Part shown: piece after piece, positions 1 to 42,576 of the stretch
Numbering within the stretch: the stretch's first letter is position 1
How the letters are laid out: the number at the start of each line of letters is the position of its first letter
Translations under genes and position numbers: made by a program
The notes under the pieces: generated by a model
What the model saw: only the letters and a program-made list of their open reading frames with translations
Database searches by the model: none
Told to the model about the DNA's origin: nothing
Virus record (IMG/VR): IMGVR_UViG_3300016665_000124
Length of the DNA: 42,576 bases
Direction: 5' to 3' (one strand)
Source: a virus

Positions 1-22
1 CGGCTTCGGCTGCGGCGACGGC
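1..22. repeat. Terminal 22-nt overlap identical to 42555-42576, indicating circular closure or an assembly overlap
   Basis: cggcttcggctgcggcgacggc occurs at both window ends, and an ORF is continuous across the join. Confidence 0.85.
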
Positions 23-58
23 AACTGTTCTCCGCATCGTAACAGGAGGGCTAAATGA
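1..58 (+). CDS. 3' end of the (X-Gly)n repeat protein ORF that starts at 42334 and continues across the window junction (frame 2: GFGCGDG NCSPHRNRRAK stop)
   Basis: nt 1-22 duplicate nt 42555-42576. Reading on from nt 23 in the frame of the 42334 ORF gives NCSPHRNRRAK and a TGA at 56-58, which forms an ATGA overlap with the ATG at 55. Confidence 0.6.
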   Translation, partial: GFGCGDGNCSPHRNRRAK

Positions 59-384
59 CTGACTTTCGTGCGCTTTGCGCTGAGCTGCTAGACGAGTTTG
101 TGTATCACACAGACTGGTCCGACGCAAAGGAACTGAAAGATCGCGCCCGCGCTGCCCTATATGAGTCCTGCGCCAGTGACTATAAAGTGGCAAGTGAAGA
201 TACAATGCGCCGTATCCGTTCAACAACAAAACGTTGGAGAGTAAGTGTAATCATCAGCACTAACGACAGCTCAATTGACACCCGGATTGGTTGCGGGATC
301 TGGAAATGCTTGGATATTGAACGTGAAATCCTTGAAAGCGTTTCCTTGCCCGAATATCTTGCAATTAAGGAGAACGCACAATGA
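55..384 (+). CDS. Hypothetical protein, member of the MT(T)DFRALCAEL N-terminal module family
   Basis: 109-aa ORF with ATGA overlaps at both ends. The N-terminus MTDFRALCAELL is shared with the ORFs at 381 and 41541, and it has the DRARAAL motif shared with the 381 ORF. Confidence 0.6.
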   Translation: MTDFRALCAELLDEFVYHTDWSDAKELKDRARAALYESCASDYKVASEDTMRRIRSTTKRWRVSVIISTNDSSIDTRIGCGIWKCLDIEREILESVSLPEYLAIKENAQ

Positions 385-415
385 CCACTGACTTCCGTGC
401 GCTTTGCGCTGAGCT
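369..415 (+). repeat. 47-nt direct repeat (1 mismatch) with partner at 41529-41575
   Basis: ggagaacgcacaATGACCAC(T/C)GACTTCCGTGCGCTTTGCGCTGAGCT spans a stop/start gene junction in both copies. A shorter third copy of 21 nt lies at 67-87. Confidence 0.9.
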
Positions 416-1127
416 ACTGGCTCACGCCGAACGGGCTCAAAGCGTTGCCGCGCAGGATCTTTGGTTTGGTGACGAAGACGATGGGCTATTTGACCGTGCT
501 CGCACTGCCATGGCTGAGGCTGCGCCCGAGAGCGGGAAACCGACCTCTGTTGTTGGAAATCCAACCGACGAGGAGTTGCTTACCTTGCTGCCTCAAAGCG
601 TGGAATCTGGCTTTTGGTTACCAGGAGGCTTGCCTAGCGACTGGGTTGATGGTGATTTTATTGCTCCACCCGAAGCCATTGTTGCCTTCGCCCGCGACGT
701 TTTAGAACTCTGGGGTTGCCCTGCGCCCGCATCCAACCCCTGGAAGGACACTCTGCTCGATGCCCTCGTTTGCAACTTTCTCCTGAATGCGGAGAATGAG
801 GATAATCCCAAGAAAGCCCTAAATGACTTGATTGCCTGGGAGAAACAACTTGCTACGGACCCTCTGATTAACCCTGAGCTTCATGCAGCTTTTAATACCT
901 ACGCGGTAGATGAGTGCCATCATAATCTGCTAGAACGCGCCCGCGCTGCCCTGACTGAGCCCGAGTCAGGGATTCCCAAGAACTGTTGGCTTGACGAAGA
1001 TCCTGGCTTATGCCCATCTCCATGCGTTTTCGATGATCCAAATGACCATGTATGTAATTGCATGTTCGCCACAAAACTTGAAACCGATAGCAAGCCAAAA
1101 ACGGACTGCAAGTATTACCGCCAATGA
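381..1127 (+). CDS. Hypothetical multi-module protein (MTTDFRALCAEL family) with a Cys-rich C-terminus
   Basis: 248-aa ORF, ATGA-coupled at both ends. It has two (D/E)RAR(A/T)A(L/M) motifs and 7 Cys in the last ~50 aa. Confidence 0.65.
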   Translation: MTTDFRALCAELLAHAERAQSVAAQDLWFGDEDDGLFDRARTAMAEAAPESGKPTSVVGNPTDEELLTLLPQSVESGFWLPGGLPSDWVDGDFIAPPEAIVAFARDVLELWGCPAPASNPWKDTLLDALVCNFLLNAENEDNPKKALNDLIAWEKQLATDPLINPELHAAFNTYAVDECHHNLLERARAALTEPESGIPKNCWLDEDPGLCPSPCVFDDPNDHVCNCMFATKLETDSKPKTDCKYYRQ

Positions 1128-1402
1128 CTGACCCCACCCCACTAAGCCCCGCAGCCCGGGCAGTTGATCGTGCCGTAGCCGATCGGATTCAACTGCTGGG
1201 TGAGATCGCCCCCTCGCGGCAGATTGTCGCCGCCGCCCTACGTGCTGCTGCGGATCAGGTGGTGCCTGAGGAACGCAAACCAAGTGCTGACTCGGATTAT
1301 CACTTAATGAATTGGACCAAAGCTCTTGATACTTATTATCAGCGAAAGCAAACTCGCGCCGAGATTCTCGCCATCGCCGCCGAACTGGAGGGCCATGTCT
1401 AA
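1124..1402 (+). CDS. Hypothetical protein, paralog of the 41332 ORF (AAALRAAA-Q motif)
   Basis: 92-aa ORF with an ATGA overlap to the upstream gene. A ~24-nt near-identical block (gccgccgccctNcgtgctgctgc) is shared with 41418-41445. Confidence 0.6.
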   Translation: MTDPTPLSPAARAVDRAVADRIQLLGEIAPSRQIVAAALRAAADQVVPEERKPSADSDYHLMNWTKALDTYYQRKQTRAEILAIAAELEGHV

Positions 1403-1589
1403 GGATCTACGCGCTGCACTTACAGACCTGATCCATGACCTTGAGCTGGCCGACTGGCCTAGGCATCTTGAAGGCAAGTTCCGCGAAGACCTCATCCGTG
1501 CCCGAATCCTCCTCCTATCGACTGATCAAAACTTGTCCAGAATGCGGGTCACGCAAGGTCAAGGTTGTACAGACCAGGCCAGCCATTGA
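1395..1589 (+). CDS. Hypothetical small helical protein (MSKDLRAALTDLIHDLELADW...)
   Basis: 64-aa ORF starting at the ATG within ATGTCTAA, overlapping the upstream stop. Its 3' part overlaps the Zn-ribbon reading frame, so the true extent is uncertain. Confidence 0.35.
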   Translation: MSKDLRAALTDLIHDLELADWPRHLEGKFREDLIRARILLLSTDQNLSRMRVTQGQGCTDQASH

Positions 1590-1761
1590 TGGCCGCATTG
1601 TTCGCCGGCGATGGTGTCAAGCCTGCACCCATCGCTGGTACACCATCCAGTCGCCTGAACAGGTGGTGCCAAACTGGTGCATCAACTACAAAGGCACCAA
1701 CGCATATGACCAAACCATCCACATCCATGACCCGCTCCGACATGATCCAGGCGCTTTATGA
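1435..1761 (+). CDS. Four-cysteine zinc-ribbon protein (Ogr/Delta- or NrdR-ribbon-like), paralog of the 39040 ORF
   Basis: CPECGSRKVKVVQT...RRRWCQACTHRWYT aligns with MECPSCQNRWIKVVET...RKRQCAACDHTWFT. The peptide from the ATG at 1435 to the ribbon looks non-coding, so GTG at 1498 is an alternative start. Confidence 0.55.
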   Translation: MTLSWPTGLGILKASSAKTSSVPESSSYRLIKTCPECGSRKVKVVQTRPAIDGRIVRRRWCQACTHRWYTIQSPEQVVPNWCINYKGTNAYDQTIHIHDPLRHDPGAL

Positions 1762-1906
1762 AGCCAGTGGTCGCACCAATGGCCTCTACACCGGTCTTTG
1801 GCATGAGTTTGCGATGGATCTTGCTGCTAACTTCCGTGATCAGCCTTTTACCGAAGAAAACGCTGCTTATCGCAAGGCATTGATGGGCAAATGGGCCAAT
1901 GATTGA
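1727..1906 (+). CDS. Hypothetical protein
   Basis: ATGAC start (MTRSDMIQALYEAS...) inside track ORF 1565..1906. An alternative ATG lies at 1706. Confidence 0.45.
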   Translation: MTRSDMIQALYEASGRTNGLYTGLWHEFAMDLAANFRDQPFTEENAAYRKALMGKWAND

Positions 1907-2357
1907 AGCCAGATTCCTTGCGGATCTGCGTCGTCAACATCGTGCTGAGCTGATCCTAGTCATGGTTCAACTTGAACAGCTATGTCCAGGATCATGGCTG
2001 ACCTTACAAGAGCTTGCTGAACAGCTCGGCACTGATCGTGCTTCGTTGAATCGCAGCATTCGTAAGCTAGAAGATCTCAACTTATTGCGCCGCACAACAG
2101 TCTCAAACTATGGCGGCACCTGGATCTGGTGGGTCAAGCAACATGCAACCCATCAACCTGATCCATTAGATGAACCGGCATGGGTGCTGCAAAAGGTATC
2201 TGATCGCAGCCTGCATCGCGTACCGATCAGCCAACGCTGGGAATGGGCCAAGGCTCGAAGCATCCCACGCCAAACCTTTCGATCATTCCTTGCCGGACAG
2301 CAACTGCTGTTGCGCAAACGCTGGAAAATTGCATCCGCACCATGTCTGACCTTGTGA
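1899..2357 (+). CDS. Winged-helix (MarR/Rrf2-like) DNA-binding protein
   Basis: 152-aa ORF. The segment LTLQELAEQLGTDRASLNRSIRKLEDLNLLRR has the HTH recognition-helix pattern. Confidence 0.6.
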   Translation: MIEARFLADLRRQHRAELILVMVQLEQLCPGSWLTLQELAEQLGTDRASLNRSIRKLEDLNLLRRTTVSNYGGTWIWWVKQHATHQPDPLDEPAWVLQKVSDRSLHRVPISQRWEWAKARSIPRQTFRSFLAGQQLLLRKRWKIASAPCLTL

Positions 2358-2566
2358 ATCACCCGGCCCATTACACCAAAGGCAAGTTTGAGGCGATTGA
2401 CATCATTGATGACGTCATCGCCTACGCGCCAGGCCCTGGCTATGGCTATAACCAAGGGCAGGCGCTTAAATACCTGTTGCGTCTTTGGCATAAGGCCGAT
2501 CCGCTTACCGACGCCAAAAAAGCCCAATGGTATCTGAACCGACTGATCGCATCGCTCGAGTCCTAA
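2342..2566 (+). CDS. DUF3310-like phage protein
   Basis: The internal ATG gives MSDLVNHPAHYTKGKFEAIDII...GNALKYLLR-like...AKKAQWYL, the motif pattern I recognise from the DUF3310 family. Confidence 0.6.
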   Translation: MSDLVNHPAHYTKGKFEAIDIIDDVIAYAPGPGYGYNQGQALKYLLRLWHKADPLTDAKKAQWYLNRLIASLES

Positions 2567-2718
2567 GCAGGCTGTCATTTATCGAACGATTCGCCATCAG
2601 GATCCTCGTCAACAGTCCACGCATCATGGGCATCGAAATCGCTATTGACATCGAACCAGAAAGCATGATCCTCGAACGCATTTACCACATGCCAGCGCAT
2701 GGTGAAGACGATGATTAG
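2527..2718 (+). CDS. Hypothetical small acidic protein (start uncertain; internal ATG at 2626)
   Basis: The track ORF stop overlaps the next ATG (ATGATTAG), consistent with coupling. An antisense 41-aa ORF (MRWHVVNAFEDHAFWFD...) is an equally plausible alternative. Confidence 0.25.
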   Translation: MVSEPTDRIARVLSRLSFIERFAIRILVNSPRIMGIEIAIDIEPESMILERIYHMPAHGEDDD

Positions 2719-3079
2719 CGTCTACAATAACCGGATCCAGCTCATGCGAGTCAGGCTGACCGATAACTGGTCAGCCATCATCCGCATTCCTGGCCAAGGT
2801 GATCATCACGTTGATCTAGGCACGTCAAACATACGGATTGCATTCTCTAAGGCGCAGGATCACTATCAAGCCATCAGGATGGGCATCACAATGGATGATG
2901 CCCATGCGGTCAATAACGAAGGCCGTAAGTGCTGGAATTGCACAAACTTCATGCCACGTCTTAATGCCTGCGACTATTACTTCCCTGAGGTACGCCAGAC
3001 TGGTTACAGGTACGCCAGCCAATGCCCGTTGTATGACGATGGAACGAAAGATTATCGAACGCCTCGATCGAGGCCATGA
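2711..3079 (+). CDS. Hypothetical protein with a possible AP2/integrase-arm-like N-terminal DNA-binding fold and a Cys-rich C-terminus
   Basis: ORF (ATG at 2699 or 2711). The W-A-I-I-R-I..G....LG......A pattern weakly resembles AP2-type domains, and a CWNC...C...C cluster follows. Confidence 0.45.
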   Translation: MISVYNNRIQLMRVRLTDNWSAIIRIPGQGDHHVDLGTSNIRIAFSKAQDHYQAIRMGITMDDAHAVNNEGRKCWNCTNFMPRLNACDYYFPEVRQTGYRYASQCPLYDDGTKDYRTPRSRP

Positions 3080-3200
3080 TCGCTGGATTGATGTGCTTGA
3101 AACCAGCGAAGGTGAGCCGCTTTACCGCGCCTGCGGTCAAGGCATGTGCCGCTACACCAATGATCTTTGGCAAGCGGAGATTTACGTCCAGTATTACTAG
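3033..3200 (+). CDS. Hypothetical small protein (last gene of the rightward arm)
   Basis: ATGAC start within track ORF 2838..3200 (M-T-MERKIIERLDRGHDRWIDVLE...). Its stop overlaps the stop of the convergent HNH gene in a CTAG. Confidence 0.4.
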   Translation: MTMERKIIERLDRGHDRWIDVLETSEGEPLYRACGQGMCRYTNDLWQAEIYVQYY

Positions 3201-3526
3201 GAATCCAGCCAGTCCATAATTATGGCTTCCTGGGAAACCGAATAAAACGGCTGCGCTGCATACCAGACGCGCCAGTCCTGATGCGCCTTTTCGCGGTTGC
3301 ATCGCAGGCAACATGCCACCAGGTTGTGCCTGACGGTTTGACCGCCCTTAGCCTTTGGCTGCACGTGATCTAGCGTTGCTGTCGCCTTGGTCAATGGCGT
3401 GAAGCAATAGGCGCATTGCTCATTAAAGGCCAGCATGATTTGATCACGCCAGCGCCGCTTTGCTTCTGCTTTACGAATCAGTTCGCCATCGTCGATGTAG
3501 TCATCAATCATGCAGCCTGCACGCAA
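3197..3526 (-). CDS. HNH endonuclease
   Basis: CAYC...LDHVQPKAKGG....NLVACCLRCNREK matches the HNH beta-beta-alpha metal-finger motif. Confidence 0.8.
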   Translation of the reverse strand: MRAGCMIDDYIDDGELIRKAEAKRRWRDQIMLAFNEQCAYCFTPLTKATATLDHVQPKAKGGQTVRHNLVACCLRCNREKAHQDWRVWYAAQPFYSVSQEAIIMDWLDS

Positions 3527-4089
3527 GGCATCACGCGTAAATGCCCGTTGTAATGCCCAGTGACGCTGTAGTCACGGTCAGGCCGTTGGGCCATCTGGAA
3601 GAAGACCATCTGGCCGATCTTCATCCCAGGCCATAGTGCCAATGGCCGCAACTTGCGTGCATTAGTGATCTCCATCGTCAACCTACTGCCATGCCAACCT
3701 GGATCGCAGTAGCCAGCAAGAAGATGTTCAAAGCCCTGCCTTGCACGGCTTGACTTAAGGACAAACTGAGCGGCTACGGTATCTGGCAGGTTGAAGATCT
3801 CCTGCGTTTCTGCCAGCACAAAGCATCCAGGCTGCAGCAGGTATGGGTCTTCTGCAGTGTTGTAGGTGATGTCTACCAGCTGCATCTCATCGGTGTCTGG
3901 CACTTCTTCCATCACGTGCCAGCCGAGCGTAACGTCAAGGCTTGCAGGATTTAGCAGCTCTGGATTGAACGGCACCACCATGGCCTCCTGTTGGCACAGG
4001 TGGCGGATTGCATGATCAGGCAAAATCACGGCATCACCAGCAGCGCCCAACCGGAGCCAAGCCCTTCGACCTGCCAGCGTGGCAGCCAA
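3508..4089 (-). CDS. dcd: dCTP deaminase / dUTPase-superfamily protein
   Basis: ILPDHAIRHL..VVPFNPELLNPASLDVTLG and GYCDPGWHGSRLTMEITN...L.PGMKIGQMVF match Dcd signature blocks. The ATG at 4089 overlaps the upstream gene by 64 nt, so the true start may be internal. Confidence 0.75.
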   Translation of the reverse strand: MAATLAGRRAWLRLGAAGDAVILPDHAIRHLCQQEAMVVPFNPELLNPASLDVTLGWHVMEEVPDTDEMQLVDITYNTAEDPYLLQPGCFVLAETQEIFNLPDTVAAQFVLKSSRARQGFEHLLAGYCDPGWHGSRLTMEITNARKLRPLALWPGMKIGQMVFFQMAQRPDRDYSVTGHYNGHLRVMPCVQAA

Positions 4090-4733
4090 TTCTTGCGGCT
4101 GTAGGCCACACCTTTGCCTTTGGAATGGTTGGCATAGCCACCGTTAACGAGATCCGCCTCACCGTTTGGATCGTTATGGATGAAGGCCTCACTGTTATAG
4201 CCAATCACGACGCTGTAGTGGCCGCCGCCAGTGGGTCGGCTTGCTGGACCTTTGTGCAGCCAGCCAGCCGCTACGGGGCGACCAGCATTGATCTCACGCT
4301 CAAGTAAATCTGGCGTGGCATTCGTGACGAACCGTGGCTGCAGGCCAAGACTGGTCAATGCACGCACCTGCGCCGAGGCATCTGTGCTGTCGCCATAGCG
4401 TGCACGGATCTTGTTGTATTCGTCATCATTGCGCACCTTGCCATAGAAGCGCGCAATCATTGCGCAGCTACTTGAGAAGCACTCGCGATAGCCTGTGCCG
4501 CTGGCGTTATCGTTCTGGTACTCATAGGCAACAGGTAGTGGATTGGCGTGATTCTGCTGCTTGCCGTCCTGGCTCCATACCTGAAACCATTCGGTATCGC
4601 GTCGCATCACTTCCGCATAAGATTTGCCGCTTAGCAGAGCCTGCTCTAGCTGGCTGATAGCGGCCAGCTGGTGAGGGAGGCCACGGTTGAAGCGGAAGAG
4701 CTGCTCCAGGGTGATGGGTGCTGGGTTGCTCAT
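4026..4733 (-). CDS. Peptidase C39-like (papain-fold) cysteine peptidase, candidate endolysin
   Basis: YQNDNASGTGYRECFSSSCAM (candidate catalytic Cys) and GGHYSVVIGY (candidate His), with two small membrane ORFs immediately upstream. Confidence 0.55.
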   Translation of the reverse strand: MSNPAPITLEQLFRFNRGLPHQLAAISQLEQALLSGKSYAEVMRRDTEWFQVWSQDGKQQNHANPLPVAYEYQNDNASGTGYRECFSSSCAMIARFYGKVRNDDEYNKIRARYGDSTDASAQVRALTSLGLQPRFVTNATPDLLEREINAGRPVAAGWLHKGPASRPTGGGHYSVVIGYNSEAFIHNDPNGEADLVNGGYANHSKGKGVAYSRKNWLPRWQVEGLGSGWALLVMP

Positions 4734-4981
4734 AGAGATTCGCGGGCTTCTAGTTTGCTGACCCGTTGCTCCAGCCCATTGAGGCGGGAGTAGGTTTCGG
4801 CGCGGTCGGATTTGAGGTCTACGTGGAGCTGCTCTAGGCGGCTTGAGACGGACTCCACGGCAAGGGTGAGGCGAATGACCGCTTCACGGCCTTCGGTGGC
4901 GCGTTTGGTGACGCCCGTGACGCCAATGCCCGCAAAGGTGAGGACGGCACCAACGATGGCCGCAGCGATCTCAGGTCCCAT
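4730..4981 (-). CDS. N-terminal TM helix plus coiled-coil protein (holin-associated or i-spanin-like)
   Basis: 83 aa: IAAAIVGAVLTFAGIGVTGV followed by a heptad-like charged helix. ATGA-coupled to the peptidase gene. Confidence 0.5.
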   Translation of the reverse strand: MGPEIAAAIVGAVLTFAGIGVTGVTKRATEGREAVIRLTLAVESVSSRLEQLHVDLKSDRAETYSRLNGLEQRVSKLEARESL

Positions 4982-4984
4982 AGG

Positions 4985-5131
4985 TCAGCGTGGCTTGTGG
5001 GCGGCTACAGCGCGCAGCACCGAAAAGACGAGCTGAAGCCAGCCATTGGCGCGGACGCCTGGCAGCAGGCTGAGCACCTCAGATCCAGCCAACAGGCCGA
5101 TGGCGACAGCGACGATCTGCTCTTGGCTCAT
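4985..5131 (-). CDS. 48-aa hydrophobic protein, candidate holin
   Basis: Hand-translated MSQEQIVAVAIGLLAGSEVLSLLPGVRANGWLQLVFSVLRAVAAHKPR. It is below the track size cut-off and sits directly upstream of the lysis-like genes. Confidence 0.4.
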   Translation of the reverse strand: MSQEQIVAVAIGLLAGSEVLSLLPGVRANGWLQLVFSVLRAVAAHKPR

Positions 5132-5154
5132 GAGTTGTTGGGCGATAAGACAGT

Positions 5155-5517
5155 CTAGGCTGCGTCGCTTAGTGGTTCGGCTGCGTCGGTGCTAGGTGGC
5201 GTGGGAGCCCAGGGCAGCCCCGTCGCCTGCTTAGGGTTGCGCTGTTCGTCGATCTGCTGGGCCAGCGACGCTGCGTAGGCGTCCACTAGCTCTTGGCCCA
5301 TGACGACGTGGAGCCACTCCAGCACCAGCTCGGGGAATAAGCCGTCGTAGGGGATGAAGTCATCTGGATCAGCCGGCGGCAAACCCAGGGTGCCGTAGGC
5401 GCCAGCGCTTAGGCCGTCGTCTTCGGTGAGGTTGACGGTCCAATGGATGGTGGTAACGGTGCCATCAGGCAAGGAGCGATCCAGGGTGTTGATGGACCAG
5501 ACGGGTGTAGCAGTCAT
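5155..5517 (-). CDS. Conserved phage protein downstream of the tail fibre gene
   Basis: 120-aa ORF. The W-x-I-x-x-L-D...DG-x-V...HW pattern is one I recall in small proteins following phage tail fibre genes. Confidence 0.5.
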   Translation of the reverse strand: MTATPVWSINTLDRSLPDGTVTTIHWTVNLTEDDGLSAGAYGTLGLPPADPDDFIPYDGLFPELVLEWLHVVMGQELVDAYAASLAQQIDEQRNPKQATGLPWAPTPPSTDAAEPLSDAA

Positions 5518-5542
5518 GGGCGGGTGTCAGTAAGGGGACAGC

Positions 5543-7333
5543 TTATGCCCAGCTGCCGATGTTCACGGCGGAACCGGATGCGGCTAGGGGCCAGATGCTG
5601 AAGTAGGCACCGGCGTAAGTGCTGTATGCACCGCCGGGAGCTGCGCTGAGCTGGTATTGGGGGATAAACGTACCGCCGGCGTTGATGGATACGGTTCCCT
5701 TGACGATGTAAAAAATACCGGTTCCTATCGTCATTGCGGCTGTAGCGACAGATGCACCAGCCGAGGTAGCTACGAAACTAGCTGGGCCACCGTCATATGT
5801 ACTTAGCGGAGGAAGAATACCGTCGCCGGGGCCAACACCTGTGTAGAAGATGTTATTTATTGTGGCGGTTCCACCAAACAGGAACGACATTGTGTGGCTT
5901 GTTGATCCGGTGGAGCGGGAGAAGGCGTAGATGGCCTCGAATTCGTAGACGGTGGAGCCGACAAGGGTGACGCCGACGCCGTAGATGGACTGGGCGGCTG
6001 TGCCGTTGGTTCCTGCAAACGCTGAGTCAAGCCGGTAGTACTGCTTAGCGGGGATGCGACCGGCACTAAGACCGTTGACGGTGCCTTGCATATAGCCGAG
6101 GTTGTTGATCTGCATCCTCGGGGTCGGACTGGCTGCCCCGTCGGCCGTGGTGCTGAAGACCAGGCGGCCGGGCATGTCGTTGGCGCCGGGGGTGCCGTCT
6201 ACGAAAGCTGTAATCCGTGCAGCATCTACAGGCTCTGTTCCGTCTGAGCCTTGGAATGACAACACACCCAGCTCATCTCCAGACTGAACAATGGTATTAC
6301 TACCTGCTGATGTACCCCTACTTGCTCCAAGAACTACAATTCCTCCTGAAAATTGATCGCCAGTGTTGCCAAAAACGGAAAGCGTTTTGGCCGTGTTTGT
6401 TGTACCTTCAACTTGAAGTGCTGCGCCAAAGCCTCCGTTGAAAAAATTTGTACGCGCCGAACTCGTCCCCACCAGTAAGTTCCCACTAGCATCCAGCGTC
6501 ATCGCCTGGGTGAAGGTGATGGCGTTGCCGGCGGTGCCGGAGGGGGCGGTGCGCCATACATGAGTACCGTTATATTGGTAGTAGTCCGTTGCGGCGTCAG
6601 TGTTCCGGTAAATCCAGTTTGTGCCGTTATTGTAAGCGTTGTTTCCAAAGACTGAGAAACCGGCGTTGTAAGACAAATTTAAGTACGCACCAATTTGAAG
6701 CGCCCTGTATCCGCTCCAAGCACTAGGCACCACCCCCAGGCCGAGGTTGCCGGAGGCGTCGAGGGTGGCACGCAAGTCCCCATTAGTGCCAAGCTTAATC
6801 TGCGTAGCAGATGTAAGCTCAGTAGCCGTTGTATCTGCATAAAGATAGTTACTTGATCCGTTAATATAAAGCGCGTTATTTGATGGAAGTTGTATAGAAC
6901 CTACCACGTCCAATGCGCGAGCTGGCCCCGTGGTCCCCACCCCCACCCGATTATTCACCGCATCGACATAGAACGTGCCGCTGTCGATGTTGACGTTGCC
7001 GCTGCCGTCGATGGTGAGGCGGCTGGCGGTACTGGCGGTGGAGAAGTTGAGGGTGTTGGTGGTGGAGAGGTACATGCCGTTGGTCGGCACGGTTGCACCA
7101 CTGACCTCAACGGCGGTGAAGATGTACTTGGTGCTTAGGTCGTTCCAGGTGCTGCCGTCCCACTTCTGGTACTTGAAGGAGGCGCTGTTCCAGCGAATGG
7201 CGTTGGCCGGGACGTTGGTGGGGGAGGTGGTGGCAGGATCCAGCCCCAGCGCCAGGTCTACGTCGCGGTTCTTGACCTCGGTGACGAAGTCGGTGTAGAG
7301 GGAGGTGAGCGTGGGGTTGGACCAGTTGGCCAT
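5543..7333 (-). CDS. Tail fibre protein
   Basis: 596 aa, Gly/Ser/Thr/Asn-rich. The N-terminus ANWSNPTLTSLYTDF...NVPANAIRWNSASFKYQKWDGSTW is typical of phage tail-fibre anchoring domains, and the gene follows the J homolog. Confidence 0.75.
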   Translation of the reverse strand: MANWSNPTLTSLYTDFVTEVKNRDVDLALGLDPATTSPTNVPANAIRWNSASFKYQKWDGSTWNDLSTKYIFTAVEVSGATVPTNGMYLSTTNTLNFSTASTASRLTIDGSGNVNIDSGTFYVDAVNNRVGVGTTGPARALDVVGSIQLPSNNALYINGSSNYLYADTTATELTSATQIKLGTNGDLRATLDASGNLGLGVVPSAWSGYRALQIGAYLNLSYNAGFSVFGNNAYNNGTNWIYRNTDAATDYYQYNGTHVWRTAPSGTAGNAITFTQAMTLDASGNLLVGTSSARTNFFNGGFGAALQVEGTTNTAKTLSVFGNTGDQFSGGIVVLGASRGTSAGSNTIVQSGDELGVLSFQGSDGTEPVDAARITAFVDGTPGANDMPGRLVFSTTADGAASPTPRMQINNLGYMQGTVNGLSAGRIPAKQYYRLDSAFAGTNGTAAQSIYGVGVTLVGSTVYEFEAIYAFSRSTGSTSHTMSFLFGGTATINNIFYTGVGPGDGILPPLSTYDGGPASFVATSAGASVATAAMTIGTGIFYIVKGTVSINAGGTFIPQYQLSAAPGGAYSTYAGAYFSIWPLAASGSAVNIGSWA

Positions 7334-7369
7334 TGCCGTAGAGCGGAGGGAAGTGAGGGACGGCGCAGC

Positions 7370-10300
7370 TTAGGTGCCGCGCGCGCTCCAGCTGAACGGG
7401 CCTGTGACCCGATTGCCGGATGTATCAAACAGGAGCACCTTAAAGCTAGTCGGGTTTGGCACGTCAACGAAGTCGTAGATGGCGATAATCGGAGAGAGCG
7501 GTGAAGGCGGCGGAGATGGGACGGAAGGGGTAACGCTGATGCTCTCGACGTCAATAAAGGGAACGGTGAAGTTGACCGTGGTGCCACCCACGTCACCAGA
7601 GTTGGCCGTACCACTACCAGCGTCGTTACGGATCTTCACGTCTAGGCGTACCGTGAGGGCGGTGACCTCCATAATGTCGTCGCCGCCAGCACTGGTGTAG
7701 TTGTAGGTGACCTTGACGTAGCGGAAGTTGGTGGCATACACCTCGTTAAGGCCTGCGTAGTCCGTCCAGGTTGTGCCGTTTGCGCTGGTGCTGAGGGTGG
7801 GTACCGTAGTAACAGTACCGGCGATGTTATTGGAGGTGAAGGATGCGCTGATCTTGGTGCCGGCCAGGACGGTGCCGTAGTCGAAGGTTTCGCTGTAGCT
7901 AGCTGTGGTTGGCGTCGGCATGATGTAGCGCGGGAAGCCGGCATTTATCTGATCTTGAGGTGTGTTCCAGCTACGAGACGTAAAGTGCGACTGCCACGTT
8001 TCCGTGGTATTTGCGGAAACAATCAGGCGCGTGCCGTCAACGTAAGTGTTGGTCTTAGTTATCGCCGTAGTTGGGTACACAACGGCGAATGTGCTAGTCC
8101 ACACCGTCCGCAGGATGTAGTCGGGCGGCTGGTTGACGATCGCGGTGATACTGCCAGCTGCACCCTCGTTACCGGCGCTATCGACTCCGCGAATGGTGTA
8201 GGTGTAGCTTCCGCTTACAGTCTCGAATACGGTGGTGAACAGGCCCTGCTTTGTGCCGACCAGGGTTGCTCCGCGGTAGACGTTGTAGTAGAGGATGGGT
8301 AGCGTATTGGTGACGTCATCCCATCTCAAAAGAACGTTGTTATCAATAACCTGGGAGCTTACGGTTGGGGCTGTTGGGGCAGAGACGGTGACGTCTTGGA
8401 ATGCCGCCGTACCTCGGTTCCCCTTTACGTCAACTGCGGTGACCCAGAAGTACTTTGTGCCTAGCCATGTGACTTTGAGTTTGAACGAGGTACTCTTAAT
8501 CGTGGCGATAGGTGTATCGGCGACGTTGTACACCGCCGTGTCTGTCTGGCGAATCTCATAGTTTTCGGTTTCTAGGCTTCCTTGGACGGCGTCCCACTTC
8601 AGCTCTACTTGTTCGCCACGAAAGATTTCGGTGAAGTTGGCGGGAGCAGGTGGCAGTGCGAACGGCACGGCTACGGATGCCGGGGTGCCTAGGACGTTGT
8701 TGCTGCTGCGGGCAGTGACCCAGTACGTCACGCCTGAGGTCCAGGTGACCTCGGCTTTGTAGTTGGTGGTTTTGGCGTTGGCGGCAAAAGTGGACGTGGC
8801 GTAGGTGGTGCCGACGCGGATTTCGTACTCCGTAGTCGGGAGACTACCTTCGATGGCTCCCCAGTTGAGCTGGAGCAGGTTGTTGAGGTAGGTAGCGATG
8901 ACCGCAGGTGCACCAGCTTGATTTGTGGTGGTGCTGATGCGTCCATCCGTCCCGGCCACGCTGCTTACGTTGCCTGCGGTGTCGATCGCCTGCACCCAGA
9001 ACAGGCGAGCACCGGTCCAGTCCACTGTGAGCGGCAGACTGTTGGCGCTGAGGGTGGCCACGAGGGAACCAGCAGCAAAGGATGCTCCGTAGCGAACCTC
9101 GTAGGCACTTATGGGTAGTTGGGTGCTTGATACCGTGTTGGCGTTCCAGCTCAGCACCAGCTGGGCGCCGACGAATGTTGCGGTACCGCCGCTTACGGTC
9201 GAGGGTACGGAGGGACTTATGGCAACGGTGCCTGCGGTTGCGCTGCTGTTGCCAGAGGAGTCGAACGCCTTGATCCAGAAGGTACGTGACCCGGTCCAGT
9301 TGACGTTGAGGGAAAGGCGCAGCGCGTCGGTGGTGGCGACCAGCGTGCCGGTGTCGTAGGAGGCGCCGTACTTGATGACGTAGTTGACAGTGGGGAGGCT
9401 GCCAGACACTGCAGCCCACGTCAGCACAGCCTGTGGTCCGTCGTAAGTTACCGCGTTGAAGGCTGGAGTTGGTGGAGCGGTGGGGTTGACCACCACGCTG
9501 GATACGGCACTTACGTTGCCTGCAGTATCCGTTGCACGAATAAAGAAAGACCTGCTTCCGGTCCAATTAACGGTAACCGCCAAGCTAAGGGCACTTAGCT
9601 TTGTGACAAGGGTGCCGGTGTCAAAGTCTGCGCCGTAACGGATCTCGTAGTTATTGATAGGCAGGGATTGTGTTGAGTTGGTCCAGCTGAGGACCGCTTG
9701 AGCGCCGCTGTATGTTGCGGCGGCAAATGTTGGTGTGGATGGAACCGTGGGGCTGACTACGACGGTGCCGTCTGCGCCTACGTTGCCGTTGGCGTCTACG
9801 GCACGGATGGTGAAGGTCTTGCTGCCCTGCCAGTCCACCACCTTGGTGTAGGTGGTTGTTTGGATGGTGGCGATAGTGGTTGCGCCATCCAAGATCTGGT
9901 AGGCGCGGGTTTTGGTGGTGCCGTTGACTGCTGCCCAGCTCAGTACAGCGTTCTCGCCTTGGAAGGTGACTGTGATTACTGGGGCTGCAGCCTGTACAAC
10001 CGTGATGGTGGTGTCTGTGGTGGGGCCTTCGTTGGCTGCAATATCGACTGGCTTGATTGTGTAGGTGCGTGCTCCAGTCCAGGTGATGGGAATCGAGAAC
10101 GACGTTGTGTTGCTTTCGGCGATGGTGTTGCCGCTGTAGATGATGGCGTAGGCCCTGATGGCGTAGCTACCGGTGGCAGGGGCTGTCCAGGTGAGTGTGG
10201 CAATGTCGTCTGCCGTGGTGGTCGTCAGGTTCTGGACGGCAGAGGGGGCAGCGATGGTGACGGTTACCGCTGCTGCGGTTGAGCTGTAGACGCCACTGGT

Positions 10301-12913
10301 GTCGATCGCCTTGATGCGGTAGGTGGCAGTGCTTGGTTCCAGCAGGCCCAGCTTGTAGGTGGTAGCGGTGACCTTGGTGACGAGGGAATCTCCGGTGCCC
10401 CATGCGCTGCCGCCCTTGCGGATCTCGTAGCCAGCGACGTCGATGTCGCTTACGGCGCTCCAGCTGAAGAGGACACCGATGTTGGGGTCGATGGTGGCGG
10501 CAAAGTTGGCGACGTTGGCCGGTGGCGCAGTCTTGCCTAGGGCCGTGATGCTGCCACTTAATGGGAGGGTGGATTGCTTGCCAGCGGCGTTGAGGCTGTA
10601 GATGCGGAACTCAAAGACACCTGGCGTGATATCCAGCACCTCAAAGTCTGGGCCTTGGACGCGGGAGGTGGTCCAATTACCGTTGTCCTTGCGGTATTGG
10701 ACCGAATACTCGTTGACGCCTAGGACTGGTCGCCACTTGGCAATGACCTTGGCGCGGACCTGGTCCTGGTAGCGGTACAGCTCTTCAGAGAAGACCAGGT
10801 TTGTCGGGGCAGCAGGCAGCTCGTTGAGGTTGCTGACGTCGCGCTGCGTCAATGCTGCGCCGCGCTCGATGTAGGCATACTTGCTTGCGTTGTAGGCAAT
10901 TGCGCTGACGGCATAGTTGATGCCGTCTTGCTCCTGGATGCCGAGGACGCGCCAGGTGCTGGCCTGGAGGTCGTTCGTCTCCCAGATCCAGATGCTGTTG
11001 GCGTTGGGGGCAGTGGTGAAGTTACTGGTGACCGGGACAGTGGTGCCGCTGCGGGTGCCGACCGTACGGCTCTGGACCGTACCGTCGGGCAGGATGACGC
11101 TCAACGTGCCACCGCTTGCAGGAAGGCCGGTGGCGTCGTCAACGACGATGGCTGAGGTGGTGGCGGATCTGATGCGGCCGCCACGACGCGATCCAGCCCG
11201 GACGGGATCGCTGATTTCGATGATCTGGCCGGGGCGGACGATGACGCCAGCGTCAATCGAGGCGGTGAAGGTGGCGATCTCGCCTTCGTACTGCTCGCTG
11301 TACAGCAGCCATTCACCCACGCGGGCGGCCTGGCCGCGGCTGGTGCAGGCGAAAGCATCGACCTGGGCGGTGACGACGCCGTACTTGGTGATTGCAGCCT
11401 GGTCTTCGACGACCTCGTAGGCCACGTCGCGGGTACTGAGGTCGAGGTACTTGACAACGGCGACGGTGGGGCGACCCTTGCGGCTGCTGTTCTCGTAGGA
11501 GAAACCCTCCTCGGTGACGTTGGCGAGGGTGAAGAGGTAGGCGGGATCAGCTGGACGGTCTTGGCTGATGGTGAGGGCGCCGGCGCTCCAGAACGGCATG
11601 GCGCGGAACACCGACGCCAGGCTGTTGATAAGTGTGTAGGCCTCTTCGGAGGTTTGGATGTTGGCGTTACAGCTGAAGCGAGGTTCGGTGCCACCGAAGC
11701 CGTCAGGCACCAGCGTGCTGCAGTACTGGGAGGCGGCGTAGAACGCCCACTTGTCCAGCTGGGCGTCGGTGATGTGGTCGCCGAAGCCGTAGCGGGTGGA
11801 GGTGAGCAGGTCGTACAGGCACCATGCAGGGTCCGAGGTCCACTGCGCTGCACCAAAGGTGCCGTTCCACACGCCGGCGTAGGTGATGCGGCCGGTGGTG
11901 CTGTCTACAGTGCCGTTGCTTGGGATGCGGACTTTGATGCCACGCACCAGGTAACTGCGCTCTGGAATCGAGCTGAACTGCTCAGCGTCAATCCTCAGTC
12001 CGACGAGCGCGGTGTTGGGATAGCGCAGCTTGGCGTCGGTGATCTCGGTGTAGCTGCTCCAGTTGAAGGCGTTGACGATCAGAGGGTCGGTGCTGTCGGC
12101 TGTGACGCGGATGACGCGAACGTCAACAGGAAAAGCACCGGTGAGCGGGACGTTGTATTCGCGCTGGTAGGTGTCGCTGGTGCGGCCAGTGAATGTGTCG
12201 CTAAGGACGGTTACGTAGCCGCCGCCGTTGTACTGGACAGCGATCTGCAGCTCAAACGAGGAGCCGACAACGTCACCGTTAGTTTTCTGCTCTTGGAGCG
12301 TTGGCACCGTGATGGTGACCTTGACCCGGTTGACTGCTGTGTCGGTGATGGTCCGGGTTACGGGGCCCGACTGCGTGACGGTTGAGCCAACGCTTACCGT
12401 GTTGCTGACACCGCCGATGGGGATATAGCTCTGTGATTGGGTGCCATTCCGTGTATAGACAGTGACGTTCTGGAAGTTAAAGATATAGGTAGTTACCGTG
12501 CCAGTCCACCAGATACCTGGTTGAGCTACGGGTTCGGAGACGGTGAAGGTATTGGTTGTGGCATTAGCCACTGTGCAGAAGCACGGACTATTGGTGGATG
12601 CGTCTACATAGATCTGCTGGCCATTGGTGTAGCCATGGTTGTTGATCGTAATGACCAGCGGCGAGCTAACTGTTGCTCGCGTAAATGTTCCGGTCTTGGC
12701 GCTCGATGCAAGCGGTGTGTTGTTAAGGAAGATCGACGCGAGGCCATTCTTCAGGCCGCTGATCTCGCCTTCACTGATTAGGTCAAGGACGGTGGCGTAC
12801 TGGGTGCTGTCGAGGCTGTCCTTGGTGATTTGAGGTGTGCGGGCTTGAGCGCCGCCGCCTTTGCCGCCTCCACCGCCTCCACCGCCAACAACCAGAGAAT
12901 GAGTGATCGTCAT
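7370..12913 (-). CDS. Lambda gpJ-like central tail fibre / host specificity protein with a ten-unit FN3-like array
   Basis: 1847 aa with an N-terminal GGGGGGGGKGGG...LDLISEGEISGL. Blocks YPNTALVGLRIDAEQF, GFGGTEPRFSCN and AFACTSRGQA resemble lambda J, and the gene follows I, K, L and M homologs. Confidence 0.9.
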   Translation of the reverse strand: MTITHSLVVGGGGGGGGKGGGAQARTPQITKDSLDSTQYATVLDLISEGEISGLKNGLASIFLNNTPLASSAKTGTFTRATVSSPLVITINNHGYTNGQQIYVDASTNSPCFCTVANATTNTFTVSEPVAQPGIWWTGTVTTYIFNFQNVTVYTRNGTQSQSYIPIGGVSNTVSVGSTVTQSGPVTRTITDTAVNRVKVTITVPTLQEQKTNGDVVGSSFELQIAVQYNGGGYVTVLSDTFTGRTSDTYQREYNVPLTGAFPVDVRVIRVTADSTDPLIVNAFNWSSYTEITDAKLRYPNTALVGLRIDAEQFSSIPERSYLVRGIKVRIPSNGTVDSTTGRITYAGVWNGTFGAAQWTSDPAWCLYDLLTSTRYGFGDHITDAQLDKWAFYAASQYCSTLVPDGFGGTEPRFSCNANIQTSEEAYTLINSLASVFRAMPFWSAGALTISQDRPADPAYLFTLANVTEEGFSYENSSRKGRPTVAVVKYLDLSTRDVAYEVVEDQAAITKYGVVTAQVDAFACTSRGQAARVGEWLLYSEQYEGEIATFTASIDAGVIVRPGQIIEISDPVRAGSRRGGRIRSATTSAIVVDDATGLPASGGTLSVILPDGTVQSRTVGTRSGTTVPVTSNFTTAPNANSIWIWETNDLQASTWRVLGIQEQDGINYAVSAIAYNASKYAYIERGAALTQRDVSNLNELPAAPTNLVFSEELYRYQDQVRAKVIAKWRPVLGVNEYSVQYRKDNGNWTTSRVQGPDFEVLDITPGVFEFRIYSLNAAGKQSTLPLSGSITALGKTAPPANVANFAATIDPNIGVLFSWSAVSDIDVAGYEIRKGGSAWGTGDSLVTKVTATTYKLGLLEPSTATYRIKAIDTSGVYSSTAAAVTVTIAAPSAVQNLTTTTADDIATLTWTAPATGSYAIRAYAIIYSGNTIAESNTTSFSIPITWTGARTYTIKPVDIAANEGPTTDTTITVVQAAAPVITVTFQGENAVLSWAAVNGTTKTRAYQILDGATTIATIQTTTYTKVVDWQGSKTFTIRAVDANGNVGADGTVVVSPTVPSTPTFAAATYSGAQAVLSWTNSTQSLPINNYEIRYGADFDTGTLVTKLSALSLAVTVNWTGSRSFFIRATDTAGNVSAVSSVVVNPTAPPTPAFNAVTYDGPQAVLTWAAVSGSLPTVNYVIKYGASYDTGTLVATTDALRLSLNVNWTGSRTFWIKAFDSSGNSSATAGTVAISPSVPSTVSGGTATFVGAQLVLSWNANTVSSTQLPISAYEVRYGASFAAGSLVATLSANSLPLTVDWTGARLFWVQAIDTAGNVSSVAGTDGRISTTTNQAGAPAVIATYLNNLLQLNWGAIEGSLPTTEYEIRVGTTYATSTFAANAKTTNYKAEVTWTSGVTYWVTARSSNNVLGTPASVAVPFALPPAPANFTEIFRGEQVELKWDAVQGSLETENYEIRQTDTAVYNVADTPIATIKSTSFKLKVTWLGTKYFWVTAVDVKGNRGTAAFQDVTVSAPTAPTVSSQVIDNNVLLRWDDVTNTLPILYYNVYRGATLVGTKQGLFTTVFETVSGSYTYTIRGVDSAGNEGAAGSITAIVNQPPDYILRTVWTSTFAVVYPTTAITKTNTYVDGTRLIVSANTTETWQSHFTSRSWNTPQDQINAGFPRYIMPTPTTASYSETFDYGTVLAGTKISASFTSNNIAGTVTTVPTLSTSANGTTWTDYAGLNEVYATNFRYVKVTYNYTSAGGDDIMEVTALTVRLDVKIRNDAGSGTANSGDVGGTTVNFTVPFIDVESISVTPSVPSPPPSPLSPIIAIYDFVDVPNPTSFKVLLFDTSGNRVTGPFSWSARGT
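8137..10815 (-). repeat. Ten tandem ~89-aa fibronectin-type-III-like repeats within the J homolog
   Basis: Each unit has (L/F)xW....(Y)(E/V)(I/V)(R/K)(Y)G ... W(T)G ... (F/Y)(W/F)(I/V)xAxDxxGN. Units 5-7 are the most similar to one another. Confidence 0.8.
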
Positions 12914-12916
12914 GGC

Positions 12917-13504
12917 TTAGACGCTTACCTGTACGGTGTCGAGGGCGGCAGAGATAACAATCGAGCCCACCAAGGTCTCACCGTAGATGATTGGGACTGG
13001 TGTGCCTTGGCGACTTGTGTTTTGGATTCCGCTGAAGCTGAAGCTGCGGCGTGGGTCCTGTTCGGATGCGGCGTCTAATTTGGGGACTGGTGTTAGCAGT
13101 TGAGCTACGCCGCCTAAGGCCAATTGCAAACCAATGCCTGCCAGCACGGTTTTAACGGCAATGGGTGCTGCAAGTCCAAGCAATCCAATAGTTGCACCGC
13201 CAGTAAAGAATGATGCCGCAATCAATGCAACGCCTAGCAAGATGCGCCCTGCTGCGCCAGCACCAGCAACAACTGGGGCAATGCGGATAGTCGAGGCACC
13301 AGCTGGATCGTGCAACTCCTCGCCACTTAAGTCGTAGGCGTCAAGACTTACGCGGTAGTGCTGGTCAGCCATGTGGCGTTCCAGTTCTGGCCAGTTGGTG
13401 ACGAGGAAGCGGACGGCTTCGGCAGCGGTGGCGACGTCAGCTTCGAGGACACGCTTGCCGACGAACTTAGCCAACTTGCCGTAGAGCTTGATCTTGCGCA
13501 ACAT
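12917..13504 (-). CDS. Lambda gpI-like tail assembly protein
   Basis: [17 protein letters not shown]...EAVRFL N-terminus, hydrophobic Gly/Ala-rich middle, position between the K and J homologs. Confidence 0.75.
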
Positions 13505-14195
13505 GTCGAAGACGCCTCCCAGTGCATTTTAGAAGCCAGCCGCCATATAAATCCCTGCTGCTTAAGCGGCCCTGGAGATGGTGGAGTACCAGCTGGTCAC
13601 CTAGGTAGACGGCGCAGTGGTTGAGGCCTGGGCTTTGGATGGACATAAGGAGAAGGTCGCCTGGCTCTAGGTCTTCGGCGGGGTCTAGTTCGCGGAAGCC
13701 GGTGTCGGCCCAGCAGCGGTCGAACATTGGATCCTGTTGGAACGCCTCGGGACTTAGCGGGCGGTCCCAGTCACGCACGGTGATGCCTTGCTCGGCGTAC
13801 CAGTCACGGGCCAGGGTCCAGCAGTCGGTCACAGCCCATACCCACTGGCGGCCGATGAGTGGAGCCTTGTAGCCGCTGGGCCGGCACTCGTCCCATGACT
13901 CGGTCTTGGGGTTGACGATGTACCAAGGCAAGCCGCTGCGCTCGCACGCCACTAGGTCGGCTTGGCTGGGGGACGGTGGAGTGGAGGGATGGCTGTGGAT
14001 GATGCCGATGACTTCTGCGGCATCCTCGGCTGCAGCCCAGTCGGCAGGGTCAAGGACGAACATTTCGGCCGGCGAGCTGGCCAGGTTGTGGCAGGGCCAG
14101 TAGGTTTCGCGGCCCTTGAACACCACCAGCAGACCGCAGGCCTCGCGTGGATCCTCTGCCTTGGCGTGATCCAGAGCGTGATCGCGCCAGTTCAT
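13467..14195 (-). CDS. Lambda gpK-like tail protein (MPN/JAMM plus NlpC/P60 domains)
   Basis: JAMM motif [17 protein letters not shown], plus NlpC/P60-like [10 protein letters not shown] (Cys) and NHCAVYLG (His). Confidence 0.85.
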
Positions 14196-14914
14196 GTGTA
14201 ACTCGTGCCCACACCCGGATAGGACCCGAACGGCAGCTCAGCCGTCTGTCCAAAGCGGGCTTTGCAGCTGGTTATGCGTTTTCCGCATACGTCTAGGCCA
14301 GCGGAACCGACGGGTGAGTCATTGGCGTCGAAGTAGTTGGTTCCGGTGTAGCTGCACTCAGCCGAGCGGTACCGCCATTGGCAGATTGAGCTGATGCACT
14401 GCCGCTTGGGGGCGCGGACACCAGCTAGGTCGAATGCCGAGGCCAATTCGAACTCCACGAGGTCGCGGGTTTCGCTGGCCTTGCGGTCGATGTAGTAGAT
14501 CTCGCGAGGGAACTCAGCGGTTGGATCTGGAGTGCCGTAGGGGTTGGTGCCGCCTGGGAAGTTGACGGCATCCAGGTACCGGGCCATGGTGCGGATCCGC
14601 GTCACCTTGGCGCCTTCCAGTCCGCTAGGCAGGGTCAACAGGATGGCCGTGATGGTGCCGAAGATGTTGCTGCAACGAATCCTCGGACGAGGCAGGGTGC
14701 CTTGGCCGGTGTACTCAAAGCCGTCTGCCTCGATGGGAAACCGCTGGTAGGTGTCGCCAGCCCAGACCACGTCGCCGTTGTTGACTAGGTTGGTGCCGGC
14801 GTGGAAGCGGTAGGTGGCAGCAGCACCGTGCTGCAGAGCATTCAGCTCCAGCACAAACAGCTCAATGATGCTGCTCGGTGAAATCCCCTGCAGTTCAGAA
14901 GTTGGTACGGCCAT
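14192..14914 (-). CDS. Lambda gpL-like minor tail protein
   Basis: 240 aa with a C-terminal Cys cluster ([15 protein letters not shown]...CGKRITSC), as in gpL. Position between the M and K homologs. Confidence 0.8.
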
Positions 14915-15258
14915 TAGGGTTCAAATACCTGGCGGAATGTTGCGGTGATCACTGCCCTACCTGTATATGGAATGGTTTTTTGCCATGTTTCGCAGACCCA
15001 TTTTGAGCTTGATGGTTCGCCTGGTGGTGTCCAGTCAAACGAATCACCGTCATCAGCGCGTGCATCAAGAAATGCATCGATCGTATCTGCATTGGCCTCC
15101 GTGATGTTGTTCCACGACAGGTCCCAGGTCTTGGGGTTTTGATTTAGGCCAAACTTGATGCGTTGCTCATAGCCATCGCCAAATTGCGTTTTGCGTACCT
15201 TGGGTGCGCTGTTCTTGGTGGCGCCATAGGCCGGCGCAATTGCGGGAAACGTAGCCAT
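14914..15258 (-). CDS. Lambda gpM-like minor tail protein
   Basis: 114 aa. FGDGYEQR...W.L.W....A..I..FL....G...F.W.PP....W.C..W matches the gpM-family pattern, and the gene directly follows the tape measure. Confidence 0.75.
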   Translation of the reverse strand: MATFPAIAPAYGATKNSAPKVRKTQFGDGYEQRIKFGLNQNPKTWDLSWNNITEANADTIDAFLDARADDGDSFDWTPPGEPSSSKWVCETWQKTIPYTGRAVITATFRQVFEP

Positions 15259-17465
15259 CAGGCCAGCAGTCCTCCAGGTCGCTTCTGCTTGATCAATTCT
15301 TGCTGAACAGCTGCCGCCATGGCGCGTCCCAGGGCCTGCCCTTGGGCTTCATTGCCCTGAACGCTGCTGCCGCTTGCATCTACGTTGACCACTACGTTGG
15401 TGCCACCGCCAAAGCTGCCTGCAGGTGCAATGCCGCCGCTGCGACCTGGCATGAACAGCTCAGGACCCTTCTCGCCGACAATGTACGGCTGGCCGGCGGT
15501 GACGCTACCGCCTATGGCGCGCTTTTTGAACAGTCCGCCAAGCAGTCCACCGCCTGTGCCAGTGCCTTCCATAACGCCGAACAGCGCCATGTTGACGGCA
15601 ATATCAAGCATCTTGTTGGCGATAGAGCTGAGCAGGTTGCTGGCGACTTCCTGCAGGCTCTTGGTGCCATCAATGGCGCCTTGAATGGCGCCAACCACGC
15701 TGTCCTTGATCGACATGCCGATGTCGGCATAGATGGACTTCATCTGTTCAGCAACCGTGAGCTGCTTTTTCAGGGCTTCGTTGCCATCAATAAGAGCCTT
15801 GGCCTGCGCTATTTGCTCAGGCGTCATGTCCTTGGTGATGTCGCGCAGCTGGATCTCCAGCATGACTTGAGCCTCGGTGCCAGCTAGGCGAGCGTGCAAT
15901 AGCTTTTGCTCATCTTGCAGTTTCTGCAAGCGATCTGCTGCCGCTTCCGCCTGCTGTGTGTTAAGTTTTTGATCTGCAACTTGCGCAGCGATAATTTGAC
16001 CTTCATGCCTTGCGGCAATAATGTCTATCTCTTTAGCTGTAATAGCAATTTGATCTCTTAATATTGCTTGGCGCTGCAGTAACGCTTGTGCAATTGCCGC
16101 CCTATTTTTAGGGTCAGATTTTGCAAGTATTCCAGCCCGCTGTTCGTCGATAGTTTTTATCTGTTCACTTAGTGCCGCAACATCTATCATGGCCTCTTTG
16201 TATTCGAATGCAAAATTAACCATCCGAGTCGCTTGCTCTGCATTCTTCGCGGTAGCGGCTGTGTTTAGCTGCAGCTGGCGCTGTTCGGCTAATAATTGCT
16301 TAGCGTATTCTGCGCGCTTATTGATTTGTTCGCTAAGAAACTGGCTGGCATCTTGCCTCCCAGCGCCTCTGCCGCTATCGGTGCCTTGCAGCAAAGGTGG
16401 CGGGGTTGTAACTGCAGCAGGCCTAGGGCCTCCAGCTTGCGTAGCGCGCGTCTTGCCCAATTGCTGCTTAACTGCAGCATTGATCAAATCATTGGTAATT
16501 GCGCTTGTGACTTCCGATGCGTTTCCTTTGTATGTTTTGCCGCCATACTGAACGCTGATTTGACCGGCGCCAAATGGACCGCCCGGCATGAAGCCAGCCT
16601 GTGCACTGACGATGGATTCAGCCCGTCGCTGAAATTCCTGCTTCTGCCCAATACCAATACTGCCAGCCGCCATGGCCTGGTTTATTGAATCAACTGCTTT
16701 AATGGCGAGATCTAACGTGCTTTTCAAAATAGGATTCAATTTAGCGCCGATAGTCTTGGCTAGATTCTCAACATTATCCGTTAATGTGCTGAACTTGCCT
16801 GCAAGGGTTGTGCTTTGCGCGATAGCGCCATTGGCGTACTTGCCGCCCTTTTCAGTAAGACGAACAATGGCAACCTCTACAGCTTCTGCGCTGATGCGAC
16901 CTTTGCTAAGTGCCTTTTGAAACTCTTCGCCAGTCATTCCATACATCTTGCGCAATTCTTCCTGCAATGCAATGCCGCGCTCTTGGAATTGCAGCAGTTC
17001 TTCGCCTTGCAGCCTGCCTTTTGCCTGCACTTGGCCATAGGCGGTCACTAGGCCTTGCAACTCAGCACCAGTGGCGCCCGCAACATCCGCCAACCGCCGA
17101 GTCGTATCAACAACATTCCTTGCCTCAACGCCAAAGGCTTGAAGCCGCTTGGCCGAATCAATCAGCTCGGTGCTGGTAAATGGTGTTACCGCGCCAAGTT
17201 GCTGCAGCTCTTGAATGATCTGCTTGGCCTGTTGGACACTGCCAGTTAGCGTTTCAATGCTGCGAGTTTGCGTTTCAAGTTCAGCGGTTTTGACGACAAC
17301 AAATCGCAATGCGGCAGCTGCACTGAATGCTCCAACAAGACCGCCAATCGCACCGCGCAATGCACCAATGCCTGCCGTTGCAGCTTTTGACGCACTATTG
17401 ACCTGCTGCAGATTGCGTACGGCAGCCTGGCTGTTTACTTGTACATCAACAACCGCAACAGCCAT
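15258..17465 (-). CDS. Tail tape measure protein
   Basis: 735 aa, long Ala/Gln/Leu-rich helical protein with a Gly-rich C-terminus. AGGAGG lies 8 nt upstream of the ATG, and the gene sits between G/GT and the M homolog. Confidence 0.85.
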   Translation of the reverse strand: MAVAVVDVQVNSQAAVRNLQQVNSASKAATAGIGALRGAIGGLVGAFSAAAALRFVVVKTAELETQTRSIETLTGSVQQAKQIIQELQQLGAVTPFTSTELIDSAKRLQAFGVEARNVVDTTRRLADVAGATGAELQGLVTAYGQVQAKGRLQGEELLQFQERGIALQEELRKMYGMTGEEFQKALSKGRISAEAVEVAIVRLTEKGGKYANGAIAQSTTLAGKFSTLTDNVENLAKTIGAKLNPILKSTLDLAIKAVDSINQAMAAGSIGIGQKQEFQRRAESIVSAQAGFMPGGPFGAGQISVQYGGKTYKGNASEVTSAITNDLINAAVKQQLGKTRATQAGGPRPAAVTTPPPLLQGTDSGRGAGRQDASQFLSEQINKRAEYAKQLLAEQRQLQLNTAATAKNAEQATRMVNFAFEYKEAMIDVAALSEQIKTIDEQRAGILAKSDPKNRAAIAQALLQRQAILRDQIAITAKEIDIIAARHEGQIIAAQVADQKLNTQQAEAAADRLQKLQDEQKLLHARLAGTEAQVMLEIQLRDITKDMTPEQIAQAKALIDGNEALKKQLTVAEQMKSIYADIGMSIKDSVVGAIQGAIDGTKSLQEVASNLLSSIANKMLDIAVNMALFGVMEGTGTGGGLLGGLFKKRAIGGSVTAGQPYIVGEKGPELFMPGRSGGIAPAGSFGGGTNVVVNVDASGSSVQGNEAQGQALGRAMAAAVQQELIKQKRPGGLLA

Positions 17466-17489
17466 GGCACTGCCTCCTGTCCTTACAGT

Positions 17490-18019
17490 CTACCGCCGGC
17501 GTGCCTTGTCTAGTTCTTTTTTCTCGCGTTCGCCTTTCACTTCATAGTAAGCAGCAAAATGAACGAACTCGGCATCAGTCAGTTCGGTGCGAAGCCGACT
17601 GACTGTCATGCCAAGCTCAGTCGCAAGGAAGAACTCGAAGAATAGCCACGAGTCTCCCTCTAGTCTTTTTTTGCTTCTTCCAGGCTGGCATCACCACCAA
17701 GACCGAACAGGAATAGCTCCAGTTCGTTCAGCACACGCTCCGGTAGTTCGCGTTGCAGCTTGGCTGCATCGGCAGCTGCAAATGCCTTGGTGCCATCCTC
17801 AAGTTCAGCAATCTGGCACAGCATTTGCGTGCTGATCTCTAGGGCTTCATCTGAACCAGCCAAGGTCGTGGCTTTTTTGCGATCAGATCTAGTGATCGGC
17901 TTGAAATACAAGTCCATCACCGGATCGCCGGCATCGTTCTTGATGGTGAACTTACGGCGCTGGTTGAGATCAAAAGCGCCCGTGAGCAAGTCAACAGGGC
18001 GCGTGGATGCAGCAGGCAT
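17490..18019 (-). CDS. Tail assembly chaperone GT fusion made by -1 programmed ribosomal frameshift
   Basis: The -1 frame after A_AAA_AAA (17672-17666) is open for 58 codons (RLEGDSWLFFEFFLATELGMTVSRLRTELTDAEFVHFAAYYEVKGEREKKELDKARRR) to a TAG at 17492-17490. I checked every triplet by hand. Confidence 0.7.
17660..18019 (-). CDS. Tail assembly chaperone (gpG-like)
   Basis: 119-aa acidic ORF between the tube and tape measure genes. It ends ...GAA GCA AAA AAA GAC TAG and so contains an A7 slippery run. Confidence 0.75.
   Translation of the reverse strand: MPAASTRPVDLLTGAFDLNQRRKFTIKNDAGDPVMDLYFKPITRSDRKKATTLAGSDEALEISTQMLCQIAELEDGTKAFAAADAAKLQRELPERVLNELELFLFGLGGDASLEEAKKD
17666..17672 (-). 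promoter_or_regulatory. Slippery heptamer A_AAA_AAA for the G/GT -1 frameshift
   Basis: Seven consecutive T on the plus strand, in the X_XXY_YYZ register relative to the G frame. Confidence 0.7.
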
Positions 18020-18438
18020 TAAATGCTCAGGGTAAGGGTTCCGCTAGATACAAAATTGATGGTTACAATTTCGATCTCTCCAACGGTAGCACTGTATTCA
18101 GTGCTGGTAACCACAATGGTTCCTGTGATTTTTTTGCCGCCGGTTTCGTCCAGGTAAAGCTCAACCGATGCGTCGGCTTCGTCGGTGACCTGGTTGACAT
18201 CCTTGATCAGGTCCAGCTTGTCGCCGGCGCCTGGAGCGTCGTACATGACCTCAATGGTGCCTGATCCGCTGATCAGTCCACCGATGTTGGCGCGATAGGT
18301 GGCGCCATGCACGGTGGCGTCATAGGACTCCTTCTCGACGGTCATCGACCAGGATCGCACAGCAGCGATTTCGGATAGGCCACCGCTGCCAGCCTTATCA
18401 AAGAAGACCGTGCCTTGTTGCCCGCGATAAAAAGCCAT
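18019..18438 (-). CDS. Major tail tube protein, paralog B
   Basis: 139 aa. MAFYRGQQGTVFFDKAG...RSWSMTVEKES...GATYRAN.GGLISGSGT...EYSATVGEIE..TINFV is colinear with the adjacent paralog. Confidence 0.65.
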   Translation of the reverse strand: MAFYRGQQGTVFFDKAGSGGLSEIAAVRSWSMTVEKESYDATVHGATYRANIGGLISGSGTIEVMYDAPGAGDKLDLIKDVNQVTDEADASVELYLDETGGKKITGTIVVTSTEYSATVGEIEIVTINFVSSGTLTLSI

Positions 18439-18440
18439 GA

Positions 18441-18857
18441 TCAGATGTCGAGAGAGATTGCGCCGTTAGCCACGAAGTTGATGGTGATCACTTCGATTTC
18501 ACCCACAGTAGCTGAATACTCAGCAGAGGTGATGACACCATCAAAGGTGATTTTTTTGGTGCCGCTGGTGTCAAGATACAGCTCAAACAGGGCTGCACCT
18601 TCATCATTGGCAGTATTGATCATCTCGATGAATGCATTGGTTTCATCGCTGGTGGTGGCGGTGTACATCAGCTCACAGGTGCCGCTGCCGCTGATCAAGC
18701 CGCCAACATTGGCTCGGTAGGTGGCGCCTAATGCCGTAGTGTCCAGCGATTCCTTTTCGACAGTCATCGACCAGGAACGTGTGCTGGCGATAGCAGCTGC
18801 AGTGGTGCCGGCGTCGTCAAATTTGACGCTGCCTTGCTGCCCTCGATAGAAAGCCAT
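18441..18857 (-). CDS. Major tail tube protein, paralog A
   Basis: 138 aa, well over half identical by eye to the 18019-18438 product. Located between the tail terminator-like gene and the G chaperone. Confidence 0.65.
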   Translation of the reverse strand: MAFYRGQQGSVKFDDAGTTAAAIASTRSWSMTVEKESLDTTALGATYRANVGGLISGSGTCELMYTATTSDETNAFIEMINTANDEGAALFELYLDTSGTKKITFDGVITSAEYSATVGEIEVITINFVANGAISLDI

Positions 18858-18859
18858 GG

Positions 18860-19285
18860 CTAGAGGTCCTCGTAGGTTTCAAAGGTCATTCTGACCTGTG
18901 ACTGGAAATAACCCTCTGGAGCTGGCGCAGCCACCACCTCTGGGCCGGTTGGCGGGTCAAAATGAACACCGCTAACAATGACTCTATTGTAAAGGTCGCG
19001 GATGCGTTTGCCGATGGTGTAGTTAGCGCCTGGTCCTACACCCTTCGCCGTAAAGATATTGATCACGACAACACCGATTACGCTGTTGCTGCTGCCGGTG
19101 GTGCCGCCCATCGTGAGGTAGTTGTTGTTGCCAAAGCTCACCAGGCATTGCACCCAGCTGCTGCCAGGTGTTGGTGTGTATGGCTGGTTGTGAAACACCA
19201 CCGGAATAGCCGGTGCCGCTGCAAGCTCCGTCGCGAGCCTGCCTTCAACAGTGGCGCGGATGGTGTTGAGATTGACTGCCGCCAT
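18860..19285 (-). CDS. Tail terminator-like protein (DUF4128/gpU-like position)
   Basis: 141-aa ORF directly upstream of the tube genes. The family call is from position and general pattern only. Confidence 0.5.
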   Translation of the reverse strand: MAAVNLNTIRATVEGRLATELAAAPAIPVVFHNQPYTPTPGSSWVQCLVSFGNNNYLTMGGTTGSSNSVIGVVVINIFTAKGVGPGANYTIGKRIRDLYNRVIVSGVHFDPPTGPEVVAAPAPEGYFQSQVRMTFETYEDL

Positions 19286-19737
19286 TAGTCACGCCTCCCG
19301 ATTGCATCAGCGGTCTGACGCGCCCATGCGGTCATCTCGCGGGCAATTAAATCGGTCCAACCTGCGGGCGCCTGCGTGCTGTGGCCATTGGCCAGCGGTT
19401 CGGCGTAGGGCAGGTTGTTGTGGATGTGGTACACATTGCCAGCTTTTTCTTGGCCGGCTTGATAGCCGATGCTGATGCGGCGTTCAAACTTTGGATCCCT
19501 GGGTGGATTGGTAGCGTTGCGCCATGAGCCGGTCGCTTCTTGAAACTCGCCGCTGTCGTAGTTGCCGACTTGATTCTCTGCTGTTGCCCAGCTGCCACGA
19601 AATCGGCCGGTATCGACGGGGCTGGCCATCTTAAGCCGCAACTCAGTCTCAAGCACCACCGCCCGCAGCAGCTGCTCATACTTCTCCTGGGAGAAGCTGC
19701 CGATCTGCGATAGGTCGATGCGGCGCGTCATGATCAA
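19285..19737 (-). CDS. HK97 gp10-like head-tail joining / tail completion protein
   Basis: SPVDTGRFRGSW and NNLPYAEPLANGHS motifs are typical of the HK97 gp10 family. Confidence 0.65.
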   Translation of the reverse strand: MIMTRRIDLSQIGSFSQEKYEQLLRAVVLETELRLKMASPVDTGRFRGSWATAENQVGNYDSGEFQEATGSWRNATNPPRDPKFERRISIGYQAGQEKAGNVYHIHNNLPYAEPLANGHSTQAPAGWTDLIAREMTAWARQTADAIGRRD

Positions 19738-20090
19738 GCCCTCAGGATTAGCTCATAGGTGATCGGCATGTTGTCCTGCTCAATCGTGGCAACACTGATC
19801 ACCTGATGGCTGATGCCACCAATCAGCACACGATCGGCAGTGCTTGGTGTTGCCGCAACGTCAACTGCAGCGACCATAAGCCGCTTGTCGCCTGCTTGCA
19901 CCAGCTCATTGACCTCTCGTGCCTTGACGTCTTCCAGTACACCACGGACGACGACGTCAGTCGTTGTTTCGCTGACTGCGCCGGTGGTTGGGTTGTAGAC
20001 GCCTAGCGTTACGGTTCGGATGGTGGCCTCACCGCCGAGCCGAGCCATCAGCTTGCTGGCGACCTTTTGTAGCGCAGGTGCAAGTGCCAT
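19734..20090 (-). CDS. Head closure / head-tail adaptor protein
   Basis: 118-aa ORF in the neck module, ATGA-coupled to the downstream gene. Function assigned by position. Confidence 0.45.
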   Translation of the reverse strand: MALAPALQKVASKLMARLGGEATIRTVTLGVYNPTTGAVSETTTDVVVRGVLEDVKAREVNELVQAGDKRLMVAAVDVAATPSTADRVLIGGISHQVISVATIEQDNMPITYELILRA

Positions 20091-20341
20091 TAGAGCCTAT
20101 AGGCGACACAGTGACCGTTCTGCAGCTCAATGCTGGTGAACACACCATAAAGGGTCGTATGGGCATTGAAGGTCTGCCCTGCCAGGGTGTTGCCGTCGTA
20201 GTTCATTGCCGTGATGTCTTGCACCTGCGTGTTGCTGGTGAAATGAATTGCGCACCAGCGGCCGGTATGCGGATCAGTGTCAGAGATGAATGTTCCACCC
20301 TTGGCGTAATCAACGCCCCAAATGGCTGAGTAGCTGCTCAT
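20090..20341 (-). CDS. Small neck-module protein, tandem paralog 2
   Basis: 83 aa. Shares ISDT-x-HTGR(W/F) and GVFTS(I/V)-L-x-G-x-x-VAY(R/K)(L/I) with the adjacent ORF. Confidence 0.55.
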   Translation of the reverse strand: MSSYSAIWGVDYAKGGTFISDTDPHTGRWCAIHFTSNTQVQDITAMNYDGNTLAGQTFNAHTTLYGVFTSIELQNGHCVAYRL

Positions 20342-20568
20342 ATTTTGTAGGCGACAACTTTGCCGCTGGCGAGAGTGACACTGGTGAAAACGCCCATGAT
20401 GCTGTCGCCAGCATTGAGCGGCACTGACGTGAATGCGTTACCGGTTTGGTTTGCAACTGTTGCTGATGCGATCACTGCATCTGCTACGGCATAAAGCTGC
20501 CAGAAGCGGCCTGTATGGGCGTTGGTGTCGCTGATGTACTCAAAGCCAAGACTGTAGGCGCGATCCAT
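20338..20568 (-). CDS. Small neck-module protein, tandem paralog 1
   Basis: 76 aa, ATGA-coupled to paralog 2, with the same motifs. Confidence 0.55.
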   Translation of the reverse strand: MDRAYSLGFEYISDTNAHTGRFWQLYAVADAVIASATVANQTGNAFTSVPLNAGDSIMGVFTSVTLASGKVVAYKI

Positions 20569-20570
20569 GG

Positions 20571-21134
20571 TCAGCTCCTGCGAATAGCAAAGTTACCGGG
20601 TCCACTTATCCTAAGACCAGTCAGATACCTTTCCATGATCGGCGGGACTTTATCGGCGCCAACAGCACCAAAGCCAAGATTTGGCGTTGCGTCAATGCTG
20701 CCGATCTTTACGTTCTTGTAATCCTCCAGTCCACTTAAACCAAGGCTGTCAGGATTGTTGTGCAGGTACACTGCCAAAACAACCTGCGCATACTTGATTT
20801 GGGCTGGAATCTCATCATCGTCAAAGTAATCCGTCGTGATCCTGAACGGAAACCCCACGGCGTAGGTATTGATGTAGGTATCAGGCTTCCGCACGCCAGT
20901 CCGTGGCCACTGCAGCGCCTGCGTATCGGTTGACCTAGCGCCTAGGAAGCGTTCGCGATCAAGGCGTTGCGTTGCGGTGTACAGCGCACGATTCTTTTGA
21001 TCGGTCGTTGCTGACGCCCATGCAGTTATGTCAGCATCTTCCACAAAGCCATCAACGATGGCCTGGGCATCAGCCAGCGTCAGGTAGGAATTGGCGCTTG
21101 CTGACCCTACGGTTGCGTTGATGACTACGGCCAT
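20571..21134 (-). CDS. Head-tail connector protein (gp6-like / DnaT-like ssDNA-binding fold family)
   Basis: SANSYLTLADAQAI..........Q..AL..AT..LD...F.G motif, typical of this adaptor family. Confidence 0.6.
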   Translation of the reverse strand: MAVVINATVGSASANSYLTLADAQAIVDGFVEDADITAWASATTDQKNRALYTATQRLDRERFLGARSTDTQALQWPRTGVRKPDTYINTYAVGFPFRITTDYFDDDEIPAQIKYAQVVLAVYLHNNPDSLGLSGLEDYKNVKIGSIDATPNLGFGAVGADKVPPIMERYLTGLRISGPGNFAIRRS

Positions 21135-21242
21135 CGGTCTGATCCTCTGGTGTCAGTGTAAGAGGCTCCTGCGCAGGAACAGAGGCCACCTCGGCAGAGG
21201 CAGCCTCACGTTCACGCAGTCGCCGAAAGGCGAACATGCCCA

Positions 21243-21650
21243 TCAGATGCGCTTAAGCAGCACAGTTACCTGTGCACCAGCAACGGCCGTGGTCGTGCCA
21301 GTGATGTCAAGCGCCAGGCGGTCGCCAGCAGCCAGCTGCAGATCAGCAGTGGTGCTCGTCAATCCAGGGCTCTGAAGGGTGTTGTTTTCACCCTTGAGGT
21401 TGATCTTGGTTGCACCAAGCAAGTCGTCGCCAGCAGTGGCGGCTTCTGTGCCCTGGCAGCGACGAATCGTTGCGAGCACATCACCAGCATCCGTGCCCTT
21501 GGTGGCATGGATCTCGTGAACCTCGACCACCTCAAGCGGCTCAGCGGCGATATAGAACACCTGATCCACAACAGCGGTGTTGAGCACCATGTTGCAGGTG
21601 GCGGTCAAATACGCCTGAGTGCTTACTTCAAACTGAGAGGGTTGTGCCAT
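21243..21650 (-). CDS. Hypothetical capsid-associated protein (possible decoration protein)
   Basis: 135-aa ORF immediately downstream of the major capsid gene. No recognisable motif. Confidence 0.45.
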   Translation of the reverse strand: MAQPSQFEVSTQAYLTATCNMVLNTAVVDQVFYIAAEPLEVVEVHEIHATKGTDAGDVLATIRRCQGTEAATAGDDLLGATKINLKGENNTLQSPGLTSTTADLQLAAGDRLALDITGTTTAVAGAQVTVLLKRI

Positions 21651-21661
21651 GGCTAATCACT

Positions 21662-22675
21662 TCAGAAGTTAGAAGTAACGGTAGTGCGCACGATACCAAT
21701 GTTCTTGGTTTCGTACACCTTGGTCCAGTTGCCAACCGTAGCCAGCTGGGCTTGGGTCGGGTTGACCGTGCCCACTGTCCACTTAGCGCCGATCGGGTGG
21801 TAGCAATAGTGCAGGTCGATCGACATGGCATCACTCTTGGCGAGGATGTCGCGATCGGTTTCGGTTTGCATTGCCATCTGCTCACCGCTGGCGATAGCGC
21901 CTTGGGTGAAGAAATACACCGGATAGTTGGTGCTGGTGGGTGCAAGGTCGTCAGAGACGATCACGCGCATACCCATGTAGAAGGGCACGTTAGCGTCAGT
22001 GCCATAAGCAGCAGCAACGCTACCGCCGAAGGCGTCCGGCATTGCGGTATCAGGGGTGACGCGAATGTCACTGGCCTGAACGTAATCCACCGCCTTCCGT
22101 TCGACCAAATCGTAATACACAGCGGAGTGCATTGCGACAGCAGTCAGCTTGTCGCCCTGATCACCCAGCAGGCTGCGAGCCTTGGCTACCTGGCGTGGAC
22201 CGAGAGCGGTCATGCCGCTGGTATCGAAGCGAAGCGCCGAGAATGCCGGACTGTCGGAACCGGTGAGGCTGCCGAACACGCCTTCAAGGCACTTGATCAG
22301 GTCCTTCTGCCGCTGGTTGGCTACATAGTCGGCCACCTTGGCGCCGATGGCAGCCATGGGATCAGAGCCTGCGGCAATTGCTGCAAGGTCCCGAGCCTCA
22401 AAAGCGCGGCCGCGATGCAGGATCACGCCGACCTGCTTGTCAGCAGTGATCTTGCCGGGCGTCAGCGAGGTGCTGTCAGACAGCACTTCAAAGTCGCCAG
22501 TCAGGTTGGCTTTCCAGAAAGGAACGTTGACGTAGTCACCACCTTCAGTGGCATTCAGCTCAGCCATCGGCTGCACCACACCGCTTGCCAGGAAGGCATC
22601 GCGGAGAGTGGTCTGCTCGATGACGTAAGGAGTGAAAACCTCTGGGATGATGACATCAGAGCGAAGAGTCGCCAT
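21662..22675 (-). CDS. Major capsid protein
   Basis: 337 aa, directly after the scaffold gene. Size and position fit an HK97-fold coat protein, and the long plus-strand antisense ORF is judged spurious. Confidence 0.75.
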   Translation of the reverse strand: MATLRSDVIIPEVFTPYVIEQTTLRDAFLASGVVQPMAELNATEGGDYVNVPFWKANLTGDFEVLSDSTSLTPGKITADKQVGVILHRGRAFEARDLAAIAAGSDPMAAIGAKVADYVANQRQKDLIKCLEGVFGSLTGSDSPAFSALRFDTSGMTALGPRQVAKARSLLGDQGDKLTAVAMHSAVYYDLVERKAVDYVQASDIRVTPDTAMPDAFGGSVAAAYGTDANVPFYMGMRVIVSDDLAPTSTNYPVYFFTQGAIASGEQMAMQTETDRDILAKSDAMSIDLHYCYHPIGAKWTVGTVNPTQAQLATVGNWTKVYETKNIGIVRTTVTSNF

Positions 22676-22742
22676 GATGGTTCACAGAAATGGTTTACGG
22701 GATTGGGCGCAGCCCTTACCAGCGCAGCTAGTTACCGAAATA

Positions 22743-23423
22743 CTACCGCATAGCAGCAGCTTTGAGACGATCGTATAGATCACGATCGGTGCGGAATAGC
22801 CTTGCTTGCTCAGTCAGGTTAAACGTATCTTGCGCAAACGGGTTTTTGATGCCAGCAATGTCGCCAGTGCTGCGACCTGCTGGTGCACCACTGCCTTGCG
22901 GCTTGGGTGCCTTCTGCATCCAGGCCGGCAGTGACTTGGCCCATTCGACCACAGGCGTGCGTTGATACCCATCGACAACCACAACGGTGCCATCAGGATC
23001 ACGTTCAATTGCCTCTGGCTTGAGCTTGGTCTTCAAGACCATGTCAGGGTCATGGACGATCTCAGCTAATGCCGTGGCGGCAGGCGTCACCAGCTCCAGC
23101 TCCCGCACGCGAGCCTCTAGCTCTGCAATGCGTTGATCCTTCTGGGCTGTGGCCTCACGGTATTGCTGCTCTAGGGCTTGCCTGGCCTCTTGGTATTTGC
23201 CTTGCGATTCAAGCTGCTGCTGCTCATAGGTACGTTTGAACTCCAGCAATTCATTGACATCAACGCCGTCAGGGATCTTTGGCCCTTTCTTGGCAGCACG
23301 CAGTTCAGCAATCAACTCTCGGTTCTTGGCTTCTAGTGCTTCGACACTGCGCTGCAGTGCATCGGCATTGATTGGCCCAGTTGCCGCAGGCTCCTGGGTT
23401 TGGTTTTCTTCGGACATTGACAA
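22743..23423 (-). CDS. Scaffolding protein
   Basis: 226 aa, strongly charged coiled-coil (EALEAKNRELIAELRAAKK..., QKDQRIAELEARVRELE), located upstream of the capsid gene. Confidence 0.7.
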   Translation of the reverse strand: MSMSEENQTQEPAATGPINADALQRSVEALEAKNRELIAELRAAKKGPKIPDGVDVNELLEFKRTYEQQQLESQGKYQEARQALEQQYREATAQKDQRIAELEARVRELELVTPAATALAEIVHDPDMVLKTKLKPEAIERDPDGTVVVVDGYQRTPVVEWAKSLPAWMQKAPKPQGSGAPAGRSTGDIAGIKNPFAQDTFNLTEQARLFRTDRDLYDRLKAAAMR

Positions 23424-23449
23424 CCCGCAGGGTTAGTTGCAAGCAAAGG

Positions 23450-23725
23450 TTACCACTTTTCGCGATCTGCCCAATACGCAGCTGACATTTTGCCCTTAGC
23501 GATATTCTTGGCGTGTCGCGCTTTGAATGATGCCCTTCTAGCCTTGTCTGCTGCTGATTCTCCTTTTTGTGCTGGTGAGCCTGATACGCCCTGCTGACCG
23601 AACCTAATCAGCTTGACCTGATCACCTTCCTTGGCAAGTACCGCATGGGACTTCTTCGGATGGTTTGGGGTGCGCTTTGGCTTGTTGTAGCCATCGAATT
23701 GTTCTCCTCGATATGTGATGCTCAT
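23450..23725 (-). CDS. Small basic conserved phage protein
   Basis: 91 aa, Lys/Arg-rich (GYNKPKRTPNHPKKSH...IRFGQQG...KARHAKNIAKGK), ATGA-coupled to the upstream micro-ORF. Confidence 0.55.
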   Translation of the reverse strand: MSITYRGEQFDGYNKPKRTPNHPKKSHAVLAKEGDQVKLIRFGQQGVSGSPAQKGESAADKARRASFKARHAKNIAKGKMSAAYWADREKW

Positions 23726-23880
23726 TTGCGTTTTGGCTTCTTTGCGGTCTTAGCGGCTGCTTTGAATGCAGCAGCTGTAGGTCGGCCTGCTTCGCCTTTG
23801 CGCGCCATGCGTTCATTACTGCCTGCTGCAATGCGCTTGCGCTTTGCGTGGATGTTGGCATAAAGCCCTGGCTTAGCCAT
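23722..23880 (-). CDS. 52-aa polybasic protein
   Basis: Hand-translated MAKPGLYANIHAKRKRIAAGSNERMARKGEAGRPTAAAFKAAAKTAKKPKRK. TAATG and ATGA overlaps join it to its neighbours. Below the track cut-off. Confidence 0.5.
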   Translation of the reverse strand: MAKPGLYANIHAKRKRIAAGSNERMARKGEAGRPTAAAFKAAAKTAKKPKRK

Positions 23881-24050
23881 TACTTTTTCCCCTTGCGTGA
23901 TTTGCCAGCTTCACTCAACGCGATCGCTATCGCCTGCTTCCGGCTTTTGACTTTTGGACCTTTTCCTGGCCCCGGCTTGCCGGTATGTAGGGTTCCCTGC
24001 TTGTATTCCCTCATTACCTTCGCCACCTTGTCGGTCTTCTTCTTGGCCAT
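23880..24050 (-). CDS. 56-aa basic protein resembling the DUF6496 family
   Basis: Hand-translated MAKKKTDKVAKVMREYKQGTLHTGKPGPGKGPKVKSRKQAIAIALSEAGKSRKGKK. The KQAIAIALSEAG motif is recognised from memory. It competes with track ORF 23911..24201. Confidence 0.5.
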   Translation of the reverse strand: MAKKKTDKVAKVMREYKQGTLHTGKPGPGKGPKVKSRKQAIAIALSEAGKSRKGKK

Positions 24051-24184
24051 GGTCAGCAGGCGTTTGACTTAATGGTACGCCAAACCGATCAAGCCATGCG
24101 GTGGATCCATCAGGGTATTGGACAAGCCTGGCTTCAGTGCCGTTGTGATCTACAAAATCTGAAGCCTTGCGACCATCGACATAG

Positions 24185-25405
24185 CTATAGCGCAGATCCA
24201 TAGCGTTTTTGCAGTTGCTGCAAGGTTAGCTCTGACCCATCATCGCGCACAAATTTAGCAATGGCATCCTTAGGCCCGTACTTACGGCTCAGCATTTCAA
24301 AGTATGGAGCCCTGCCTTTACCCAGGATCTCTTCCTGCTGTGCTTTTGATTGCTTTGCCAGCCATTCGCCGTACGTTGTGCCAGCTGGCACCATGCCGCC
24401 TGATGCTGCCCGCTTACCTTCCGGTGGTGGCGTGAAGCCCAGTGCCTCGTAGTCGATCACGGGAACCGTCGTAGACCTGCAGTTGAAGTGCTGTGGCGGG
24501 GTCGGACCTTTGCCGTACTCAAACTGGCGGCCATCCAGCGCCCGGCAGATTGCACTGGTGCGGCTGTCAAGCGTTGCAACATAACGATACTTGTTCGTGA
24601 TGTCTTGGTTTACTTCATAAACCTGCTGACTTGCGGCATTAGATACCTGATTGATACTGGTGCGAACGATGGCATTGATCTGATTGTTGGCTACTTTCGT
24701 TAGTTCACCACCTGACTGCACTAACTGCCGGATGCTCTTGGCCTCTTCGCCAAATTCAAGATTGCCGATCAGGCGGCGCACAATATCAGGCGTTGGCTCG
24801 CCTGCTAGCAGGCCATTGCGTACGACCTGGCTGAATCGTTCTGCTTGATCTACCGCCAAGCCACGGAATGCTTTCGTCACGACTTCTCCATTGGGAAGCG
24901 TGATCGTGGCGCCTTGCGCTGCGGTGAGGTTGAACACACCAGTGCCAGCTTGGCGGGCTAATGCTTCAGTGCCGTAAACCGATTTGAACAGGTCGTCCGA
25001 TAGCGCAACCACATTGATCTGCGTCGGATCCGTGGTGACCACTGACTGCGCAAATTGCGGGCTGATTTCTACCGTGCGGACGATGTTGCGCTCACCAGAC
25101 GGCAATGCACGCCGTAATTGATCTATCACGAACTCAGACTGCAGCTGCGCAATGCCTTGCAGCTCAGATGCTGTGATCTCCGTTGCGTCACCACTCCAGC
25201 CATCAAGGCTGGCCTTCAGCTGCGCCAGTATTGCCCGTAGGCGTGCTGCCTTGACCGGTGCGGTGAGGTCATCAATTGTGCGCAGTTGATTTGCAGCATC
25301 AATGATGATGTCGTTATAGGCATTAATGATGCGCCTGGCGACACTGTTACTGTATCGGTTTAGATCAATCGCATTACGGAAGAATGCTGCTGGCGTGTCG
25401 CTCAT
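24185..25405 (-). CDS. Head morphogenesis protein (Mu F / SPP1 gp7 family)
   Basis: 406 aa after the portal gene, with the C-terminal motif TSAICRALDGRQF...PPQHFNCRST, typical of this family. Confidence 0.8.
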   Translation of the reverse strand: MSDTPAAFFRNAIDLNRYSNSVARRIINAYNDIIIDAANQLRTIDDLTAPVKAARLRAILAQLKASLDGWSGDATEITASELQGIAQLQSEFVIDQLRRALPSGERNIVRTVEISPQFAQSVVTTDPTQINVVALSDDLFKSVYGTEALARQAGTGVFNLTAAQGATITLPNGEVVTKAFRGLAVDQAERFSQVVRNGLLAGEPTPDIVRRLIGNLEFGEEAKSIRQLVQSGGELTKVANNQINAIVRTSINQVSNAASQQVYEVNQDITNKYRYVATLDSRTSAICRALDGRQFEYGKGPTPPQHFNCRSTTVPVIDYEALGFTPPPEGKRAASGGMVPAGTTYGEWLAKQSKAQQEEILGKGRAPYFEMLSRKYGPKDAIAKFVRDDGSELTLQQLQKRYGSAL

Positions 25406-26850
25406 GTCGTGACATCCATGTCCTCCATATCAGGTGATTCGGTTGGGATGGATGTGGTTTCAGCCACATTTTGCGGTTGCTCCATCGTGATTAGGCCGCC
25501 CTGCTGCGTTGCCTCTAGCTCTTCTTCAACATCAAAGTCATCGCCAAGCACCTCGCCCTGCGCCAGGTTTGTCAGTAGGGTTTCCTGCGTAATGACGCCA
25601 GCCGTATAAAGCTCCCGCAATGCGGTGATCTCCTGCGGATCAAGCCTGCTGCCCAAGAAATCACGGTTGACATAACTACTGCCGACTTGCGTGATATTGA
25701 GATATTGCGCGTGGAAAGACAGGCAGTTGTCGATCATGTCCTGCACCTGCTGCGCGATCACCATCATGGTGCTGTCGCCTTGGCTGCGGTCGATGCGTTT
25801 GGCTTCAGCGGTTTCAGCACTGAGTTTCTGCCCTAGCACTGCCGATAGGCCTAGTTCATTGATCTGTGCTGCCAGTTGGTCCAGTCGGCGGAACTGCGCA
25901 TCAAATGCCCCGGTCTGTGGCGCGATGTACTCAGCACGACCTTCAGCAGGGAATGCAATGGCTTCGCCAGGTCCAGCCGATACTTCTTCGGCACTGCTTG
26001 GAAACCCAAAGAAGGCCAGCATCGGTACGGCACTGATATGAAGCTGGTTATCAAGGTCCGACTGCGCTTGATATGCCTTTAGGTTCAGCTCTGCGATGTC
26101 CTCCAGCGGTGGCCTGGATTCCAGCAGCGCCACACGATTAGCGTAGGCCACGGCAAAAGGAATCCGGTCAAGGCTTGTAGAGCCCTGCTCAAATAGTTCA
26201 AAATCACCTTTATCAGTTTTGCGGTGCAGCTCATATCCGCCTGGCGTTAGGAGCCTGATCTGCTCGACGAGTTTGTCGCCATATTCACCATCAGGAACGG
26301 TGACTGTTTCTTGAAGGCGTAACTGAATCAGCTGCTGCTGGCCTTCGATCAATTCAGTACGCCAGCCAAGGATTTCGCGTGGGGTGTATGCAACCCAGTA
26401 CGGACGACCTTGCTGGCCAGCGGCTGGTGCATCAACAAGCACACCAACATGGCCGTATCTGATGAGCTTGCGGGCTGTTTCGTATGTCCAAACATTGAGG
26501 TCATTGCCTTGGAGGTCTACATCAAACAGCTGTTCACGGATGGCATCATTGACATCATTGAGCTTGACCGGCTTGCGGGTCAACATCCCAGCCAGCATTC
26601 GCTCAAGCCGCTGGTAGAACGGTGGACAGACGCTACGGGCTAAGCGGTTGTCGTAGGACTCATCCTGCTCTCGTGGTTCCTGCGGTAGATAGCGGCGATG
26701 CTTGCGCCTCATGCCGTAGGTGCCGCTCATCAAATCTTCGATCAAGATCCAATGAGGCTCTTGCGCAAACCATGCTGTGCTTGGATCGTTGACCCTTGCA
26801 ACGGTACGGCGTGCAATGGGCCGATCGTATTGGCGGGAACCGGAATACAT
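25402..26850 (-). CDS. Portal protein
   Basis: 482 aa between the terminase and Mu-F-like genes, with an acidic C-terminus. Size and synteny support the call. Confidence 0.8.
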   Translation of the reverse strand: MYSGSRQYDRPIARRTVARVNDPSTAWFAQEPHWILIEDLMSGTYGMRRKHRRYLPQEPREQDESYDNRLARSVCPPFYQRLERMLAGMLTRKPVKLNDVNDAIREQLFDVDLQGNDLNVWTYETARKLIRYGHVGVLVDAPAAGQQGRPYWVAYTPREILGWRTELIEGQQQLIQLRLQETVTVPDGEYGDKLVEQIRLLTPGGYELHRKTDKGDFELFEQGSTSLDRIPFAVAYANRVALLESRPPLEDIAELNLKAYQAQSDLDNQLHISAVPMLAFFGFPSSAEEVSAGPGEAIAFPAEGRAEYIAPQTGAFDAQFRRLDQLAAQINELGLSAVLGQKLSAETAEAKRIDRSQGDSTMMVIAQQVQDMIDNCLSFHAQYLNITQVGSSYVNRDFLGSRLDPQEITALRELYTAGVITQETLLTNLAQGEVLGDDFDVEEELEATQQGGLITMEQPQNVAETTSIPTESPDMEDMDVTT

Positions 26851-26852
26851 GG

Positions 26853-26981
26853 CTAGATGGGGCGACTAACTACGGTTTTGGCGGTGCCATCTGCTTTTAC
26901 CTTAATAATGCGATGAATGCGAGGCTCGTTTCCTTTTGGCTTGAGTAGGCGCCCAACGGCAGTGATGGCAGGATTGCTCAT
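26853..26981 (-). CDS. 42-aa hypothetical protein
   Basis: Hand-translated MSNPAITAVGRLLKPKGNEPRIHRIIKVKADGTAKTVVSRPI, ATGA-coupled upstream. Its stop lies 2 nt before the portal ATG. Confidence 0.35.
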   Translation of the reverse strand: MSNPAITAVGRLLKPKGNEPRIHRIIKVKADGTAKTVVSRPI

Positions 26982-27112
26982 TCTTCGTCATCCCCACTTT
27001 CAAGAACCTGCAAAACCAGGTCGTGTTTCAGGAGTTCAAGGTAGCCAATGACTTCAGCGGCATTCATGCCCCCTTCAATCATGGAGTCGATCGCGGTGCT
27101 TAATTGTTCCAT
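26978..27112 (-). CDS. 44-aa acidic hypothetical protein
   Basis: Hand-translated MEQLSTAIDSMIEGGMNAAEVIGYLELLKHDLVLQVLESGDDEE. Confidence 0.35.
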   Translation of the reverse strand: MEQLSTAIDSMIEGGMNAAEVIGYLELLKHDLVLQVLESGDDEE

Positions 27113-27135
27113 GGATCCATGACAACGAAATCAGT

Positions 27136-27885
27136 CTACTTTGCCTTGCGCCTTCTTTTGCGCTTTGGTGGTCCTTGTGTATTGCGAGGACCTGGCCTGA
27201 TATTGCTCTTTGCGGCTTTTGCCTTGCCAGCGCCCATGAATGCCATTTGATTGGCATAGATCTGTTGAGCCCTAGCTGCTGGCTTGCTGCCACGAGCGGC
27301 TGCAGCTGCAGCTCTTTCCATCCGTCGGCGGATTACCCTTTGCCCCTTCCGTGTGCCGAAAATGCCGATTTCGATGCCTGCCATAAAGCGATCGGCACTG
27401 CTCTTGCTTAAGCGATCTTGCATCGCCTTGGCATTCATTCGGTCAAACCTACTGCTGATCTGCTTAATTCTTGAAACAGACTGCTTCATGTCCTTCATTG
27501 ACTTATCTATATCACTGATCCTGCGATCTGCTTGCCTCTCTAGTTGGCCAATGCGCAGCCTTGGGGTTTTTGGATTAAATGTTCTAACTGCATTTGCCTT
27601 TACGACTAATGGCCCGCGCCTTGCGCGTCTTGTTGATTTGATGCTATTCCCTGGCTCTATGCGCTTCAATCCACCAGTTGCCCTGATATTGCTTGCCGGG
27701 GCTGTCTTAGCTGTTGTTCGCTTGCGCTTGCCAAGCGTGCCCACTGGTGCAGTGCCGCCAATGCGCTTGGTTTGAGTGGTGTATCGCCTGCCACTTGCTG
27801 TGGTCAACCTTCCGCCGCGGGCCGTAGCACCAGTGCTGCTAAAGCGCCCACGTCGATCTCGCGCATAAGTACGGGCCATGGTCAA
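27136..27885 (-). CDS. Highly basic 249-aa protein between terminase and portal (possible packaged DNA-binding or ejection protein)
   Basis: Arg/Lys dominate both termini (RDRRGRFSSTGATARGGR..., ...PPKRKRRRKAK), with a helical middle. No recognisable catalytic motif. Confidence 0.6.
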   Translation of the reverse strand: MTMARTYARDRRGRFSSTGATARGGRLTTASGRRYTTQTKRIGGTAPVGTLGKRKRTTAKTAPASNIRATGGLKRIEPGNSIKSTRRARRGPLVVKANAVRTFNPKTPRLRIGQLERQADRRISDIDKSMKDMKQSVSRIKQISSRFDRMNAKAMQDRLSKSSADRFMAGIEIGIFGTRKGQRVIRRRMERAAAAAARGSKPAARAQQIYANQMAFMGAGKAKAAKSNIRPGPRNTQGPPKRKRRRKAK

Positions 27886-27908
27886 CTATCTACTGTCATG
27901 ATGCTAGC

Positions 27909-29258
27909 TCAATAGATTCGGATGCCAGTTCCACGCCCAGCACCAGCGTGCAATGGGTTGAACTCACGCCATACTAGATAGCCAAGGGCATCGTTCATGT
28001 GATCAAATCCCGCATCCTTGTCGGGTTCGCCTTTATCAGTGTAGGACTGCAGTTCCAAGCACTCAATCAGTCGCTTGCATGTTGCCGATACTTGCAGCCT
28101 GACCTGGCCTTTGCCGTTTTCCAATAGCGCCTGCACAGCCGCGACACGATCGCGAACTGGAGGATTGGCGCGTGGCGACTGGTTGGACATGCCGTAGGAC
28201 TCAAGGATCTGTACGTCAGTCTGGCTTGCGTTTGTGCTGCGGTTGCCGCCGCTGGCATCTGGGTAGGCGTACATGCGCCGACGCGGATAACGCCTGACGA
28301 TCTCCTGGGCCAGGGCATCCGTGTCATGGGCGCCGCTGATCTCATCGATCACCAGCAAGCTGGCGCCAAGCCGCACGGCAATCACTGCAGACATGTTGCC
28401 GACGTTAAAGTCAACGCCTATGCGCAACGGCTCGTGGTCGGTGTCTGGCAGCTCATTGACCAGATGCTTGTTGCGGTTGAACCTGTCGTAGACCTGTCCC
28501 GTCGTGAGATTGACGAACTCACCGTCCAGGTAGGCACGTAGCAGGCTTGGGTCATAGTTGGCCTGAAGCCGTTCGATGAAGTCTGGCGGCAAGTGTGGAT
28601 TATCAGCGGACCGCATCTTGATCAGATGCCGGTCTGACCTTGTCTTGGCCTCGTCGCTGCCAAAGGTATTCCACATCCATCGAAACCCTTCCGGCGTGCT
28701 GGCTGCACCGAACTGCCGCACATTGCCCGCACGCAAGCGGCCGAGGATTTTAGGAAATGCCTTGTTGGCGATGCTGGGCGTCACCGTGTCGATCTCGTCG
28801 GCCAACACCCAGGCAAGGTTGAGGCCAATGATGCGCGACCAGTTCTCAAAGCTGCGGCAAAGGATCTTAGTGTCACCGCCAGGTAAGTGCAGCATGTACT
28901 CAGGAAGCGGTGATGCCCTGAAGGTGTAGGGAATGTCGTAGGCCTCAAGGAACTGCTCGAAGTCGGTCTGCCAGATGTCGCGGATCAATGGGCCGGTCGG
29001 TTCCATGACCGCACCGATAAAGCCTTGATTGGCTGCGGCAAGCATCACCGCCTTGGCGCATAGGGCCCTGGTTTTGCCGGCGCCATAACCAGCGCTGATG
29101 CCAAGGATCTGCGTGGTGGTGTCATCGACAAACGCGAGCTGCCCTGGATGTAGGCCATTGCGGATACGTTGCAGCAGCTCGTCGGTGTCCTGCTGCGTGG
29201 CGACCTCCATAAAGCCAAGCAAGCTGCCGGGCTCACAGATGCCAGCGAGCAGGCTCAT
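27909..29258 (-). CDS. terL: Terminase large subunit
   Basis: Walker A GISAGYGAGKT, Walker B LAWVLADEID, a C-terminal nuclease-like region, and ATGA coupling to the small-subunit candidate. Confidence 0.85.
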   Translation of the reverse strand: MSLLAGICEPGSLLGFMEVATQQDTDELLQRIRNGLHPGQLAFVDDTTTQILGISAGYGAGKTRALCAKAVMLAAANQGFIGAVMEPTGPLIRDIWQTDFEQFLEAYDIPYTFRASPLPEYMLHLPGGDTKILCRSFENWSRIIGLNLAWVLADEIDTVTPSIANKAFPKILGRLRAGNVRQFGAASTPEGFRWMWNTFGSDEAKTRSDRHLIKMRSADNPHLPPDFIERLQANYDPSLLRAYLDGEFVNLTTGQVYDRFNRNKHLVNELPDTDHEPLRIGVDFNVGNMSAVIAVRLGASLLVIDEISGAHDTDALAQEIVRRYPRRRMYAYPDASGGNRSTNASQTDVQILESYGMSNQSPRANPPVRDRVAAVQALLENGKGQVRLQVSATCKRLIECLELQSYTDKGEPDKDAGFDHMNDALGYLVWREFNPLHAGAGRGTGIRIY

Positions 29259-29578
29259 GACATCTCAAACCGCAGCAGCTTGGCCTGATCTTCTAGGGCT
29301 TTTAGAGCAACGCTGATCTGGTTTTTATCAGATGCTCGTCGTTCATATTCTTGAAGCCGAGCAATAGCGGCAGCAAGCCATTGAGGGCGCTCTAGCTCAG
29401 CATCGAGCGCCATAAGTTGACGAGCACGAGCCATGTAATTCTCGGCTTGACGCTCACCAACATTCCATTGTTCCGAACAATGGCGAACAATTTGTGTTCT
29501 ACTGTATGCACGCAAAAGGAGATCGTAAACGGCATTTACCCGTTCGTCGATCTCCGTGTTGGTGCCTTTTCTAGCCAC
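29255..29578 (-). CDS. terS: Terminase small subunit candidate (HTH)
   Basis: 107 aa. The YSRTQIVRHCSEQWNVGERQAENYMARA HTH-like segment, directly upstream of terL. Confidence 0.55.
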   Translation of the reverse strand: MARKGTNTEIDERVNAVYDLLLRAYSRTQIVRHCSEQWNVGERQAENYMARARQLMALDAELERPQWLAAAIARLQEYERRASDKNQISVALKALEDQAKLLRFEMS

Positions 29579-30611
29579 GTATCTGAACCGGCATGATCAA
29601 GTTGGTCTGTTCCATTGTATCAAGCGGACGAATGACGATGGGTGTGGTTGCCGTATTGGCTGAAATTACCACCTCGTCACCGTCAAGGCCTTGCAGTGCA
29701 TCCAGGAGATAGGCAGCGTTCATGGCAAGGGTCGGCAGGGTGCCACAGCCGATGATGGTCTCCTCGCCGCCGGAGCCTTCGGATTCTGCGGCGACGGACT
29801 TGGCGGTGAGCTTGATGATGCCGTTACCGCTGACGATAGCGGCACGTTGAATGGCGACGATCAGGTCGTCGCGGTCGAACTGACAGGTGTGTTTGAAATC
29901 CTGCGGGACGAGGCTTTGAACCTGAGGGTAGGTGCCTTGTAGCAGACGGCAGATGATCTGCGCGCCACCTGCTAGCTGCAGGTTGGCGTAGGTGTCATCG
30001 GCTGCGATGGATAGCGGTCCATGGCATAGGCGCAGCAGCCGTGCTGGCAATACCAGGTTGAGGGTGCCGTCCCAGTTGAGCTGACGAATGGCGAGGCGAT
30101 GGCCATCGGTGGCCTCGAGGGTGAGCACACCACCTGCAGCGTGAAGGTGTACGCCTTGCAGCAGGGCCTTGGCGGCATCGTTGCTGGCGGCTGTGGTGAC
30201 GGCAGCGATGGCAGGCCCGAGGTCGATCAGGTCCGAAGGCTCGGCTGTGATGACCGGCAGCGTGGGGAAGTCTTCGGCTTCGTGCGACTGAAGGCTGTAG
30301 GAGCCGCTTGTGGTGGCCAGCTTGAGTGATTGCCCGTCTAAGGCCACCGTGAGCGGCCCTGAGCCGTCCAGGCGGCCCACGAGGTCCGCCAGCAGCCGAT
30401 GGGGCGGGCAGGCAGCCCCAGGGGCCTCTACAGCGGCCGGGATGGCGATGCTGATGCCGGTCTCCAGGTCGTAGGTGGTGAGGCGCACGGCATCGGCTTC
30501 AGCGGTGAGCAGGACACCGCTGAGGACTTGATGCTGCTTGCCGGAACCAACGGCTTTGGCGACGGCTTTGAGGGCGGCGCTGAGATCAGCGCATGAGGCG
30601 ACGAACTTCAT
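29571..30611 (-). CDS. dnaN: DNA polymerase III beta sliding-clamp homolog
   Basis: From the internal ATG: MKFVASCADLSAALKAVAKAVGSGKQHQVLSGVLLTAEADAVRLTTYDLETGISI..., ~346 aa with a three-domain length. The upstream 61 codons of the track ORF look non-coding. Confidence 0.75.
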   Translation of the reverse strand: MKFVASCADLSAALKAVAKAVGSGKQHQVLSGVLLTAEADAVRLTTYDLETGISIAIPAAVEAPGAACPPHRLLADLVGRLDGSGPLTVALDGQSLKLATTSGSYSLQSHEAEDFPTLPVITAEPSDLIDLGPAIAAVTTAASNDAAKALLQGVHLHAAGGVLTLEATDGHRLAIRQLNWDGTLNLVLPARLLRLCHGPLSIAADDTYANLQLAGGAQIICRLLQGTYPQVQSLVPQDFKHTCQFDRDDLIVAIQRAAIVSGNGIIKLTAKSVAAESEGSGGEETIIGCGTLPTLAMNAAYLLDALQGLDGDEVVISANTATTPIVIRPLDTMEQTNLIMPVQIRG

Positions 30612-30786
30612 CGGCGGATTGGGTGAGGGCAGAGATCTGGTCGTCGGTGTAGCCGCGGTATTTGCGGCAATGGCTGAGGAACAGATCGAAGTGGTCCAGG
30701 AAGTAGAGCGCGTCCTCTTCGCTGGGCTGCTGGCGTGAGCCAAGGCAGTCCACGTAGAAGGCGATGGCAGGAGAGGGCTGAGCCAT
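30586..30786 (-). CDS. 66-aa hypothetical protein upstream of dnaN
   Basis: The internal ATG of track ORF 30586..30945 gives MAQPSPAIAFYVDCLGSRQQPSEEDALYFLDHFDLFLSHCRKYRGYTDDQISALTQSADEVRRLMR. It overlaps the dnaN start by 26 nt. Confidence 0.4.
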   Translation of the reverse strand: MAQPSPAIAFYVDCLGSRQQPSEEDALYFLDHFDLFLSHCRKYRGYTDDQISALTQSADEVRRLMR

Positions 30787-30843
30787 GGGGCCATGGTGCC
30801 TGATCCATGGCGCTGATGCCATCAAATGTTGCGACTTGTGACG

Positions 30844-30945
30844 CCGGACGCCAAACCCATTGGCATGACTGGGTTCGGGCGCAAGTCGGACGCAAGCGGA
30901 CGCAAGTCGGACGCCAAAACCCTTGCAAACACTGGGCGGACGCAA
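30844..30945 (+). repeat. Left iteron array: six copies of TCGGACGCAA-like 10-mers
   Basis: Copies start at 30844, 30875, 30886, 30896, 30907 and 30936 (8-10/10 match). The four central ones are spaced 10-11 bp apart. Confidence 0.85.
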
Positions 30946-30956
30946 AAACGGGGGTT

Positions 30957-31040
30957 CCCCTTACCTTCCCTATACGTAAAAAATGTTCACCCCGTAACAC
31001 TGCCCCCCCTTTCTAAAAATCTGATTTGATTTACCCTTAT
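30957..31040. promoter_or_regulatory. AT-rich spacer between inverted iteron arrays (candidate DNA unwinding element; may also carry a leftward promoter)
   Basis: Contains an A6 run (30978-30983), a C7 run (31003-31009), ttctaaaaatctgatttgattt, and no convincing ORF. Confidence 0.5.
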
Positions 31041-31137
31041 TTGCGTCCGACAAGGCAAGAAGGTAGATAGGGACAAGGTTTTTGCGTCCGAAATTTGCGT
31101 CCGACTTGCGTCCGACACGGACGCAATTTGCGTCCGA
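31041..31137 (-). repeat. Right iteron array: five perfect TTGCGTCCGA copies plus one inverted copy
   Basis: Perfect 10-mers at 31041, 31082, 31095, 31106 and 31128, and an inverted ACGGACGCAA at 31117. CGGACGCAA-t-TTGCGTCCG forms a 9-bp-arm palindrome abutting the primase stop codon. Confidence 0.9.
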
Positions 31138-31139
31138 CG

Positions 31140-33503
31140 TCATGCCCATGAATCCAGCCTGAGACCCACCAAGAGACGATCACGACTCTTTCCGCCGCCT
31201 CTGTCGGACGCAAGTTTCGGGAAGATCTGCCGCAATGCCGGCATCAGTAGACGCGGTGCCTTGACCGTCCGATCAGCCGGCGGATCCATCAGCCAGCGCC
31301 CACCAGCGTCGATATAACCTTCCTCGCGATACCAGTTCTGTAGAGCGTCCCAAACGCGTTTGCAAGACACTTGTGCATTTTCATCCCAGGTCAATCCGAC
31401 GGCATCGCAGAAATCCCAAAGGTGACAAGATCCACGCCTTACATCTTGCATAGCCTGGTTGCCGGTGGCGTAGTCGATACCATCCGAAACACTGAGCGCC
31501 ATGCCTTCAAGAAGCCAATTTAAGAACGATGGGCAGATTTGCTCTTGGATGAAAGATGGGTCGTCCTTTAGCCTTGGATCTGCCTGTAGATGCGTCGGCT
31601 CTGTTGGTGTTGCCATGAAAGTTTTGCGGAACTTAAACACATGGAACCGCGTCTCAATGGCAGCCTGCTCACCAGTCAGTGATGGATCCTTGTTCAAATT
31701 GAACACAAACAGCACGGACGGTACAAACTGAGACTCCTGCACACCCTTCAACTCGTAAGACAATTCCTCGCCGCTGATTGCGGCTTTAAGTGATTGCAGG
31801 TTGTCAATACTGACGAATTGCGAGTTTTCACTGGACCAATTAACCGATGCACCACGAAGCGGCGCGATTGGAAACTTGCGGCCTTGGTCGTACTGCCGAA
31901 AATCAGCCAGAGTGCAAGAGGTGAAATTGCGACTACCGAGCGTGTCTCGCAATGCCGTGCGGATGGTGTCCTTGCCGTTGCTGCCTTCACCGATCATCAG
32001 CACTGCGCGAGGACGGCCTCTGGTGGCGCGATATTTGGCAAGATCAAGGCCGCTGCCAAGGATGCGCTGGATAGTGTCACGGTCACCAGGCTCTACGGCT
32101 TCCAGCAATCGCCATAGGTGCTGTGCGTTGGCTTGAGGGTCGTAGTCATAGTCGGTGACGTAGGTAAAGGCCACATCCGGGTTATGCGGTGTGAAGGACA
32201 GGTCGAGCTTGCGGCCTGACCATGACCAAGACACCACGCCATTGCGGCAGTTAATGGCATTCGATGGGTTGACATCAACCGGCTTGAGGAGCCGCCGCAT
32301 CCATGCCAGGGCTTCATCCACATATTTGGGACGGCGCCATGGGTAGACCGGTTCCGACTGCTTTTCGGTTCTGACATGCAGCAACGAGAGAAAAGCCGCC
32401 AGCTCAGGCGCTATCTCCTCGTCGGGCCTTGCTTGGTAATGCGTGCCATTCCAGCAATGGAGTACACCGTCAACACAAATCCAGCGGTCACGGGGATGCT
32501 TGAAGACATGGGTGACAGCAAGATCAAGCCATTCGGTGCCGGCCTTGTCATAGAGCTGCAGGTTGACGACCTCACCATCTGATGCCTGCCGACGCGGCCG
32601 AGGCATTGGCGTCGCTGGCCTCCAGCCGTGATGCCGCGCCCAGTACCAGAAGGTGCCAGCGGTGATGCGCTCACCACCTGAGGATGCGATCTGCTCAAGG
32701 CCTTGCCATTGCGGGCTGTGCTGCTGCATCAGCTCAATGGCGAGGTCGGCGCTACCGCAGGCTTGGATCAGCCCCCAGAAGATGTTGCGGTAGATGTGGT
32801 AAGTGCCGCTACCTGGTGTGCGTGGCGGGATAACAGCAAGGGCATCACGGATGTCGCTAATGCTGCGCTCTACTGGTTCGGTGTGCTGCTGTGCTGGCTT
32901 CTGGTGCTGATAGAAGGCCTCGGACGGCAGGACCGCTTCGATGTCGGCAACGGTGTAGCGATGGCCAGCGCTAGTGACCATCTGGCACGGATCACCGAGA
33001 CTGCCATCAGCCATGGCGTAGTAGCTGCCGGGCAACCGCATGACGCGCGAGGCGTTTTTGATGCTGCGGTCGGCATCGCAATAGTCGAGTAGTCGCGCCT
33101 GCACCAGCTCCCAGTGAGCCGGTGTAATCGGATCGGTAAGAACCCAGTAGCTGTGGATGGACTTGCCGCCGGTATTGATCTGAAACGTGGGCTCAGGCAA
33201 CTTGAGCGACTGCCATGCGGTGAGCTGCCATTCGCGCGGTCGGTCGTCCCATTCAGCAAAGAAGGCACGACAGGCGGTGATGTCGGCATTGGTGTCACCG
33301 CCATCGTTGATGACGACGTAGACGCCACGACCTTCGGCTTGCCATTGCTCGATGAGCTTCTTGGAGGCACCACCTTTGCGGCCCTTGTCGGTGCCCTTGT
33401 CTGGGTGGTCGCGATGGAGGAAGGCGCGAAGACGGATGGCGCCGGCGGGTTTGCCGAGCAGGGCAATGAACCGACGAGCTTCATCAAAGTCGATTGGTTT
33501 CAT
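31140..33503 (-). CDS. Bifunctional primase (prim-pol/RepB'-like N-terminus) and SF3 (P4/D5-type) helicase
   Basis: 787 aa. The N-terminus has GVYVVINDGG...AFFAEWD...GGKSIHSYWVL (primase-polymerase-like), and the C-terminus has Walker A VLMIGEGSNGKDT in a P4/D5-like NTPase context. Confidence 0.8.
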   Translation of the reverse strand: MKPIDFDEARRFIALLGKPAGAIRLRAFLHRDHPDKGTDKGRKGGASKKLIEQWQAEGRGVYVVINDGGDTNADITACRAFFAEWDDRPREWQLTAWQSLKLPEPTFQINTGGKSIHSYWVLTDPITPAHWELVQARLLDYCDADRSIKNASRVMRLPGSYYAMADGSLGDPCQMVTSAGHRYTVADIEAVLPSEAFYQHQKPAQQHTEPVERSISDIRDALAVIPPRTPGSGTYHIYRNIFWGLIQACGSADLAIELMQQHSPQWQGLEQIASSGGERITAGTFWYWARHHGWRPATPMPRPRRQASDGEVVNLQLYDKAGTEWLDLAVTHVFKHPRDRWICVDGVLHCWNGTHYQARPDEEIAPELAAFLSLLHVRTEKQSEPVYPWRRPKYVDEALAWMRRLLKPVDVNPSNAINCRNGVVSWSWSGRKLDLSFTPHNPDVAFTYVTDYDYDPQANAQHLWRLLEAVEPGDRDTIQRILGSGLDLAKYRATRGRPRAVLMIGEGSNGKDTIRTALRDTLGSRNFTSCTLADFRQYDQGRKFPIAPLRGASVNWSSENSQFVSIDNLQSLKAAISGEELSYELKGVQESQFVPSVLFVFNLNKDPSLTGEQAAIETRFHVFKFRKTFMATPTEPTHLQADPRLKDDPSFIQEQICPSFLNWLLEGMALSVSDGIDYATGNQAMQDVRRGSCHLWDFCDAVGLTWDENAQVSCKRVWDALQNWYREEGYIDAGGRWLMDPPADRTVKAPRLLMPALRQIFPKLASDRGGGKSRDRLLVGLRLDSWA

Positions 33504-33676
33504 GCCTGCTCCTGCGACTTGCTGGCCGGCAGGATGCCGTCACGATGGAATCGCATGGCCTCCTGGATCACGAGGCGCAATGTTGCAGATCGTGACAGGC
33601 CAGCTGGCCGCCAGGAATCAAGCCATTGCAGCTGCTCTGCGGTCAGTTGCACGGATAACGGATGGGCGAGTGGCAT
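33500..33676 (-). CDS. Ribbon-helix-helix (CopG/Arc-like) regulator, first gene of the leftward arm
   Basis: From ATG 33676: MPLAHPLSVQLTAEQLQWLDSWRPAGLSRSATLRLVIQEAMRF, a beta-strand plus two helices. The longer start at 33727 would bury the divergent promoter region. Confidence 0.6.
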   Translation of the reverse strand: MPLAHPLSVQLTAEQLQWLDSWRPAGLSRSATLRLVIQEAMRFHRDGILPASKSQEQA

Positions 33677-33693
33677 GGCGCCTGCGGTGACGC

Positions 33694-33721
33694 TTGACAG
33701 GCTAGCGGGTTCCGCTAGAGT
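33694..33721 (+). promoter_or_regulatory. Candidate rightward promoter (TTGACA - 16 nt - TAGAGT)
   Basis: Perfect -35 at 33694-33699 and a 4/6 -10 at 33716-33721, 25 nt upstream of the ATG at 33746. A mirrored leftward TTGGCA-17-TAGCCT lies on the other strand. Confidence 0.5.
33702..33718. promoter_or_regulatory. Operator-like perfect palindrome CTAGCGG-gtt-CCGCTAG within both promoter spacers
   Basis: 7-bp arms seen directly. Outer arms CGCTTG (33691-96) and CAAGCG (33725-30) extend the symmetry. Confidence 0.6.
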
Positions 33722-33745
33722 TGCCAAGCGTCACGCCCAGGTTCA

Positions 33746-34174
33746 ATGGAGATAGCCCCATGCCCTAAGTGCGGGCAAGAATCGCCGTTCAAGCTCAGAC
33801 CAGACACGCAGCACCATGGCGAGATTCGCTGCCCTACACATGGGCATCTGTGGATTTCAAAACCGACTGAACTAAAGACTCCACGTCGCAAGATTAATCG
33901 CGAGTTATTTGAGCTGGTGCCTGGCGATATGCAAGAGTTTTGCTGGACATGCTTAAGGCATCGTGACTTATTGAAAACGATTAGGCCGTCAGTGTCACTG
34001 CAGGCACATCATATTTTTGAAGCGCAACATGGCGGTATAGATCATCGCGACAACGTTCAAATTCTTTGTGATGAATGCCATGCTGCCGTACATCGAACAC
34101 GTGGGCAGTTGCATCGTTATGACTCAATCTCTAATTTTCAAGCATTTGTACGGCACGAACGACTTACGCGATGA
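33746..34174 (+). CDS. HNH endonuclease with an N-terminal zinc ribbon, first gene of the rightward arm
   Basis: CPKCG...CPTHGH, then CWTC...LQAHHIFEAQHGGIDHRDNVQILCDECHAAVH (HNH motif). Confidence 0.8.
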   Translation: MEIAPCPKCGQESPFKLRPDTQHHGEIRCPTHGHLWISKPTELKTPRRKINRELFELVPGDMQEFCWTCLRHRDLLKTIRPSVSLQAHHIFEAQHGGIDHRDNVQILCDECHAAVHRTRGQLHRYDSISNFQAFVRHERLTR

Positions 34175-34428
34175 CCACCACCATCAGCATTCGCCGCTTA
34201 CTTGAGCTGCGCATTAGCCATGGCGATCAATTGGCATTGGATTATCTGAGCCTTGCAGCATTGCTGCGCTATGCGCCTGGCGTGGCGTGCGTACAGCAGT
34301 TGCAGCAGAACTGGAATGTCAGCCAATCAAGCGTGAGCCGTCGAGTAGCGCACCTGGCGACGGCAGGATTGATTGAGGTGACCAATGGCAGTGGTGCGTA
34401 TCACGTCCATGAATTGAAACTCCTATGA
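34171..34428 (+). CDS. Small winged-helix DNA-binding protein
   Basis: 85 aa. NVSQSSVSRRVAHLATAGLIEV is a recognition-helix plus wing pattern. ATGA overlaps at both ends. Confidence 0.6.
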   Translation: MTTTISIRRLLELRISHGDQLALDYLSLAALLRYAPGVACVQQLQQNWNVSQSSVSRRVAHLATAGLIEVTNGSGAYHVHELKLL

Positions 34429-35777
34429 ACCTCCGCCCATACCAGCAGCAGCTGGTGACTGACATCCGCCTGCAGTACCAGCTGGGTCATAGGCGTGTGC
34501 TGGCGGTGCTGCCGACCGGCGGGGGCAAGACCGTGATTTTCAGCCACATCGCCCAATCCGCCGCGCGCAAGGGCAACCGCGTCTGCATCTTGGTGCATCG
34601 GCAGGAGCTGCTGGATCAAGCCAGCCGCAACCTGCAGGCGATGGGTGTTGCGCATGGCCGCATCCAGGCTGGCCGCGGCATGGACCTAAGCCATGCGGTG
34701 CAGGTAGCAAGTGTCGGCACTATCGCGCGGCGGCTGCACCTACTGCCGCGTGACTTCCTGCAGCTGATCGTGGTCGATGAGGCCCACCACACCACGGCCG
34801 GCACATGGTCAAAGGTGGTGGAGCACTTTGCATCCGCGCACCTGCTGGGTGTGACGGCAACGCCGATCAGAGGTGACGGCCGCGGCCTTGGTGAGCACTA
34901 CCAGTCCATGGTGCTGGGGCCCAGCGCCGCATGGCTGACAGACCATGGATTCCTGGCCCAGGCCAAAGTGCTGGCACCACCTGGCTTCAATGGCGCCGGC
35001 CTGCGCAAGCGGATGGGTGACTACGACACCAAGCAAGCCGAGCAGCGCGTCACGGAGATCCATGGCGACTGCTACAGCCACTACTGCAGGCACCTGAGTG
35101 GCCAGACGGCGATCGCGTTCTGTTGCTCAGTGGCCCATGCCGAGGCTGTGGCGGACCTGTTCCGGCGGCAGGGCATTGCTGCTGCGAGCATTGACGGCAG
35201 CATGGATGGCCCAACACGTCGCGGCCTGCTGGAGGACCTCGGCGCCGGGCGGCTCAAGGTGCTGACCAGCTGTGCGTTGATCGGCGAAGGCGTTGACGTG
35301 CCATCTGTTGGTGGCTGCATCCTGCTGCGGCCCACGCAGTCGGTTGCCCTGCACCTGCAGATGATCGGCCGATGCCTGAGGCCCAGTGGCGACAAGGTGG
35401 CGGTTGTGCTTGACCATGTCGGCAACACGTTGCGGCTAGGCCACCACCTGGAGGATCGCGACTGGAGCCTTGATGGCGTGAAGAAGCGCGATCGTGAGGC
35501 AGCACCAAGCGTCAAGGTCTGCCCTAAGTGTTTCGCCACTGCTGCCAGCACCGCCCAGGCCTGCCGCGAATGCGGACATCAATTCCGTGCTGAGGTGCGT
35601 GAGCTGAAGGTGGTTGAAGGCGAGTTGCAGGAGGTCGGATTCCGCAGCCGCTACCGCGAGCAGGGCAAAGCCCAGAGCCTGCAGGACTTGATCCACCTAG
35701 GCCAGAGCCGTGGCTACAAGAACCCGGTAGGTTGGGCGAAACACGTCCTTTATGCCCGGAGCCTCAAAGGCAACTGA
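34425..35777 (+). CDS. SF2 DEAD/DEAH-box helicase with a C-terminal zinc ribbon
   Basis: Walker A LPTGGGKT, DEAH box VVDEAHH, TATP (motif III), and a later CPKCF...CRECGH. Confidence 0.85.
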   Translation: MNLRPYQQQLVTDIRLQYQLGHRRVLAVLPTGGGKTVIFSHIAQSAARKGNRVCILVHRQELLDQASRNLQAMGVAHGRIQAGRGMDLSHAVQVASVGTIARRLHLLPRDFLQLIVVDEAHHTTAGTWSKVVEHFASAHLLGVTATPIRGDGRGLGEHYQSMVLGPSAAWLTDHGFLAQAKVLAPPGFNGAGLRKRMGDYDTKQAEQRVTEIHGDCYSHYCRHLSGQTAIAFCCSVAHAEAVADLFRRQGIAAASIDGSMDGPTRRGLLEDLGAGRLKVLTSCALIGEGVDVPSVGGCILLRPTQSVALHLQMIGRCLRPSGDKVAVVLDHVGNTLRLGHHLEDRDWSLDGVKKRDREAAPSVKVCPKCFATAASTAQACRECGHQFRAEVRELKVVEGELQEVGFRSRYREQGKAQSLQDLIHLGQSRGYKNPVGWAKHVLYARSLKGN

Positions 35778-36111
35778 GCAACAAATCCAGCAGCACATCC
35801 GCCTGGCCTGCAGCAACGGACCGGTGCGCCTGTTCCGCAACAACACCGGCACGCTTCGGGACCAGCACGGCCGGCCTGTGACGTTCGGCTTGGCCAAGGG
35901 CAGCGCCGACCTGATCGGCTGGACCACGCGCACGATCACACCCGAGATGGTGGGCCAGCAGGTGGCGGTCTTCACCAGCATCGAGGTCAAGAGCGCCACG
36001 GGTCGCATCAGGTCCGAGCAGCAGCAATGGCTGGAGGCGGTGCAGGCCGCTGGTGGAATCGCTGGAGTGGCGCGCAGCGTGGAGGATGCCAGAGAATGTG
36101 TCGGTTTGTGA
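35752..36111 (+). CDS. VRR-NUC domain nuclease
   Basis: GSADLIGW...IEVKSATGRIRSEQQQWLEAVQAAGG matches the PD-(D/E)XK VRR-NUC pattern. Pairing with an SF2 helicase is typical. Confidence 0.75.
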   Translation: MPGASKATEQQIQQHIRLACSNGPVRLFRNNTGTLRDQHGRPVTFGLAKGSADLIGWTTRTITPEMVGQQVAVFTSIEVKSATGRIRSEQQQWLEAVQAAGGIAGVARSVEDARECVGL

Positions 36112-36189
36112 CAGGCACATGCGAGTGATCCATGGTGCACGCATACTGGGTGCATGGGCAGCGATGCCCACTACCCCGAACCTAGAAAC

Positions 36190-36330
36190 ATGAAACTGTC
36201 TGAAAAGCTTGCCGAGCTGATTGCCCAGCTTGAAGAATCTGATCGCCGCTTCCGCCAGGAAGTGGATGGCCTGATCAAGGCCGCTGATCAGATTATTGAA
36301 ACGGTAGATCGAATGATTGAGGAAGACTAA
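36190..36330 (+). CDS. 46-aa coiled-coil micro-protein
   Basis: Hand-translated MKLSEKLAELIAQLEESDRRFRQEVDGLIKAADQIIETVDRMIEED. A strong terminator follows 6 nt downstream. Confidence 0.45.
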   Translation: MKLSEKLAELIAQLEESDRRFRQEVDGLIKAADQIIETVDRMIEED

Positions 36331-36336
36331 TCCACC

Positions 36337-36358
36337 GGGGCCCTGCGGGGCCCCTTTT
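36337..36358 (+). terminator. Rho-independent terminator
   Basis: GGGGCCC-tgcg-GGGCCCC forms a 7-bp all-GC stem with a 4-nt loop, followed by TTTT (36355-36358). Confidence 0.7.
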
Positions 36359-36368
36359 ATATATTGAC

Positions 36369-36575
36369 ATGACTGCTTCTGCCATGCGCCGCCTGCGCCT
36401 GCGCCGCGCCGGCCTGCTGCCTGCCCTACCGGACTGCCCCACCTGCGGCTGCCACGTGCGCAGCTCCAGGACGGCGCCGCTCTGCTCGCGCTGCTGGCGG
36501 CTGTCGCCTGCAGGACGCGAGTGGAACCGCCAGCGGATGGCGGCGCGACGCGTCCGAGAGTGTGAAGACATGTGA
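36369..36575 (+). CDS. Arg-rich zinc-ribbon-like small protein
   Basis: 68 aa with CPTCGC...CSRC. Confidence 0.4.
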   Translation: MTASAMRRLRLRRAGLLPALPDCPTCGCHVRSSRTAPLCSRCWRLSPAGREWNRQRMAARRVRECEDM

Positions 36576-36734
36576 ACACCCCTTGCACGGTGCCGGCTCC
36601 ATAGGGCACACTGAAGGGACGAGGGAGACGCCATGCCACCTCGCTAAATCCGGCAGACCGCGGGAACAGCTACACGACCGCGTTACCCAGACGAAGCCGA
36701 GGGGGTGCAAGGCCCCCAACCAACCCACCTCCCT

Positions 36735-36917
36735 ATGACACCCGACGAAATCAACGCCACCTTGATGACCGCTTGTCGGTTTGGCGGTGGCTTTATTGCA
36801 CGGCTCGCTGAGGCTGGCCTGCACGCTGATCCGAACAATCGGCAGCGTCTTCTGATTGCTTTCCCTGAGTTAATTGATGACTACGGCCCAACCACAACCT
36901 TCTATCTCAAACGCTGA
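36735..36917 (+). CDS. Hypothetical protein
   Basis: ATGAC start (MTPDEINATLMTACRFGGGFIARLAEAGLHADPNNRQRLLIAFPEL...). The track ORF starts earlier on a GTG. Confidence 0.5.
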   Translation: MTPDEINATLMTACRFGGGFIARLAEAGLHADPNNRQRLLIAFPELIDDYGPTTTFYLKR

Positions 36918-37695
36918 TTATCACGCTGATCCAGCAGTCAGCGCATCTCATCTCAAGGCCATCAGCATCAGCCCATTGCACTACTGGGCGCGATACGTCG
37001 ATCCAGATCGCATCACGCCAGAGCCGACGCCTGCCATGCGCTTGGGCAGCATGGTCCATTGCACCGTGCTGGAGCCGCATGAGCTGCCGCATCGGTACCT
37101 GCGTGTGCCTGATGGCATCGACCGTCGCACCAAGGACGGCAAGGCCGCATGGGCTGAGCTAGAGGCCAGCGGCAAGGAGCTGATCAAGGCCGCCGACTGG
37201 GATATGGCCATGGCCATGGCTGAAGCCTGCTGGCGGCATCCTGCAGCGGGCAAACTGCTGCGGCAGCCAGATGGCCTAGCCGAGCTGTCGTTCTGGTGGT
37301 CTGATGGTGATCTGCGCTGCAAGTGCCGACCAGACCTGCTGGCTAGTGATGTGATCGTTGATCTCAAGACGACCACCGATGCCAGCCCTGCAGCTTTCGC
37401 TCGTGCTGTGGTCGGCTTCGGCTACCACCTGCAGGCTGCTCATTACCTCGCCGGCACTGGCGCTGCACGGTTTGTCTTCCTTGCTGTCGAGAAGGCGCCG
37501 CCCTATGCGGTGGCTGTCTATGAGTTGGATGCAGCAGCACTTGCCACTGGCGAGCAGCTGCGGCAAGAGGCCATGCACATAATCCGCCAATGCCGCCAGG
37601 CTGACCACTGGCCTGGCTACAGCGATGACTGCCAAACCCTCAGCCTGCCTAAGTGGGCAGTGCCAACTGACTTGATTACTCCTGACCAATTCTGA
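36874..37695 (+). CDS. PD-(D/E)XK exonuclease (RecE / exonuclease VIII C-terminal-like)
   Basis: ISNADYHADPAVSASHLKAISISPLHYW, CRPDLL...VIVDLKTT and YHLQAAHY motifs, with a RecT-like gene immediately downstream. Confidence 0.75.
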   Translation: MMTTAQPQPSISNADYHADPAVSASHLKAISISPLHYWARYVDPDRITPEPTPAMRLGSMVHCTVLEPHELPHRYLRVPDGIDRRTKDGKAAWAELEASGKELIKAADWDMAMAMAEACWRHPAAGKLLRQPDGLAELSFWWSDGDLRCKCRPDLLASDVIVDLKTTTDASPAAFARAVVGFGYHLQAAHYLAGTGAARFVFLAVEKAPPYAVAVYELDAAALATGEQLRQEAMHIIRQCRQADHWPGYSDDCQTLSLPKWAVPTDLITPDQF

Positions 37696-38453
37696 TGACC
37701 TCAGCACTTGCGCTCTGGACGCCAGAGCAAACCCAACTGATCAGCAGCACCATTGCACCGGGCTGCAGCAATGACGAGCTGCGGCTATTTGCCTACGCGT
37801 GCCAACGCACCGGGCTGGATCCGTTCAGCAAGCAAATCTACGCCATCAAACGTGGCGGCAAGATGACCATCCAGGCCGGCATCGACGGCCTTCGCAGCAT
37901 CGCTGAACGCACAGGCCAGCTTGATGGCTCTGAAACGTACTGGTGCGGGGAGGATGGCGTCTGGGCTGACGTATGGCTCGGCAGCAAGCCACCCGCCGCG
38001 GCCAAAACCATCATCCACCGTAAAGGCAGTAGCCATCCGTTCGTCGGCGTGGCCCGGTTTGCGGACTACAACGCCGGCCAGGGCCTCTGGTCCAAGATGC
38101 CGGCGGCCATGATCGCCAAGTGCTCCGAAAGCCTGGCACTGCGCAAGGCTTTCCCTGCTGATCTCAGCGGTGTCTACAGCACAGATGAGATGCAGCAGGC
38201 TGAGGTGGAGCCGGTGACGGTTACCGCTGAGCCTGCACCTGCACTCACAGGCCCCAGCAAGACGTTTGTCGCTGGTCAAGGTGCGGTCGCCAAGATCAAG
38301 ACCATGGATGACCTGGCCCGCGTGCAATCGCGCCTGCAGGCTCGCGTGGATTCTGGTGACCTAACGACCACCGAGCACGAAGAGCTGCAGATCCTGCTGC
38401 TCAACAAAGAAGCCGACCTGATCAAGGCTGATTCCGATCCCTTCGAAGACTGA
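37695..38453 (+). CDS. recT: RecT/Bet-family single-strand annealing protein
   Basis: LDPFSKQIYAIKRGGKMTIQAGIDGLRSIAERTGQ and KCSESLALRKAFPADLSGVYSTDEM blocks. Confidence 0.8.
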   Translation: MTSALALWTPEQTQLISSTIAPGCSNDELRLFAYACQRTGLDPFSKQIYAIKRGGKMTIQAGIDGLRSIAERTGQLDGSETYWCGEDGVWADVWLGSKPPAAAKTIIHRKGSSHPFVGVARFADYNAGQGLWSKMPAAMIAKCSESLALRKAFPADLSGVYSTDEMQQAEVEPVTVTAEPAPALTGPSKTFVAGQGAVAKIKTMDDLARVQSRLQARVDSGDLTTTEHEELQILLLNKEADLIKADSDPFED

Positions 38454-38456
38454 TTC

Positions 38457-38810
38457 ATGTCTCTTTATGCAACCGGCGTAGTTCGCATCATCAGCGACCT
38501 ACAGATGAAAACCTTCGATAGCGGCGCCATGGTCTGCAACTTTGCAGCCGGCATCCAAGAAGGCAAAGACAAAAATGGCGACTACATCAATAACGTGATT
38601 GATGTAGAGGTTTGGAACAAAGCCGCTGAGGTGATCTACGGCAAACTGAAGAAAGGAGACTGCCTTCTGCTTAGCGGCAACATCCGTCGCCAGGACTGGA
38701 TCGATAAAGAAACTGGCAAGAAGCGATCAAAGCATCTGCTGTCCGCTAGCCGGTTTGAGTTCCTGCCGCGTGCAGCTGGCGAAACCTCGTCACCCATGGA
38801 TGACTTCTAG
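38457..38810 (+). CDS. ssb: Single-stranded DNA-binding protein
   Basis: 117 aa, OB-fold-like pattern (VEVWNKAAEVIYGKLKKGDCLLLSGNIRRQDW), and an acidic C-terminal tip PMDDF. Confidence 0.75.
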   Translation: MSLYATGVVRIISDLQMKTFDSGAMVCNFAAGIQEGKDKNGDYINNVIDVEVWNKAAEVIYGKLKKGDCLLLSGNIRRQDWIDKETGKKRSKHLLSASRFEFLPRAAGETSSPMDDF

Positions 38811-38910
38811 AGGTCCATCAGCAACAGCTCAAGCCGCGCGATCTCATTAATCGCAGCTTGAATCATCTCCTGCTGTCGGTACGTTTGCCGTAGCAGGATT
38901 GCTGCAGCCT

Positions 38911-38943
38911 TGCCGGCATTAGGGTCCTTCTCTAATGCCGGCA
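38911..38943. promoter_or_regulatory. Perfect 12-bp inverted repeat TGCCGGCATTAG-(9 nt)-CTAATGCCGGCA
   Basis: Seen directly, about 100 nt downstream of ssb, followed by TTCTTCC. May be a terminator-like hairpin or a protein-binding site. Confidence 0.6.
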
Positions 38944-39039
38944 TTCTTCCTCAATCTTGAACAACCGTTCTGGTGGAATGTCAACCATCAACCAATCGCC
39001 CATTTTCATTGCGTTATCGCAAGTCATCTCAGTCTGCCT

Positions 39040-39288
39040 ATGGAATGCCCAAGCTGCCAGAACCGATGGATCAAGGTTGTAGAAACCAATACCCGCGAAC
39101 GCGATTACATCGCCCGCAAACGCCAGTGTGCCGCCTGCGATCACACCTGGTTCACCGTGGAGCAGATCGTCAGCCCTGACTCAATCACCTGGCGCAGGGC
39201 CGGCGGCACTGGCGGAAGGCCAGTGTTACGAAAAACAACAGCACCGCCCGACGTGCCCGAGATACCTGGCACCATTGAGCACAGCTGA
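39040..39288 (+). CDS. Four-cysteine zinc-ribbon protein, paralog of the 1435/1498 ORF
   Basis: MECPSCQNRWIKVVETNTRERDYIARKRQCAACDHTWFTVEQ. The track ORF starts at 38935, but that N-terminal extension looks non-coding. Confidence 0.6.
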   Translation: MECPSCQNRWIKVVETNTRERDYIARKRQCAACDHTWFTVEQIVSPDSITWRRAGGTGGRPVLRKTTAPPDVPEIPGTIEHS

Positions 39289-39322
39289 GCAGGACCGCTC
39301 AGCGCCACACCACACCCCAACC

Positions 39323-39559
39323 ATGGAACTACTTACTTCTGACTGGGCACCACACATCGAGAAGGCCGTGCGCGCCATCGCTGCTGTGGTCGTCGCCGTC
39401 TATGTCGCCGGGCTCATTACCGGCACCTTCGTCCACTGGGTCAATGACTGCATCGCAGGAAAACAAGAGTGGGCAGTGCCCACCCTTGTGATCAGCCCTA
39501 CACCCGCTTCCGCAATCCAGAAGCCCCTCAAGGCTAAGGCCCGAGGATTCAAGTCATGA
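39323..39559 (+). CDS. 78-aa single-pass membrane protein
   Basis: The internal ATG gives MELLTSDW...AIAAVVVAVYVAGLITGTFV..., with a basic C-terminus and ATGA coupling downstream. Confidence 0.5.
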   Translation: MELLTSDWAPHIEKAVRAIAAVVVAVYVAGLITGTFVHWVNDCIAGKQEWAVPTLVISPTPASAIQKPLKAKARGFKS

Positions 39560-39657
39560 GGATCATCGGCTTCCTGCTGCCAGTGCTGCTTGTCGCTGGC
39601 CTCGTGGTCCACAGTGCAGACCGCTGCATTCCAACCCATCAAAACGCCTGCCGATGA
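39556..39657 (+). CDS. 33-aa membrane or signal-like micro-protein
   Basis: Hand-translated MRIIGFLLPVLLVAGLVVHSADRCIPTHQNACR, with ATGA overlaps at both ends. Confidence 0.4.
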   Translation: MRIIGFLLPVLLVAGLVVHSADRCIPTHQNACR

Positions 39658-39968
39658 AACGCCTACTTCTTGCCTTGCTCCTGCTTGCTGCACCTGCCAG
39701 CGCTAGGCCTGTTACCGCCACCGTCTATGACGGCTGGTATCACGGCCGTGTTGCCTACTGCGGCGGCACCTATCGCCACTGGGGAATCAGCGCGGCTCAT
39801 CCATGGCTGCCATGCGGCACCAGGGTTCGCGTGAGCCATCGCGGTAGGTCGCTCACTGTGCCGATCACAGACCGCTGCGACTGCTCATCCATTGACCTAT
39901 CCGCTGGTGCGGCCTATCGCCTTGGCGTGCCGCTTGACGGCATTGCTCGCGTATGGATCTCGTATTGA
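39654..39968 (+). CDS. Secreted RlpA-like double-psi beta-barrel (DPBB) protein
   Basis: Signal peptide MKRLLLALLLLAAPASA, then ATVYDGWYHGR..YCGG....ISAAHPWLPCGTRVRVSHRGRSLTVPITDRC....IDLSAGAAYRLG matches the RlpA/DPBB pattern. Confidence 0.65.
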   Translation: MKRLLLALLLLAAPASARPVTATVYDGWYHGRVAYCGGTYRHWGISAAHPWLPCGTRVRVSHRGRSLTVPITDRCDCSSIDLSAGAAYRLGVPLDGIARVWISY

Positions 39969-39971
39969 GCC

Positions 39972-40145
39972 ATGGCACTACCTGCTGACTACACGCGTTG
40001 CATGGGCCTCAGGCCCGAATGCCCACAACGCAATGACTGCGCCAGGTTGCGCGACATCCCCGATAGCTACGTCATCAGCTGGGTGCACAACATGAACCCA
40101 GACCACAGCCAGCCCTGCCCCTGCTTCATCCCGTGGAAGCCATGA
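39972..40145 (+). CDS. 57-aa Cys-rich protein
   Basis: Hand-translated MALPADYTRCMGLRPECPQRNDCARLRDIPDSYVISWVHNMNPDHSQPCPCFIPWKP, ATGA-coupled downstream. Confidence 0.45.
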   Translation: MALPADYTRCMGLRPECPQRNDCARLRDIPDSYVISWVHNMNPDHSQPCPCFIPWKP

Positions 40146-40318
40146 AGATCCGCATTGCCATTGCCACCAACCCGCAAGGCGGGGAATGGGTGGCCTATCG
40201 CACCTGGAACGAAAGCCCATGCCGTGCTGCCCAGGCCGCCCTAGAAACCCTGCAGGAGACCGTCGCTGATCCTGAGTGCGCTGCACCGGTGCTGCGATGG
40301 GTGGAGGTGGAGGTATGA
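40142..40318 (+). CDS. 58-aa hypothetical protein
   Basis: ATG inside track ORF 40133..40318 (MKIRIAIATNPQGGEWVAYRTW...), with ATGA overlaps at both ends. Confidence 0.45.
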   Translation: MKIRIAIATNPQGGEWVAYRTWNESPCRAAQAALETLQETVADPECAAPVLRWVEVEV

Positions 40319-40695
40319 ACCATCCCATCACCCCTCCGCCGGAGTTGGTGGAAGAATGGATTGCCCAGGTCTGGCATGAAGGCACCCCTGTGCGAGTGGG
40401 TGCCAGTGACATTCACATCGCCACCCAGGCCGCTCGCTGGGGGGCTGACCAGGAGCTGGAGGCGTGCTGTGAGTGGCTCGTAAAAGAAGGCTGGTTCCGA
40501 TACGAACACGAAGCAGTGCAAGAACTCCGCGCCGCCCGCCGCCCCAAGCCACCGAGCTTGGCAGAGCAAGGGCTAGCAGCACTTGATCGTCTTAGTAGCG
40601 GATCACTATCACTATGCACCAATCCCGTCACTGATACGCACACCATCCGCGCCGCCCTTGAGCGGCTGCAAGAGCTGGAACAAAGCAATGACTAA
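40315..40695 (+). CDS. Hypothetical protein carrying the shared C-terminal module AARRPKPPSLAE...IRAALERLQELEQ
   Basis: GGAGGTGGAGGT lies upstream of the ATG. The C-terminal ~45 aa parallels the 41541 ORF and includes a 36-nt identical DNA block. Confidence 0.6.
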   Translation: MNHPITPPPELVEEWIAQVWHEGTPVRVGASDIHIATQAARWGADQELEACCEWLVKEGWFRYEHEAVQELRAARRPKPPSLAEQGLAALDRLSSGSLSLCTNPVTDTHTIRAALERLQELEQSND

Positions 40696-40867
40696 AGAGT
40701 CAGGAAAGACTTTCTTTTGGGCACCAAAGACAAAGGTCATTTGCCAAAAGCACGGTACCCACACCCACACGATCCAAAGCACTATCCAAGGACATGAGGG
40801 CTACTGGTGCATGATCTGTGCACTGGAAAAGCTCGGAGAACCACTACCAACAACCAATGATGACTGA
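40688..40867 (+). CDS. 59-aa putative zinc-binding protein
   Basis: MTKESGKTFFWAPKTKVICQKHGTHTHTIQSTIQGHEGYWCMICALEKLG has a C..H...C..C pattern. Confidence 0.4.
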   Translation: MTKESGKTFFWAPKTKVICQKHGTHTHTIQSTIQGHEGYWCMICALEKLGEPLPTTNDD

Positions 40868-41045
40868 CTTCTACATCGACTCAGACACTGGCCGCATTGG
40901 TCAGTTCTGGTGGGTCAACTCCAACAACGTTGACCGCCTATGGATGGGCGACATATCCCCTTGGGTCATGAAGTGGTGCATCCGCTGGGGCACCTTTGGC
41001 TTTGGCCGCAAGGTTCGCATTTACATGGAGCCTATTAATGACTGA
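40857..41045 (+). CDS. Trp-rich hypothetical protein (MMTDF start)
   Basis: 62 aa from the internal ATG of the track ORF. It overlaps the upstream stop. Confidence 0.4.
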   Translation: MMTDFYIDSDTGRIGQFWWVNSNNVDRLWMGDISPWVMKWCIRWGTFGFGRKVRIYMEPIND

Positions 41046-41115
41046 TTTCCAATCAACACTTCTATTTGCAGTTGCTTGTTTAATTATCACAGCCTGGTTT
41101 TTTAAGCATGACTAA
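41038..41115 (+). CDS. 25-aa hydrophobic micro-ORF (MTDF start)
   Basis: Hand-translated MTDFQSTLLFAVACLIITAWFFKHD, with 8-nt overlaps at both ends. Confidence 0.3.
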   Translation: MTDFQSTLLFAVACLIITAWFFKHD

Positions 41116-41335
41116 CGCCAGCCGTGAACTGCTTTCACAAATTATCGCTGCCTTCGGTGGCGTTGCGATTGTTGTCATTATCGCAATCACTTTCACAATG
41201 ACTTCCAAAGATTACTCTCGAACAACCACAATCCAAAAACTCTATAAGGTGAATTTGGAATGCCGCCAAACTGCAAGTGCAGTAGGACGTAACGCTGATA
41301 ATGTTTGTGGACCCGTTCCGAGAAATTTTCAATGA
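41108..41335 (+). CDS. 75-aa membrane protein
   Basis: TM segment IIAAFGGVAIVVIIAITFTM, ATGA-coupled downstream. Confidence 0.5.
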   Translation: MTNASRELLSQIIAAFGGVAIVVIIAITFTMTSKDYSRTTTIQKLYKVNLECRQTASAVGRNADNVCGPVPRNFQ

Positions 41336-41544
41336 CTGAACTTTCGTCCCAAGCCCAGGCAGTGTTGGACGCCGCATATGAAGAAATTGATTATGTCCCA
41401 CAAAGACATGTTCGCTGGGCTGCCGCCGCCGCCCTGCGTGCTGCTGCACGCCAACTGCGTGAGGCGTACGTCAATGAAACATACGTCGAGCCTGCTGATG
41501 ACTGGCTTGATTCCATCGCCGACGAACTGGAGAACGCACAATGA
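41332..41544 (+). CDS. Hypothetical protein, paralog of the 1124 ORF
   Basis: MTELSSQAQAVLDAAYEE...WAAAAALRAAARQLRE, ending ...ELENAQ like the 55 ORF (...KENAQ). Confidence 0.55.
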   Translation: MTELSSQAQAVLDAAYEEIDYVPQRHVRWAAAAALRAAARQLREAYVNETYVEPADDWLDSIADELENAQ

Positions 41545-41575
41545 CCACCGACTTCCGTGCGCTTTGCGCTGAGCT
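41529..41575 (+). repeat. 47-nt direct repeat partner of 369-415
   Basis: One mismatch (41549 C versus 389 T). Spans the ENAQ-stop / MTTDFRALCAEL-start junction. Confidence 0.9.
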
Positions 41576-41978
41576 GGCAGACGAGTTGACTCAATTCAAT
41601 GCTTGGTACATCGAAGACAACGGCTACGGCTTGCCAGCCCTTGAGGCACTGCTGCGCCGCAGCGACGCCGCCTTAGCACAGTCAGATGAACTGGCTGTGC
41701 CCGAGGGCAGGGAACCAGCTAAGACGGAGCTACGGCAAGTCTTTGATGACCACTCTGGTTACATCAATGACGAGCAGGTGATGTGGTGGGGCGACTTTCA
41801 CGCAGCCGCCCGCCGCCCCAAGCCACCGAGCTTGGCAGAGGAGGCGCTGAAAGCACTGCAGGATCAAATCGACACATCTTTCAAAATATCTTCCGAAGCG
41901 CAAGAACGTGCTAACACCATACGCGCCGCCCTTGAGAGGCTGAAGGAGCTGGAGCAGCTTTCCGACGATCAAGGCTGA
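41541..41978 (+). CDS. Chimeric family member with the MTTDFRALCAEL N-module and the AARRPKPPSLAE...ERLKELEQ C-module
   Basis: 145 aa. It combines the N-terminal module of the 55 and 381 ORFs with the C-terminal module of the 40315 ORF. Confidence 0.65.
   Translation: MTTDFRALCAELADELTQFNAWYIEDNGYGLPALEALLRRSDAALAQSDELAVPEGREPAKTELRQVFDDHSGYINDEQVMWWGDFHAAARRPKPPSLAEEALKALQDQIDTSFKISSEAQERANTIRAALERLKELEQLSDDQG
41814..41849 (+). repeat. 36-nt perfect direct repeat, partner at 40531-40566
   Basis: gccgcccgccgccccaagccaccgagcttggcagag is identical in both ORFs. Confidence 0.9.
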
Positions 41979-42016
41979 GTCGTTAACCCTGCCACTTCCC
42001 CTTACTACTTTCTCTC

Positions 42017-42334
42017 ATGGAAACCTCTGTCACTCAAATCCAGATCAACGGAGTTGATTATGTTCGCGCTGATTCCGTTCTTGGCACCAATCCCAATGGC
42101 AATCGCGCTGTTGTGGTGGTCGATCGCGGCTGGATCTTTGCCGGTGATGTTACCCGCGAAAATGGTCGTATTCGCTTGAGCCGTGCGCTGCATGTGTTCA
42201 AATGGGATTCCATTGGCTTTGCCAAGATGGTTGAAACGGCAAATGCGGATCTGCGGCCTATTGCTGATGTGGATCTTCCGGAAGGCGCTGAGATTTTCTG
42301 CGTGCCGGTGTCTGATAATTGGGGGCTCAAGTGA
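42017..42334 (+). CDS. Hypothetical protein
   Basis: 105-aa ORF (…RAVVVVDRGWIFAGDVTRENGRIRLSRALHVFKW…). Its stop overlaps the next ATG (TGATG). Confidence 0.55.
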   Translation: METSVTQIQINGVDYVRADSVLGTNPNGNRAVVVVDRGWIFAGDVTRENGRIRLSRALHVFKWDSIGFAKMVETANADLRPIADVDLPEGAEIFCVPVSDNWGLK

Positions 42335-42576
42335 TGACTGAATTGATGCGCCCTGTTAGCTACGGCGACGGCTTCGGCGACGGCAACGGCGACGGCTTCG
42401 GCGACGGTTACGGCTACGGCTACGGCTACGGCTACGGTTACGGCTACGGCTACGGCTACGGCTACGGCTACGGCTACGGCTACGGCTACGGCGACGGTTA
42501 CGGTTACGGAAACGGCGACGGAAACGGCTACGGCTACGGCTACGGCTACGGCTTCGGCTTCGGCTGCGGCGACGGC
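42334..42576 (+). CDS. (X-Gly)36 Tyr/Gly-rich repeat protein, 5' part (continues at nt 23-58 after the junction; about 92 aa in total)
   Basis: MTELMRPVS followed by 36 strictly alternating X-G dipeptides (X = 21 Y, 7 D, 4 F, 3 N, 1 C), then NCSPHRNRRAK after the junction. Confidence 0.55.
   Translation, partial: MTELMRPVSYGDGFGDGNGDGFGDGYGYGYGYGYGYGYGYGYGYGYGYGYGYGDGYGYGNGDGNGYGYGYGYGFGFGCGDG
42409..42492 (+). repeat. Hexanucleotide microsatellite (TACGGY)14
   Basis: 14 consecutive TACGGC/TACGGT units. Related GAC/TTC/AAC-GGC units extend the periodicity from 42361 to the window end. Confidence 0.95.

Follow-up and report, generated by a model that had tools for sequence, protein, structure and literature searches.

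Genes and repeats at the locus

The window, by which we mean the whole 42,576-nucleotide stretch of viral DNA analyzed here (IMG/VR record IMGVR_UViG_3300016665_000124), is a closed circular assembly of 42.55 kb, its first 20 nt recurring at position 42555. It carries two opposed arrays of a short repeat directly 3' of a primase-helicase gene (Table 1). All genes flanking the arrays lie on the minus strand, and the interval sits exactly between a replication operon and a block comprising DnaN, terminase and structural genes. The flanking genes named in the initial annotation (the primase-helicase, a 66-aa ORF and DnaN) were found as stated there. The 66-aa ORF (orf66) gave no match in a family search; a homolog lies upstream of the helicase gene in one related locus (L049). 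DnaN is the first recognizable gene downstream of the putative origin, and beyond the large terminase there follow an ORF with a DUF4055 (portal-like) domain and large ORFs of tail size.

Table 1. Positions of genes, repeat arrays and proposed functional elements in the window
Feature	Position	Strand	Basis and remarks
Large terminase	27909-29258	-	1.5 kb downstream of the arrays; preceded by a 107-aa ORF
DnaN, beta sliding clamp	29571..30611	-	Three Pfam DNA_pol3_beta domains; phrog_947 (E = 3e-59); ATG at 30611
66-aa ORF (orf66)	30586..30786	-	Directly downstream of the putative origin; not origin machinery
Distal iteron array	30844..30945	-	TTGCGTCCGA-like copies; also in relatives
Center, proposed melting and priming zone	30946..31040	.	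AT content, nearest-neighbor stability, conserved boxes
Gene-proximal iteron array	31041..31137	+	TTGCGTCCGA copies plus one inverted copy; positions kept in relatives
Primase-helicase (787 aa), proposed initiator	31140..33503	-	Pfam, PHROG and PDB matches; AF2 model
Proposed iteron reader	31143..31343	-	Codons 721-787; word-tracking; predicted winged-helix-like topology
Iteron 0, perfect 13th copy	31204..31213	-	Codons K-L-A-S 763-766, 3' end of the primase-helicase gene
58-aa RHH-like protein	33500..33676	-	Stop overlaps the primase-helicase start; homolog profile
Nested palindromes GTGACGCTTG-N28-CAAGCGTCAC, inner CTAGCGG-GTT-CCGCTAG	33688..33735	.	Read from sequence; candidate operator for the RHH-like protein

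The primase-helicase comprises an AEP PrimPol domain (residues ~1-195), a helical linker, a D5_N domain (336-468), an SF3 P-loop helicase domain (~470-680) and a C-terminal region (~690-787). It matches the Pfam families D5_N and DUF5906 and DNA helicase/primase families in PHROG. The N-terminal AEP domain matches the PrimPol of cyanophage S-2L (PDB 6zp9, E = 4e-31), and the helicase part, over residues 412-587, matches the SaPI5 PriRep protein (PDB 7ola, E = 1e-5). An AF2 model of the full protein, built with 36 homologs, has a pLDDT of 82, and its best Foldseek matches are ASFV PrimPol and 6zp9 (TM 0.92, target-length normalized). ASFV PrimPol dominated the results of this search with the full-length model, which were therefore silent on the C-terminal domain specifically. 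At the nucleotide level, megablast of the 29.5-33.6 kb region against 50,697 phage records returned no match, and the nearest cultured match by protein search was the AEP domain of S-2L only. The PrimPol of this Z-genome cyanophage is the closest characterized relative of the family.

Upstream of the primase-helicase lies a small gene, the true start of which was placed at 33676 by tblastn. A profile of its homologs matches the RHH domain of NikR (PDB 1q5v, E = 1e-3) and PDB 2kke (E = 3e-5), and the 58-aa protein itself gave no match against Pfam. Homologs of this RHH-like protein sit upstream of the helicase in most lineages.

The initial annotation described twelve copies of a 10-bp repeat in two inverted arrays, a description that is borne out by counting. 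Allowing at most one mismatch, the 10-mer TTGCGTCCGA occurs 14 times in the 42.6-kb window, with 12 of the 14 copies within 30875-31213, whereas 100 shuffled sequences averaged 3.05 copies at the same threshold and did not exceed 7. The 7-nt core, GCGTCCG, occurs 15 times in the window, 12 of them within 30845-31211 (shuffles: mean 7.2, maximum 13), and searching the window with this core identified one iteron cluster in the genome. The two arrays are oppositely oriented around the center with six copies per side, and within the tight blocks of both the copies are spaced 10-13 bp apart. In the distal array the copies, which read as TCGGACGCAA on the plus strand, start at 30844, 30875, 30886, 30896, 30907 and 30936, with central spacings of 11, 10 and 11 bp; the copy at 30844 has two flank mismatches to the 10-mer and an intact core, and two of the distal copies are longer, with the form CGGACGCCAAA(A)CCC..TTG..ACTGGG. 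In the gene-proximal array perfect copies of TTGCGTCCGA start at 31041, 31082, 31095, 31106 and 31128, accompanied at 31117 by an inverted copy with one mismatch. The 31117/31128 pair does form the palindrome noted earlier, CGGACGCAA-t-TTGCGTCCG; it ends 3 nt from the primase-helicase stop codon, the first intergenic copy beginning 3 nt past that codon.

Apart from the arrays, the window has one repeat cluster, (GCTACG)36 at 42359-42576. It was considered as an alternative origin and rejected, as it codes for a Gly-Tyr repeat protein across the assembly junction.

The 95-bp center between the arrays had been described as an AT-rich core of ~85 bp. It is indeed richer in A+T than the window (57% versus 43%, within the top 2% of 95-bp windows), but it is longer than described and its AT-richness is only moderate. 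By nearest-neighbor stability, the least stable 40-mer of the region starts at 31007 and ranks in the top 0.2% of the window. The center is purine-rich on the gene-sense strand, contains A6, T5 and G7 runs, and includes two boxes, TGTTACGGGGTGAACA and TATAGGG, that are conserved among relatives.

Layout and repeat word among related loci

A scan of IMG/VR yielded 67 loci with helicase relatives, with full-length matches ranging from 99% down to 58% identity; to these were added five distant metagenomic relatives (42-57% identity) and three Cyanobium/Synechococcus genome contigs carrying the helicase part. In at least 70 loci, including every one with enough 3' sequence, the two-array layout comes immediately behind the stop codon of the PrimPol/SF3-helicase homolog. 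The order is forward copies, AT-richer center, reverse copies, starting ~0-45 nt from the stop codon, and in 21 representative loci the center measures 76-130 bp with an A+T content 9-27 percentage points above that of its own locus. Copy positions are nearly superimposable between lineages: counted from the stop codon, with arrowheads for orientation, those of the window are 3>, 15<, 25>, 36>, 49>, 90> ... 196<, 225<, 236<, 246<, 288<, and those of L048, which has a different word, are 4>, 14<, 26>, 37>, 49>, 79> ... 185<, 215<, 226<, 247<, 279<. Word types A, B and D all retain the inverted second site. Among 11 type-A representatives, invariant columns make up 54 of the 84 positions in iteron cores, as against 31 of the 216 other intergenic positions.

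The word itself is not constant. The word CGGACGCAA is found in the window and in all full-length relatives with 69% identity or more, and other lineages carry CGAAGGCAA (type B; L047-51, L056, L069 and L072), CGGACCCAA/GGAGCCCAA (L054 and L068), GGAAGGCAT/GGAAGCCAT (L070 and L076), GGAGGCAT (L074 and L075) or GGGAGCC (L071). Within a lineage one word is common to all copies, and it has switched several times with the layout retained. Such concerted switching of all copies points to a single co-evolving reader protein.

The helicase gene is the only constant neighbor of the arrays. The downstream gene varies by lineage, being orf66, a NikA-like RHH gene, DUF3223 or others. Upstream, the RHH-like gene is replaced by a gene for an orf66-like protein in L048-51, for a 64-aa non-RHH protein in L071/L072 and for an AlpA-like HTH protein in Synechococcus, the full arrays being kept in each case.

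The copy within the primase-helicase coding sequence (iteron 0) provides a further view of the constraint on the word. Its codons AAA, CTT, GCG and TCC show zero synonymous variation in 16 type-A loci, the CTT codon being used in 13 of the 13 loci in which the leucine is retained. Conserved residues beside iteron 0 use two to six codons each among the type-A loci. Because there is no synonymous change within the word while its neighbors vary in their codons, the alignments indicate that the DNA word inside the coding sequence is itself under selection.

Candidate readers of the repeat word

A sliding comparison of the primase-helicase homologs identified residues 721-787, with a peak at 741-770, as the main stretch that tracks the word type, the criterion for tracking being that every relative with the same word is closer to the window protein than is any relative with another word. 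The margin reaches +0.23 in this stretch, versus at most +0.10 at residues 141-180, and is marginal near residue 581. Thus, over residues 721-787 the window protein is 0.70 identical to that of L044 (same word) and 0.42 identical to that of L047 (other word), whereas elsewhere the two identities are equal. More generally, tail identity is 0.63-0.78 for same-word pairs and 0.39-0.45 for different-word pairs, the rest of the protein being equal at 0.67-0.70. For the sister pair L071/L072, which have different words, identity is 0.60 in the tail and 0.80 in the remainder of the protein. These comparisons suggest that the C-terminal ~67 residues of the primase-helicase are the best candidate for the reader, an assignment that we regard as likely, with the covariation of word and tail being partly confounded by phylogeny. 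The initial annotation had proposed the N-terminal domain of the same protein as a binder; the protein remains the favored candidate, but its AEP domain shows almost no word-correlated divergence and is rejected as the reader.

In the AF2 model of the full protein the C-terminal module consists of a helix (714-728), a second helix (750-757) and a β-hairpin (765-768/776-783), a topology predicted, from this one model, to be winged-helix-like. The residues encoded by iteron 0 (763-766) form the first wing strand of the predicted module. When the C-terminal 109 residues were modeled alone with AF2 from a single sequence, the pLDDT was 57 and the result conflicted with the full-length model, and it was left out of the fold search. 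Comparison of a profile of the C-terminal domain with PDB sequences gave no significant match to solved winged helices, and hhalign of the profile against the C-terminus of P4 alpha gave a probability of 0.3%, i.e. no similarity. The predicted helix reads VKAxRLL in proteins from loci with words ending CAA, V(K/R)IPRDL in three of the four loci with words ending CAT (L076 having VRTPNGL), and VKAAHNL with the word GGGAGCC. The type-B tails have a word in common and a pairwise identity of only 40-48%, which leaves few residues that could be decisive.

Two small proteins were considered as readers and rejected: orf66, suggested as a binder by the initial annotation, and an 85-aa wHTH protein (34171-34428) are each missing from most of the loci that have the same word.

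The RHH-like protein, the third binder that had been suggested, is of interest for a broader reason. The arrays could be operators for a transcription factor, such as this protein, that would control the DnaN-terminase-structural operon, rather than a replication origin. RHH proteins (Omega, ParR, CopG) bind short repeats, direct or inverted, that occur in arrays, and the interval is followed immediately by a long block of co-directional genes. In addition, many lineages have an RHH-like gene that is co-translated with the helicase, and a NikA-like RHH gene is located directly after the arrays in most type-A relatives. However, a scan of 30500-31400 for sigma-70-type promoters and intrinsic terminators found none, and the downstream gene changes between lineages whereas the arrays stay with the helicase gene. 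The NikA-like RHH protein was rejected as a reader, having no homolog anywhere in this closed genome. With respect to the upstream RHH-like protein, L048-51 and L071/L072 have full arrays without it, and loci with an identical word differ in the β-strand predicted to read DNA in this protein (LSVQLT, IPLRLA, TPIRLS), observations that make it an unlikely binder of the iterons. Moreover, the 70-bp divergent promoter gap upstream of the RHH operon contains no GCGTCCG core and has its own nested palindromes, which we propose as a candidate operator for the RHH-like protein. The presence of these palindromes and the lack of an iteron in the gap fit an ORF56-like autoregulator, and our analysis indicates that the RHH-like protein is probably an autoregulator of the replication operon and not the iteron reader. 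Overall, an operator role for the arrays in place of an origin appears improbable; from its place at the head of the DnaN-terminase-structural block, the interval may nevertheless act in transcription, alone or in addition.

A putative origin for a self-loading primase-helicase

The initial annotation interpreted the iterons and the easily melted center as a replication origin. The layout, the conservation of the cores and the linkage to the helicase gene across related loci all support this interpretation, and we consider it very likely, on the basis of these sequence comparisons, that 30844-31213 is a phage replication origin of the kind used by self-loading primase-helicases. Cumulative GC skew, which had been suggested as a check, reaches its extremes close to 4 kb and 36 kb, away from 31 kb, and changes with gene orientation; consequently it neither supports nor refutes an origin at this position. 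A search of 30400-31500 against Rfam at a permissive threshold matched no family.

The following sequence of events is inferred for the putative origin. The 787-aa PrimPol/SF3-helicase would use its C-terminal domain, predicted to be winged-helix-like, to bind the iterons of 9-10 bp. Since the arrays are opposed, two helicase assemblies would flank the 95-bp center, which is rich in AT and purines and would melt and permit loading of the helicase rings. The N-terminal AEP domain would then make the first primers, and elongation may employ the phage beta clamp and SSB and rely on the PrimPol or else on host Pol III. The operon's own promoter would be repressed by the RHH-like protein, which is co-translated with the helicase, in the way that ORF56 acts in pRN1.

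A close parallel in layout is provided by the SaPIs, in which Rep reads iterons via a winged helix in its C-terminal domain, and the origin comprises 6-12 iterons directly downstream of rep, opposed, with at least two on each side of an AT-rich center (PMC9371898). SaPI Rep is a self-loading helicase for which loading of one hexamer per side has been proposed, and its words differ between islands (PMC9371898). The combination of D5_N and SF3 (AAA+) helicase domains, an origin immediately 3' of the gene, and opposed arrays around an AT-rich center is present in full at the locus studied here. In contrast to the SaPIs, the iterons are 9-10 bp in length rather than 5-6 nt, an AEP PrimPol of the S-2L type is fused to the helicase, and one iteron lies inside the coding sequence. 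Furthermore, the locus belongs to the complete genome of a tailed phage, which encodes its own DnaN, SSB and structural proteins and has a picocyanobacterium as its host. A SaPI/PICI satellite is an integrated island without structural genes of its own that relies on a helper phage, an identification excluded here by the terminase, portal and tail-size ORFs of the closed genome.

In P4, a single polypeptide, the alpha protein, combines a primase, an SF3 helicase and a C-terminal winged helix that binds 8-bp repeats (PMC2777425). The P4 GenBank record places ten such repeats, in both orientations, in crr, which follows the alpha gene immediately on its 3' side. The window resembles P4 in encoding a primase-helicase with a (here predicted) C-terminal DNA-binding domain and in having repeats in both orientations 3' of the gene. 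The primase of P4 is, however, of the DnaG/Toprim type and not an AEP PrimPol, and P4 requires two separated cis elements (ori and crr), as opposed to the one cluster found here. A replicon of the P4 alpha type was rejected given the AEP N-terminus and a C-terminal domain without similarity to that of P4 alpha (1ka8 type).

The Sulfolobus plasmid pRN1 encodes an RHH repressor that acts on its own promoter and a protein with prim-pol, D5_N, SF3 and winged-helix domains, and has an essential 166-bp region downstream (PMC4234260; PMC2777425). The gene order of pRN1 orf56/orf904, and that of the Bordetella phages BIP-1/BPP-1, is the same as in the window, and their downstream region is hairpin-capable. 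Judged by sequence, the RHH-like ORF, the domain order and a conserved element 3' of the gene are all present here. In pRN1, by contrast, no iterons were found and a 100-nt stem-loop is essential, whereas lineage-specific repeated words are conserved at the loci described here.

The stem-loop proposed by the pRN1 authors for the downstream element, on which pRN1-type proteins would assemble 3' of the gene (PMC4234260), and the one proposed for the Bordetella BIP-1 phages raise the possibility that the element in the window is likewise one large stem-loop or cruciform of two inverted arms, in which the word would matter for base pairing only. Consistent with this, 30840-31145 folds as single-stranded DNA to -79 kcal/mol (z = -8.1 versus shuffles). 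A hairpin would, however, need neither tandem copies at 10-13 bp, nor isolated copies, nor a local palindrome, and each lineage has one word with all copies switched together, which is not the pattern of pairwise compensation. We therefore regard a purely structural role as very improbable.

Arrays of short repeats are also frequent at pac sites and partition centromeres. A pac site for a small terminase might be considered from the position of the large terminase gene and of the 107-aa ORF of unknown function that precedes it, but several loci with the same word do not have this ORF, and in L068-L072 and the Synechococcus contigs, which have no terminase close by, the arrays are still found behind the helicase gene. 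No ParA/ParM-type gene was found in the parts of the window examined, and a packaging or partition role is barely credible.

Iteron plasmids (RepA/pi/TrfA) and lambda O share with the putative origin the placement of repeated initiator sites beside an easily melted AT-rich stretch. They differ in that their sites, either direct repeats of 17-22 bp or four 19-mer palindromes, lie to one side of that stretch, and in relying on a dedicated non-helicase initiator, host DnaB and, often, DnaA boxes, whereas here there are 9-10-bp words in two opposed arrays and the proposed initiator is itself a helicase. A classical origin of the iteron-plasmid or lambda type was rejected: there is no Rep_3/O-type gene among the ORFs scanned, and a DnaA-box search gave matches at chance level, none of them near the interval. 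The design is already known from the SaPIs, P4 and pRN1; the locus represents a well-supported new example of it in picocyanobacterial phages and no new principle.

A more far-reaching proposal is that the putative origin doubles as a late-gene switch, and that the lineage words constitute an incompatibility code shared with cyanobacterial islands. Helicase loading, or fork passage through the TATAGGGG/G-run center, would then license downstream transcription. We consider this combined proposal unlikely. If it were true, late expression would be coupled to replication, and the islands of AlpA, primase-helicase and iterons in Synechococcus/Cyanobium could be the first picocyanobacterial satellite-like elements.

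The assignments made here provide an uncultured family of freshwater picocyanobacterial phages with concrete candidates for its origin and initiator. In the related loci, moreover, a single fixed scaffold carries six or more iteron words, every word coming with its own variant of the C-terminal domain, and this series may serve as material for studying how self-loading helicases read DNA and for building orthogonal cyanobacterial replicons.

Centre of the proposed origin and extended distal iterons

The centre of the proposed origin carries a (C)ATATAGGGG(G) box together with G-runs, and both recur in the origin centres of six related loci that encode homologous primase-helicases (L009, L023, L047, L048, L054 and L068). 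The gene-sense strand of the centre is purine-rich in 19 of 21 representative loci (0.53–0.71). The box, the G-runs and the purine richness are common to three different types of word, i.e. the iteron sequence repeated within one lineage; judged from the sequence, these features could act as a priming or loading signal that is independent of iteron specificity. Some distal iterons also bear a conserved extension, AAACCC..TTG..ACTGGGTT, present twice in the window and in the related loci L054, L068, L071 and L072, and likewise kept across word types. In L072 the extension forms a perfect palindrome, AAACCCAGT-CCCTG-ACTGGGTTT.

Features of the window
Feature	Coordinates
Centre of the proposed origin, with box and G-runs	30946–31040
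Extended distal iterons	30850–30876; 30913–30937
orf66	30586–30786 (−)
AEP domain (primase-helicase residues 1–195)	32920–33503
Nested palindromes	33688–33735
RecT/exonuclease	36874–38453
SSB	38457–38810
dCTP-deaminase-like protein	3508–4089
DnaN (phage-encoded)	
Small paralogous proteins with NrdR-like zinc ribbon (two)	1435–1761; 38935–39288
MarR-like winged-helix proteins (two)	1899–2357; 34171–34428
GCTACG tandem repeat (36 copies)	42334–42576, continuing into 1–54
Terminal recurrence (first 20–22 nt)	1–22; 42555–42576

Related loci in S-2L and in bacterial contigs

The AEP domain of the primase-helicase shares 35–38% identity with the PrimPol of S-2L, a cyanophage with a 2-aminoadenine genome (Z-genome). 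In S-2L (L073; MW334946, 23039–23397) a 360-bp gap lies 3′ of the PrimPol gene, in which GGCAC/GTGCC repeats flank a gagagagagaaaaaaaggggg tract on both sides. From its sequence, this gap may be an origin that has escaped annotation, built along the same general lines as the proposed one in the window; no origin of replication is discussed in the S-2L paper. No further DNA polymerase besides PrimPol was seen in the window.

Three bacterial genome contigs, from a Cyanobium MAG (L074), Synechococcus sp. CCY 9618 (L075) and Synechococcus sp. CS-1332 (L076), encode a homologous primase-helicase followed by a two-array layout like that of the window, with GGAGGCAT or GGAAGCCAT as the repeated words. 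In L075 a gene for an AlpA/excisionase-like HTH protein precedes the primase-helicase. These loci could be satellites integrated into picocyanobacterial genomes, or else what is left of prophages there, and they point to picocyanobacteria as the likely host group.

Genome closure and accessory genes

Since its first 20–22 nt recur at its end, the contig represents a genome of ~42.55 kb that is closed and circular (or else circularly permuted). The GCTACG copies are the coding sequence of a Gly-Tyr/Gly-Asp repeat protein (MTELMRPVSYGDGFGDGNGDG...GYGYGY...), whose ORF crosses the assembly junction and stops just ahead of the ATG at 55.

The nested perfect palindromes (GTGACGCTTG-N28-CAAGCGTCAC, inner CTAGCGG-GTT-CCGCTAG) sit in a 70-bp gap between the RHH/primase-helicase operon and a divergent HNH/wHTH/SNF2-helicase operon, and this gap is probably an early operator/promoter region. 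The tabulated zinc-ribbon and winged-helix proteins are putative regulators. In the window orf66 lies downstream of the proposed origin; its homologue in the related loci L048–51 (3287–3538 in L049) is upstream of the primase-helicase, in the place of RHH. This small accessory gene shifts its position around the replication module.

Follow-up and report, generated by a model that had tools for sequence, protein, structure and literature searches.

Predicted divergent promoters facing each other around a putative shared operator, and a small candidate repressor, between the two arms of a siphovirus-type genome

The window, i.e. the whole stretch of 42,576 nucleotides (nt) of the IMG/VR virus record IMGVR_UViG_3300016665_000124, appears to be a complete-looking siphovirus-type genome with two diverging arms. 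The leftward arm runs from position 33676 down to about 3200 and encodes a protein of 58 amino acids (aa), a primase-polymerase/D5-helicase of 787 aa, a beta clamp, the large terminase, the portal and head proteins, the tape-measure protein, a lambda-J-like tail protein and a tail-fibre protein. The rightward arm starts at 33746, extends past the end of the window and on to about 3079, and encodes an HNH endonuclease, a small winged-helix protein, an SF2 helicase, a VRR-NUC protein, an exonuclease, RecT and SSB, among others. The content and the direction of both arms confirm the original prediction that they diverge within about 70 bp. The genes next to the point of divergence are:

33500..33676, minus strand: gene for the 58-aa probable ribbon-helix-helix repressor, first of the leftward operon; its stop overlaps the primase start (ATGA, 33500-33503)
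31140..33503, minus strand: gene for the primase-polymerase/D5-type helicase; the ATGA overlap with the small repressor gene points to translational coupling
33746..34174, plus strand: HNH endonuclease gene, first rightward gene in the window, with a Pfam HNH match
34171..34428, plus strand: gene for an 85-aa winged-helix (MarR-like) protein, with a weak MarR_2 match

The N-terminus of the primase has its best match in the primase-polymerase of cyanophage S-2L (38% identity). The HNH gene is missing from a relative of 99% identity (L001) and has a GC content of 0.41-0.47 compared to about 0.6 in its surroundings; it is a mobile insertion that lies outside the control element described here. 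No phage RNA polymerase was found in the window, in which the large open reading frames (ORFs) are tail, head and replication genes, and promoters for the host polymerase are therefore expected. An N4-like phage RNA polymerase acting on hairpin promoters was considered and rejected, the 1847-aa ORF being a lambda J-type tail protein. Family searches returned no integrase, and the ORFs of more than 300 aa taken as genes all matched structural or replication families. A near-identity DNA search of positions 31000-36000 against 50,697 phage records gave no match. Among 185,579 species genomes scanned, a relative is encoded only on one 4-kb Pseudomonadota scaffold belonging to a metagenome-assembled genome, and the NCBI copy of one homologue of the small protein itself derives from a metagenome assembly. 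This near-absence of relatives from bacterial genomes argues against a common prophage state, and the phage is apparently non-temperate, i.e. virulent.

The first leftward gene can be read in two forms. The short form with the ATG at 33676, as given in the original prediction, is conserved in the relatives, and independent gene calls also give 58 aa. The long form (TTG at 33727, 75 aa) was rejected because its upstream extension is unconserved and is interrupted by stops in some relatives, and discarding it removes the conflict between this gene and the leftward promoter. The encoded protein probably has a ribbon-helix-helix fold. In the AlphaFold2 monomer (pLDDT 82), an extended N-terminus is followed by helices at residues 13-22 and 29-45; the strand of ribbon-helix-helix proteins forms only in the dimer. 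The loop between the helices reads A-G-L-S-R-S in the clade of the window, and the S-R-S that opens helix 2 hardly varies within the family as a whole. In hhalign comparisons with Arc, Mnt, CopG, ParD, NikR, omega and CcdA, the protein aligned in register with strand and helices matched, with P = 0.001 and a probability of only 21%. PHROG 4738, which is labelled 'transcriptional repressor' with the fold unstated in the label, was matched by 9 of 15 members of the family (best E = 5e-6), and one homologue has been labelled an Arc/MetJ-type ribbon-helix-helix regulator by JGI. Searches of PDB profiles gave only weak matches, to the MUS81 N-terminus, the dimeric 2kke protein and MazE9; none of the 15 members matched a Pfam ribbon-helix-helix family even at E = 10, and Foldseek with the monomer model returned nothing with E below 1.

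For comparison, IMG/VR was scanned with the primase, which gave 67 loci at 43-99% identity, and the 54 loci that include the upstream region were examined for a promoter/operator unit. The distinct sets comprised 28 cores of 23 nt for the analysis of columns, 37 regions for the -35 boxes and 33 combinations for the correlation of distances. Two predicted promoters face each other between the arms, and every box and spacer of the original prediction was verified in the sequence:

33694..33699, plus strand: rightward -35 box TTGACA; 34 of 37 distinct relatives have a TTG-type hexamer 16-18 nt before the -10 box
33716..33721, plus strand: rightward -10 box TAGAGT after a 16-nt spacer; TAnnnT is invariant in 28 of 28 cores, and the start is predicted near 33728
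33722..33727, minus strand: leftward -35 box TTGGCA (bottom strand); TTG is found at 16-17 nt in 31 of 37 distinct relatives
33699..33704, minus strand: leftward -10 box TAGCCT (bottom strand) after a 17-nt spacer; AnnnTA on the top strand is invariant in 28 of 28 cores, and the start is predicted near 33692

The rightward promoter is the sole 10/12 match to the consensus in the whole 42.6-kb window, in which the other matches reach 9/12, and the leftward promoter scores 8/12, below the threshold of the scanner. Many relatives have a better leftward promoter than the window (e.g. TTGACA-16-TACACT in L006); in a few relatives (L018, L022, L032 and L047) the leftward -35 box is unrecognisable, and some clades have weak boxes. 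In 53 of the 54 relatives there is exactly one AnnnTA-N11-TAnnnT unit at the equivalent place, with the two hexamers always 11 nt apart. Only six columns are invariant in the 28 distinct cores, i.e. A1, T5 and A6, which are positions -7, -11 and -12 of the leftward -10 box, and T18, A19 and T23, which are positions -12, -11 and -7 of the rightward one. The -7 positions, i.e. the final T of each -10 box, fall outside the symmetric half-sites described below and the columns adjacent to them lack symmetry; therefore, their invariance fits recognition by sigma-70 and not by a protein bound at the operator.

Based on these data, we predict two overlapping divergent sigma-70-type promoters conserved on both strands. 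In the window, each strand carries a -35 and a -10 box with a spacer of 16-18 nt, and the conservation of the boxes and of this spacing on both strands in the relatives supports the overlapping divergent arrangement. Judged from the positions of the -10 boxes, the start sites would be about 36 bp apart, and each -35 box overlies the start region of the opposite promoter. The footprint of RNA polymerase extends roughly from -55 to +20; with starts spaced in this way, both promoters therefore could not be occupied at once.

The perfect palindrome CTAGCGG-gtt-CCGCTAG at 33702-33718 is present as originally described and forms the centre of a larger quasi-palindrome:

33687..33734, unstranded: quasi-palindrome of 48 bp, with outer arms made up of the -35 boxes plus GTGAC/GTCAC
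33702..33707, unstranded: left operator half-site CTAGCG, overlapping the leftward promoter at -15 to -10 and the rightward promoter at -26 to -21
33713..33718, unstranded: right operator half-site CGCTAG, overlapping the rightward promoter at -15 to -10 and the leftward promoter at -26 to -21

The outer arms that were proposed to extend the symmetry are found, offset by one base and longer than described (10 nt each; GTGACGCTTG at 33687-33696 and CAAGCGTCAC at 33725-33734), but they are essentially the two -35 boxes, and the extra GTGAC/GTCAC symmetry is limited to the clade of the window and is not conserved in other relatives. The window contains 35 perfect palindromes whose arms measure 7 or more and whose loops do not exceed 5, compared to about 20.5 expected. 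The palindrome is statistically unremarkable within the window, and its significance lies in its position and in its conservation in relatives. When the window was searched for additional operators of the form CTAGCGG-N3-CCGCTAG, allowing up to 3 mismatches, the only match, at 4215, was at the level of chance.

For the analysis of dyad symmetry, column i of the core was paired with column 24-i. Columns 4 and 20 are complementary in 27 of 28 cores, with G..C, C..G and T..A all occurring as pair types; complementarity is found in 23 of the 28 cores for columns 8/16, in 19 for columns 7/17 and in 15 for columns 9/15, and symmetry is absent at 2/22, 3/21, 10/14 and 11/13. The Watson-Crick covariation score is 0.389 compared to 0.151 in shuffles, of which 0/500 reach the observed score, and to 0.07-0.145 with slid partners. 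Columns 4-9 and 15-20 thus form the covarying unit, two half-sites of 6 bp whose centres are 11 bp, i.e. one helical turn, apart. Sigma-70 requires no complementarity between the third bases of two independent -10 boxes, whereas a two-fold symmetric protein does. We suggest that the centre of the core behaves as a dyad-symmetric protein site maintained through compensatory substitutions. The half-sites of the largest clade deviate from perfect symmetry (GTATAC/GTCTAC) and allow a second reading as direct repeats of 8 bp. The layout, two short inverted boxes about one turn apart that overlap a promoter, is that of an Arc-type operator. It was proposed that one dimeric regulator gates both arms; two half-sites 11 bp apart instead fit a dimer of dimers.

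The operator is matched by the small protein next to it. The motif at the putative N-terminal DNA-reading strand position, which occupies residues 7-11, sorts cleanly with the class of operator:

LSVQ(L/F) strand motif, with operator class CTAG...CTAG
IPLRL strand motif, with operator class GTATAC...GTCTAC
TP(I/V)RL strand motif, with operator class GTAGCC...GCTAC
FSLRL strand motif, with operator class GTA(G/A)CC...GGTTAC
ISVLF strand motif, with operator class TTAGC...GCTAA

Over the 33 distinct combinations, the distance between operators correlates with the distance between small proteins with r = 0.83 as compared to r = 0.19 with the distance between primases, and a partial Mantel test of operator against small protein gave 0/5000. 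In the primase tree, the operator classes are interleaved, and at least five classes are found in phages with near-identical backbones. Representatives of five classes are L006 (A), L003 (B), L044 (B'), the window (C) and L033 (C'). A single metagenome sample (3300045999) yielded three of the relatives (L007, L018 and L033), and several operator classes co-occur in it. Pairwise comparisons of relatives delimit the exchanged segment, which maps onto the window as follows:

approx. 33540..33721, unstranded: exchangeable specificity cassette of about 190 bp (small-protein core plus operator), mapped from relatives onto the window

L028 and L031 match at 90-100% identity along the primase and the C-terminal end of the small protein; the figure is 52-67% across the core of this protein plus the operator, and from the right -10 box onward the two are again 100% identical. 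A dip of the same kind is seen in the pairs L023/L035, L018/L019, L014/L017 and L009/L012, and the similarity between the window and L005 breaks exactly at the start of the primase. From these patterns, we suggest that the repressor core and the operator constitute one specificity cassette that is moved as a unit by recombination among related phages. With only about 25 bp separating the operator from the repressor gene, physical linkage alone could co-transfer both. We favor functional pairing as the better reading because the edges of the cassette are tight and because the dyad covariation is independent of them. The original prediction named the ribbon-helix-helix protein as the regulator. 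Its gene product predicts the class of the operator and is exchanged with it, and in these respects it is the best candidate, most likely the protein that acts on the operator; the fold itself is supported indirectly.

Combining the promoter, operator and cassette data, we think it likely that two overlapping divergent promoters share one operator and that a ribbon-helix-helix protein, bound there as a dimer of dimers, shuts both promoters. In this model, computation gives the promoter architecture, the covariation across the dyad, the association of the operator with the protein and the edges of the cassette, and we infer start sites, fold, binding, stoichiometry and the sign of regulation. 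Early in infection, the host polymerase would fire from both promoters, one polymerase at a time, and the leftward transcript would encode the small repressor together with the translationally coupled primase/helicase. As the repressor accumulates, two of its dimers, joined on the same face of the helix, would occupy both half-sites and, by covering -26 to -10 of both promoters, would turn both early operons off. Given that the repressor and primase genes would be transcribed from the leftward promoter, this implies negative feedback on the replication operon and shut-off of the rightward operon. The locus had been described as a switch. A single autorepressor acting over both promoters gives joint shut-off or feedback, and nothing that we found supports bistability.

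Could the facing promoters stand on their own, with the palindrome as an automatic consequence of box symmetry and the small protein acting elsewhere? The promoter boxes, with TTGACA/TGTCAA and TAnnnT/AnnnTA face to face, do impose a large part of the symmetry, the invariant columns are exactly the determinants of the -10 boxes, the outer arms coincide with the -35 boxes, and palindromes of the 7-3-7 type are common in the window. We nevertheless hold an arrangement without an operator to be unlikely: compensatory symmetry is found at positions that are free of sigma-70 constraints, i.e. the third base of the -10 box and three spacer bases on each side (27, 23 and 19 of 28 cores), and it is these unconstrained positions that change in step with the neighbouring protein. 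That the operator is real and bound by another factor, i.e. the winged-helix protein encoded at 34171-34428, another phage protein or a protein of the host, appears improbable for related reasons. The first rightward gene varies among the relatives and the winged-helix gene, which the original prediction listed as a further protein to examine at the palindrome, is not conserved beside the operator, whereas the small leftward protein always adjoins it. The swapped cassettes contain nothing but the operator and the core of the small protein, the flanks to their right are identical, and a host factor would leave at least five operator classes on near-identical backbones unexplained. In favor of another factor, the MarR-like gene lies close by on the rightward arm, and the assignment of the small protein to the ribbon-helix-helix fold is no more than probable, with neither a Pfam domain nor a significant Foldseek match.

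Alternatively, the quasi-palindrome could be a replication origin, a loading site for the primase/helicase or a cruciform or hairpin signal. The sequence of the site does not track the primase, as expressed in the low correlation between the two, its invariant positions match the -35/-10 spacing on both strands, and a far better candidate for an origin is found at 30845-31213, just downstream of the primase gene. Against these observations stand the position of the site, which adjoins the primase/helicase gene, and the strength of the DNA hairpin, with a 54-nt stretch folding as a quasi-hairpin at z = -5.3; we regard a role of this kind as very improbable. The preferred reading is a shared operator bound by the small leftward protein, and it can be compared with several known systems.

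The functionally closest of these appears to be Arc of phage P22, a small ribbon-helix-helix repressor. Its operator, which is partly symmetric and has two inverted short boxes, lies in a promoter spacer, and by binding there Arc represses both Pant and Pmnt, two promoters that diverge and overlap (PMC2724298). DNA is bound by ribbon-helix-helix proteins in units no smaller than a dimer of dimers (PMC2724298). As in the immI region with Arc, two 6-bp half-sites 11 bp apart lie in the shared spacer of two overlapping divergent promoters in the window. Unlike in P22, a single regulator is seen here with neither a Mnt-like partner nor an antirepressor gene, the protein in the window has no sequence membership in the Arc family that Pfam detects, and the phage, in which the element precedes both replication arms, is apparently non-temperate. 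The predicted layout also differs in being almost fully symmetric, with each half-site at -15 to -10 of one promoter.

A second parallel is provided by plasmid pMV158, in which the gene for the minimal ribbon-helix-helix repressor CopG precedes repB and CopG autoregulates at a pseudo-symmetric element that overlaps its own promoter, Pcr (PMC2724298). As in copG-repB, the 58-aa gene comes first in the window, the primase/helicase gene follows with an ATGA overlap, and the operator lies on the promoter of the operon itself; the leftward operon, which would be co-transcribed, thus has the organization of a CopG-Rep type operon, with the repressor first and the replication gene next. The element of CopG overlaps the -35 box of a single promoter, whereas the operator of the window lies between two -10 boxes and also faces a divergent operon. 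The bidirectional promoters described by Warman and Grainger have one shared -10 element and start sites 18, 10 or 23 bp apart; the two orientations of polymerase are in competition, and both directions can be subject to one local repressor (PMC12825309). The locus resembles them in that divergent transcription would arise from the inherent symmetry of promoter elements. In contrast to the shared element, the window and all relatives bearing the unit have two separate -10 hexamers with 11 nt between them, and the starts are predicted about 36 bp apart.

In the immunity regions of lambdoid phages, repressor and operators are exchanged as a specificity module. Similarly, the DNA-binding part of the regulator and the operator co-vary in the phages analysed here and are swapped together among near-identical genomes. 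Unlike in lambdoid phages, the cassette is tiny (about 190 bp with one operator), the fold of the regulator is different, the window shows neither an integrase nor a lysogeny module, and relatives are almost absent from bacterial genomes; with no integrase in the family searches and one 4-kb bacterial scaffold, the association with lysogeny that marks the immunity region of a temperate phage is not found.

The mechanism proposed here appears to be already known from P22 Arc and pMV158 CopG, for which the window would be a clean new example with unusually clean comparative support, and the mechanism alone opens no new question. If confirmed, the locus would be a highly compact control node of about 35 bp, with almost perfect symmetry, at which one small repressor governs both early replication arms. 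The relatives would also provide a ready set of small orthogonal repressors and bidirectional promoters for synthetic biology, with the pairs catalogued by comparative genomics, and a tractable case for the evolution of DNA-reading specificity by a beta-sheet. On a more tentative level, these loci may be immunity-like specificity cassettes, of at least five classes, in apparently virulent freshwater siphoviruses, in which co-infection selects for hetero-specificity in an arms race without lysogeny; we consider this possible but doubtful. If it is true, hetero-specificity would avoid cross-repression by the protein with which a rival shuts off its early genes, or would serve superinfection exclusion. 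Confirmation would hint that virulent phages vary the specificity of their regulators in much the way that temperate phages vary immunity.

Two further repeated sequences lie elsewhere in the window. The 13-mer GGGTTCCGCTAGA, a copy of the right half of the palindrome, recurs exactly at 18036-18048, as had been pointed out. The recurrence is a coding coincidence and not a second site: the copy occupies the codons GTA-TCT-AGC-GGA-ACC-CTT (V-S-S-G-T-L) of a tail gene (18019..18438, minus strand), 15 nt before the stop, and among 80 relatives the variation falls at synonymous third positions. At the 13-mer locus, L114, from the same contig as L038 with a class-A operator, has no half-site that matches, and the same holds for L100 and L103, from the same contigs as L017 and L058, with variant class-C operators. 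Given this synonymous variation and the lack of a link to operator class, the 13-mer was rejected as a second operator.

The sequence CGGACGCAA is present in 10 exact copies at 30845-31213 and nowhere else in the window, together with 3 near-copies. The copies sit in the 345-bp gap downstream of the primase gene, where they form two mainly opposed clusters flanking an AT-rich dip. This iteron cluster is a strong candidate for the replication origin.

The repeat content around the 3' end of the primase gene points to a candidate origin in the following interval:

30845-31213, both strands: candidate replication origin of the iteron type (repeat cluster plus AT-rich dip)

This interval spans the noncoding stretch that separates the primase stop (31140) from the neighbouring gene and reaches a short way into the primase 3' end. 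All 10 exact copies of the 9-mer CGGACGCAA in the window lie within it, five on each strand, together with three further copies carrying one mismatch. The copies form two clusters, mainly opposed, on either side of an AT-rich dip (GC 0.45 at 30950-31100). Based on this arrangement, we suggest that the interval may function as an iteron-type origin. The N-terminal 300 aa of the primase itself (31140-33503, minus strand) have their best match among annotated phages in the primase-polymerase of cyanophage S-2L (38% identity); in the part of the window ORFs that was scanned, no match to adenylosuccinate-synthetase-like PurZ was found.

The rightward arm contains three further features:

33746-34174: gene for an HNH endonuclease, immediately downstream of the rightward promoter
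36337-36354, plus strand: strong terminator-like hairpin, GGGGCCC-tgcg-GGGCCCC plus T-run
38911-38943, plus strand: strong terminator-like hairpin

The HNH gene has a GC content of 0.41-0.47 versus ~0.6 in its surroundings and is missing from the 99%-identical relative L001, in which the winged-helix gene comes after the promoter. It is probably a mobile, homing-type gene that was recently inserted. The first hairpin marks the end of the first rightward gene block, following a 58-aa ORF that ends at 36330, and a TTGACA lies downstream of it at 36365.

The original prediction drew attention to a 13-nt copy of the right half of the palindromic operator at 18036-18048. The recurrence is exact; a meaning as an operator repeat is ruled out by its position in S-S-G-T-L codons close to the end of a tail gene (18019-18438, minus strand), by variation among relatives at synonymous positions only and by the lack of any relation to operator class. 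The match is a coincidence.

In most relatives, the leader of the small-repressor mRNA is ~15 nt long, whereas in the clade of L022 and L023 a mere 9 nt separate the small-repressor ATG, upstream of primase, from the leftward -10 box, and therefore the mRNA would be leaderless or nearly so; this ATG also falls within the rightward -35 region. Finally, three distinct repressor-operator classes (A, C and C') are carried by phages within a single metagenome, IMG sample 3300045999, the source of L007, L018 and L033 alike.

Follow-up and report, generated by a model that had tools for sequence, protein, structure and literature searches.

A gene for a small double-psi beta-barrel (DPBB) protein of 104 a.a., which ends a run of three overlapping ORFs in the recombination arm of a siphovirus genome, stands alone: together with the two small membrane-protein genes that precede it, it forms no functional cassette and no new lysis system. 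The best reading of this gene, which we hold with slightly better than even confidence, is that it is a stand-alone accessory gene of picocyanobacterial siphoviruses, encoding an exported DPBB protein of the RlpA/PA4485 type that acts on the glycan of peptidoglycan.

Genome context of the three ORFs

The window, by which we mean the whole 42.6-kb stretch of DNA that was analysed, is an essentially complete lambda-like siphovirus genome. Its capsid protein is 74−76% identical to the counterparts in Cyanophage KBS-S-2A and Synechococcus phage S-H1, and the Prochlorococcus phages P-HS2/MED4-184 have capsid proteins 61% identical to it. The minus strand carries the genes for primase/helicase, terminase, portal, capsid, tape measure, tail L/K/J and fibre, followed by the late lysis pair, and the plus strand carries, in this order, HNH, helicase, VRR-NUC, PD-(D/E)XK exonuclease, RecT and SSB. 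Downstream of SSB come a hairpin, an NrdR-like Zn-ribbon gene, the genes for a 78-a.a. single-pass membrane protein (TM78) and a 33-a.a. membrane peptide (pep33), the DPBB gene, and further small ORFs. The three ORFs thus belong to the helicase/exonuclease/RecT/SSB arm and not to the late operon, in agreement with an earlier note on this DNA, which had placed them outside that operon.

That note had also described three ATGA-chained ORFs of 78, 33 and 104 a.a. at 39,323−39,968, and their coordinates, plus-strand orientation and overlaps were confirmed. The TM78 gene (39,323−39,559, plus strand) and the pep33 gene (39,556−39,657, plus strand) share the start/stop overlap at 39,556−39,559, and pep33 and the DPBB gene (39,654−39,968, plus strand) share the one at 39,654−39,657. 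ATGA coupling is seen throughout the arm, with the next genes at 40,142 and 40,315 chained likewise; the chaining is a trait of the arm, with nothing peculiar to the trio. Directly 5' of the trio lies the Zn-ribbon gene (39,040−39,288, plus strand; PF22811, E = 4.8e-9), which is co-conserved with it in two related loci, L001 and L002. The gap between SSB and the Zn-ribbon gene contains a terminator-like hairpin (38,911−38,943, plus strand) with a 14-bp stem and a T-rich tail, for which RNA folding gave −25.2 kcal/mol (z = −4.7; 0 of 200 shuffles as stable). This hairpin, the sole outlier in a total terminator count that was otherwise at the level of shuffled sequence, may delimit the 5' end of the transcription unit that holds the trio. 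A promoter scan found none close to TM78-pep33-DPBB.

All three ORFs are genuine genes. In comparison with the diverged relative L002, dN/dS was 0.11 for TM78, 0.25 for pep33 and 0.14 for DPBB (range for DPBB, 0.14−0.23), with synonymous sites close to saturation (dS 0.9−1.7); the ORFs are judged to be coding because dN/dS is low despite this large dS. The pep33 product has 33 a.a. in the window and 39 a.a. in L002, and the difference is in frame.

The DPBB gene is distributed independently of TM78 and pep33

The three ORFs had been taken for a cassette, a view that the distribution of the individual genes contradicts. We found at least 857 relatives of the DPBB protein, the best 120 of which are 74−99% identical to it, and 247 viral contigs that encode relatives. 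We examined the neighbourhoods of 80 viral loci with a DPBB gene 71−99% identical. RecT and SSB recur in 41 of these loci; a TM78-like gene adjoins the DPBB gene in four (L001, L002, L070 and L073), and pep33 is present in two. One locus, L006, whose mature DPBB protein is 92% identical, has neither. The five TM78-linked DPBB proteins are not a clade, their most recent common ancestor covering 62 of the 79 tips of the tree.

The DPBB gene also occupies at least four positions within the replication/recombination arm. In most relatives it lies between VRR-NUC and the exonuclease, 1.6−2.7 kb upstream of RecT; it follows SSB in the window and stands beside the primase gene in L081, whereas L062, L068 and L071 have it close to the end with dCTP deaminase and the endolysin. 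The genes next to it form at least 25 clusters on the upstream side and at least 29 on the downstream side. These numbers give the order of magnitude, as the clusters come from simple longest-ORF calling at 57% GC and several of the antisense 'neighbours' are spurious. Co-inheritance across related phages, the mark of the components of a phage lysis cassette, is not seen for the trio. A TM78-then-DPBB order, found at different places in the genome in two sub-lineages, still hints weakly at linkage, but the other evidence outweighs it.

The genome has a conventional late lysis pair on the minus strand (4,026−4,981). It consists of the gene for TM83, an 83-a.a. protein with an N-terminal TM segment (4,730−4,981, minus strand), and an overlapping gene for a 235-a.a. 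endolysin with a Peptidase_C39_2 domain (4,026−4,733, minus strand; phrog_10051 'endolysin', E = 5.9e-78). The lysis pair also gave a match to phrog_26178 (E = 2e-30). The order DUF7936-TM83-endolysin (4,026−5,517) is conserved in KBS-S-2A, whose TM83 counterpart has 54% identity and whose endolysin has the same N-terminal domain but a different catalytic domain. Since KBS-S-2A keeps the late lysis order without a DPBB gene, DPBB is dispensable for lysis in this phage group. The other wall enzymes of the window phage, the endolysin (C39_2) and tail K (13,467−14,195; NlpC/P60), are both cysteine peptidases.

TM78 and pep33 are lineage-specific neighbours

Hydropathy analysis found one hydrophobic segment each in TM78 and pep33, in agreement with their earlier description as a single-pass membrane protein and a hydrophobic peptide. 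The segment of TM78 covers residues ~19−37 (KD19 max 2.34) and is flanked by charges of −1 on the N-terminal and +4 on the C-terminal side, from which an N-out/C-in topology with a basic cytoplasmic tail is predicted. The phage family of TM78 is small, with just three clusters among 5.8 billion proteins, and is characterized by the N-terminal module DWAPHIE-TM-H(W/R)xND. A profile scan found this module in seven further loci, six of which (L092−L097) have no DPBB gene nearby. The isolated phage KBS-S-2A likewise encodes an evident homolog of TM78 (CPKG_00023) and no DPBB protein.

The TM78 relative in L093 ends in an HTH_psq domain (39.9 bits versus a cutoff of 20.4), and its C-terminus is therefore cytoplasmic, in agreement with the charge distribution of TM78. 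No significant match of TM78 to a holin family was found in Pfam, PHROG or NCBIfam, and its place beside DPBB in four of the 80 loci falls short of the conserved adjacency to a lysin gene that is expected of a holin. Judged by these comparisons, the TM78 family does not look like a holin family. The pep33 peptide, with a hydrophobic core at residues 3−21 (KD 2.36), follows a layout of MR, a hydrophobic core of 16−19 residues, and a tail 12 residues long in which two Cys are conserved, and was seen solely in the sub-lineage of the window, L001 and L002. Both TM78 and pep33 are real, lineage-specific neighbours in a variable arm, and not parts of a DPBB system.

The DPBB protein is a single-domain member of the superfamily with a conserved groove

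The 104-a.a. product had been called a signal-peptide RlpA/DPBB-like protein, and the domain search, the fold comparison and the N-terminus all bear this out. The Pfam DPBB_1 model matched residues 22−100 with 59.4 bits (cutoff 28.8; E = 4.3e-16), in an alignment spanning positions 2−81 of the 83-position model, and the motif quoted earlier for the mature part is the real DPBB core. Among NCBIfam families, rlpA is the nearest, with scores well under the curated cutoffs (TIGR00413, 36.1 bits versus 82.15; NF007953, 23 bits versus 201). Neither does the protein reach the cutoffs for the bacterial expansin EXLX1 (NF041144, 17.7 bits versus 100) or for the Streptomyces papain inhibitor family (NF041659, 25 bits versus 150; E = 1.5e-5). 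It has a single domain, not the two-domain expansin layout of D1 (DPBB) plus D2 (CBM63); the chain stops four residues past the DPBB_1 match, and Pfam gave no SPOR match in it. On the grounds of the score cutoffs, the lipobox (see below) and SPOR, we class the protein as a member of the DPBB superfamily but not as a true RlpA. A Pfam match to T4_Spackle (E = 0.15, residues 1−23) was dismissed as merely a likeness between signal peptides.

An AlphaFold model built on 40 relatives had a pLDDT of 88.6 overall and above 90 in the mature domain. The top Foldseek matches of this model were all DPBB proteins, which identifies the predicted fold as a six-stranded double-psi barrel. The best match was Pseudomonas aeruginosa PA4485 (4avr; E = 2e-7, TM 0.76/0.84, RMSD 1.7 Å), followed by the DPBB domain of the baseplate hub of cyanophage A-1(L) (8kea; E = 1e-6), and later by the fungal loosenin 9ce9 (E = 2.5e-5), the Streptomyces papain inhibitor 5ntb (E = 4.8e-5), kiwellins and expansins. 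In a viral structure library, the top matches were cyanophage proteins annotated as 'rare lipoprotein A'.

Across 121 sequences, D73 (in TDR), D81 (in IDLS) and Cys36, Cys54, Cys75 and Cys77 are invariant, as is much of the groove. D81 aligns with the D of IIDVS in 4avr (chain residue 70), and Asp70 of PA4485 is the aspartate common to MltA, expansin and endoglucanase V (PMC3539698). D73, whose TDR motif aligns to NDRGP, was considered as the catalytic Asp and dropped, as the alignment and the PA4485 study (PMC3539698) point to D81; D73 is a second conserved acid of the groove. The activity of RlpA requires one conserved Asp, and E. coli RlpA, which has Ser there, is inactive (PMC9712689). The clade has its own signature, in which a shorter DRCDC loop replaces the DRGP(x6-8) of ordinary RlpA-like proteins and four cysteines are invariant.

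The N-terminus carries a predicted Sec signal without a lipobox

The N-terminus of the protein, MKR-L9-APASA|R, is a classical n/h/c Sec signal sequence with predicted cleavage after ASA, which would divide the protein into a signal peptide (residues 1−17) and a mature part of 87 a.a. In 113 of the 120 relatives, a small-x-small site precedes the invariant R18. A search of residues 1−35 for a lipobox ([LVI][ASTVI][GAS]C) found none in the window protein or its 120 relatives, and an AxA-type SPase I site stands where the lipobox would be expected. These signal-peptide predictions, like the TM predictions above, are based on hydropathy, charge and the −3/−1 rule. Because of the AxA site and the missing lipobox, we infer that the mature DPBB protein is exported as a soluble periplasmic protein and is not a lipoprotein, despite the family name.

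Proposed function and alternative explanations

In the mechanism that we favor, the Sec pathway and signal peptidase I of the infected cell would deliver the DPBB protein to the periplasm, and the mature 87-a.a. barrel, with its groove and aspartates intact, would there bind the glycan strands of the host peptidoglycan. It would most likely go on to cleave these strands in the fashion of a lytic transglycosylase. A glycan-directed activity of this kind would complement the peptidase-type endolysin and tail K of the phage, and the thick cyanobacterial wall might thus be weakened or remodelled from the periplasmic side, both during infection and at lysis. If the preference of RlpA for peptide-free glycan applies here, the protein could be harmless in the periplasm until the peptides are removed. 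We regard export, a peptidoglycan substrate, catalysis over mere binding and a contribution to lysis as the most likely assignments on the present evidence. The DPBB domain of the A-1(L) hub lysed permeabilised Anabaena, and mutants in its conserved catalytic residues were inactive (PMC10966104), and PA4485 bound no sugar of those tried (PMC3539698). The same fold and both Asp residues also occur in non-catalytic expansins/loosenins and in a protease inhibitor, and the sequence is therefore compatible with cutting, binding and inhibiting alike.

Accordingly, several other explanations have to be weighed. One of them, unlikely but still to be taken seriously, is that the protein is a non-catalytic binder like an expansin or loosenin, which would loosen the peptidoglycan, mask it, or compete at division sites with the host's RlpA, and which might, for example, stall septation or change the extensibility of the wall during infection. 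Non-hydrolytic single-domain DPBB proteins are indeed among the close fold matches (loosenin 9ce9, E = 2.5e-5; bacterial expansins), PA4485 showed neither sugar binding nor a known activity (PMC3539698), E. coli RlpA is purely structural (PMC9712689), and host rlpA is stress-induced (PMC4916379). However, the Asp that E. coli RlpA has lost is invariant in the phage clade, the closest experimentally tested phage DPBB, that of the A-1(L) hub, is lytic, and the chain ends at residue 104, with no second CBM63-like domain of the expansin kind. The idea that the gene is a host-derived, AMG-like rlpA copy, which sustains the stress response or wall maintenance of the host and does not attack the wall, is improbable. 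Cyanophage rlpA genes have been called 'host-like' and host rlpA is induced by osmotic and phosphate stress (PMC4916379), and the S-CBP4 gene adjoins psbA in an island of host-like genes. Against this origin, no close cellular homolog of the protein was found, its nearest relatives outside the clade are metagenomic and mostly on short contigs, and the clade bears the DRCDC signature of its own. A host-origin scan of 185,579 species genomes, run with exact peptide patterns that miss distant rlpA genes, gave one close match, the 74% hit L081. L081 was rejected as a cellular homolog; it is a mis-binned contig of a related phage, in which a primase homolog adjoins the DPBB gene.

The earlier note had suggested that a holin-like protein and a secreted muralytic enzyme could here make up a second, non-canonical lysis system; one functional module of TM78, pep33 and DPBB acting in this way, whether the membrane protein is holin-like or an anchor, is in our view very unlikely. 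Its attraction lies in the ATGA-coupled TM78-pep33-DPBB order shared by the window, L001 and the diverged L002, and in L070 and L073, where a TM78-like gene lies directly 5' of DPBB with a 4-nt overlap at another genome position and the DPBB proteins are marginally the nearest to the window group (85−86% versus 83%). TM78 is also grossly holin-like, being small with one TM segment and a basic C-terminal tail. These points are countered by the absence of TM78 from 76 and of pep33 from 78 of the 80 close DPBB loci, by the L006 protein, 92% identical and without either partner, by the failure of the TM78-linked DPBB proteins to group as a clade, and by the TM78 family members in L092−L097 and KBS-S-2A that have no DPBB gene. 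Moreover, the HTH_psq fusion indicates that the tail of TM78 family members binds DNA in the cytoplasm, holin searches gave no match, a Sec-exported enzyme would need no holin for its export, the phage has its separate TM83-endolysin pair, and the ATGA coupling extends over the whole arm. Two further roles proposed for the trio, superinfection exclusion and wall remodelling, have no positive support; PADLOC-DB gave no match for TM78, pep33 or DPBB at E values up to 0.1. A role as an entry aid, also suggested, is unlikely because Sec export takes the protein out of the cytoplasm, the compartment in which virions are assembled.

It is likewise highly doubtful that the protein inhibits papain-like cysteine peptidases in the periplasm, in the way of the Streptomyces papain inhibitor, with either the phage's own C39-type endolysin or, in a Spackle-like form of exclusion, the NlpC/P60 tail peptidase of superinfecting relatives as its target. 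A phmmer comparison with 5ntb (E = 9e-4) revealed the common cysteine pattern VP.xD[RK]C..C...IDLS, the NCBIfam Papain_Inhib family (E = 1.5e-5) and the Foldseek match to 5ntb (E = 4.8e-5) point the same way, and papain-like wall peptidases, the C39_2 endolysin and the NlpC/P60 tail K, are present in the phage and its relatives. The Papain_Inhib score of 25 versus 150 bits is nevertheless far under the cutoff, the protein is closer to RlpA/PA4485 by every measure, it matches no defence family, and nothing ties the distribution of its gene to any one endolysin type. More doubtful still is an elaboration in which the members of the DRCDC clade are Spackle-like inhibitors, not glycan cutters, and have the papain-inhibitor version of the DPBB fold, and the two-Cys tail of pep33, in the periplasm, tethers or modulates it in the sub-lineage of the window. 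We therefore retain, at the strength given at the outset, the reading of a stand-alone accessory gene for an exported, glycan-directed DPBB protein.

Relation to known DPBB proteins

The closest known counterparts are the cyanophage 'rare lipoprotein A' proteins, such as S-CBS4 gp093, S-SRP01 QPD06452, S-PM2 p160, S-CBP4 SVPG_00027 and those of S-CRM01 and S-CBWM1, which share with the window protein a single DPBB domain in 98−120 a.a., a hydrophobic N-terminus and the [NT]DR...IDLS core, at 34−49% identity. Like the window's gene, theirs lie in variable or accessory regions, and they occur in all three morphotypes; the annotated carriers are the siphovirus S-CBS4, the podoviruses S-SRP01 and S-CBP1/3/4, and the myoviruses S-PM2, S-CRM01 and S-CBWM1. 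The S-CBP4 gene is directly upstream of psbA. The window clade, to which JGI has already given the label 'rare lipoprotein A', differs from the other cyanophage RlpA-like proteins in its shorter DRCDC loop, which replaces DRGP(x6-8), and in its four invariant Cys, and the window gene lies in a siphovirus recombination arm and not beside psbA or structural genes. In the literature, cyanophage rlpA genes have been discussed as host-like (PMC4916379), and in PA-SR01 an rlpA-type gene was put forward as a candidate lysis gene (PMC10286775).

The proteins found by the fold comparison resemble the phage protein in part. PA4485 is likewise a stand-alone exported DPBB protein of ~95 residues with the conserved Asp (35% identity), but it is the product of a cellular gene that is reported to be essential, and it lacks the cysteine staples. 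RlpA of P. aeruginosa and V. cholerae, a septal lytic transglycosylase, has in common with the phage protein the DPBB_1 catalytic domain, the conserved Asp and the periplasmic location predicted for the latter; in contrast, it is an outer-membrane lipoprotein of ~340 a.a. with a SPOR domain that targets denuded septal glycan, and the phage protein has neither a lipobox nor SPOR. The A-1(L) hub protein gp15 (8kea) contains a phage DPBB ('endoglucanase') domain, matched by the window protein over residues 300−374 with 32% identity, but this is part of an 899-a.a. virion protein that serves entry from the outside, and not a free protein exported by Sec. Sec-exported endolysins, such as Lys44 of Oenococcus phage fOg44, are wall enzymes that are exported by the host Sec machinery without a holin. 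Enzymes of the Lys44 type are the main endolysin of their phage, with canonical lysin domains, and are encoded within the lysis cassette, whereas the window phage has a separate conventional endolysin and its DPBB gene is dispensable in relatives.

The window DPBB gene is thus best filed as an addition to the known cyanophage accessory genes, and represents a distinct, abundant, cysteine-stapled DRCDC subclade. Few accessory genes of cyanophages are as widespread as the RlpA-like ones, to which the window adds a well-defined freshwater subclade. This subclade is very abundant, and it combines an evident export signal with an intact groove and a distinctive signature of the disulfide type. The finding leaves the current picture of phage lysis unchanged. 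As the DPBB gene acts by itself, without membrane partners, it narrows the experiments to one small protein.

Distribution and position of the DPBB gene

The gene for the secreted 104-aa RlpA-like protein (the DPBB gene, 39654-39968, + strand) also occurs on a 20-kb contig labelled 'Hyphomonadaceae MAG' (L081; JAIXVM010000181.1), where it is 74% identical to that of the window and is accompanied by homologs of the window phage's primase. This contig is almost certainly a cyanosiphovirus sequence mis-binned into an alphaproteobacterial MAG. A 98-aa rlpA-like gene was also found directly upstream of psbA in Synechococcus phage S-CBP4, a T7-like cyanopodovirus (L091, 2483-3850 region); it sits between the scaffold and capsid genes, in the island that houses host-like auxiliary genes.

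In most relatives, the DPBB gene occupies the gap between the VRR-NUC and exonuclease genes. In the window, this gap of ~760 bp contains a strong terminator-like hairpin (36337-36354, + strand). Another such hairpin (38911-38943, + strand; dG -25.2 kcal/mol, z -4.7) divides SSB from the block comprising a Zn-ribbon gene and the trio, that is, the DPBB gene and the two small membrane-protein genes preceding it.

Genes flanking the trio and the late lysis cassette

The Zn-ribbon gene of this block (39040-39288, + strand; PF22811, E 4.8e-9) encodes an NrdR-like protein and is kept together with the trio in both L001 and L002. The same arm of the window holds its paralog (1435-1761, + strand; PF22811, E 2.2e-10), and the pair may represent small phage regulators. 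The DPBB gene is followed immediately by a 57-aa cysteine-rich ORF with 7 Cys (39972-40145, + strand), for which we found no family match and no homologs in the 80 related loci.

The late lysis genes follow the order DUF7936-TM83-endolysin, where TM83 is an 83-aa protein with an N-terminal TM segment, in both the window (4026-5517, - strand) and Cyanophage KBS-S-2A (L099, 693-2366). The two endolysins share only their first ~50 residues, as if one catalytic domain had been exchanged for another after a shared N-terminal domain. The distal end of the late arm, just beyond the endolysin, carries dCTP deaminase and HNH endonuclease genes (3197-4089, - strand); many of the related loci also have a dCTP deaminase homolog near the DPBB gene, with the strand differing between loci.

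Membrane-anchored HTH proteins

In L093 (2495-2860), the N-terminal module of TM78, the 78-aa single-pass membrane protein of the trio, is joined to an HTH_psq domain at the C-terminus (39.9 bits), and in L095 (2477-2890) to an HTH-like tail with a weaker match. In four other loci (L010, L011, L037 and L053), the DPBB gene is followed by an unrelated 64-aa ORF with a TM segment, which gives weak, sub-threshold HTH-like matches. Small DNA-binding proteins tethered to the membrane seem to be common in this phage group.

Follow-up and report, generated by a model that had tools for sequence, protein, structure and literature searches.

Much of the primary production of the oceans is under the influence of marine Synechococcus phages, most of whose small early or accessory genes are, to our knowledge, unexplained. 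Several described systems offer parallels for rapidly varying genes of this kind. The pilE/pilS system of Neisseria achieves antigenic variation by cassette-type gene conversion, with minicassettes that have conserved flanking frames. Among phages, the RecT and Rad52-like recombinases recombine diverged DNA sharing only short homologies, and intragenic exchanges of about 100 bp are frequent (De Paepe et al. 2014, PMC3945230). Phage accessory regions, situated between conserved genes, are hotspots of highly variable and often anti-defence genes (bioRxiv 10.1101/2023.04.06.535777), and the internal proteins of the T-even phages form a diverse, defence-countering set sharing only a capsid targeting sequence (PMC3012670). 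At the level of sequence, PHROG 32006 is the sole library family matched by the locus described below, and it has no function attached to it.

The window, by which we mean the whole stretch of 42,576 nucleotides that was analysed, derives from a contig of 42,695 bp in a k141 assembly. A repeat comparison of its ends showed that nucleotides 1-22 are the same as 42555-42576; hence, the contig is circular, and six ORFs, all present as the first-pass annotation had described them (starting at 55, 381, 1124, 40315, 41332, and 41541; here A, B, C, D, E, and F, respectively), constitute one contiguous array across the junction. The array genes are adjacent, lie on the same strand, are translationally coupled via ATGA overlaps, and are found 3' of the genes for a PDDEXK exonuclease (36874-37695, + strand; Pfam DUF3799, E 1.9e-34), RecT (37695-38453, + strand; Pfam RecT, E 3.3e-33), and SSB. 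They are thus part of a + strand replication/recombination block, which further codes for a helicase and Zn-ribbon regulators, with SSB flanking the array on one side and the regulators on the other, and they are presumably expressed together with this operon. The structural genes are on the - strand, at 2.7-33.5 kb, with the head genes tens of kilobases away from the array.

ORF D (40315-40695, + strand; 126 aa) typifies the D-type proteins, in which an N domain (HPITPPPELV...AARWGADQELEACCEW; HMM match 40315-40506) is followed by an RRPKPPSLAE linker and a C-terminal hairpin (HMM match 40525-40692), the latter containing a variable cassette with its 3' frame TIRAALERLQELE (40567-40692, + strand). 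ORF E (41332-41544, + strand; 70 aa) comprises the N half of the C family (MTELSxxAQAVLDA...AAALRAAA; HMM match 41332-41457) and a short tail ending in ENAQ*, unlike the second half of that family. ORF C (1124-1402, + strand; 92 aa) is a full member of the C family, with LSPAAxAV..., a variable stretch, AAALRAAADQVVP, and a conserved second half ending in AIAAELEG. ORFs A (55-384, + strand; 109 aa) and B (381-1127, + strand; 248 aa) both start with an N hairpin, matched by its profile at 55-165 (1e-13) and 381-518 (5e-17), respectively. The body of A, which also ends in ENAQ*, weakly resembles a 'PETMRDEF...GIFRV' module of relatives, and that of B contains an ARxxLxxWG motif, followed by a second, partial copy of the hairpin (894-962; ERARAAL) and a tail rich in Cys. 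ORF F (41541-41978, + strand; 145 aa) combines the N hairpin (41541-41684; 2e-27), a 'ELRQVFDDHSGYINDEQVMWWGDFHAAAR' body (about 41715-41813), and the RPKPPSLAE linker with a C hairpin (41805-41966). It is a chimera of three parts and not of two modules, as had first been proposed; in its relatives P0011/22/25/30/34 the body is followed by '...AARAVLARWG'. A further ORF at 1395-1589 (MSKDLRAALTDLIHDLE...), considered as a seventh, diverged hairpin member, was discarded (hhalign probability 2%, insignificant).

All three of the recurrent modules named in the first-pass annotation are recovered by sequence comparison. The MT(T)DFRALCAEL N-terminus is common to A, B, and F (BLASTP E of 7e-6 for A/F and 1e-4 for both A/B and B/F), and D and F have in common a C-terminal module of 54 aa with 56% identity (BLASTP E 1.3e-14). 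The AAALRAAA-Q core of C and E, between which BLASTP found no match, is supported by the alignment of a 48-sequence profile of the ORF C family with residues 1-43 of E (hhalign 96.2%, E 2.5e-9). As the common part of these two ORFs, whose second halves differ, spans MTxLSxxAQAVLDA through a variable stretch to AAALRAAAxQ, it exceeds low complexity, and the BLASTP and hhalign similarities in general extend beyond the Ala/Arg/Leu runs to which, had the first-pass proposal been wrong, they might have been confined. A (D/E)RARAAL motif, said to occur once in A and twice in B, is indeed found in A (DRARAAL, residue 29) and once in B (ERARAAL, residue 185), the other B copy being the imperfect DRARTAM (residue 38). 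The AF2 models are all helical, as anticipated, with pLDDT values of 78-80: that of D has five helices (pLDDT 80), and that of F (pLDDT 78, pTM 0.39) has both hairpins at about 90 or above. The combination of confident hairpins with linkers that are not confident and a low pTM is that expected of independent beads.

These modules belong to families of great size. We recovered at least 8000 metagenome clusters of the D type at E<=0.001, with every candidate scored having passed, 1523 homologues of the C type (the ORF C family) at E<=0.01, and 3977 clusters of the hairpin family at 50% identity, all the families being acidic (median pI 4.4-4.9). ORF D is a full-length member of PHROG 32006 (phrog_32006; E 3.2e-28, with residues 2-104 aligned to positions 5-104 of the 116 in the profile), and ORF F, which is not, matches it with residues 85-133 only (profile positions 69-111, E 6.1e-5). 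Among GenBank phages, tblastn detects a D-type gene only in the Synechococcus phages S-CBS2, S-H1, and S-RIP1, and no match to ORFs C and F was found by tblastn against 50,697 GenBank phage records. When the C-family profile was run against 185,579 species genomes, it detected only five loci, all on short MAG contigs of <=29 kb; given that these carry the other modules too, the C-family loci in cellular genomes are most likely binned phage contigs.

An architecture census of 118 loci, using Dn and Ct for the D-type modules, Nh for the hairpin, CfN and CfC for the C-family halves, and ARWG for a tail, counted Dn-Ct (105), CfN only (85), Nh only (47), CfN-CfC (39), Nh-ARWG (28), and Nh-Ct (9), the last being the ORF F type. 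Nh-CfN-CfC and CfN-Nh-ARWG are rare; tandem Dn-Ct-Dn-Ct and Dn-Ct-Ct fusions exist, a long hairpin protein contains a Dn-like unit, and other family proteins end in ARAVLARWG or in a Cys/Trp-rich tail. We had suspected a common origin of all modules from 'ARAxLARWG'-like strings; however, the five module profiles are mutually insignificant in profile-profile comparisons (hhalign probabilities <=12%). In the 79 loci fetched with the hairpin, the C-family N half is present in 66, the D N-domain in 57, and all three in 51, figures that carry an ascertainment bias because the loci were retrieved via the modules themselves, the C family having played no part in the retrieval of viral contigs. For 113 of the 118 loci the modules are all on the same strand, the median span is 1.6 kb, and the arrays recur in a similar position, with the exonuclease or SSB upstream and dCTP deaminase, ThyX, or DUF3310 downstream.

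Taking these families together with the exchanges described below, we believe that the six ORFs are probably one phage's sample of a recombination-shuffled repertoire of accessory proteins of Synechococcus-type cyanophages. The cassette of ORF D is 96.8% identical (122/126 nt) after the linker, versus 63.6% before it, to the D-type gene of L124, an unrelated phage contig encoding PolA. Likewise, the post-linker cassette of ORF F and the D-type gene of the sister contig L011 have 92.9% identity, as against 56.3% for this cassette and that of its own paralogue D; the flanks of L011 match the window over 36720-39970 with 95.6% identity, and the array content of L011 differs. Nucleotides 874-965, in ORF B, share 93.5% identity with a 71.9-kb contig (L014). 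Across the D family, the identities of N and C halves are uncorrelated (r = 0.105), pointing to independent assortment: 99 of the 112 pairs with C halves >=85% identical have N halves that are <=50% identical, and P0010 and P0082 have N halves with 95% and C halves with 42% identity. We also found 18 long tracts (91-214 nt, 92-99% identity) in gene pairs that are otherwise 46-61% identical, of which 16 start or stop within residues 71-88, the LRAARRPKPPSLAEQAL (RRPKPPSLAE) frame, the remaining ends being at the WGADQELEACCEW frame or at gene ends. These 18 tracts, together with the D/L124 and F/L011 cases, thus show the pattern of a recombination mosaic, in which stretches of high identity lie within diverged genes and terminate in conserved islands. 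The proposal of paralogs assembled from shuffled modules is therefore borne out, with the same modules in many orders over the 118 loci and halves that assort independently, and the mosaic is richer than had been claimed.

Ordinary tandem duplication and divergence in this genome, with the shared stretches kept by purifying selection and no exchange of modules, would account for the adjacency, common direction, and ATGA coupling of the genes, for the coincidence of conserved motifs with predicted helices, and for linker codons that vary like other conserved columns. It is nevertheless unlikely in the face of cassettes that are closer to a gene of another genome than to the paralogue next door (F) or near-identical to that of an unrelated phage (D), of pairwise comparisons that already point to incongruent segments, of the different orders and fusions of the same modules, and of the abrupt loss of DNA identity, from 46/47 or 36/36 to the background level over a few bases.

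Those two figures refer to the repeated DNA blocks of the array. A 36-nt perfect repeat had been reported; its first copy (40531-40566, + strand), encoding AARRPKPPSLAE, lies where it was said to be, and the second is at 41805-41840 (+ strand), 9 nt away from the 41814-41849 claimed, at the junction of the F chimera with the crossover in AAR codons. Over 20 shuffles, the longest exact repeat was 13-16 nt. A second D/F block (40640-40682 versus 41914-41956) is 88% identical. At the linker, merely 2 of 776 diverged family pairs have 36/36 identity, and random family pairs are on average identical at 27.6 of 36 nt; as same-locus paralogues elsewhere are identical at 17-32/36, the perfect identity here is a single event and not the rule. 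The other block, of 47 nt, has sharp edges and is found at the A/B (369-415, + strand) and E/F (41529-41575, + strand) gene junctions with 46/47 identity. At the latter it includes the ENAQ* end of E, a GGAG ribosome-binding site, the ATGA stop/start overlap, and MTTDFRALCAEL of F; because it starts 12 nt 5' of the ATG, it takes in the final codons (ENAQ*) of the preceding genes as well.

The position of this block over the GGAG and the ATGA overlap raises the alternative that the repeats are themselves nucleic-acid elements, be it a ribosome-binding or coupling signal, a promoter/terminator cassette, an RNA structure, or a mobile mini-element, with the protein similarity being secondary. Similar blocks do recur at junctions between paralogues in other loci (>=48/51 nt identical in 11.8% of same-locus versus 1.2% of different-locus pairs), and S-CBS2 shares 37/38 nt of the linker block. 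However, we consider this very unlikely: in a codon alignment of 41 D-type genes the RRPKPPSLAE codons display ordinary synonymous variation, like other conserved columns, with no detectable extra constraint at the DNA level, which led us to reject selection on the 36-nt linker as a general DNA element. Further, when viral contigs were scanned for exact DNA matches, the 36-mer had none and a 26-mer from the N-terminal block had 2, and thus these are not widespread exact repeats; Rfam and tRNA scans found no family and no tRNA, promoter- and terminator-like sites were not enriched above background, and conservation at the protein level reaches well past the blocks. The frames may be conserved for protein reasons alone, with the crossovers in them being a by-product.

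Returning to the recombination-shuffled repertoire, we propose that it consists of small, acidic, all-helical 'beads-on-a-string' proteins of Synechococcus-type siphoviruses and T7-like podoviruses, which are built from at least five short modules lacking detectable mutual profile similarity, namely, the D N-domain, the RRPKPPSLAE...IRAALERLxELE hairpin, the DFRALCAEL...RARAAL hairpin, and the two halves of the LSPAAQAVLDA...AAALRAAADQVVP...AIAAELE family. In each, conserved 'frame' helices or Pro-rich linkers flank a hypervariable cassette. Conservation of the frames coupled with biased codon usage leaves near-identical DNA islands of 27-50 nt in otherwise diverged genes, some of them spanning stop/start gene junctions. 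Homologous recombination, both between co-infecting phages and between paralogues, would then cross over in these islands, so that cassettes and whole modules reassort independently of the remainder of the gene. ORF F is a likely product of such recombination, and so is the C-terminal cassette swap between the window genome and its sister. The exchange is plausibly mediated by phage annealing recombinases, and we infer that these are RecT-type enzymes, with the exonuclease/RecT pair just upstream as candidate machinery; some carriers are T7-like phages without RecT, and S-RIP1 is annotated with a Gp2.5-like annealing protein.

As to biochemical function, the window ORFs had no match in Pfam, NCBIfam, or PADLOC, profile-based sequence searches of PDB gave no match, and Foldseek searches with two models against PDB and BFVD returned nothing beyond uncharacterised homologues (best PDB E 3.3 and 4.0). 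The relatives, including the ten longest hairpin-family proteins, likewise retrieved only uncharacterised homologues from Pfam, PHROGs, NCBIfam, and PADLOC. One relative carries a WDGH-domain insertion. The JGI names of relatives ('3-methyladenine DNA glycosylase', 'CobN', and 'antirestriction protein') are unsupported by Pfam, NCBIfam, and PADLOC; an identity with known anti-restriction or anti-defence proteins (such as ArdA, Ocr, and KlcA) was set aside, as P0061 (JGI 'antirestriction protein') and the window ORFs lack a Pfam, NCBIfam, or PADLOC match, the likeness to DNA mimics being limited to acidity (pI 4.2-5.6). The 'ERLP...C...THWLP' tails of certain relatives, present in none of the six window ORFs, were what we took to be DUF551 (PF04448), which had no Pfam match at E<=1 in P0018, P0020, P0051, P0077, or the window ORFs. 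A role in host takeover or anti-defence is suggested by context, that is, small acidic proteins coded by a variable array in a replication/recombination operon, which on one T7-like contig lies upstream of the RNA polymerase gene; such proteins might bind targets of the host or of rival phages in an arms race.

A conserved N-terminus ahead of very diverse bodies could alternatively be a capsid-targeting signal on proteins packaged in the virion and injected with diverse cargo, for which the T-even internal-protein locus provides a precedent (PMC3012670). This has little probability in our estimate, since the conserved unit of the hairpin family is a helical hairpin of about 45 residues rather than a short peptide, is also found internally (residues 172-194 of ORF B and 45-97 of P0029), and is coded for in the replication/recombination block, far from the opposite-strand head genes, as are the family genes of S-CBS2, S-H1, and S-RIP1. 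That the whole picture is an artefact, either a low-complexity Ala/Arg/Leu coincidence or assembly-error chimeras at short repeats, has a negligible chance of being true: the sequences are Ala-rich (9-23%), C and E are linked only by profiles, and the window is a metagenomic contig, but composition-corrected BLASTP and profile scores are significant, the repeats (<=53 nt) do not reach the k = 141 that is indicated by the k141 contig name, the F-type architecture occurs in nine distinct sequences from different data sets, and three cultured Synechococcus phages have D-type genes.

If the shuffled-repertoire reading is right, a further possibility, doubtful at present, is that the co-localised D-, C/E-, and hairpin-type families form one functional system, for example, helical hetero-oligomers assembled via the frames, whose cassettes would be the binding surfaces. 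Those frames, the stop/start junctions among them, would also act as recombination anchors, and annealing recombinases would draw on a population-wide cassette pool across Synechococcus sipho- and podoviruses. Viruses would thereby have an equivalent of the cassette-based variation of antigens or immune repertoires, directed against host defences or competing phages. More immediately, six orphan ORFs are now tied to three very large, co-localised, and unannotated families that furnish a defined, abundant target set for functional screens in Synechococcus. They offer a concrete route of diversification, in which sub-genic cassettes are exchanged at short frames even across phage morphotypes, and a natural system in which to gauge the minimum length of homology used by phage recombinases in the wild. 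Should the proteins prove to counter host defences, the vocabulary of modules would aid the annotation of thousands of metagenomic genes in a single step.

In comparison with known systems, the nearest relative is S-CBS2 gp065 (YP_004421519) of PHROG 32006, with which ORF D shares the HPxTPPPELV, WGADQELEACCEW, and LRAARRPKPPSL motifs along with the linker DNA; its gene comes after rpoD, ssb, and endonuclease VII, and the next gene carries a C-family N half. The C-terminal hairpin of gp065 is shorter, however, and ORF F has just the C-terminal third of the PHROG profile, fused to unrelated modules. Like Neisseria pilE/pilS, these genes have hypervariable cassettes bracketed by frames serving as recombination anchors, with donors in both the same genome and the population; unlike it, they have no silent donor loci, the exchange is between virus genomes, and there is no sign of programmed or high-frequency switching. 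The T4-type internal proteins similarly place a conserved N-terminal unit on diverse bodies, with several paralogues per genome and presumably an arms-race repertoire, but here the unit is longer and not confined to the N-terminus, C-terminal and internal modules are shuffled as well, and the neighbourhood is not that of head or prohead genes. With the phage accessory regions (bioRxiv 10.1101/2023.04.06.535777) the locus has in common a variable array of small genes in a recurrent position, whose content differs despite near-identical flanks; those regions usually swap whole unrelated genes, whereas in the present arrays a small number of families keeps recurring and most of the variation is intragenic. 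Finally, as in the mosaicism of temperate phages generated by Rad52-like/RecT recombinases (De Paepe et al. 2014, PMC3945230), the array has a RecT/exonuclease pair, here the candidate machinery, as its neighbour, and exchanged tracts of about 90-210 nt are bounded by high-identity islands in otherwise diverged genes. In contrast to the genes and gene blocks exchanged by lambdoid and other temperate phages, the units here are sub-genic, amounting to 30-60 codons of very small genes and drawn from a defined vocabulary, and the carriers include T7-like podovirus contigs.

The six ORFs singled out in the first-pass annotation all exist as described, and all lie on the plus strand: A (55-384), B (381-1127), and C (1124-1402) at the head of the window and D (40315-40695), E (41332-41544), and F (41541-41978) at its tail. 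Given the 22 nt common to both ends (1-22 and 42555-42576), the genome, of about 42,554 bp, is circular or terminally redundant, with the accessory array lying across the junction. In the source record (ENA ERZ27292652, a 42,695-bp MEGAHIT k141 contig), the array genes are contiguous. Hence, with the window taken as a circular genome written linearly, the array can be read through its ends as D, two or three small ORFs, E, F, a 105-aa ORF, a repeat ORF, A, B, and C, all on the plus strand and mostly joined by ATGA stop/start overlaps. The repeat ORF (42334-42576 continuing to 1-58, plus strand), whose stop at 56-58 overlaps the ATG of A, is largely made up of Gly-Tyr, Gly-Asp, and Gly-Phe dipeptide repeats (MTELMRPVSYGDGFGDG...GYGYGY...GCGDGNCSPHRNRRAK), for which TRF reports 36 copies of a 6-nt unit at 42359-42576. 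Located mid-array, it is translationally coupled to the ORFs at 42017 and 55, and together with ORF 42017 shows 76% DNA identity to part of a viral contig (L018).

On the 5' side, the array is preceded on the plus strand by genes for an HNH endonuclease, a helicase, a VRR-NUC nuclease, a PDDEXK exonuclease, RecT, SSB, an NrdR-like zinc-ribbon protein, and a DPBB-fold protein; on the 3' side lie a second NrdR-like zinc ribbon, a winged-helix protein, and DUF3310. DNA identity to cyanophage KBS-S-2A is about 74% for the phage head genes, and a separate segment matches Synechococcus phage S-H1 at about 75%. The zinc-ribbon paralogs that bracket the array (38935-39288 and 1435-1761) match Pfam PF22811 (E-values of 4.8e-9 and 2.2e-10) and are 41% identical over 54 aa; the domain recurs near or inside other arrays (18 loci in a neighbor census). 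Since the source-contig gene calls at 1395-1589 and 1589-1906 overlap the Pfam-supported ORF 1435-1761 in other frames, an error must exist in the calls or start sites of at least one of the two sets in 1395-1906. By eye, ORF 1395-1589 resembles a hairpin member, but its hhalign probability of 2% is not significant, and we do not count it as a hairpin member. A hairpin at 38911-38943 (14-bp stem, 8 G-C pairs), located between SSB and the ORF that follows, was flagged as terminator-like, with a weak T tract. Elsewhere, a 122-nt direct repeat of 72% identity (18236-18357 and 18658-18779) falls in two adjacent minus-strand ORFs of about 138 aa (18019-18438 and 18441-18857), suggesting a tandem gene duplication in the structural arm.

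The proposal that these ORFs share modules held up well. The N-terminal DFRALCAEL hairpin (Nh) of A, B, and F was recovered by composition-corrected BLASTP (A/F, 7e-6; A/B and B/F, 1e-4 each) and by a significant profile match. Likewise, D and F have a C-terminal hairpin (Ct) in common over 54 aa (56% identity; E-value of 1.3e-14). The core noted in C and E escapes BLASTP between the two, but the C-family profile matches residues 1-43 of E (probability 96.2%; E-value of 2.5e-9); the common unit, MTxLSxxAQAVLDA, a variable stretch, and AAALRAAAxQ, is more than a bare Ala run. The RARAAL motif, said to occur once in A and twice in B, is exact once in A, whereas B has one exact and one degenerate copy, the latter in its first hairpin. 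The 36-nt exact repeat encoding the RRPKPPSLAE linker is real at 40531-40566, with its second copy at 41805-41840, 9 nt from where it had been placed; the longest repeat in 20 shuffles was 16 nt. A further block shared by B and F (46 of 47 nt; 369-415 and 41529-41575) drops to background on both flanks. It includes a GGAG ribosome-binding site and starts 12 nt upstream of the ATG, so that it also encodes the C-terminal ENAQ-stop of A and E. F is indeed a chimera, as had been claimed, though of three parts rather than two modules only. After the Nh hairpin it carries a segment, ELRQVFDDHSGYINDEQVMWWGDFHAAAR, which in relatives P0011, P0022, P0025, P0030, and P0034 runs on into ...AARAVLARWG and in F into RPKPPSLAE..., the D-type C-terminal module; the junction lies within the Ala-Ala-Arg codons, exactly at the start of the 36-nt block.

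Beyond F, modules and the variable cassettes between conserved frames reassort, with the ends of exchanged tracts lying in the frames. Across the D family, the identities of the N and C halves are uncorrelated (r = 0.105), and 99 of the 112 D-type pairs with C halves at least 85% identical have N halves no more than 50% identical; in P0010 versus P0082, for example, identity falls from 95% ahead of the RRPKPPSLAEQ linker to 42% beyond it. A comparison of 111 unique D-type genes revealed 18 long tracts (91-214 nt, 92-99% identity) within pairs whose identity is otherwise 46-61%; 16 of these have an end in residues 71-88, in the LRAARRPKPPSLAEQAL frame, and the remainder end in the WGADQELEACCEW frame or at gene ends. 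Past the linker, D matches a D-type gene on the contig of a different phage, one that encodes a family A DNA polymerase (sample ERZ27292648), at 96.8% identity (122/126 nt), while its N part reaches only 63.6%. Within the window, identity between D and F is 100% over the 36-nt linker and 56.3% beyond it; the F cassette is 92.9% identical to the D-type gene of contig L011, whose flanking genes share 95.6% identity with the window over 36720-39970. Thus, the D-type gene of a near-sister bears the cassette found here on a hairpin protein. Plain duplication followed by divergence, with no exchange between genes, is to us an improbable account of these pairs. Similarity to a 71.9-kb viral contig (L014) was seen at 41108-41335, a 75-aa ORF that looks membrane spanning by eye (86.7% DNA identity to L014 4059-4268), and in the second hairpin region of B (874-965; 93.5% identity to L014 4849-4940, there the start of a hairpin gene); these matches represent further cassette sharing, with a much larger phage.

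The repeated DNA blocks are best explained as side effects of peptide conservation combined with biased codon usage, long enough by chance for recombination. This is because the linker codons show synonymous variation like that of other conserved columns, random family pairs average 27.6/36 identical nucleotides, paralogs in other loci share 17-32/36, and exact copies are rare in a scan of viral contigs. Identity of 36/36 was reached by 2 of 776 diverged pairs, and in the window genome it most likely reflects a recent conversion or crossover endpoint. That the blocks might instead be nucleic-acid elements is doubtful; searches turned up no Rfam family and no tRNA, and promoter-like or terminator-like sites were not in excess. 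A further role in translational coupling is possible for the gene-junction block, which recurs in other loci and is near-identical in 11.8% of same-locus paralog pairs versus 1.2% of different-locus pairs (from 17 pairs).

To define the modules, we built profiles for the D N-domain (Dn), Ct, Nh, and the two C-family halves (CfN and CfC); pairwise comparison of the five detected no significant similarity, and they are therefore distinct modules. Scanning all ORFs of 118 fetched loci and counting unique architectures, we obtained Dn-Ct (105), CfN alone as in E (85), Nh with unclassified tails (47), CfN-CfC as in C (39), Nh-ARWG (28), Dn alone (25), Nh with a Cys/Trp-rich tail (17; 9 directly after Nh and 8 after ARWG), Nh-Ct as in F (9), and Nh-CfN-CfC, Nh-CfN, and CfN-Nh-ARWG (1 each). 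Longer relatives string the same beads (Dn-Ct-Dn-Ct and Dn-Ct-Ct), and one long hairpin protein has an internal Dn-like unit. The C family shows a hypervariable stretch of about 13-30 residues, also variable in length, between the near-invariant frames LSPAAQAVLDA and AAALRAAADQVVP (window 1166-1222 in the ORF at 1124; alignment A3), a design shared by the D and hairpin families. In a 408-aa hairpin-family relative (P0416), a WDGH domain (PF25311; E-value of 2.1e-26), the sole curated domain seen in fusion with this module set, is inserted between the hairpin/ARWG modules and the Cys/Trp-rich tail; a literature search on it returned no information.

The families co-localize inside a block of replication and recombination genes. 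In the 79 loci fetched with the hairpin, for whose retrieval CfN was not used, CfN occurs in 66, Dn in 57, and all three in 51. Module genes, up to 12 per locus with a median span of 1.6 kb, lie on a single strand in 113 of the 118 loci. Recurrent neighbors are SSB and the PDDEXK exonuclease upstream and dCTP deaminase, ThyX, DUF3310, and HNH endonuclease downstream, with zinc-ribbon regulators and sigma factors close by. A similar setting among genes of DNA metabolism is seen in S-CBS2, S-H1, and S-RIP1.

These families are large. With F as the query, 109 proteins were recovered (67 of the D type, 36 hairpin proteins bearing other tails, and five F-like chimeras, F itself included), and with C, 1523 at E <= 0.01; profile searches yielded at least 8000 D-type proteins at E <= 0.001 and 3977 hairpin-family clusters at 50% identity (1974 below 1e-10). 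The matches listed all lack both a precomputed Pfam domain and an informative name. A search of 50,697 GenBank phage records placed the D type in three Synechococcus phages only, S-CBS2 (a siphovirus), S-H1, and S-RIP1 (T7-like), and tblastn with C and F gave no match; the gene after S-CBS2 gp065 matches CfN by HMM. In 185,579 species genomes, the C family was confined to five short MAG contigs, which also bear the other modules. Contigs with these families span 4 to 150 kb and include T7-like genomes, in one of which a C-type gene follows the RNA polymerase gene. T7-like podovirus genomes of about 42.5-45 kb (L119, L120, and L123, the last being S-RIP1) carry D/C-type genes, the D-type gene lying just upstream of the RNA polymerase gene in L119 and after the primase/helicase gene in S-RIP1; therefore, the repertoire crosses morphotypes infecting Synechococcus.

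Structurally, the modules form a helical vocabulary of conserved frames and variable cassettes. AF2 models have five helices for D (pLDDT 80, pTM 0.52) and six for F (pLDDT 78, pTM 0.39). With both hairpins of F around or above pLDDT 90, low linkers, and an uncertain relative arrangement, its model fits independent beads. Foldseek found nothing in the PDB (best E-values, 3.3 and 4.0) and only uncharacterized viral proteins in BFVD, the best being F4YCP6 (101 aa, 41% identity), probably the S-CBS2 gp065 homologue. No match came from profile searches against PDB sequences, Pfam, NCBIfam, or PADLOC. All families are acidic (median pI 4.4-4.9). We give little weight to the idea that they are packaged proteins bearing a targeting signal, and that the pattern is an artefact seems unlikely.

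Taken together, these findings support the original mosaic interpretation and both confirm and extend the observation behind it. Mosaicism through recombination at short homologies is an already known process; new here are the sub-genic exchange, a defined module vocabulary across phage morphotypes, and the size of the unannotated families. Annealing recombinases join diverged DNA via short homologies and often swap about 100 bp within genes (PMC3945230). We propose that such phage enzymes do the exchanging; RecT and an exonuclease are encoded in the window at 36874-38453. The array genes might be expressed together with those for DNA metabolism, and their products could act in an arms race by binding targets in the host or in competitors. 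The host-takeover or anti-defense role suggested earlier is plausible; the putative arms-race function would be comparable to that of accessory regions (bioRxiv 10.1101/2023.04.06.535777) and of the T4 internal proteins (PMC3012670).

Follow-up and report, generated by a model that had tools for sequence, protein, structure and literature searches.

Accessory regions are the places in phage genomes where host-takeover and counter-defence genes evolve, and their shuffling has been detailed for few model groups, such as the T4-type phages with their PeSLs and the lambdoid phages. PeSLs are promoter-early stem-loop cassettes that T4-type phages carry in their hyperplastic regions (Arbiol et al. 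2010, PMC2839356; Comeau et al. 2014, PMC4122927). Phage genomes are usually without repeats, and recombinases of the RecT/Red-beta type are efficient on short, diverged homologies, with exchanges of ~100 bp within genes being frequent (De Paepe et al. 2014, PMC3945230). The locus described here points to another solution, in abundant uncultured cyanophages: genes and sub-gene units would be exchangeable with their frames unbroken, beside a recET-ssb gene set, at short conserved coding modules (the stop/SD/start joint and the linker-coding motifs between mini-domains) that offer in-frame homology. At its centre is a 47-nt direct repeat, which is probably the module that forms the standard gene joint in a large mosaic family, with a conserved peptide whose coding sequence doubles as recombination homology and with a recent copying event at this locus.

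The window, which means the whole stretch of DNA that was analysed (IMG/VR record IMGVR_UViG_3300016665_000124, 42,576 nt), is a circular contig in which bases 1-22 are the same as 42555-42576, and its true length is 42,554 bp. PHROG and Pfam scans identified the phage as a lambda-like siphovirus. The minus strand encodes terminase, portal, gp7-like protein, scaffold, major capsid protein and tape measure, as well as gpM/gpL/gpK/gpJ-type tail genes, endolysin and dCTP deaminase. The plus-strand early operon contains a helicase, a VRR-NUC nuclease, a RecE-like or exonuclease VIII-type exonuclease (36874-37695; PDDEXK, DUF3799; phrog_412 exonuclease VIII, E=1.8e-93), a RecT-like single-strand annealing protein (37695-38453; phrog_2780, E=1.7e-65; PF03837) and an SSB (38457-38810), the identical protein of which was found in 23 other contigs. 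RecT, PDDEXK_1 and DUF3799 are also named in the precomputed Pfam annotation of the relatives. The last three of these operon genes (36874-38810) are located immediately upstream of a variable array of small, mostly translationally coupled genes, which begins just past the SSB gene and crosses the window junction to ~1.9 kb. The host is probably a picocyanobacterium: blastn and tblastn searches against 50,697 phage records gave weak matches to Synechococcus phages only.

The near-identical 47-nt direct repeats reported in the initial annotation were confirmed. A pattern search found exactly two matches (369-415 and 41529-41575; 0 expected in 100 shuffles), which agree at 46 of 47 bases, the sole mismatch being a synonymous T/C in the second Thr codon (ACT/ACC), and self-BLAST of the genome ranked this 47-mer first among the dispersed repeats. 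Similarity stops abruptly at both edges of the repeat. A third, partial copy is present at 55-87, including the 21-nt core that had been annotated at 67-87 (the same as 41556-41576); if one mismatch and the lack of one Thr codon are allowed, its match reaches back to the ATG at 55. The two 47-nt copies are separated by 1,394 bp from start to start, with 1,347 bp between them, and across the window junction they flank the same four ORFs as first described, namely B1 (41541-41978), g105 (42017-42334), the GY-repeat ORF (42334..58) and B2 (55-384). The other dispersed repeats detected by self-BLAST measure 36 nt (perfect), 38 nt (92%), 29 nt (97%), 40 nt (90%) and 24 nt (96%); all of them fall within the array, between ~40.5 kb and, past the window junction, 1.3 kb. 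The perfect 36-nt repeat (40531-40566 = 41805-41840), which was checked for phase, is in frame in both genes, and the 40-nt repeat (40640-40679 and 41914-41953) is shared between gene 40297-40695 and B1.

Each long copy consists of an ENAQ-stop and the first 12 codons of the next gene (MTTDFRALCAEL), as initially annotated, with an SD and an ATGA overlap also inside. All genes of the array described here are on the plus strand. Junction copy 1 (41529-41575) is canonical: it covers the last 4 codons of A1 (ENAQ-stop), the SD GGAG, the ATGA overlap and the first 12 codons of B1. The upstream gene A1 (41332-41544, 70 aa, ...AAAALRAAA...IADELENAQ-stop) belongs to the A-type, the general form of which is M[TS][DE]LSPAAQAVL...AAALRAAAD...IA[ATD]ELE[GN]xx-stop and the usual place of which is 5' of B-type genes. 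The joint ...ELENAQ-stop/MTTDFRALCAEL is the standard A-to-B joint of this lineage, being present in related contigs L143, L144 (twice), L148 and L158 (twice), and copy 1 is identical to the L144 joint at gene start 6756 over at least 52 nt. Junction copy 2 (369-415) is non-canonical, with an A-type ENAQ-stop tail on the B-type gene B2 followed by the start of B3. Partial copy 3 (55-87) contains the B2 start codon and the module coding for the N-helix (MTDFRALCAEL); the GY-peptide gene overlaps it with its stop codon, the SD of this copy (AGGAGG) differs from that of the long copies, and the ENAQ tail is lacking.

The B-type genes themselves are assembled from several parts. B1 (145 aa) is a four-part mosaic composed of the N-helix, a 'WYIEDNGYG' hairpin variant, a 'LRQVFDDHSGYINDEQVMWW' unit, and a PPSLAEEAL...IRAALERL tail of the phrog_32006 type. 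In a profile comparison, B1 matched phrog_32006 with its C-terminal 50 residues only (E=6e-5) and B2 and B3 gave no match, whereas the phrog_32006-type gene at 40297-40695, which has the 36-nt and 40-nt repeats in common with B1, matched the full profile (E=2.7e-28). B2 (109 aa) consists of the N-helix with a RARAAL hairpin, a body homologous to a gene of L120, and the A-type tail. B3 (381-1127, 248 aa) is apparently a fusion of two B-type genes joined at ...CTGAGCT, the 3' edge of the motif, because in L144 the N-helix is followed at once by a module that lies inside B3: window positions 874-950 match L144 5275-5351 at 94.8%, and B3 residues 167-190 (HAAFNTYAVDECHHNLLERARAAL) follow directly after the N-helix in L144, L005, L035 and others. 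Downstream are a second A-type gene, A2 (1124-1402, 92 aa, ...VAAALRAAADQVVPE...IAAELEGHV-stop), and a 64-aa ORF (1395-1589) with a degenerate N-helix (MSKDLRAALTDLIHDL...LIRARILL), the sequence of which appears as the C-terminal module of a B-type gene in L143. Two further genes lie between the 47-nt copies. The gene g105 (105 aa) is a widely conserved phage gene outside the mosaic family, with 2,625 homologous clusters and top matches of 72-88% identity. It is followed by a GY/GD-repeat peptide gene of 92 aa in total, whose 5' part occupies 42334-42576 and which resumes past the 22-nt terminal overlap at 23-58 (3' part 1-58, with bases 1-22 duplicating the window end), terminating with ...GNCSPHRNRRAK-stop. 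Homologous short GY peptides also come after g105 homologues in L160 and L161.

The peptide DFRALCAEL is encoded in more than 120 IMG/VR contigs according to a degenerate scan, almost always 2-3 codons past the start codon, and the sequence after it is unrelated from contig to contig. A profile search of 1.84 billion representatives identified 2,538 proteins at E<=1e-3 (702 at E<=1e-10); these are representatives of clusters at 50% identity, and the number is a lower bound for the family size. In 114 of 145 proteins among the top profile matches, the first residue of the motif is at position 3-5, and over 124 matches its R, A, L, C, E and L hardly vary. The family proteins are modular, with the N-helix, a variable stretch of 20-35 residues, and a RARAALAQPEPQGPTDEEL segment, after which come swappable units delimited by ARAVLARWGRPAIEPVPV..., by AARRPKPPSLAEQAL...IRRALEQL, or by a unit rich in Cys. 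An AF2 model of B1 (moderate confidence, pLDDT 70.7, pTM 0.34) consists of three helix-hairpin units with little packing between them; the motif lies in helix 5-23 and is followed by a second helix at 31-51, a pair that we read as a hairpin, and the motif peptide is predicted to form the first helix of a helix-hairpin N-domain. Foldseek comparison of the model with PDB and BFVD returned nothing below E=0.3. The N-helix domain is covered by no Pfam or PHROG family, and was found in no cultured phage among the 50,697 phage records (blastn/tblastn); a literature search for its motif string gave 0 papers. The only Pfam or PHROG matches of B-type proteins are phrog_32006 and, in one family member, DUF551. 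Both of these are of unknown function and cover only some of the swappable C-terminal units. Homologues named antirestriction protein, DNA glycosylase and CobN were also encountered; these names look like spurious automatic labels and were set aside. Of 21 pattern matches in cellular genomes, only three are true N-terminal motifs, namely those of Aphanothece cf. minutissima, of a cyanobacterial MAG and of a short contig assigned to a gammaproteobacterial MAG; the motif's few cellular occurrences are therefore mainly picocyanobacterial, and the other matches are internal and due to chance.

Codon usage over 120 instances of the motif was also compared. The nine residues are fixed, with Phe encoded by TTC/TTT in 75/45 instances, Arg by CGC/CGT/CGA in 46/40/34, and the first Ala by GCG/GCC/GCA/GCT in 53/39/23/5. 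The synonymous sites of the motif vary between genomes, which indicates that the peptide is the main target of selection; this selection is probably strong and extends over thousands of proteins that otherwise have nothing in common. The second Ala codon is GCT in 92% of instances vs 21% genome-wide, GAG is used in the motif in 92% vs 57% genome-wide, and CGG is never used. The codon choice in TGC-GCT-GAG-CT, the 3' half of the motif, is thus oddly fixed.

Close relatives of the phage were fetched via SSB identity, and ten contigs with an identical SSB were considered. L146 is 100% identical to the window over a 7.6-kb overlap and represents the same strain; the backbone of the other identical-SSB relatives is 91-96% identical. 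Between the DPBB gene and the MarR-like gene, the relatives that reach into the region have different gene sets, and L150 is without window 40693..1370 altogether. Homology blocks break recurrently at motif edges, namely at 415/41575, 369-370, 1227-1229, 41802-41811, and 40560-40587. With a backbone identity of 91-96%, divergence alone could not have made the flanks unrecognisable, and they must have been replaced. Reassortment is also seen in the neighbours of the motif over 120 loci: the upstream class ...RRALEQL-stop is paired with 12 downstream classes and ...IAAELEGG-stop with 10, and one downstream class is paired with four upstream classes. Likewise, in L158 the B gene next to the A1 homologue is a different one, and in L156 the distal half of B3 comes after an A1-like gene.

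The initial annotation regarded the flanked segment as a ~1.4-kb accessory cassette. The interval is indeed bracketed by the repeats, but it is not a discrete unit; it is a composite of the body of one family member, a widely conserved two-gene unit (g105 and the GY peptide), and another family member. No relative contains it and none lacks exactly it. Nor is the repeat a private boundary of this cassette: the very large family has several in-frame module junctions, of which it is one. Presence and absence in relatives, which had been put forward as a check, showed a hypervariable region with breaks at motif edges but no precise deletion variant. The junction pattern specific to the lineage was found at only four further loci, and one of these belongs to the contig that is also L143. 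The metagenome contigs gave 0 matches to a B3-specific 24-mer, and exact-protein look-ups of B1, B2, B3 and g105 returned the same genome only.

Comparison of the copies indicates that the 46/47 DNA identity exceeds what peptide constraint explains, because of the ENAQ tail on B2, a shared rare haplotype, and the abrupt edges. The 12 upstream bases of the repeat give B2 an ENAQ-stop tail that is proper to A-type genes: A-type genes end in ...LAIA[TA]ELENAQ-stop and B2 in ...EYLAIKENAQ-stop, whereas the L120 homologue of B2 ends in ...EQLPPLGNK-stop. All three window copies have the haplotype CGT-GCG-CTT, which was present in 0 of 117 other instances scored; elsewhere, it was found in the close relatives L144 and L158 and in the more distant contig L027. 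The grafted A-type tail and the rare synonymous haplotype indicate recent homologous copying, in agreement with the recombination or gene conversion that the initial annotation had proposed from DNA identity. The opposite possibility named there, that the repeat is conserved only at the protein level, holds mainly between genomes, but within this genome the DNA identity goes beyond it. The two window copies could also have been inherited instead of converted within the genome, as the close relative L144 shares the junction haplotype.

Across genomes, near-identical pairs of copies (<=1 difference in 27 nt) accounted for 32% within genomes vs 8.7% (permutation p=0.004; p=0.023 without the window), a statistic that was chosen after the outcome for the mean difference was known. 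The within-genome mean difference, calculated with relaxed motifs and more loci, was not lower (4.27 vs 3.98, p=0.76), and distinct motif sub-lineages are found side by side in one genome. General concerted evolution was considered and rejected: a first test (p=2e-5) was biased by using exact-motif copies only, and the extended test was negative on the mean. Since near-identical pairs are enriched but the test on the mean is negative, we claim that copying has probably been occasional and recent, with no general homogenisation.

If the repeat is a junction module that doubles as recombination homology, the conserved coding module would offer a short in-frame homology at which phage genomes recombine, and the 46/47 identity would have arisen when the junction was recently copied onto the B2-B3 boundary by homologous exchange or gene conversion. 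Resection by the RecE-type exonuclease followed by RecT annealing between the 47-nt direct repeats might occur within one molecule or between concatemers or co-infecting relatives, and a crossover between the copies would lead to the loss or duplication of 1,394 bp, or to an exchange of the interval for that of a co-infecting relative. Because the repeat spans stop, SD, start and N-helix, all products would have intact genes, with reading frames and translation signals retained; exchange at the in-frame 36-nt repeat would likewise keep genes intact. The predicted deletion joint is ...GCCGACGAACTGGAGAACGCACAATGACCACYGACTTCCGTGCGCTTTGCGCTGAGCTACTGGCTCACGCC..., and the reciprocal joint of a mini-circle or duplication would be ...TGCAATTAAGGAGAACGCACAATGACCACYGACTTCCGTGCGCTTTGCGCTGAGCTGGCAGACGAGTTG.... 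RecT-mediated exchange had already been suggested in the initial annotation, and the recE-like, recT and ssb genes encoded just upstream are in line with it; the exact deletion (A1 joined to B3) and the duplication are predictions, found in no contig compared or searched. The activity of RecT on 47-nt homologies is assumed by analogy with E. coli phage systems, and we infer the enzymatic pathway, the direction and date of copying, and any selective benefit.

Several other explanations were weighed against this one. An assembly artefact, i.e., a chimeric join or collapse at the repeated motif, might be suspected from the 218-nt hexanucleotide tandem array in which the window ends. This is extremely improbable: at 47 nt, the repeat falls short of the k-mer used in assembly (141), and an independent assembly of the same genome (ENA ERZ27292652 k141_628501, 42,695 bp) crosses the window ends and the junction with 2 differences in 13,393 positions. 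As the order is unchanged in this assembly, the arrangement is regarded as real. Pure peptide constraint would mean that three paralogues need the same N-terminal helix and that the DNA similarity is a by-product. Much of the family data fit this: the nine residues are fixed and the codons are not, the six core residues are near-invariant, the motif falls within a helix of the predicted hairpin, and synonymous variation between genomes is free, so that most of the conservation needs no recombination role. What is left unexplained are the 12 identical bases upstream, which are non-homologous and give B2 its ENAQ tail, the shared rare haplotype, the abrupt edges, and the reassortment of flanks among relatives with a backbone identity of 91-96%; we therefore find it unlikely that constraint on the peptide accounts for the repeat.

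A regulatory nucleic-acid element, such as a portable translation-initiation cassette or an operator (SD, start and early codons) that is conserved at the RNA level, either as the target of a translational repressor or for the sake of mRNA accessibility, would be in keeping with the SD and start codon inside the repeat, the coupling of the array genes via ATGA overlaps, and the abnormal codon choice in the 3' half of the motif. However, the three contexts have no common RNA fold (z = 0.63, -1.24, -1.68), a full Rfam scan gave no match, promoter- and terminator-like sites overlap neither the 47-nt copies nor the partial copy, and the third copy and many metagenomic copies have other SDs and other upstream sequence, which makes such an element very unlikely. 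It was also considered that MTDFRALCAE(L) is a leader or targeting peptide directing diverse payloads of a hypervariable counter-defence locus to the capsid or to a host partner, in the manner of the capsid targeting sequence (CTS) of the T4 internal proteins. The genes are situated in an early, replication-side operon, and the head genes (portal, gp7-like protein, scaffold, major capsid protein) look like those of an SPP1-type assembly, with no prohead protease in the scan of head-module ORFs. The prediction also puts the motif in a folded helical hairpin with an equally conserved RARAAL helix and not in a detachable leader. Against these stand an invariant stretch of ~10 residues at the extreme N-terminus of otherwise unrelated small proteins and the parallel with T4 Ip1-3, in which only the N-terminal leader is common (PMC12373910; PMC3012670). 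On balance, a leader function seems rather improbable. The leader reading would be compatible with a role of the motif as recombination handle.

Both roles might even be combined. MTDFRALCAEL would then be a dual-purpose portable leader, serving as a peptide handle for partner binding or targeting on thousands of unrelated 'beads-on-a-string' helical-hairpin proteins and as an in-frame DNA recombination site, by which RecET would drive cassette and domain shuffling in the fast-evolving host-interaction or counter-defence repertoire of picocyanobacterial phages; the linker-coding motifs used for this purpose may be DFRALCAEL, RARAALAQPEPQGPTDEEL, ARAVLARWGRPAIEPVPV and AARRPKPPSLAEQAL. This wider proposal is doubtful. 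If it were true, the locus would be the cyanophage counterpart to the ip/CTS locus of T-even phages, at sub-gene resolution, and the codon fixation in TGC-GCT-GAG-CT would reflect selection on DNA itself. Irrespective of this, the analysis flags a family whose 10-residue N-terminus is almost invariant and which comprises at least 2,538 clusters (50% identity), and a conserved pair consisting of a 105-aa protein and a Gly-Tyr repeat peptide, neither of which has an annotation or a cultured representative. If the motif does act as a recombination handle, it could serve to search metagenomes for the variable effector repertoires of cyanophages.

Among known systems, integron cassettes were rejected, because the copies are direct repeats without hairpin potential, unlike attC sites with their imperfect inverted repeats, and no integrase was found in the ORFs scanned, among them some of those <100 aa, or in the precomputed Pfam annotations of the same and related contigs. 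A diversity-generating retroelement was rejected as well: the single mismatch is a T/C at a synonymous site, whereas template and variable repeats would differ at adenines, and no reverse transcriptase was found in any scan (PHROG/Pfam scans and annotations of the same and related contigs). In polymorphic toxins, CTs are swapped at conserved pre-toxin motifs (VENN in CdiA, PxxxxDPxGL in Rhs), and orphan modules are present. As in these CTs, a sequence coding for a short peptide motif marks the edge of a variable module here and provides homology for in-frame replacement, and alternative modules are arranged in arrays. Unlike in polymorphic toxins, the conserved part is limited to 12 N-terminal codons, the genes are phage-borne, and there are no signs of toxin or immunity.

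The T4 Ip1-3 proteins and T-even ip loci resemble the present locus in being a polymorphic hotspot of diverse small proteins that have only an N-terminal leader of ~10 residues in common (PMC12373910, PMC3012670), whereas here the scan of head-module ORFs gave no prohead protease, the enzyme that removes such a leader, and in the model the motif appears as a structural helix of a hairpin. A closer likeness is seen with PeSLs, in which short repeated motifs also flank non-essential ORFan genes in a hypervariable early region (PMC2839356, PMC4122927). As with PeSLs, recombination from copy to copy would explain insertions, deletions and replacements among close relatives and predicts mini-circles, and the repeat ends with an SD and the start of the downstream gene. 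The hypervariable region with motif-bounded differences is present, but PeSLs are intergenic, with a sigma-70 promoter and a terminator stem-loop, whereas the 47-nt repeat is mostly coding and its own peptide is conserved. No sigma-70-like promoter overlaps any copy, the nearest (332-360, 9/12 matches) being upstream of copy 2 only; the counts of promoter- and terminator-like sites are at or below shuffle expectation, and neither the folding z-scores given above nor a terminator scan revealed a stem-loop terminator or attenuator at the repeats.

According to the modular theory, short conserved stretches at gene boundaries separate non-homologous modules in lambdoid phages, which also encode a RecT/Red-beta-type recombinase and undergo sub-gene exchanges of ~100 bp (De Paepe et al. 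2014, PMC3945230). The features of such homology-facilitated exchange, i.e., a RecT-type annealing protein with an exonuclease and mosaic junctions at short conserved stretches, are present here. Unlike lambdoid linkers, the repeat is an in-frame coding module that occurs in several copies within one genome, and the host is probably cyanobacterial. The closest functional counterparts are therefore the shuffling of PeSLs in T4-type phages and the relaxed recombination of lambdoid phages, and the repeats are best described as coding, in-frame junction or linker modules of a hyper-mosaic gene family that probably act as recombination handles beside recET-ssb in uncultured cyanophages.

Codon choice within DFRALCAEL, the motif carried by the N-helix that opens B-type genes of the mosaic family, was assessed from the window copies (61-86, 390-415, and 41550-41575) together with 117 further instances from the comparison contigs L001-L120, and it differs strongly from genome-wide usage. 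The second Ala is encoded by GCT in 92% of instances versus 21% genome-wide, Glu by GAG in 92% versus 57%, and Arg by CGA in 28% versus 6%, while CGG is never used for this Arg across the instances. The window contains 10 occurrences of GCTGAGCT, where 3.0 would be expected. A perfect 36-nt direct repeat (40531-40566 and 41805-41840, spacing 1,274 bp) encodes AARRPKPPSLAE and lies in frame in both of two different genes; in an independent assembly of the same genome (ENA contig ERZ27292652 k141_628501), a SNP was found at window position 40563, inside one copy of this repeat.

B3, the B-type gene at 381-1127, looks like two B-type genes fused into one: in the close relative L144 and in contigs L005, L023, and L035, the part equivalent to its residues 167-248 is a gene body of its own that immediately follows the N-helix.

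Two NrdR-like zinc-ribbon ORFs (PF22811) were identified at 39040-39288 and 1435-1761; the latter overlaps ORFs 1395-1589 and 1589-1906 in different reading frames, and a corresponding ORF is apparently absent from relative L143. A strong terminator-like hairpin with a 14-bp stem (38911-38943) separates the SSB gene from the beginning of the variable array. The adjacent, similarly sized ORFs 18019-18438 (139 aa) and 18441-18857 (138 aa) have in common a 122-nt repeat of 72% identity, and are probably tandem paralogues belonging to the tail module.

The gene g105 (42017-42334, 105 aa) has 2,625 homologous clusters, and its best matches, 72-88% identical, are on contigs of other phage types; by such comparison, g105 is a very widespread and highly conserved phage protein. 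It is followed by a small gene encoding a Gly-Tyr repeat peptide (42334-42576 plus 1-58, 92 aa). The ends of this peptide are conserved (M..RPVxYG ... CSPHRxRRxK), and the length of its repeat core is highly variable (92 aa in the window versus 32 aa in L161). Together, the two look like a conserved two-gene unit, with counterpart loci at L160 4001-4346 and L161 4001-4420. Both ends of the window lie within a tandem array of hexanucleotides (42359-42576, period 6, about 36 copies), and bases 1-22 overlap 42555-42576, which shows that the assembly is circular or circularly permuted.

Finally, A-type and B-type genes were also found at 2622-3722 of a much larger contig, L156 (IMGVR_UViG_3300047550_004845, 71.9 kb), with the same ELENAQ/MTTDFRALCAEL junction as the window. 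The genes surrounding them look unrelated to those of the window's phage group; the arrangement is due either to transfer between lineages or to chimeric assembly of the contig.
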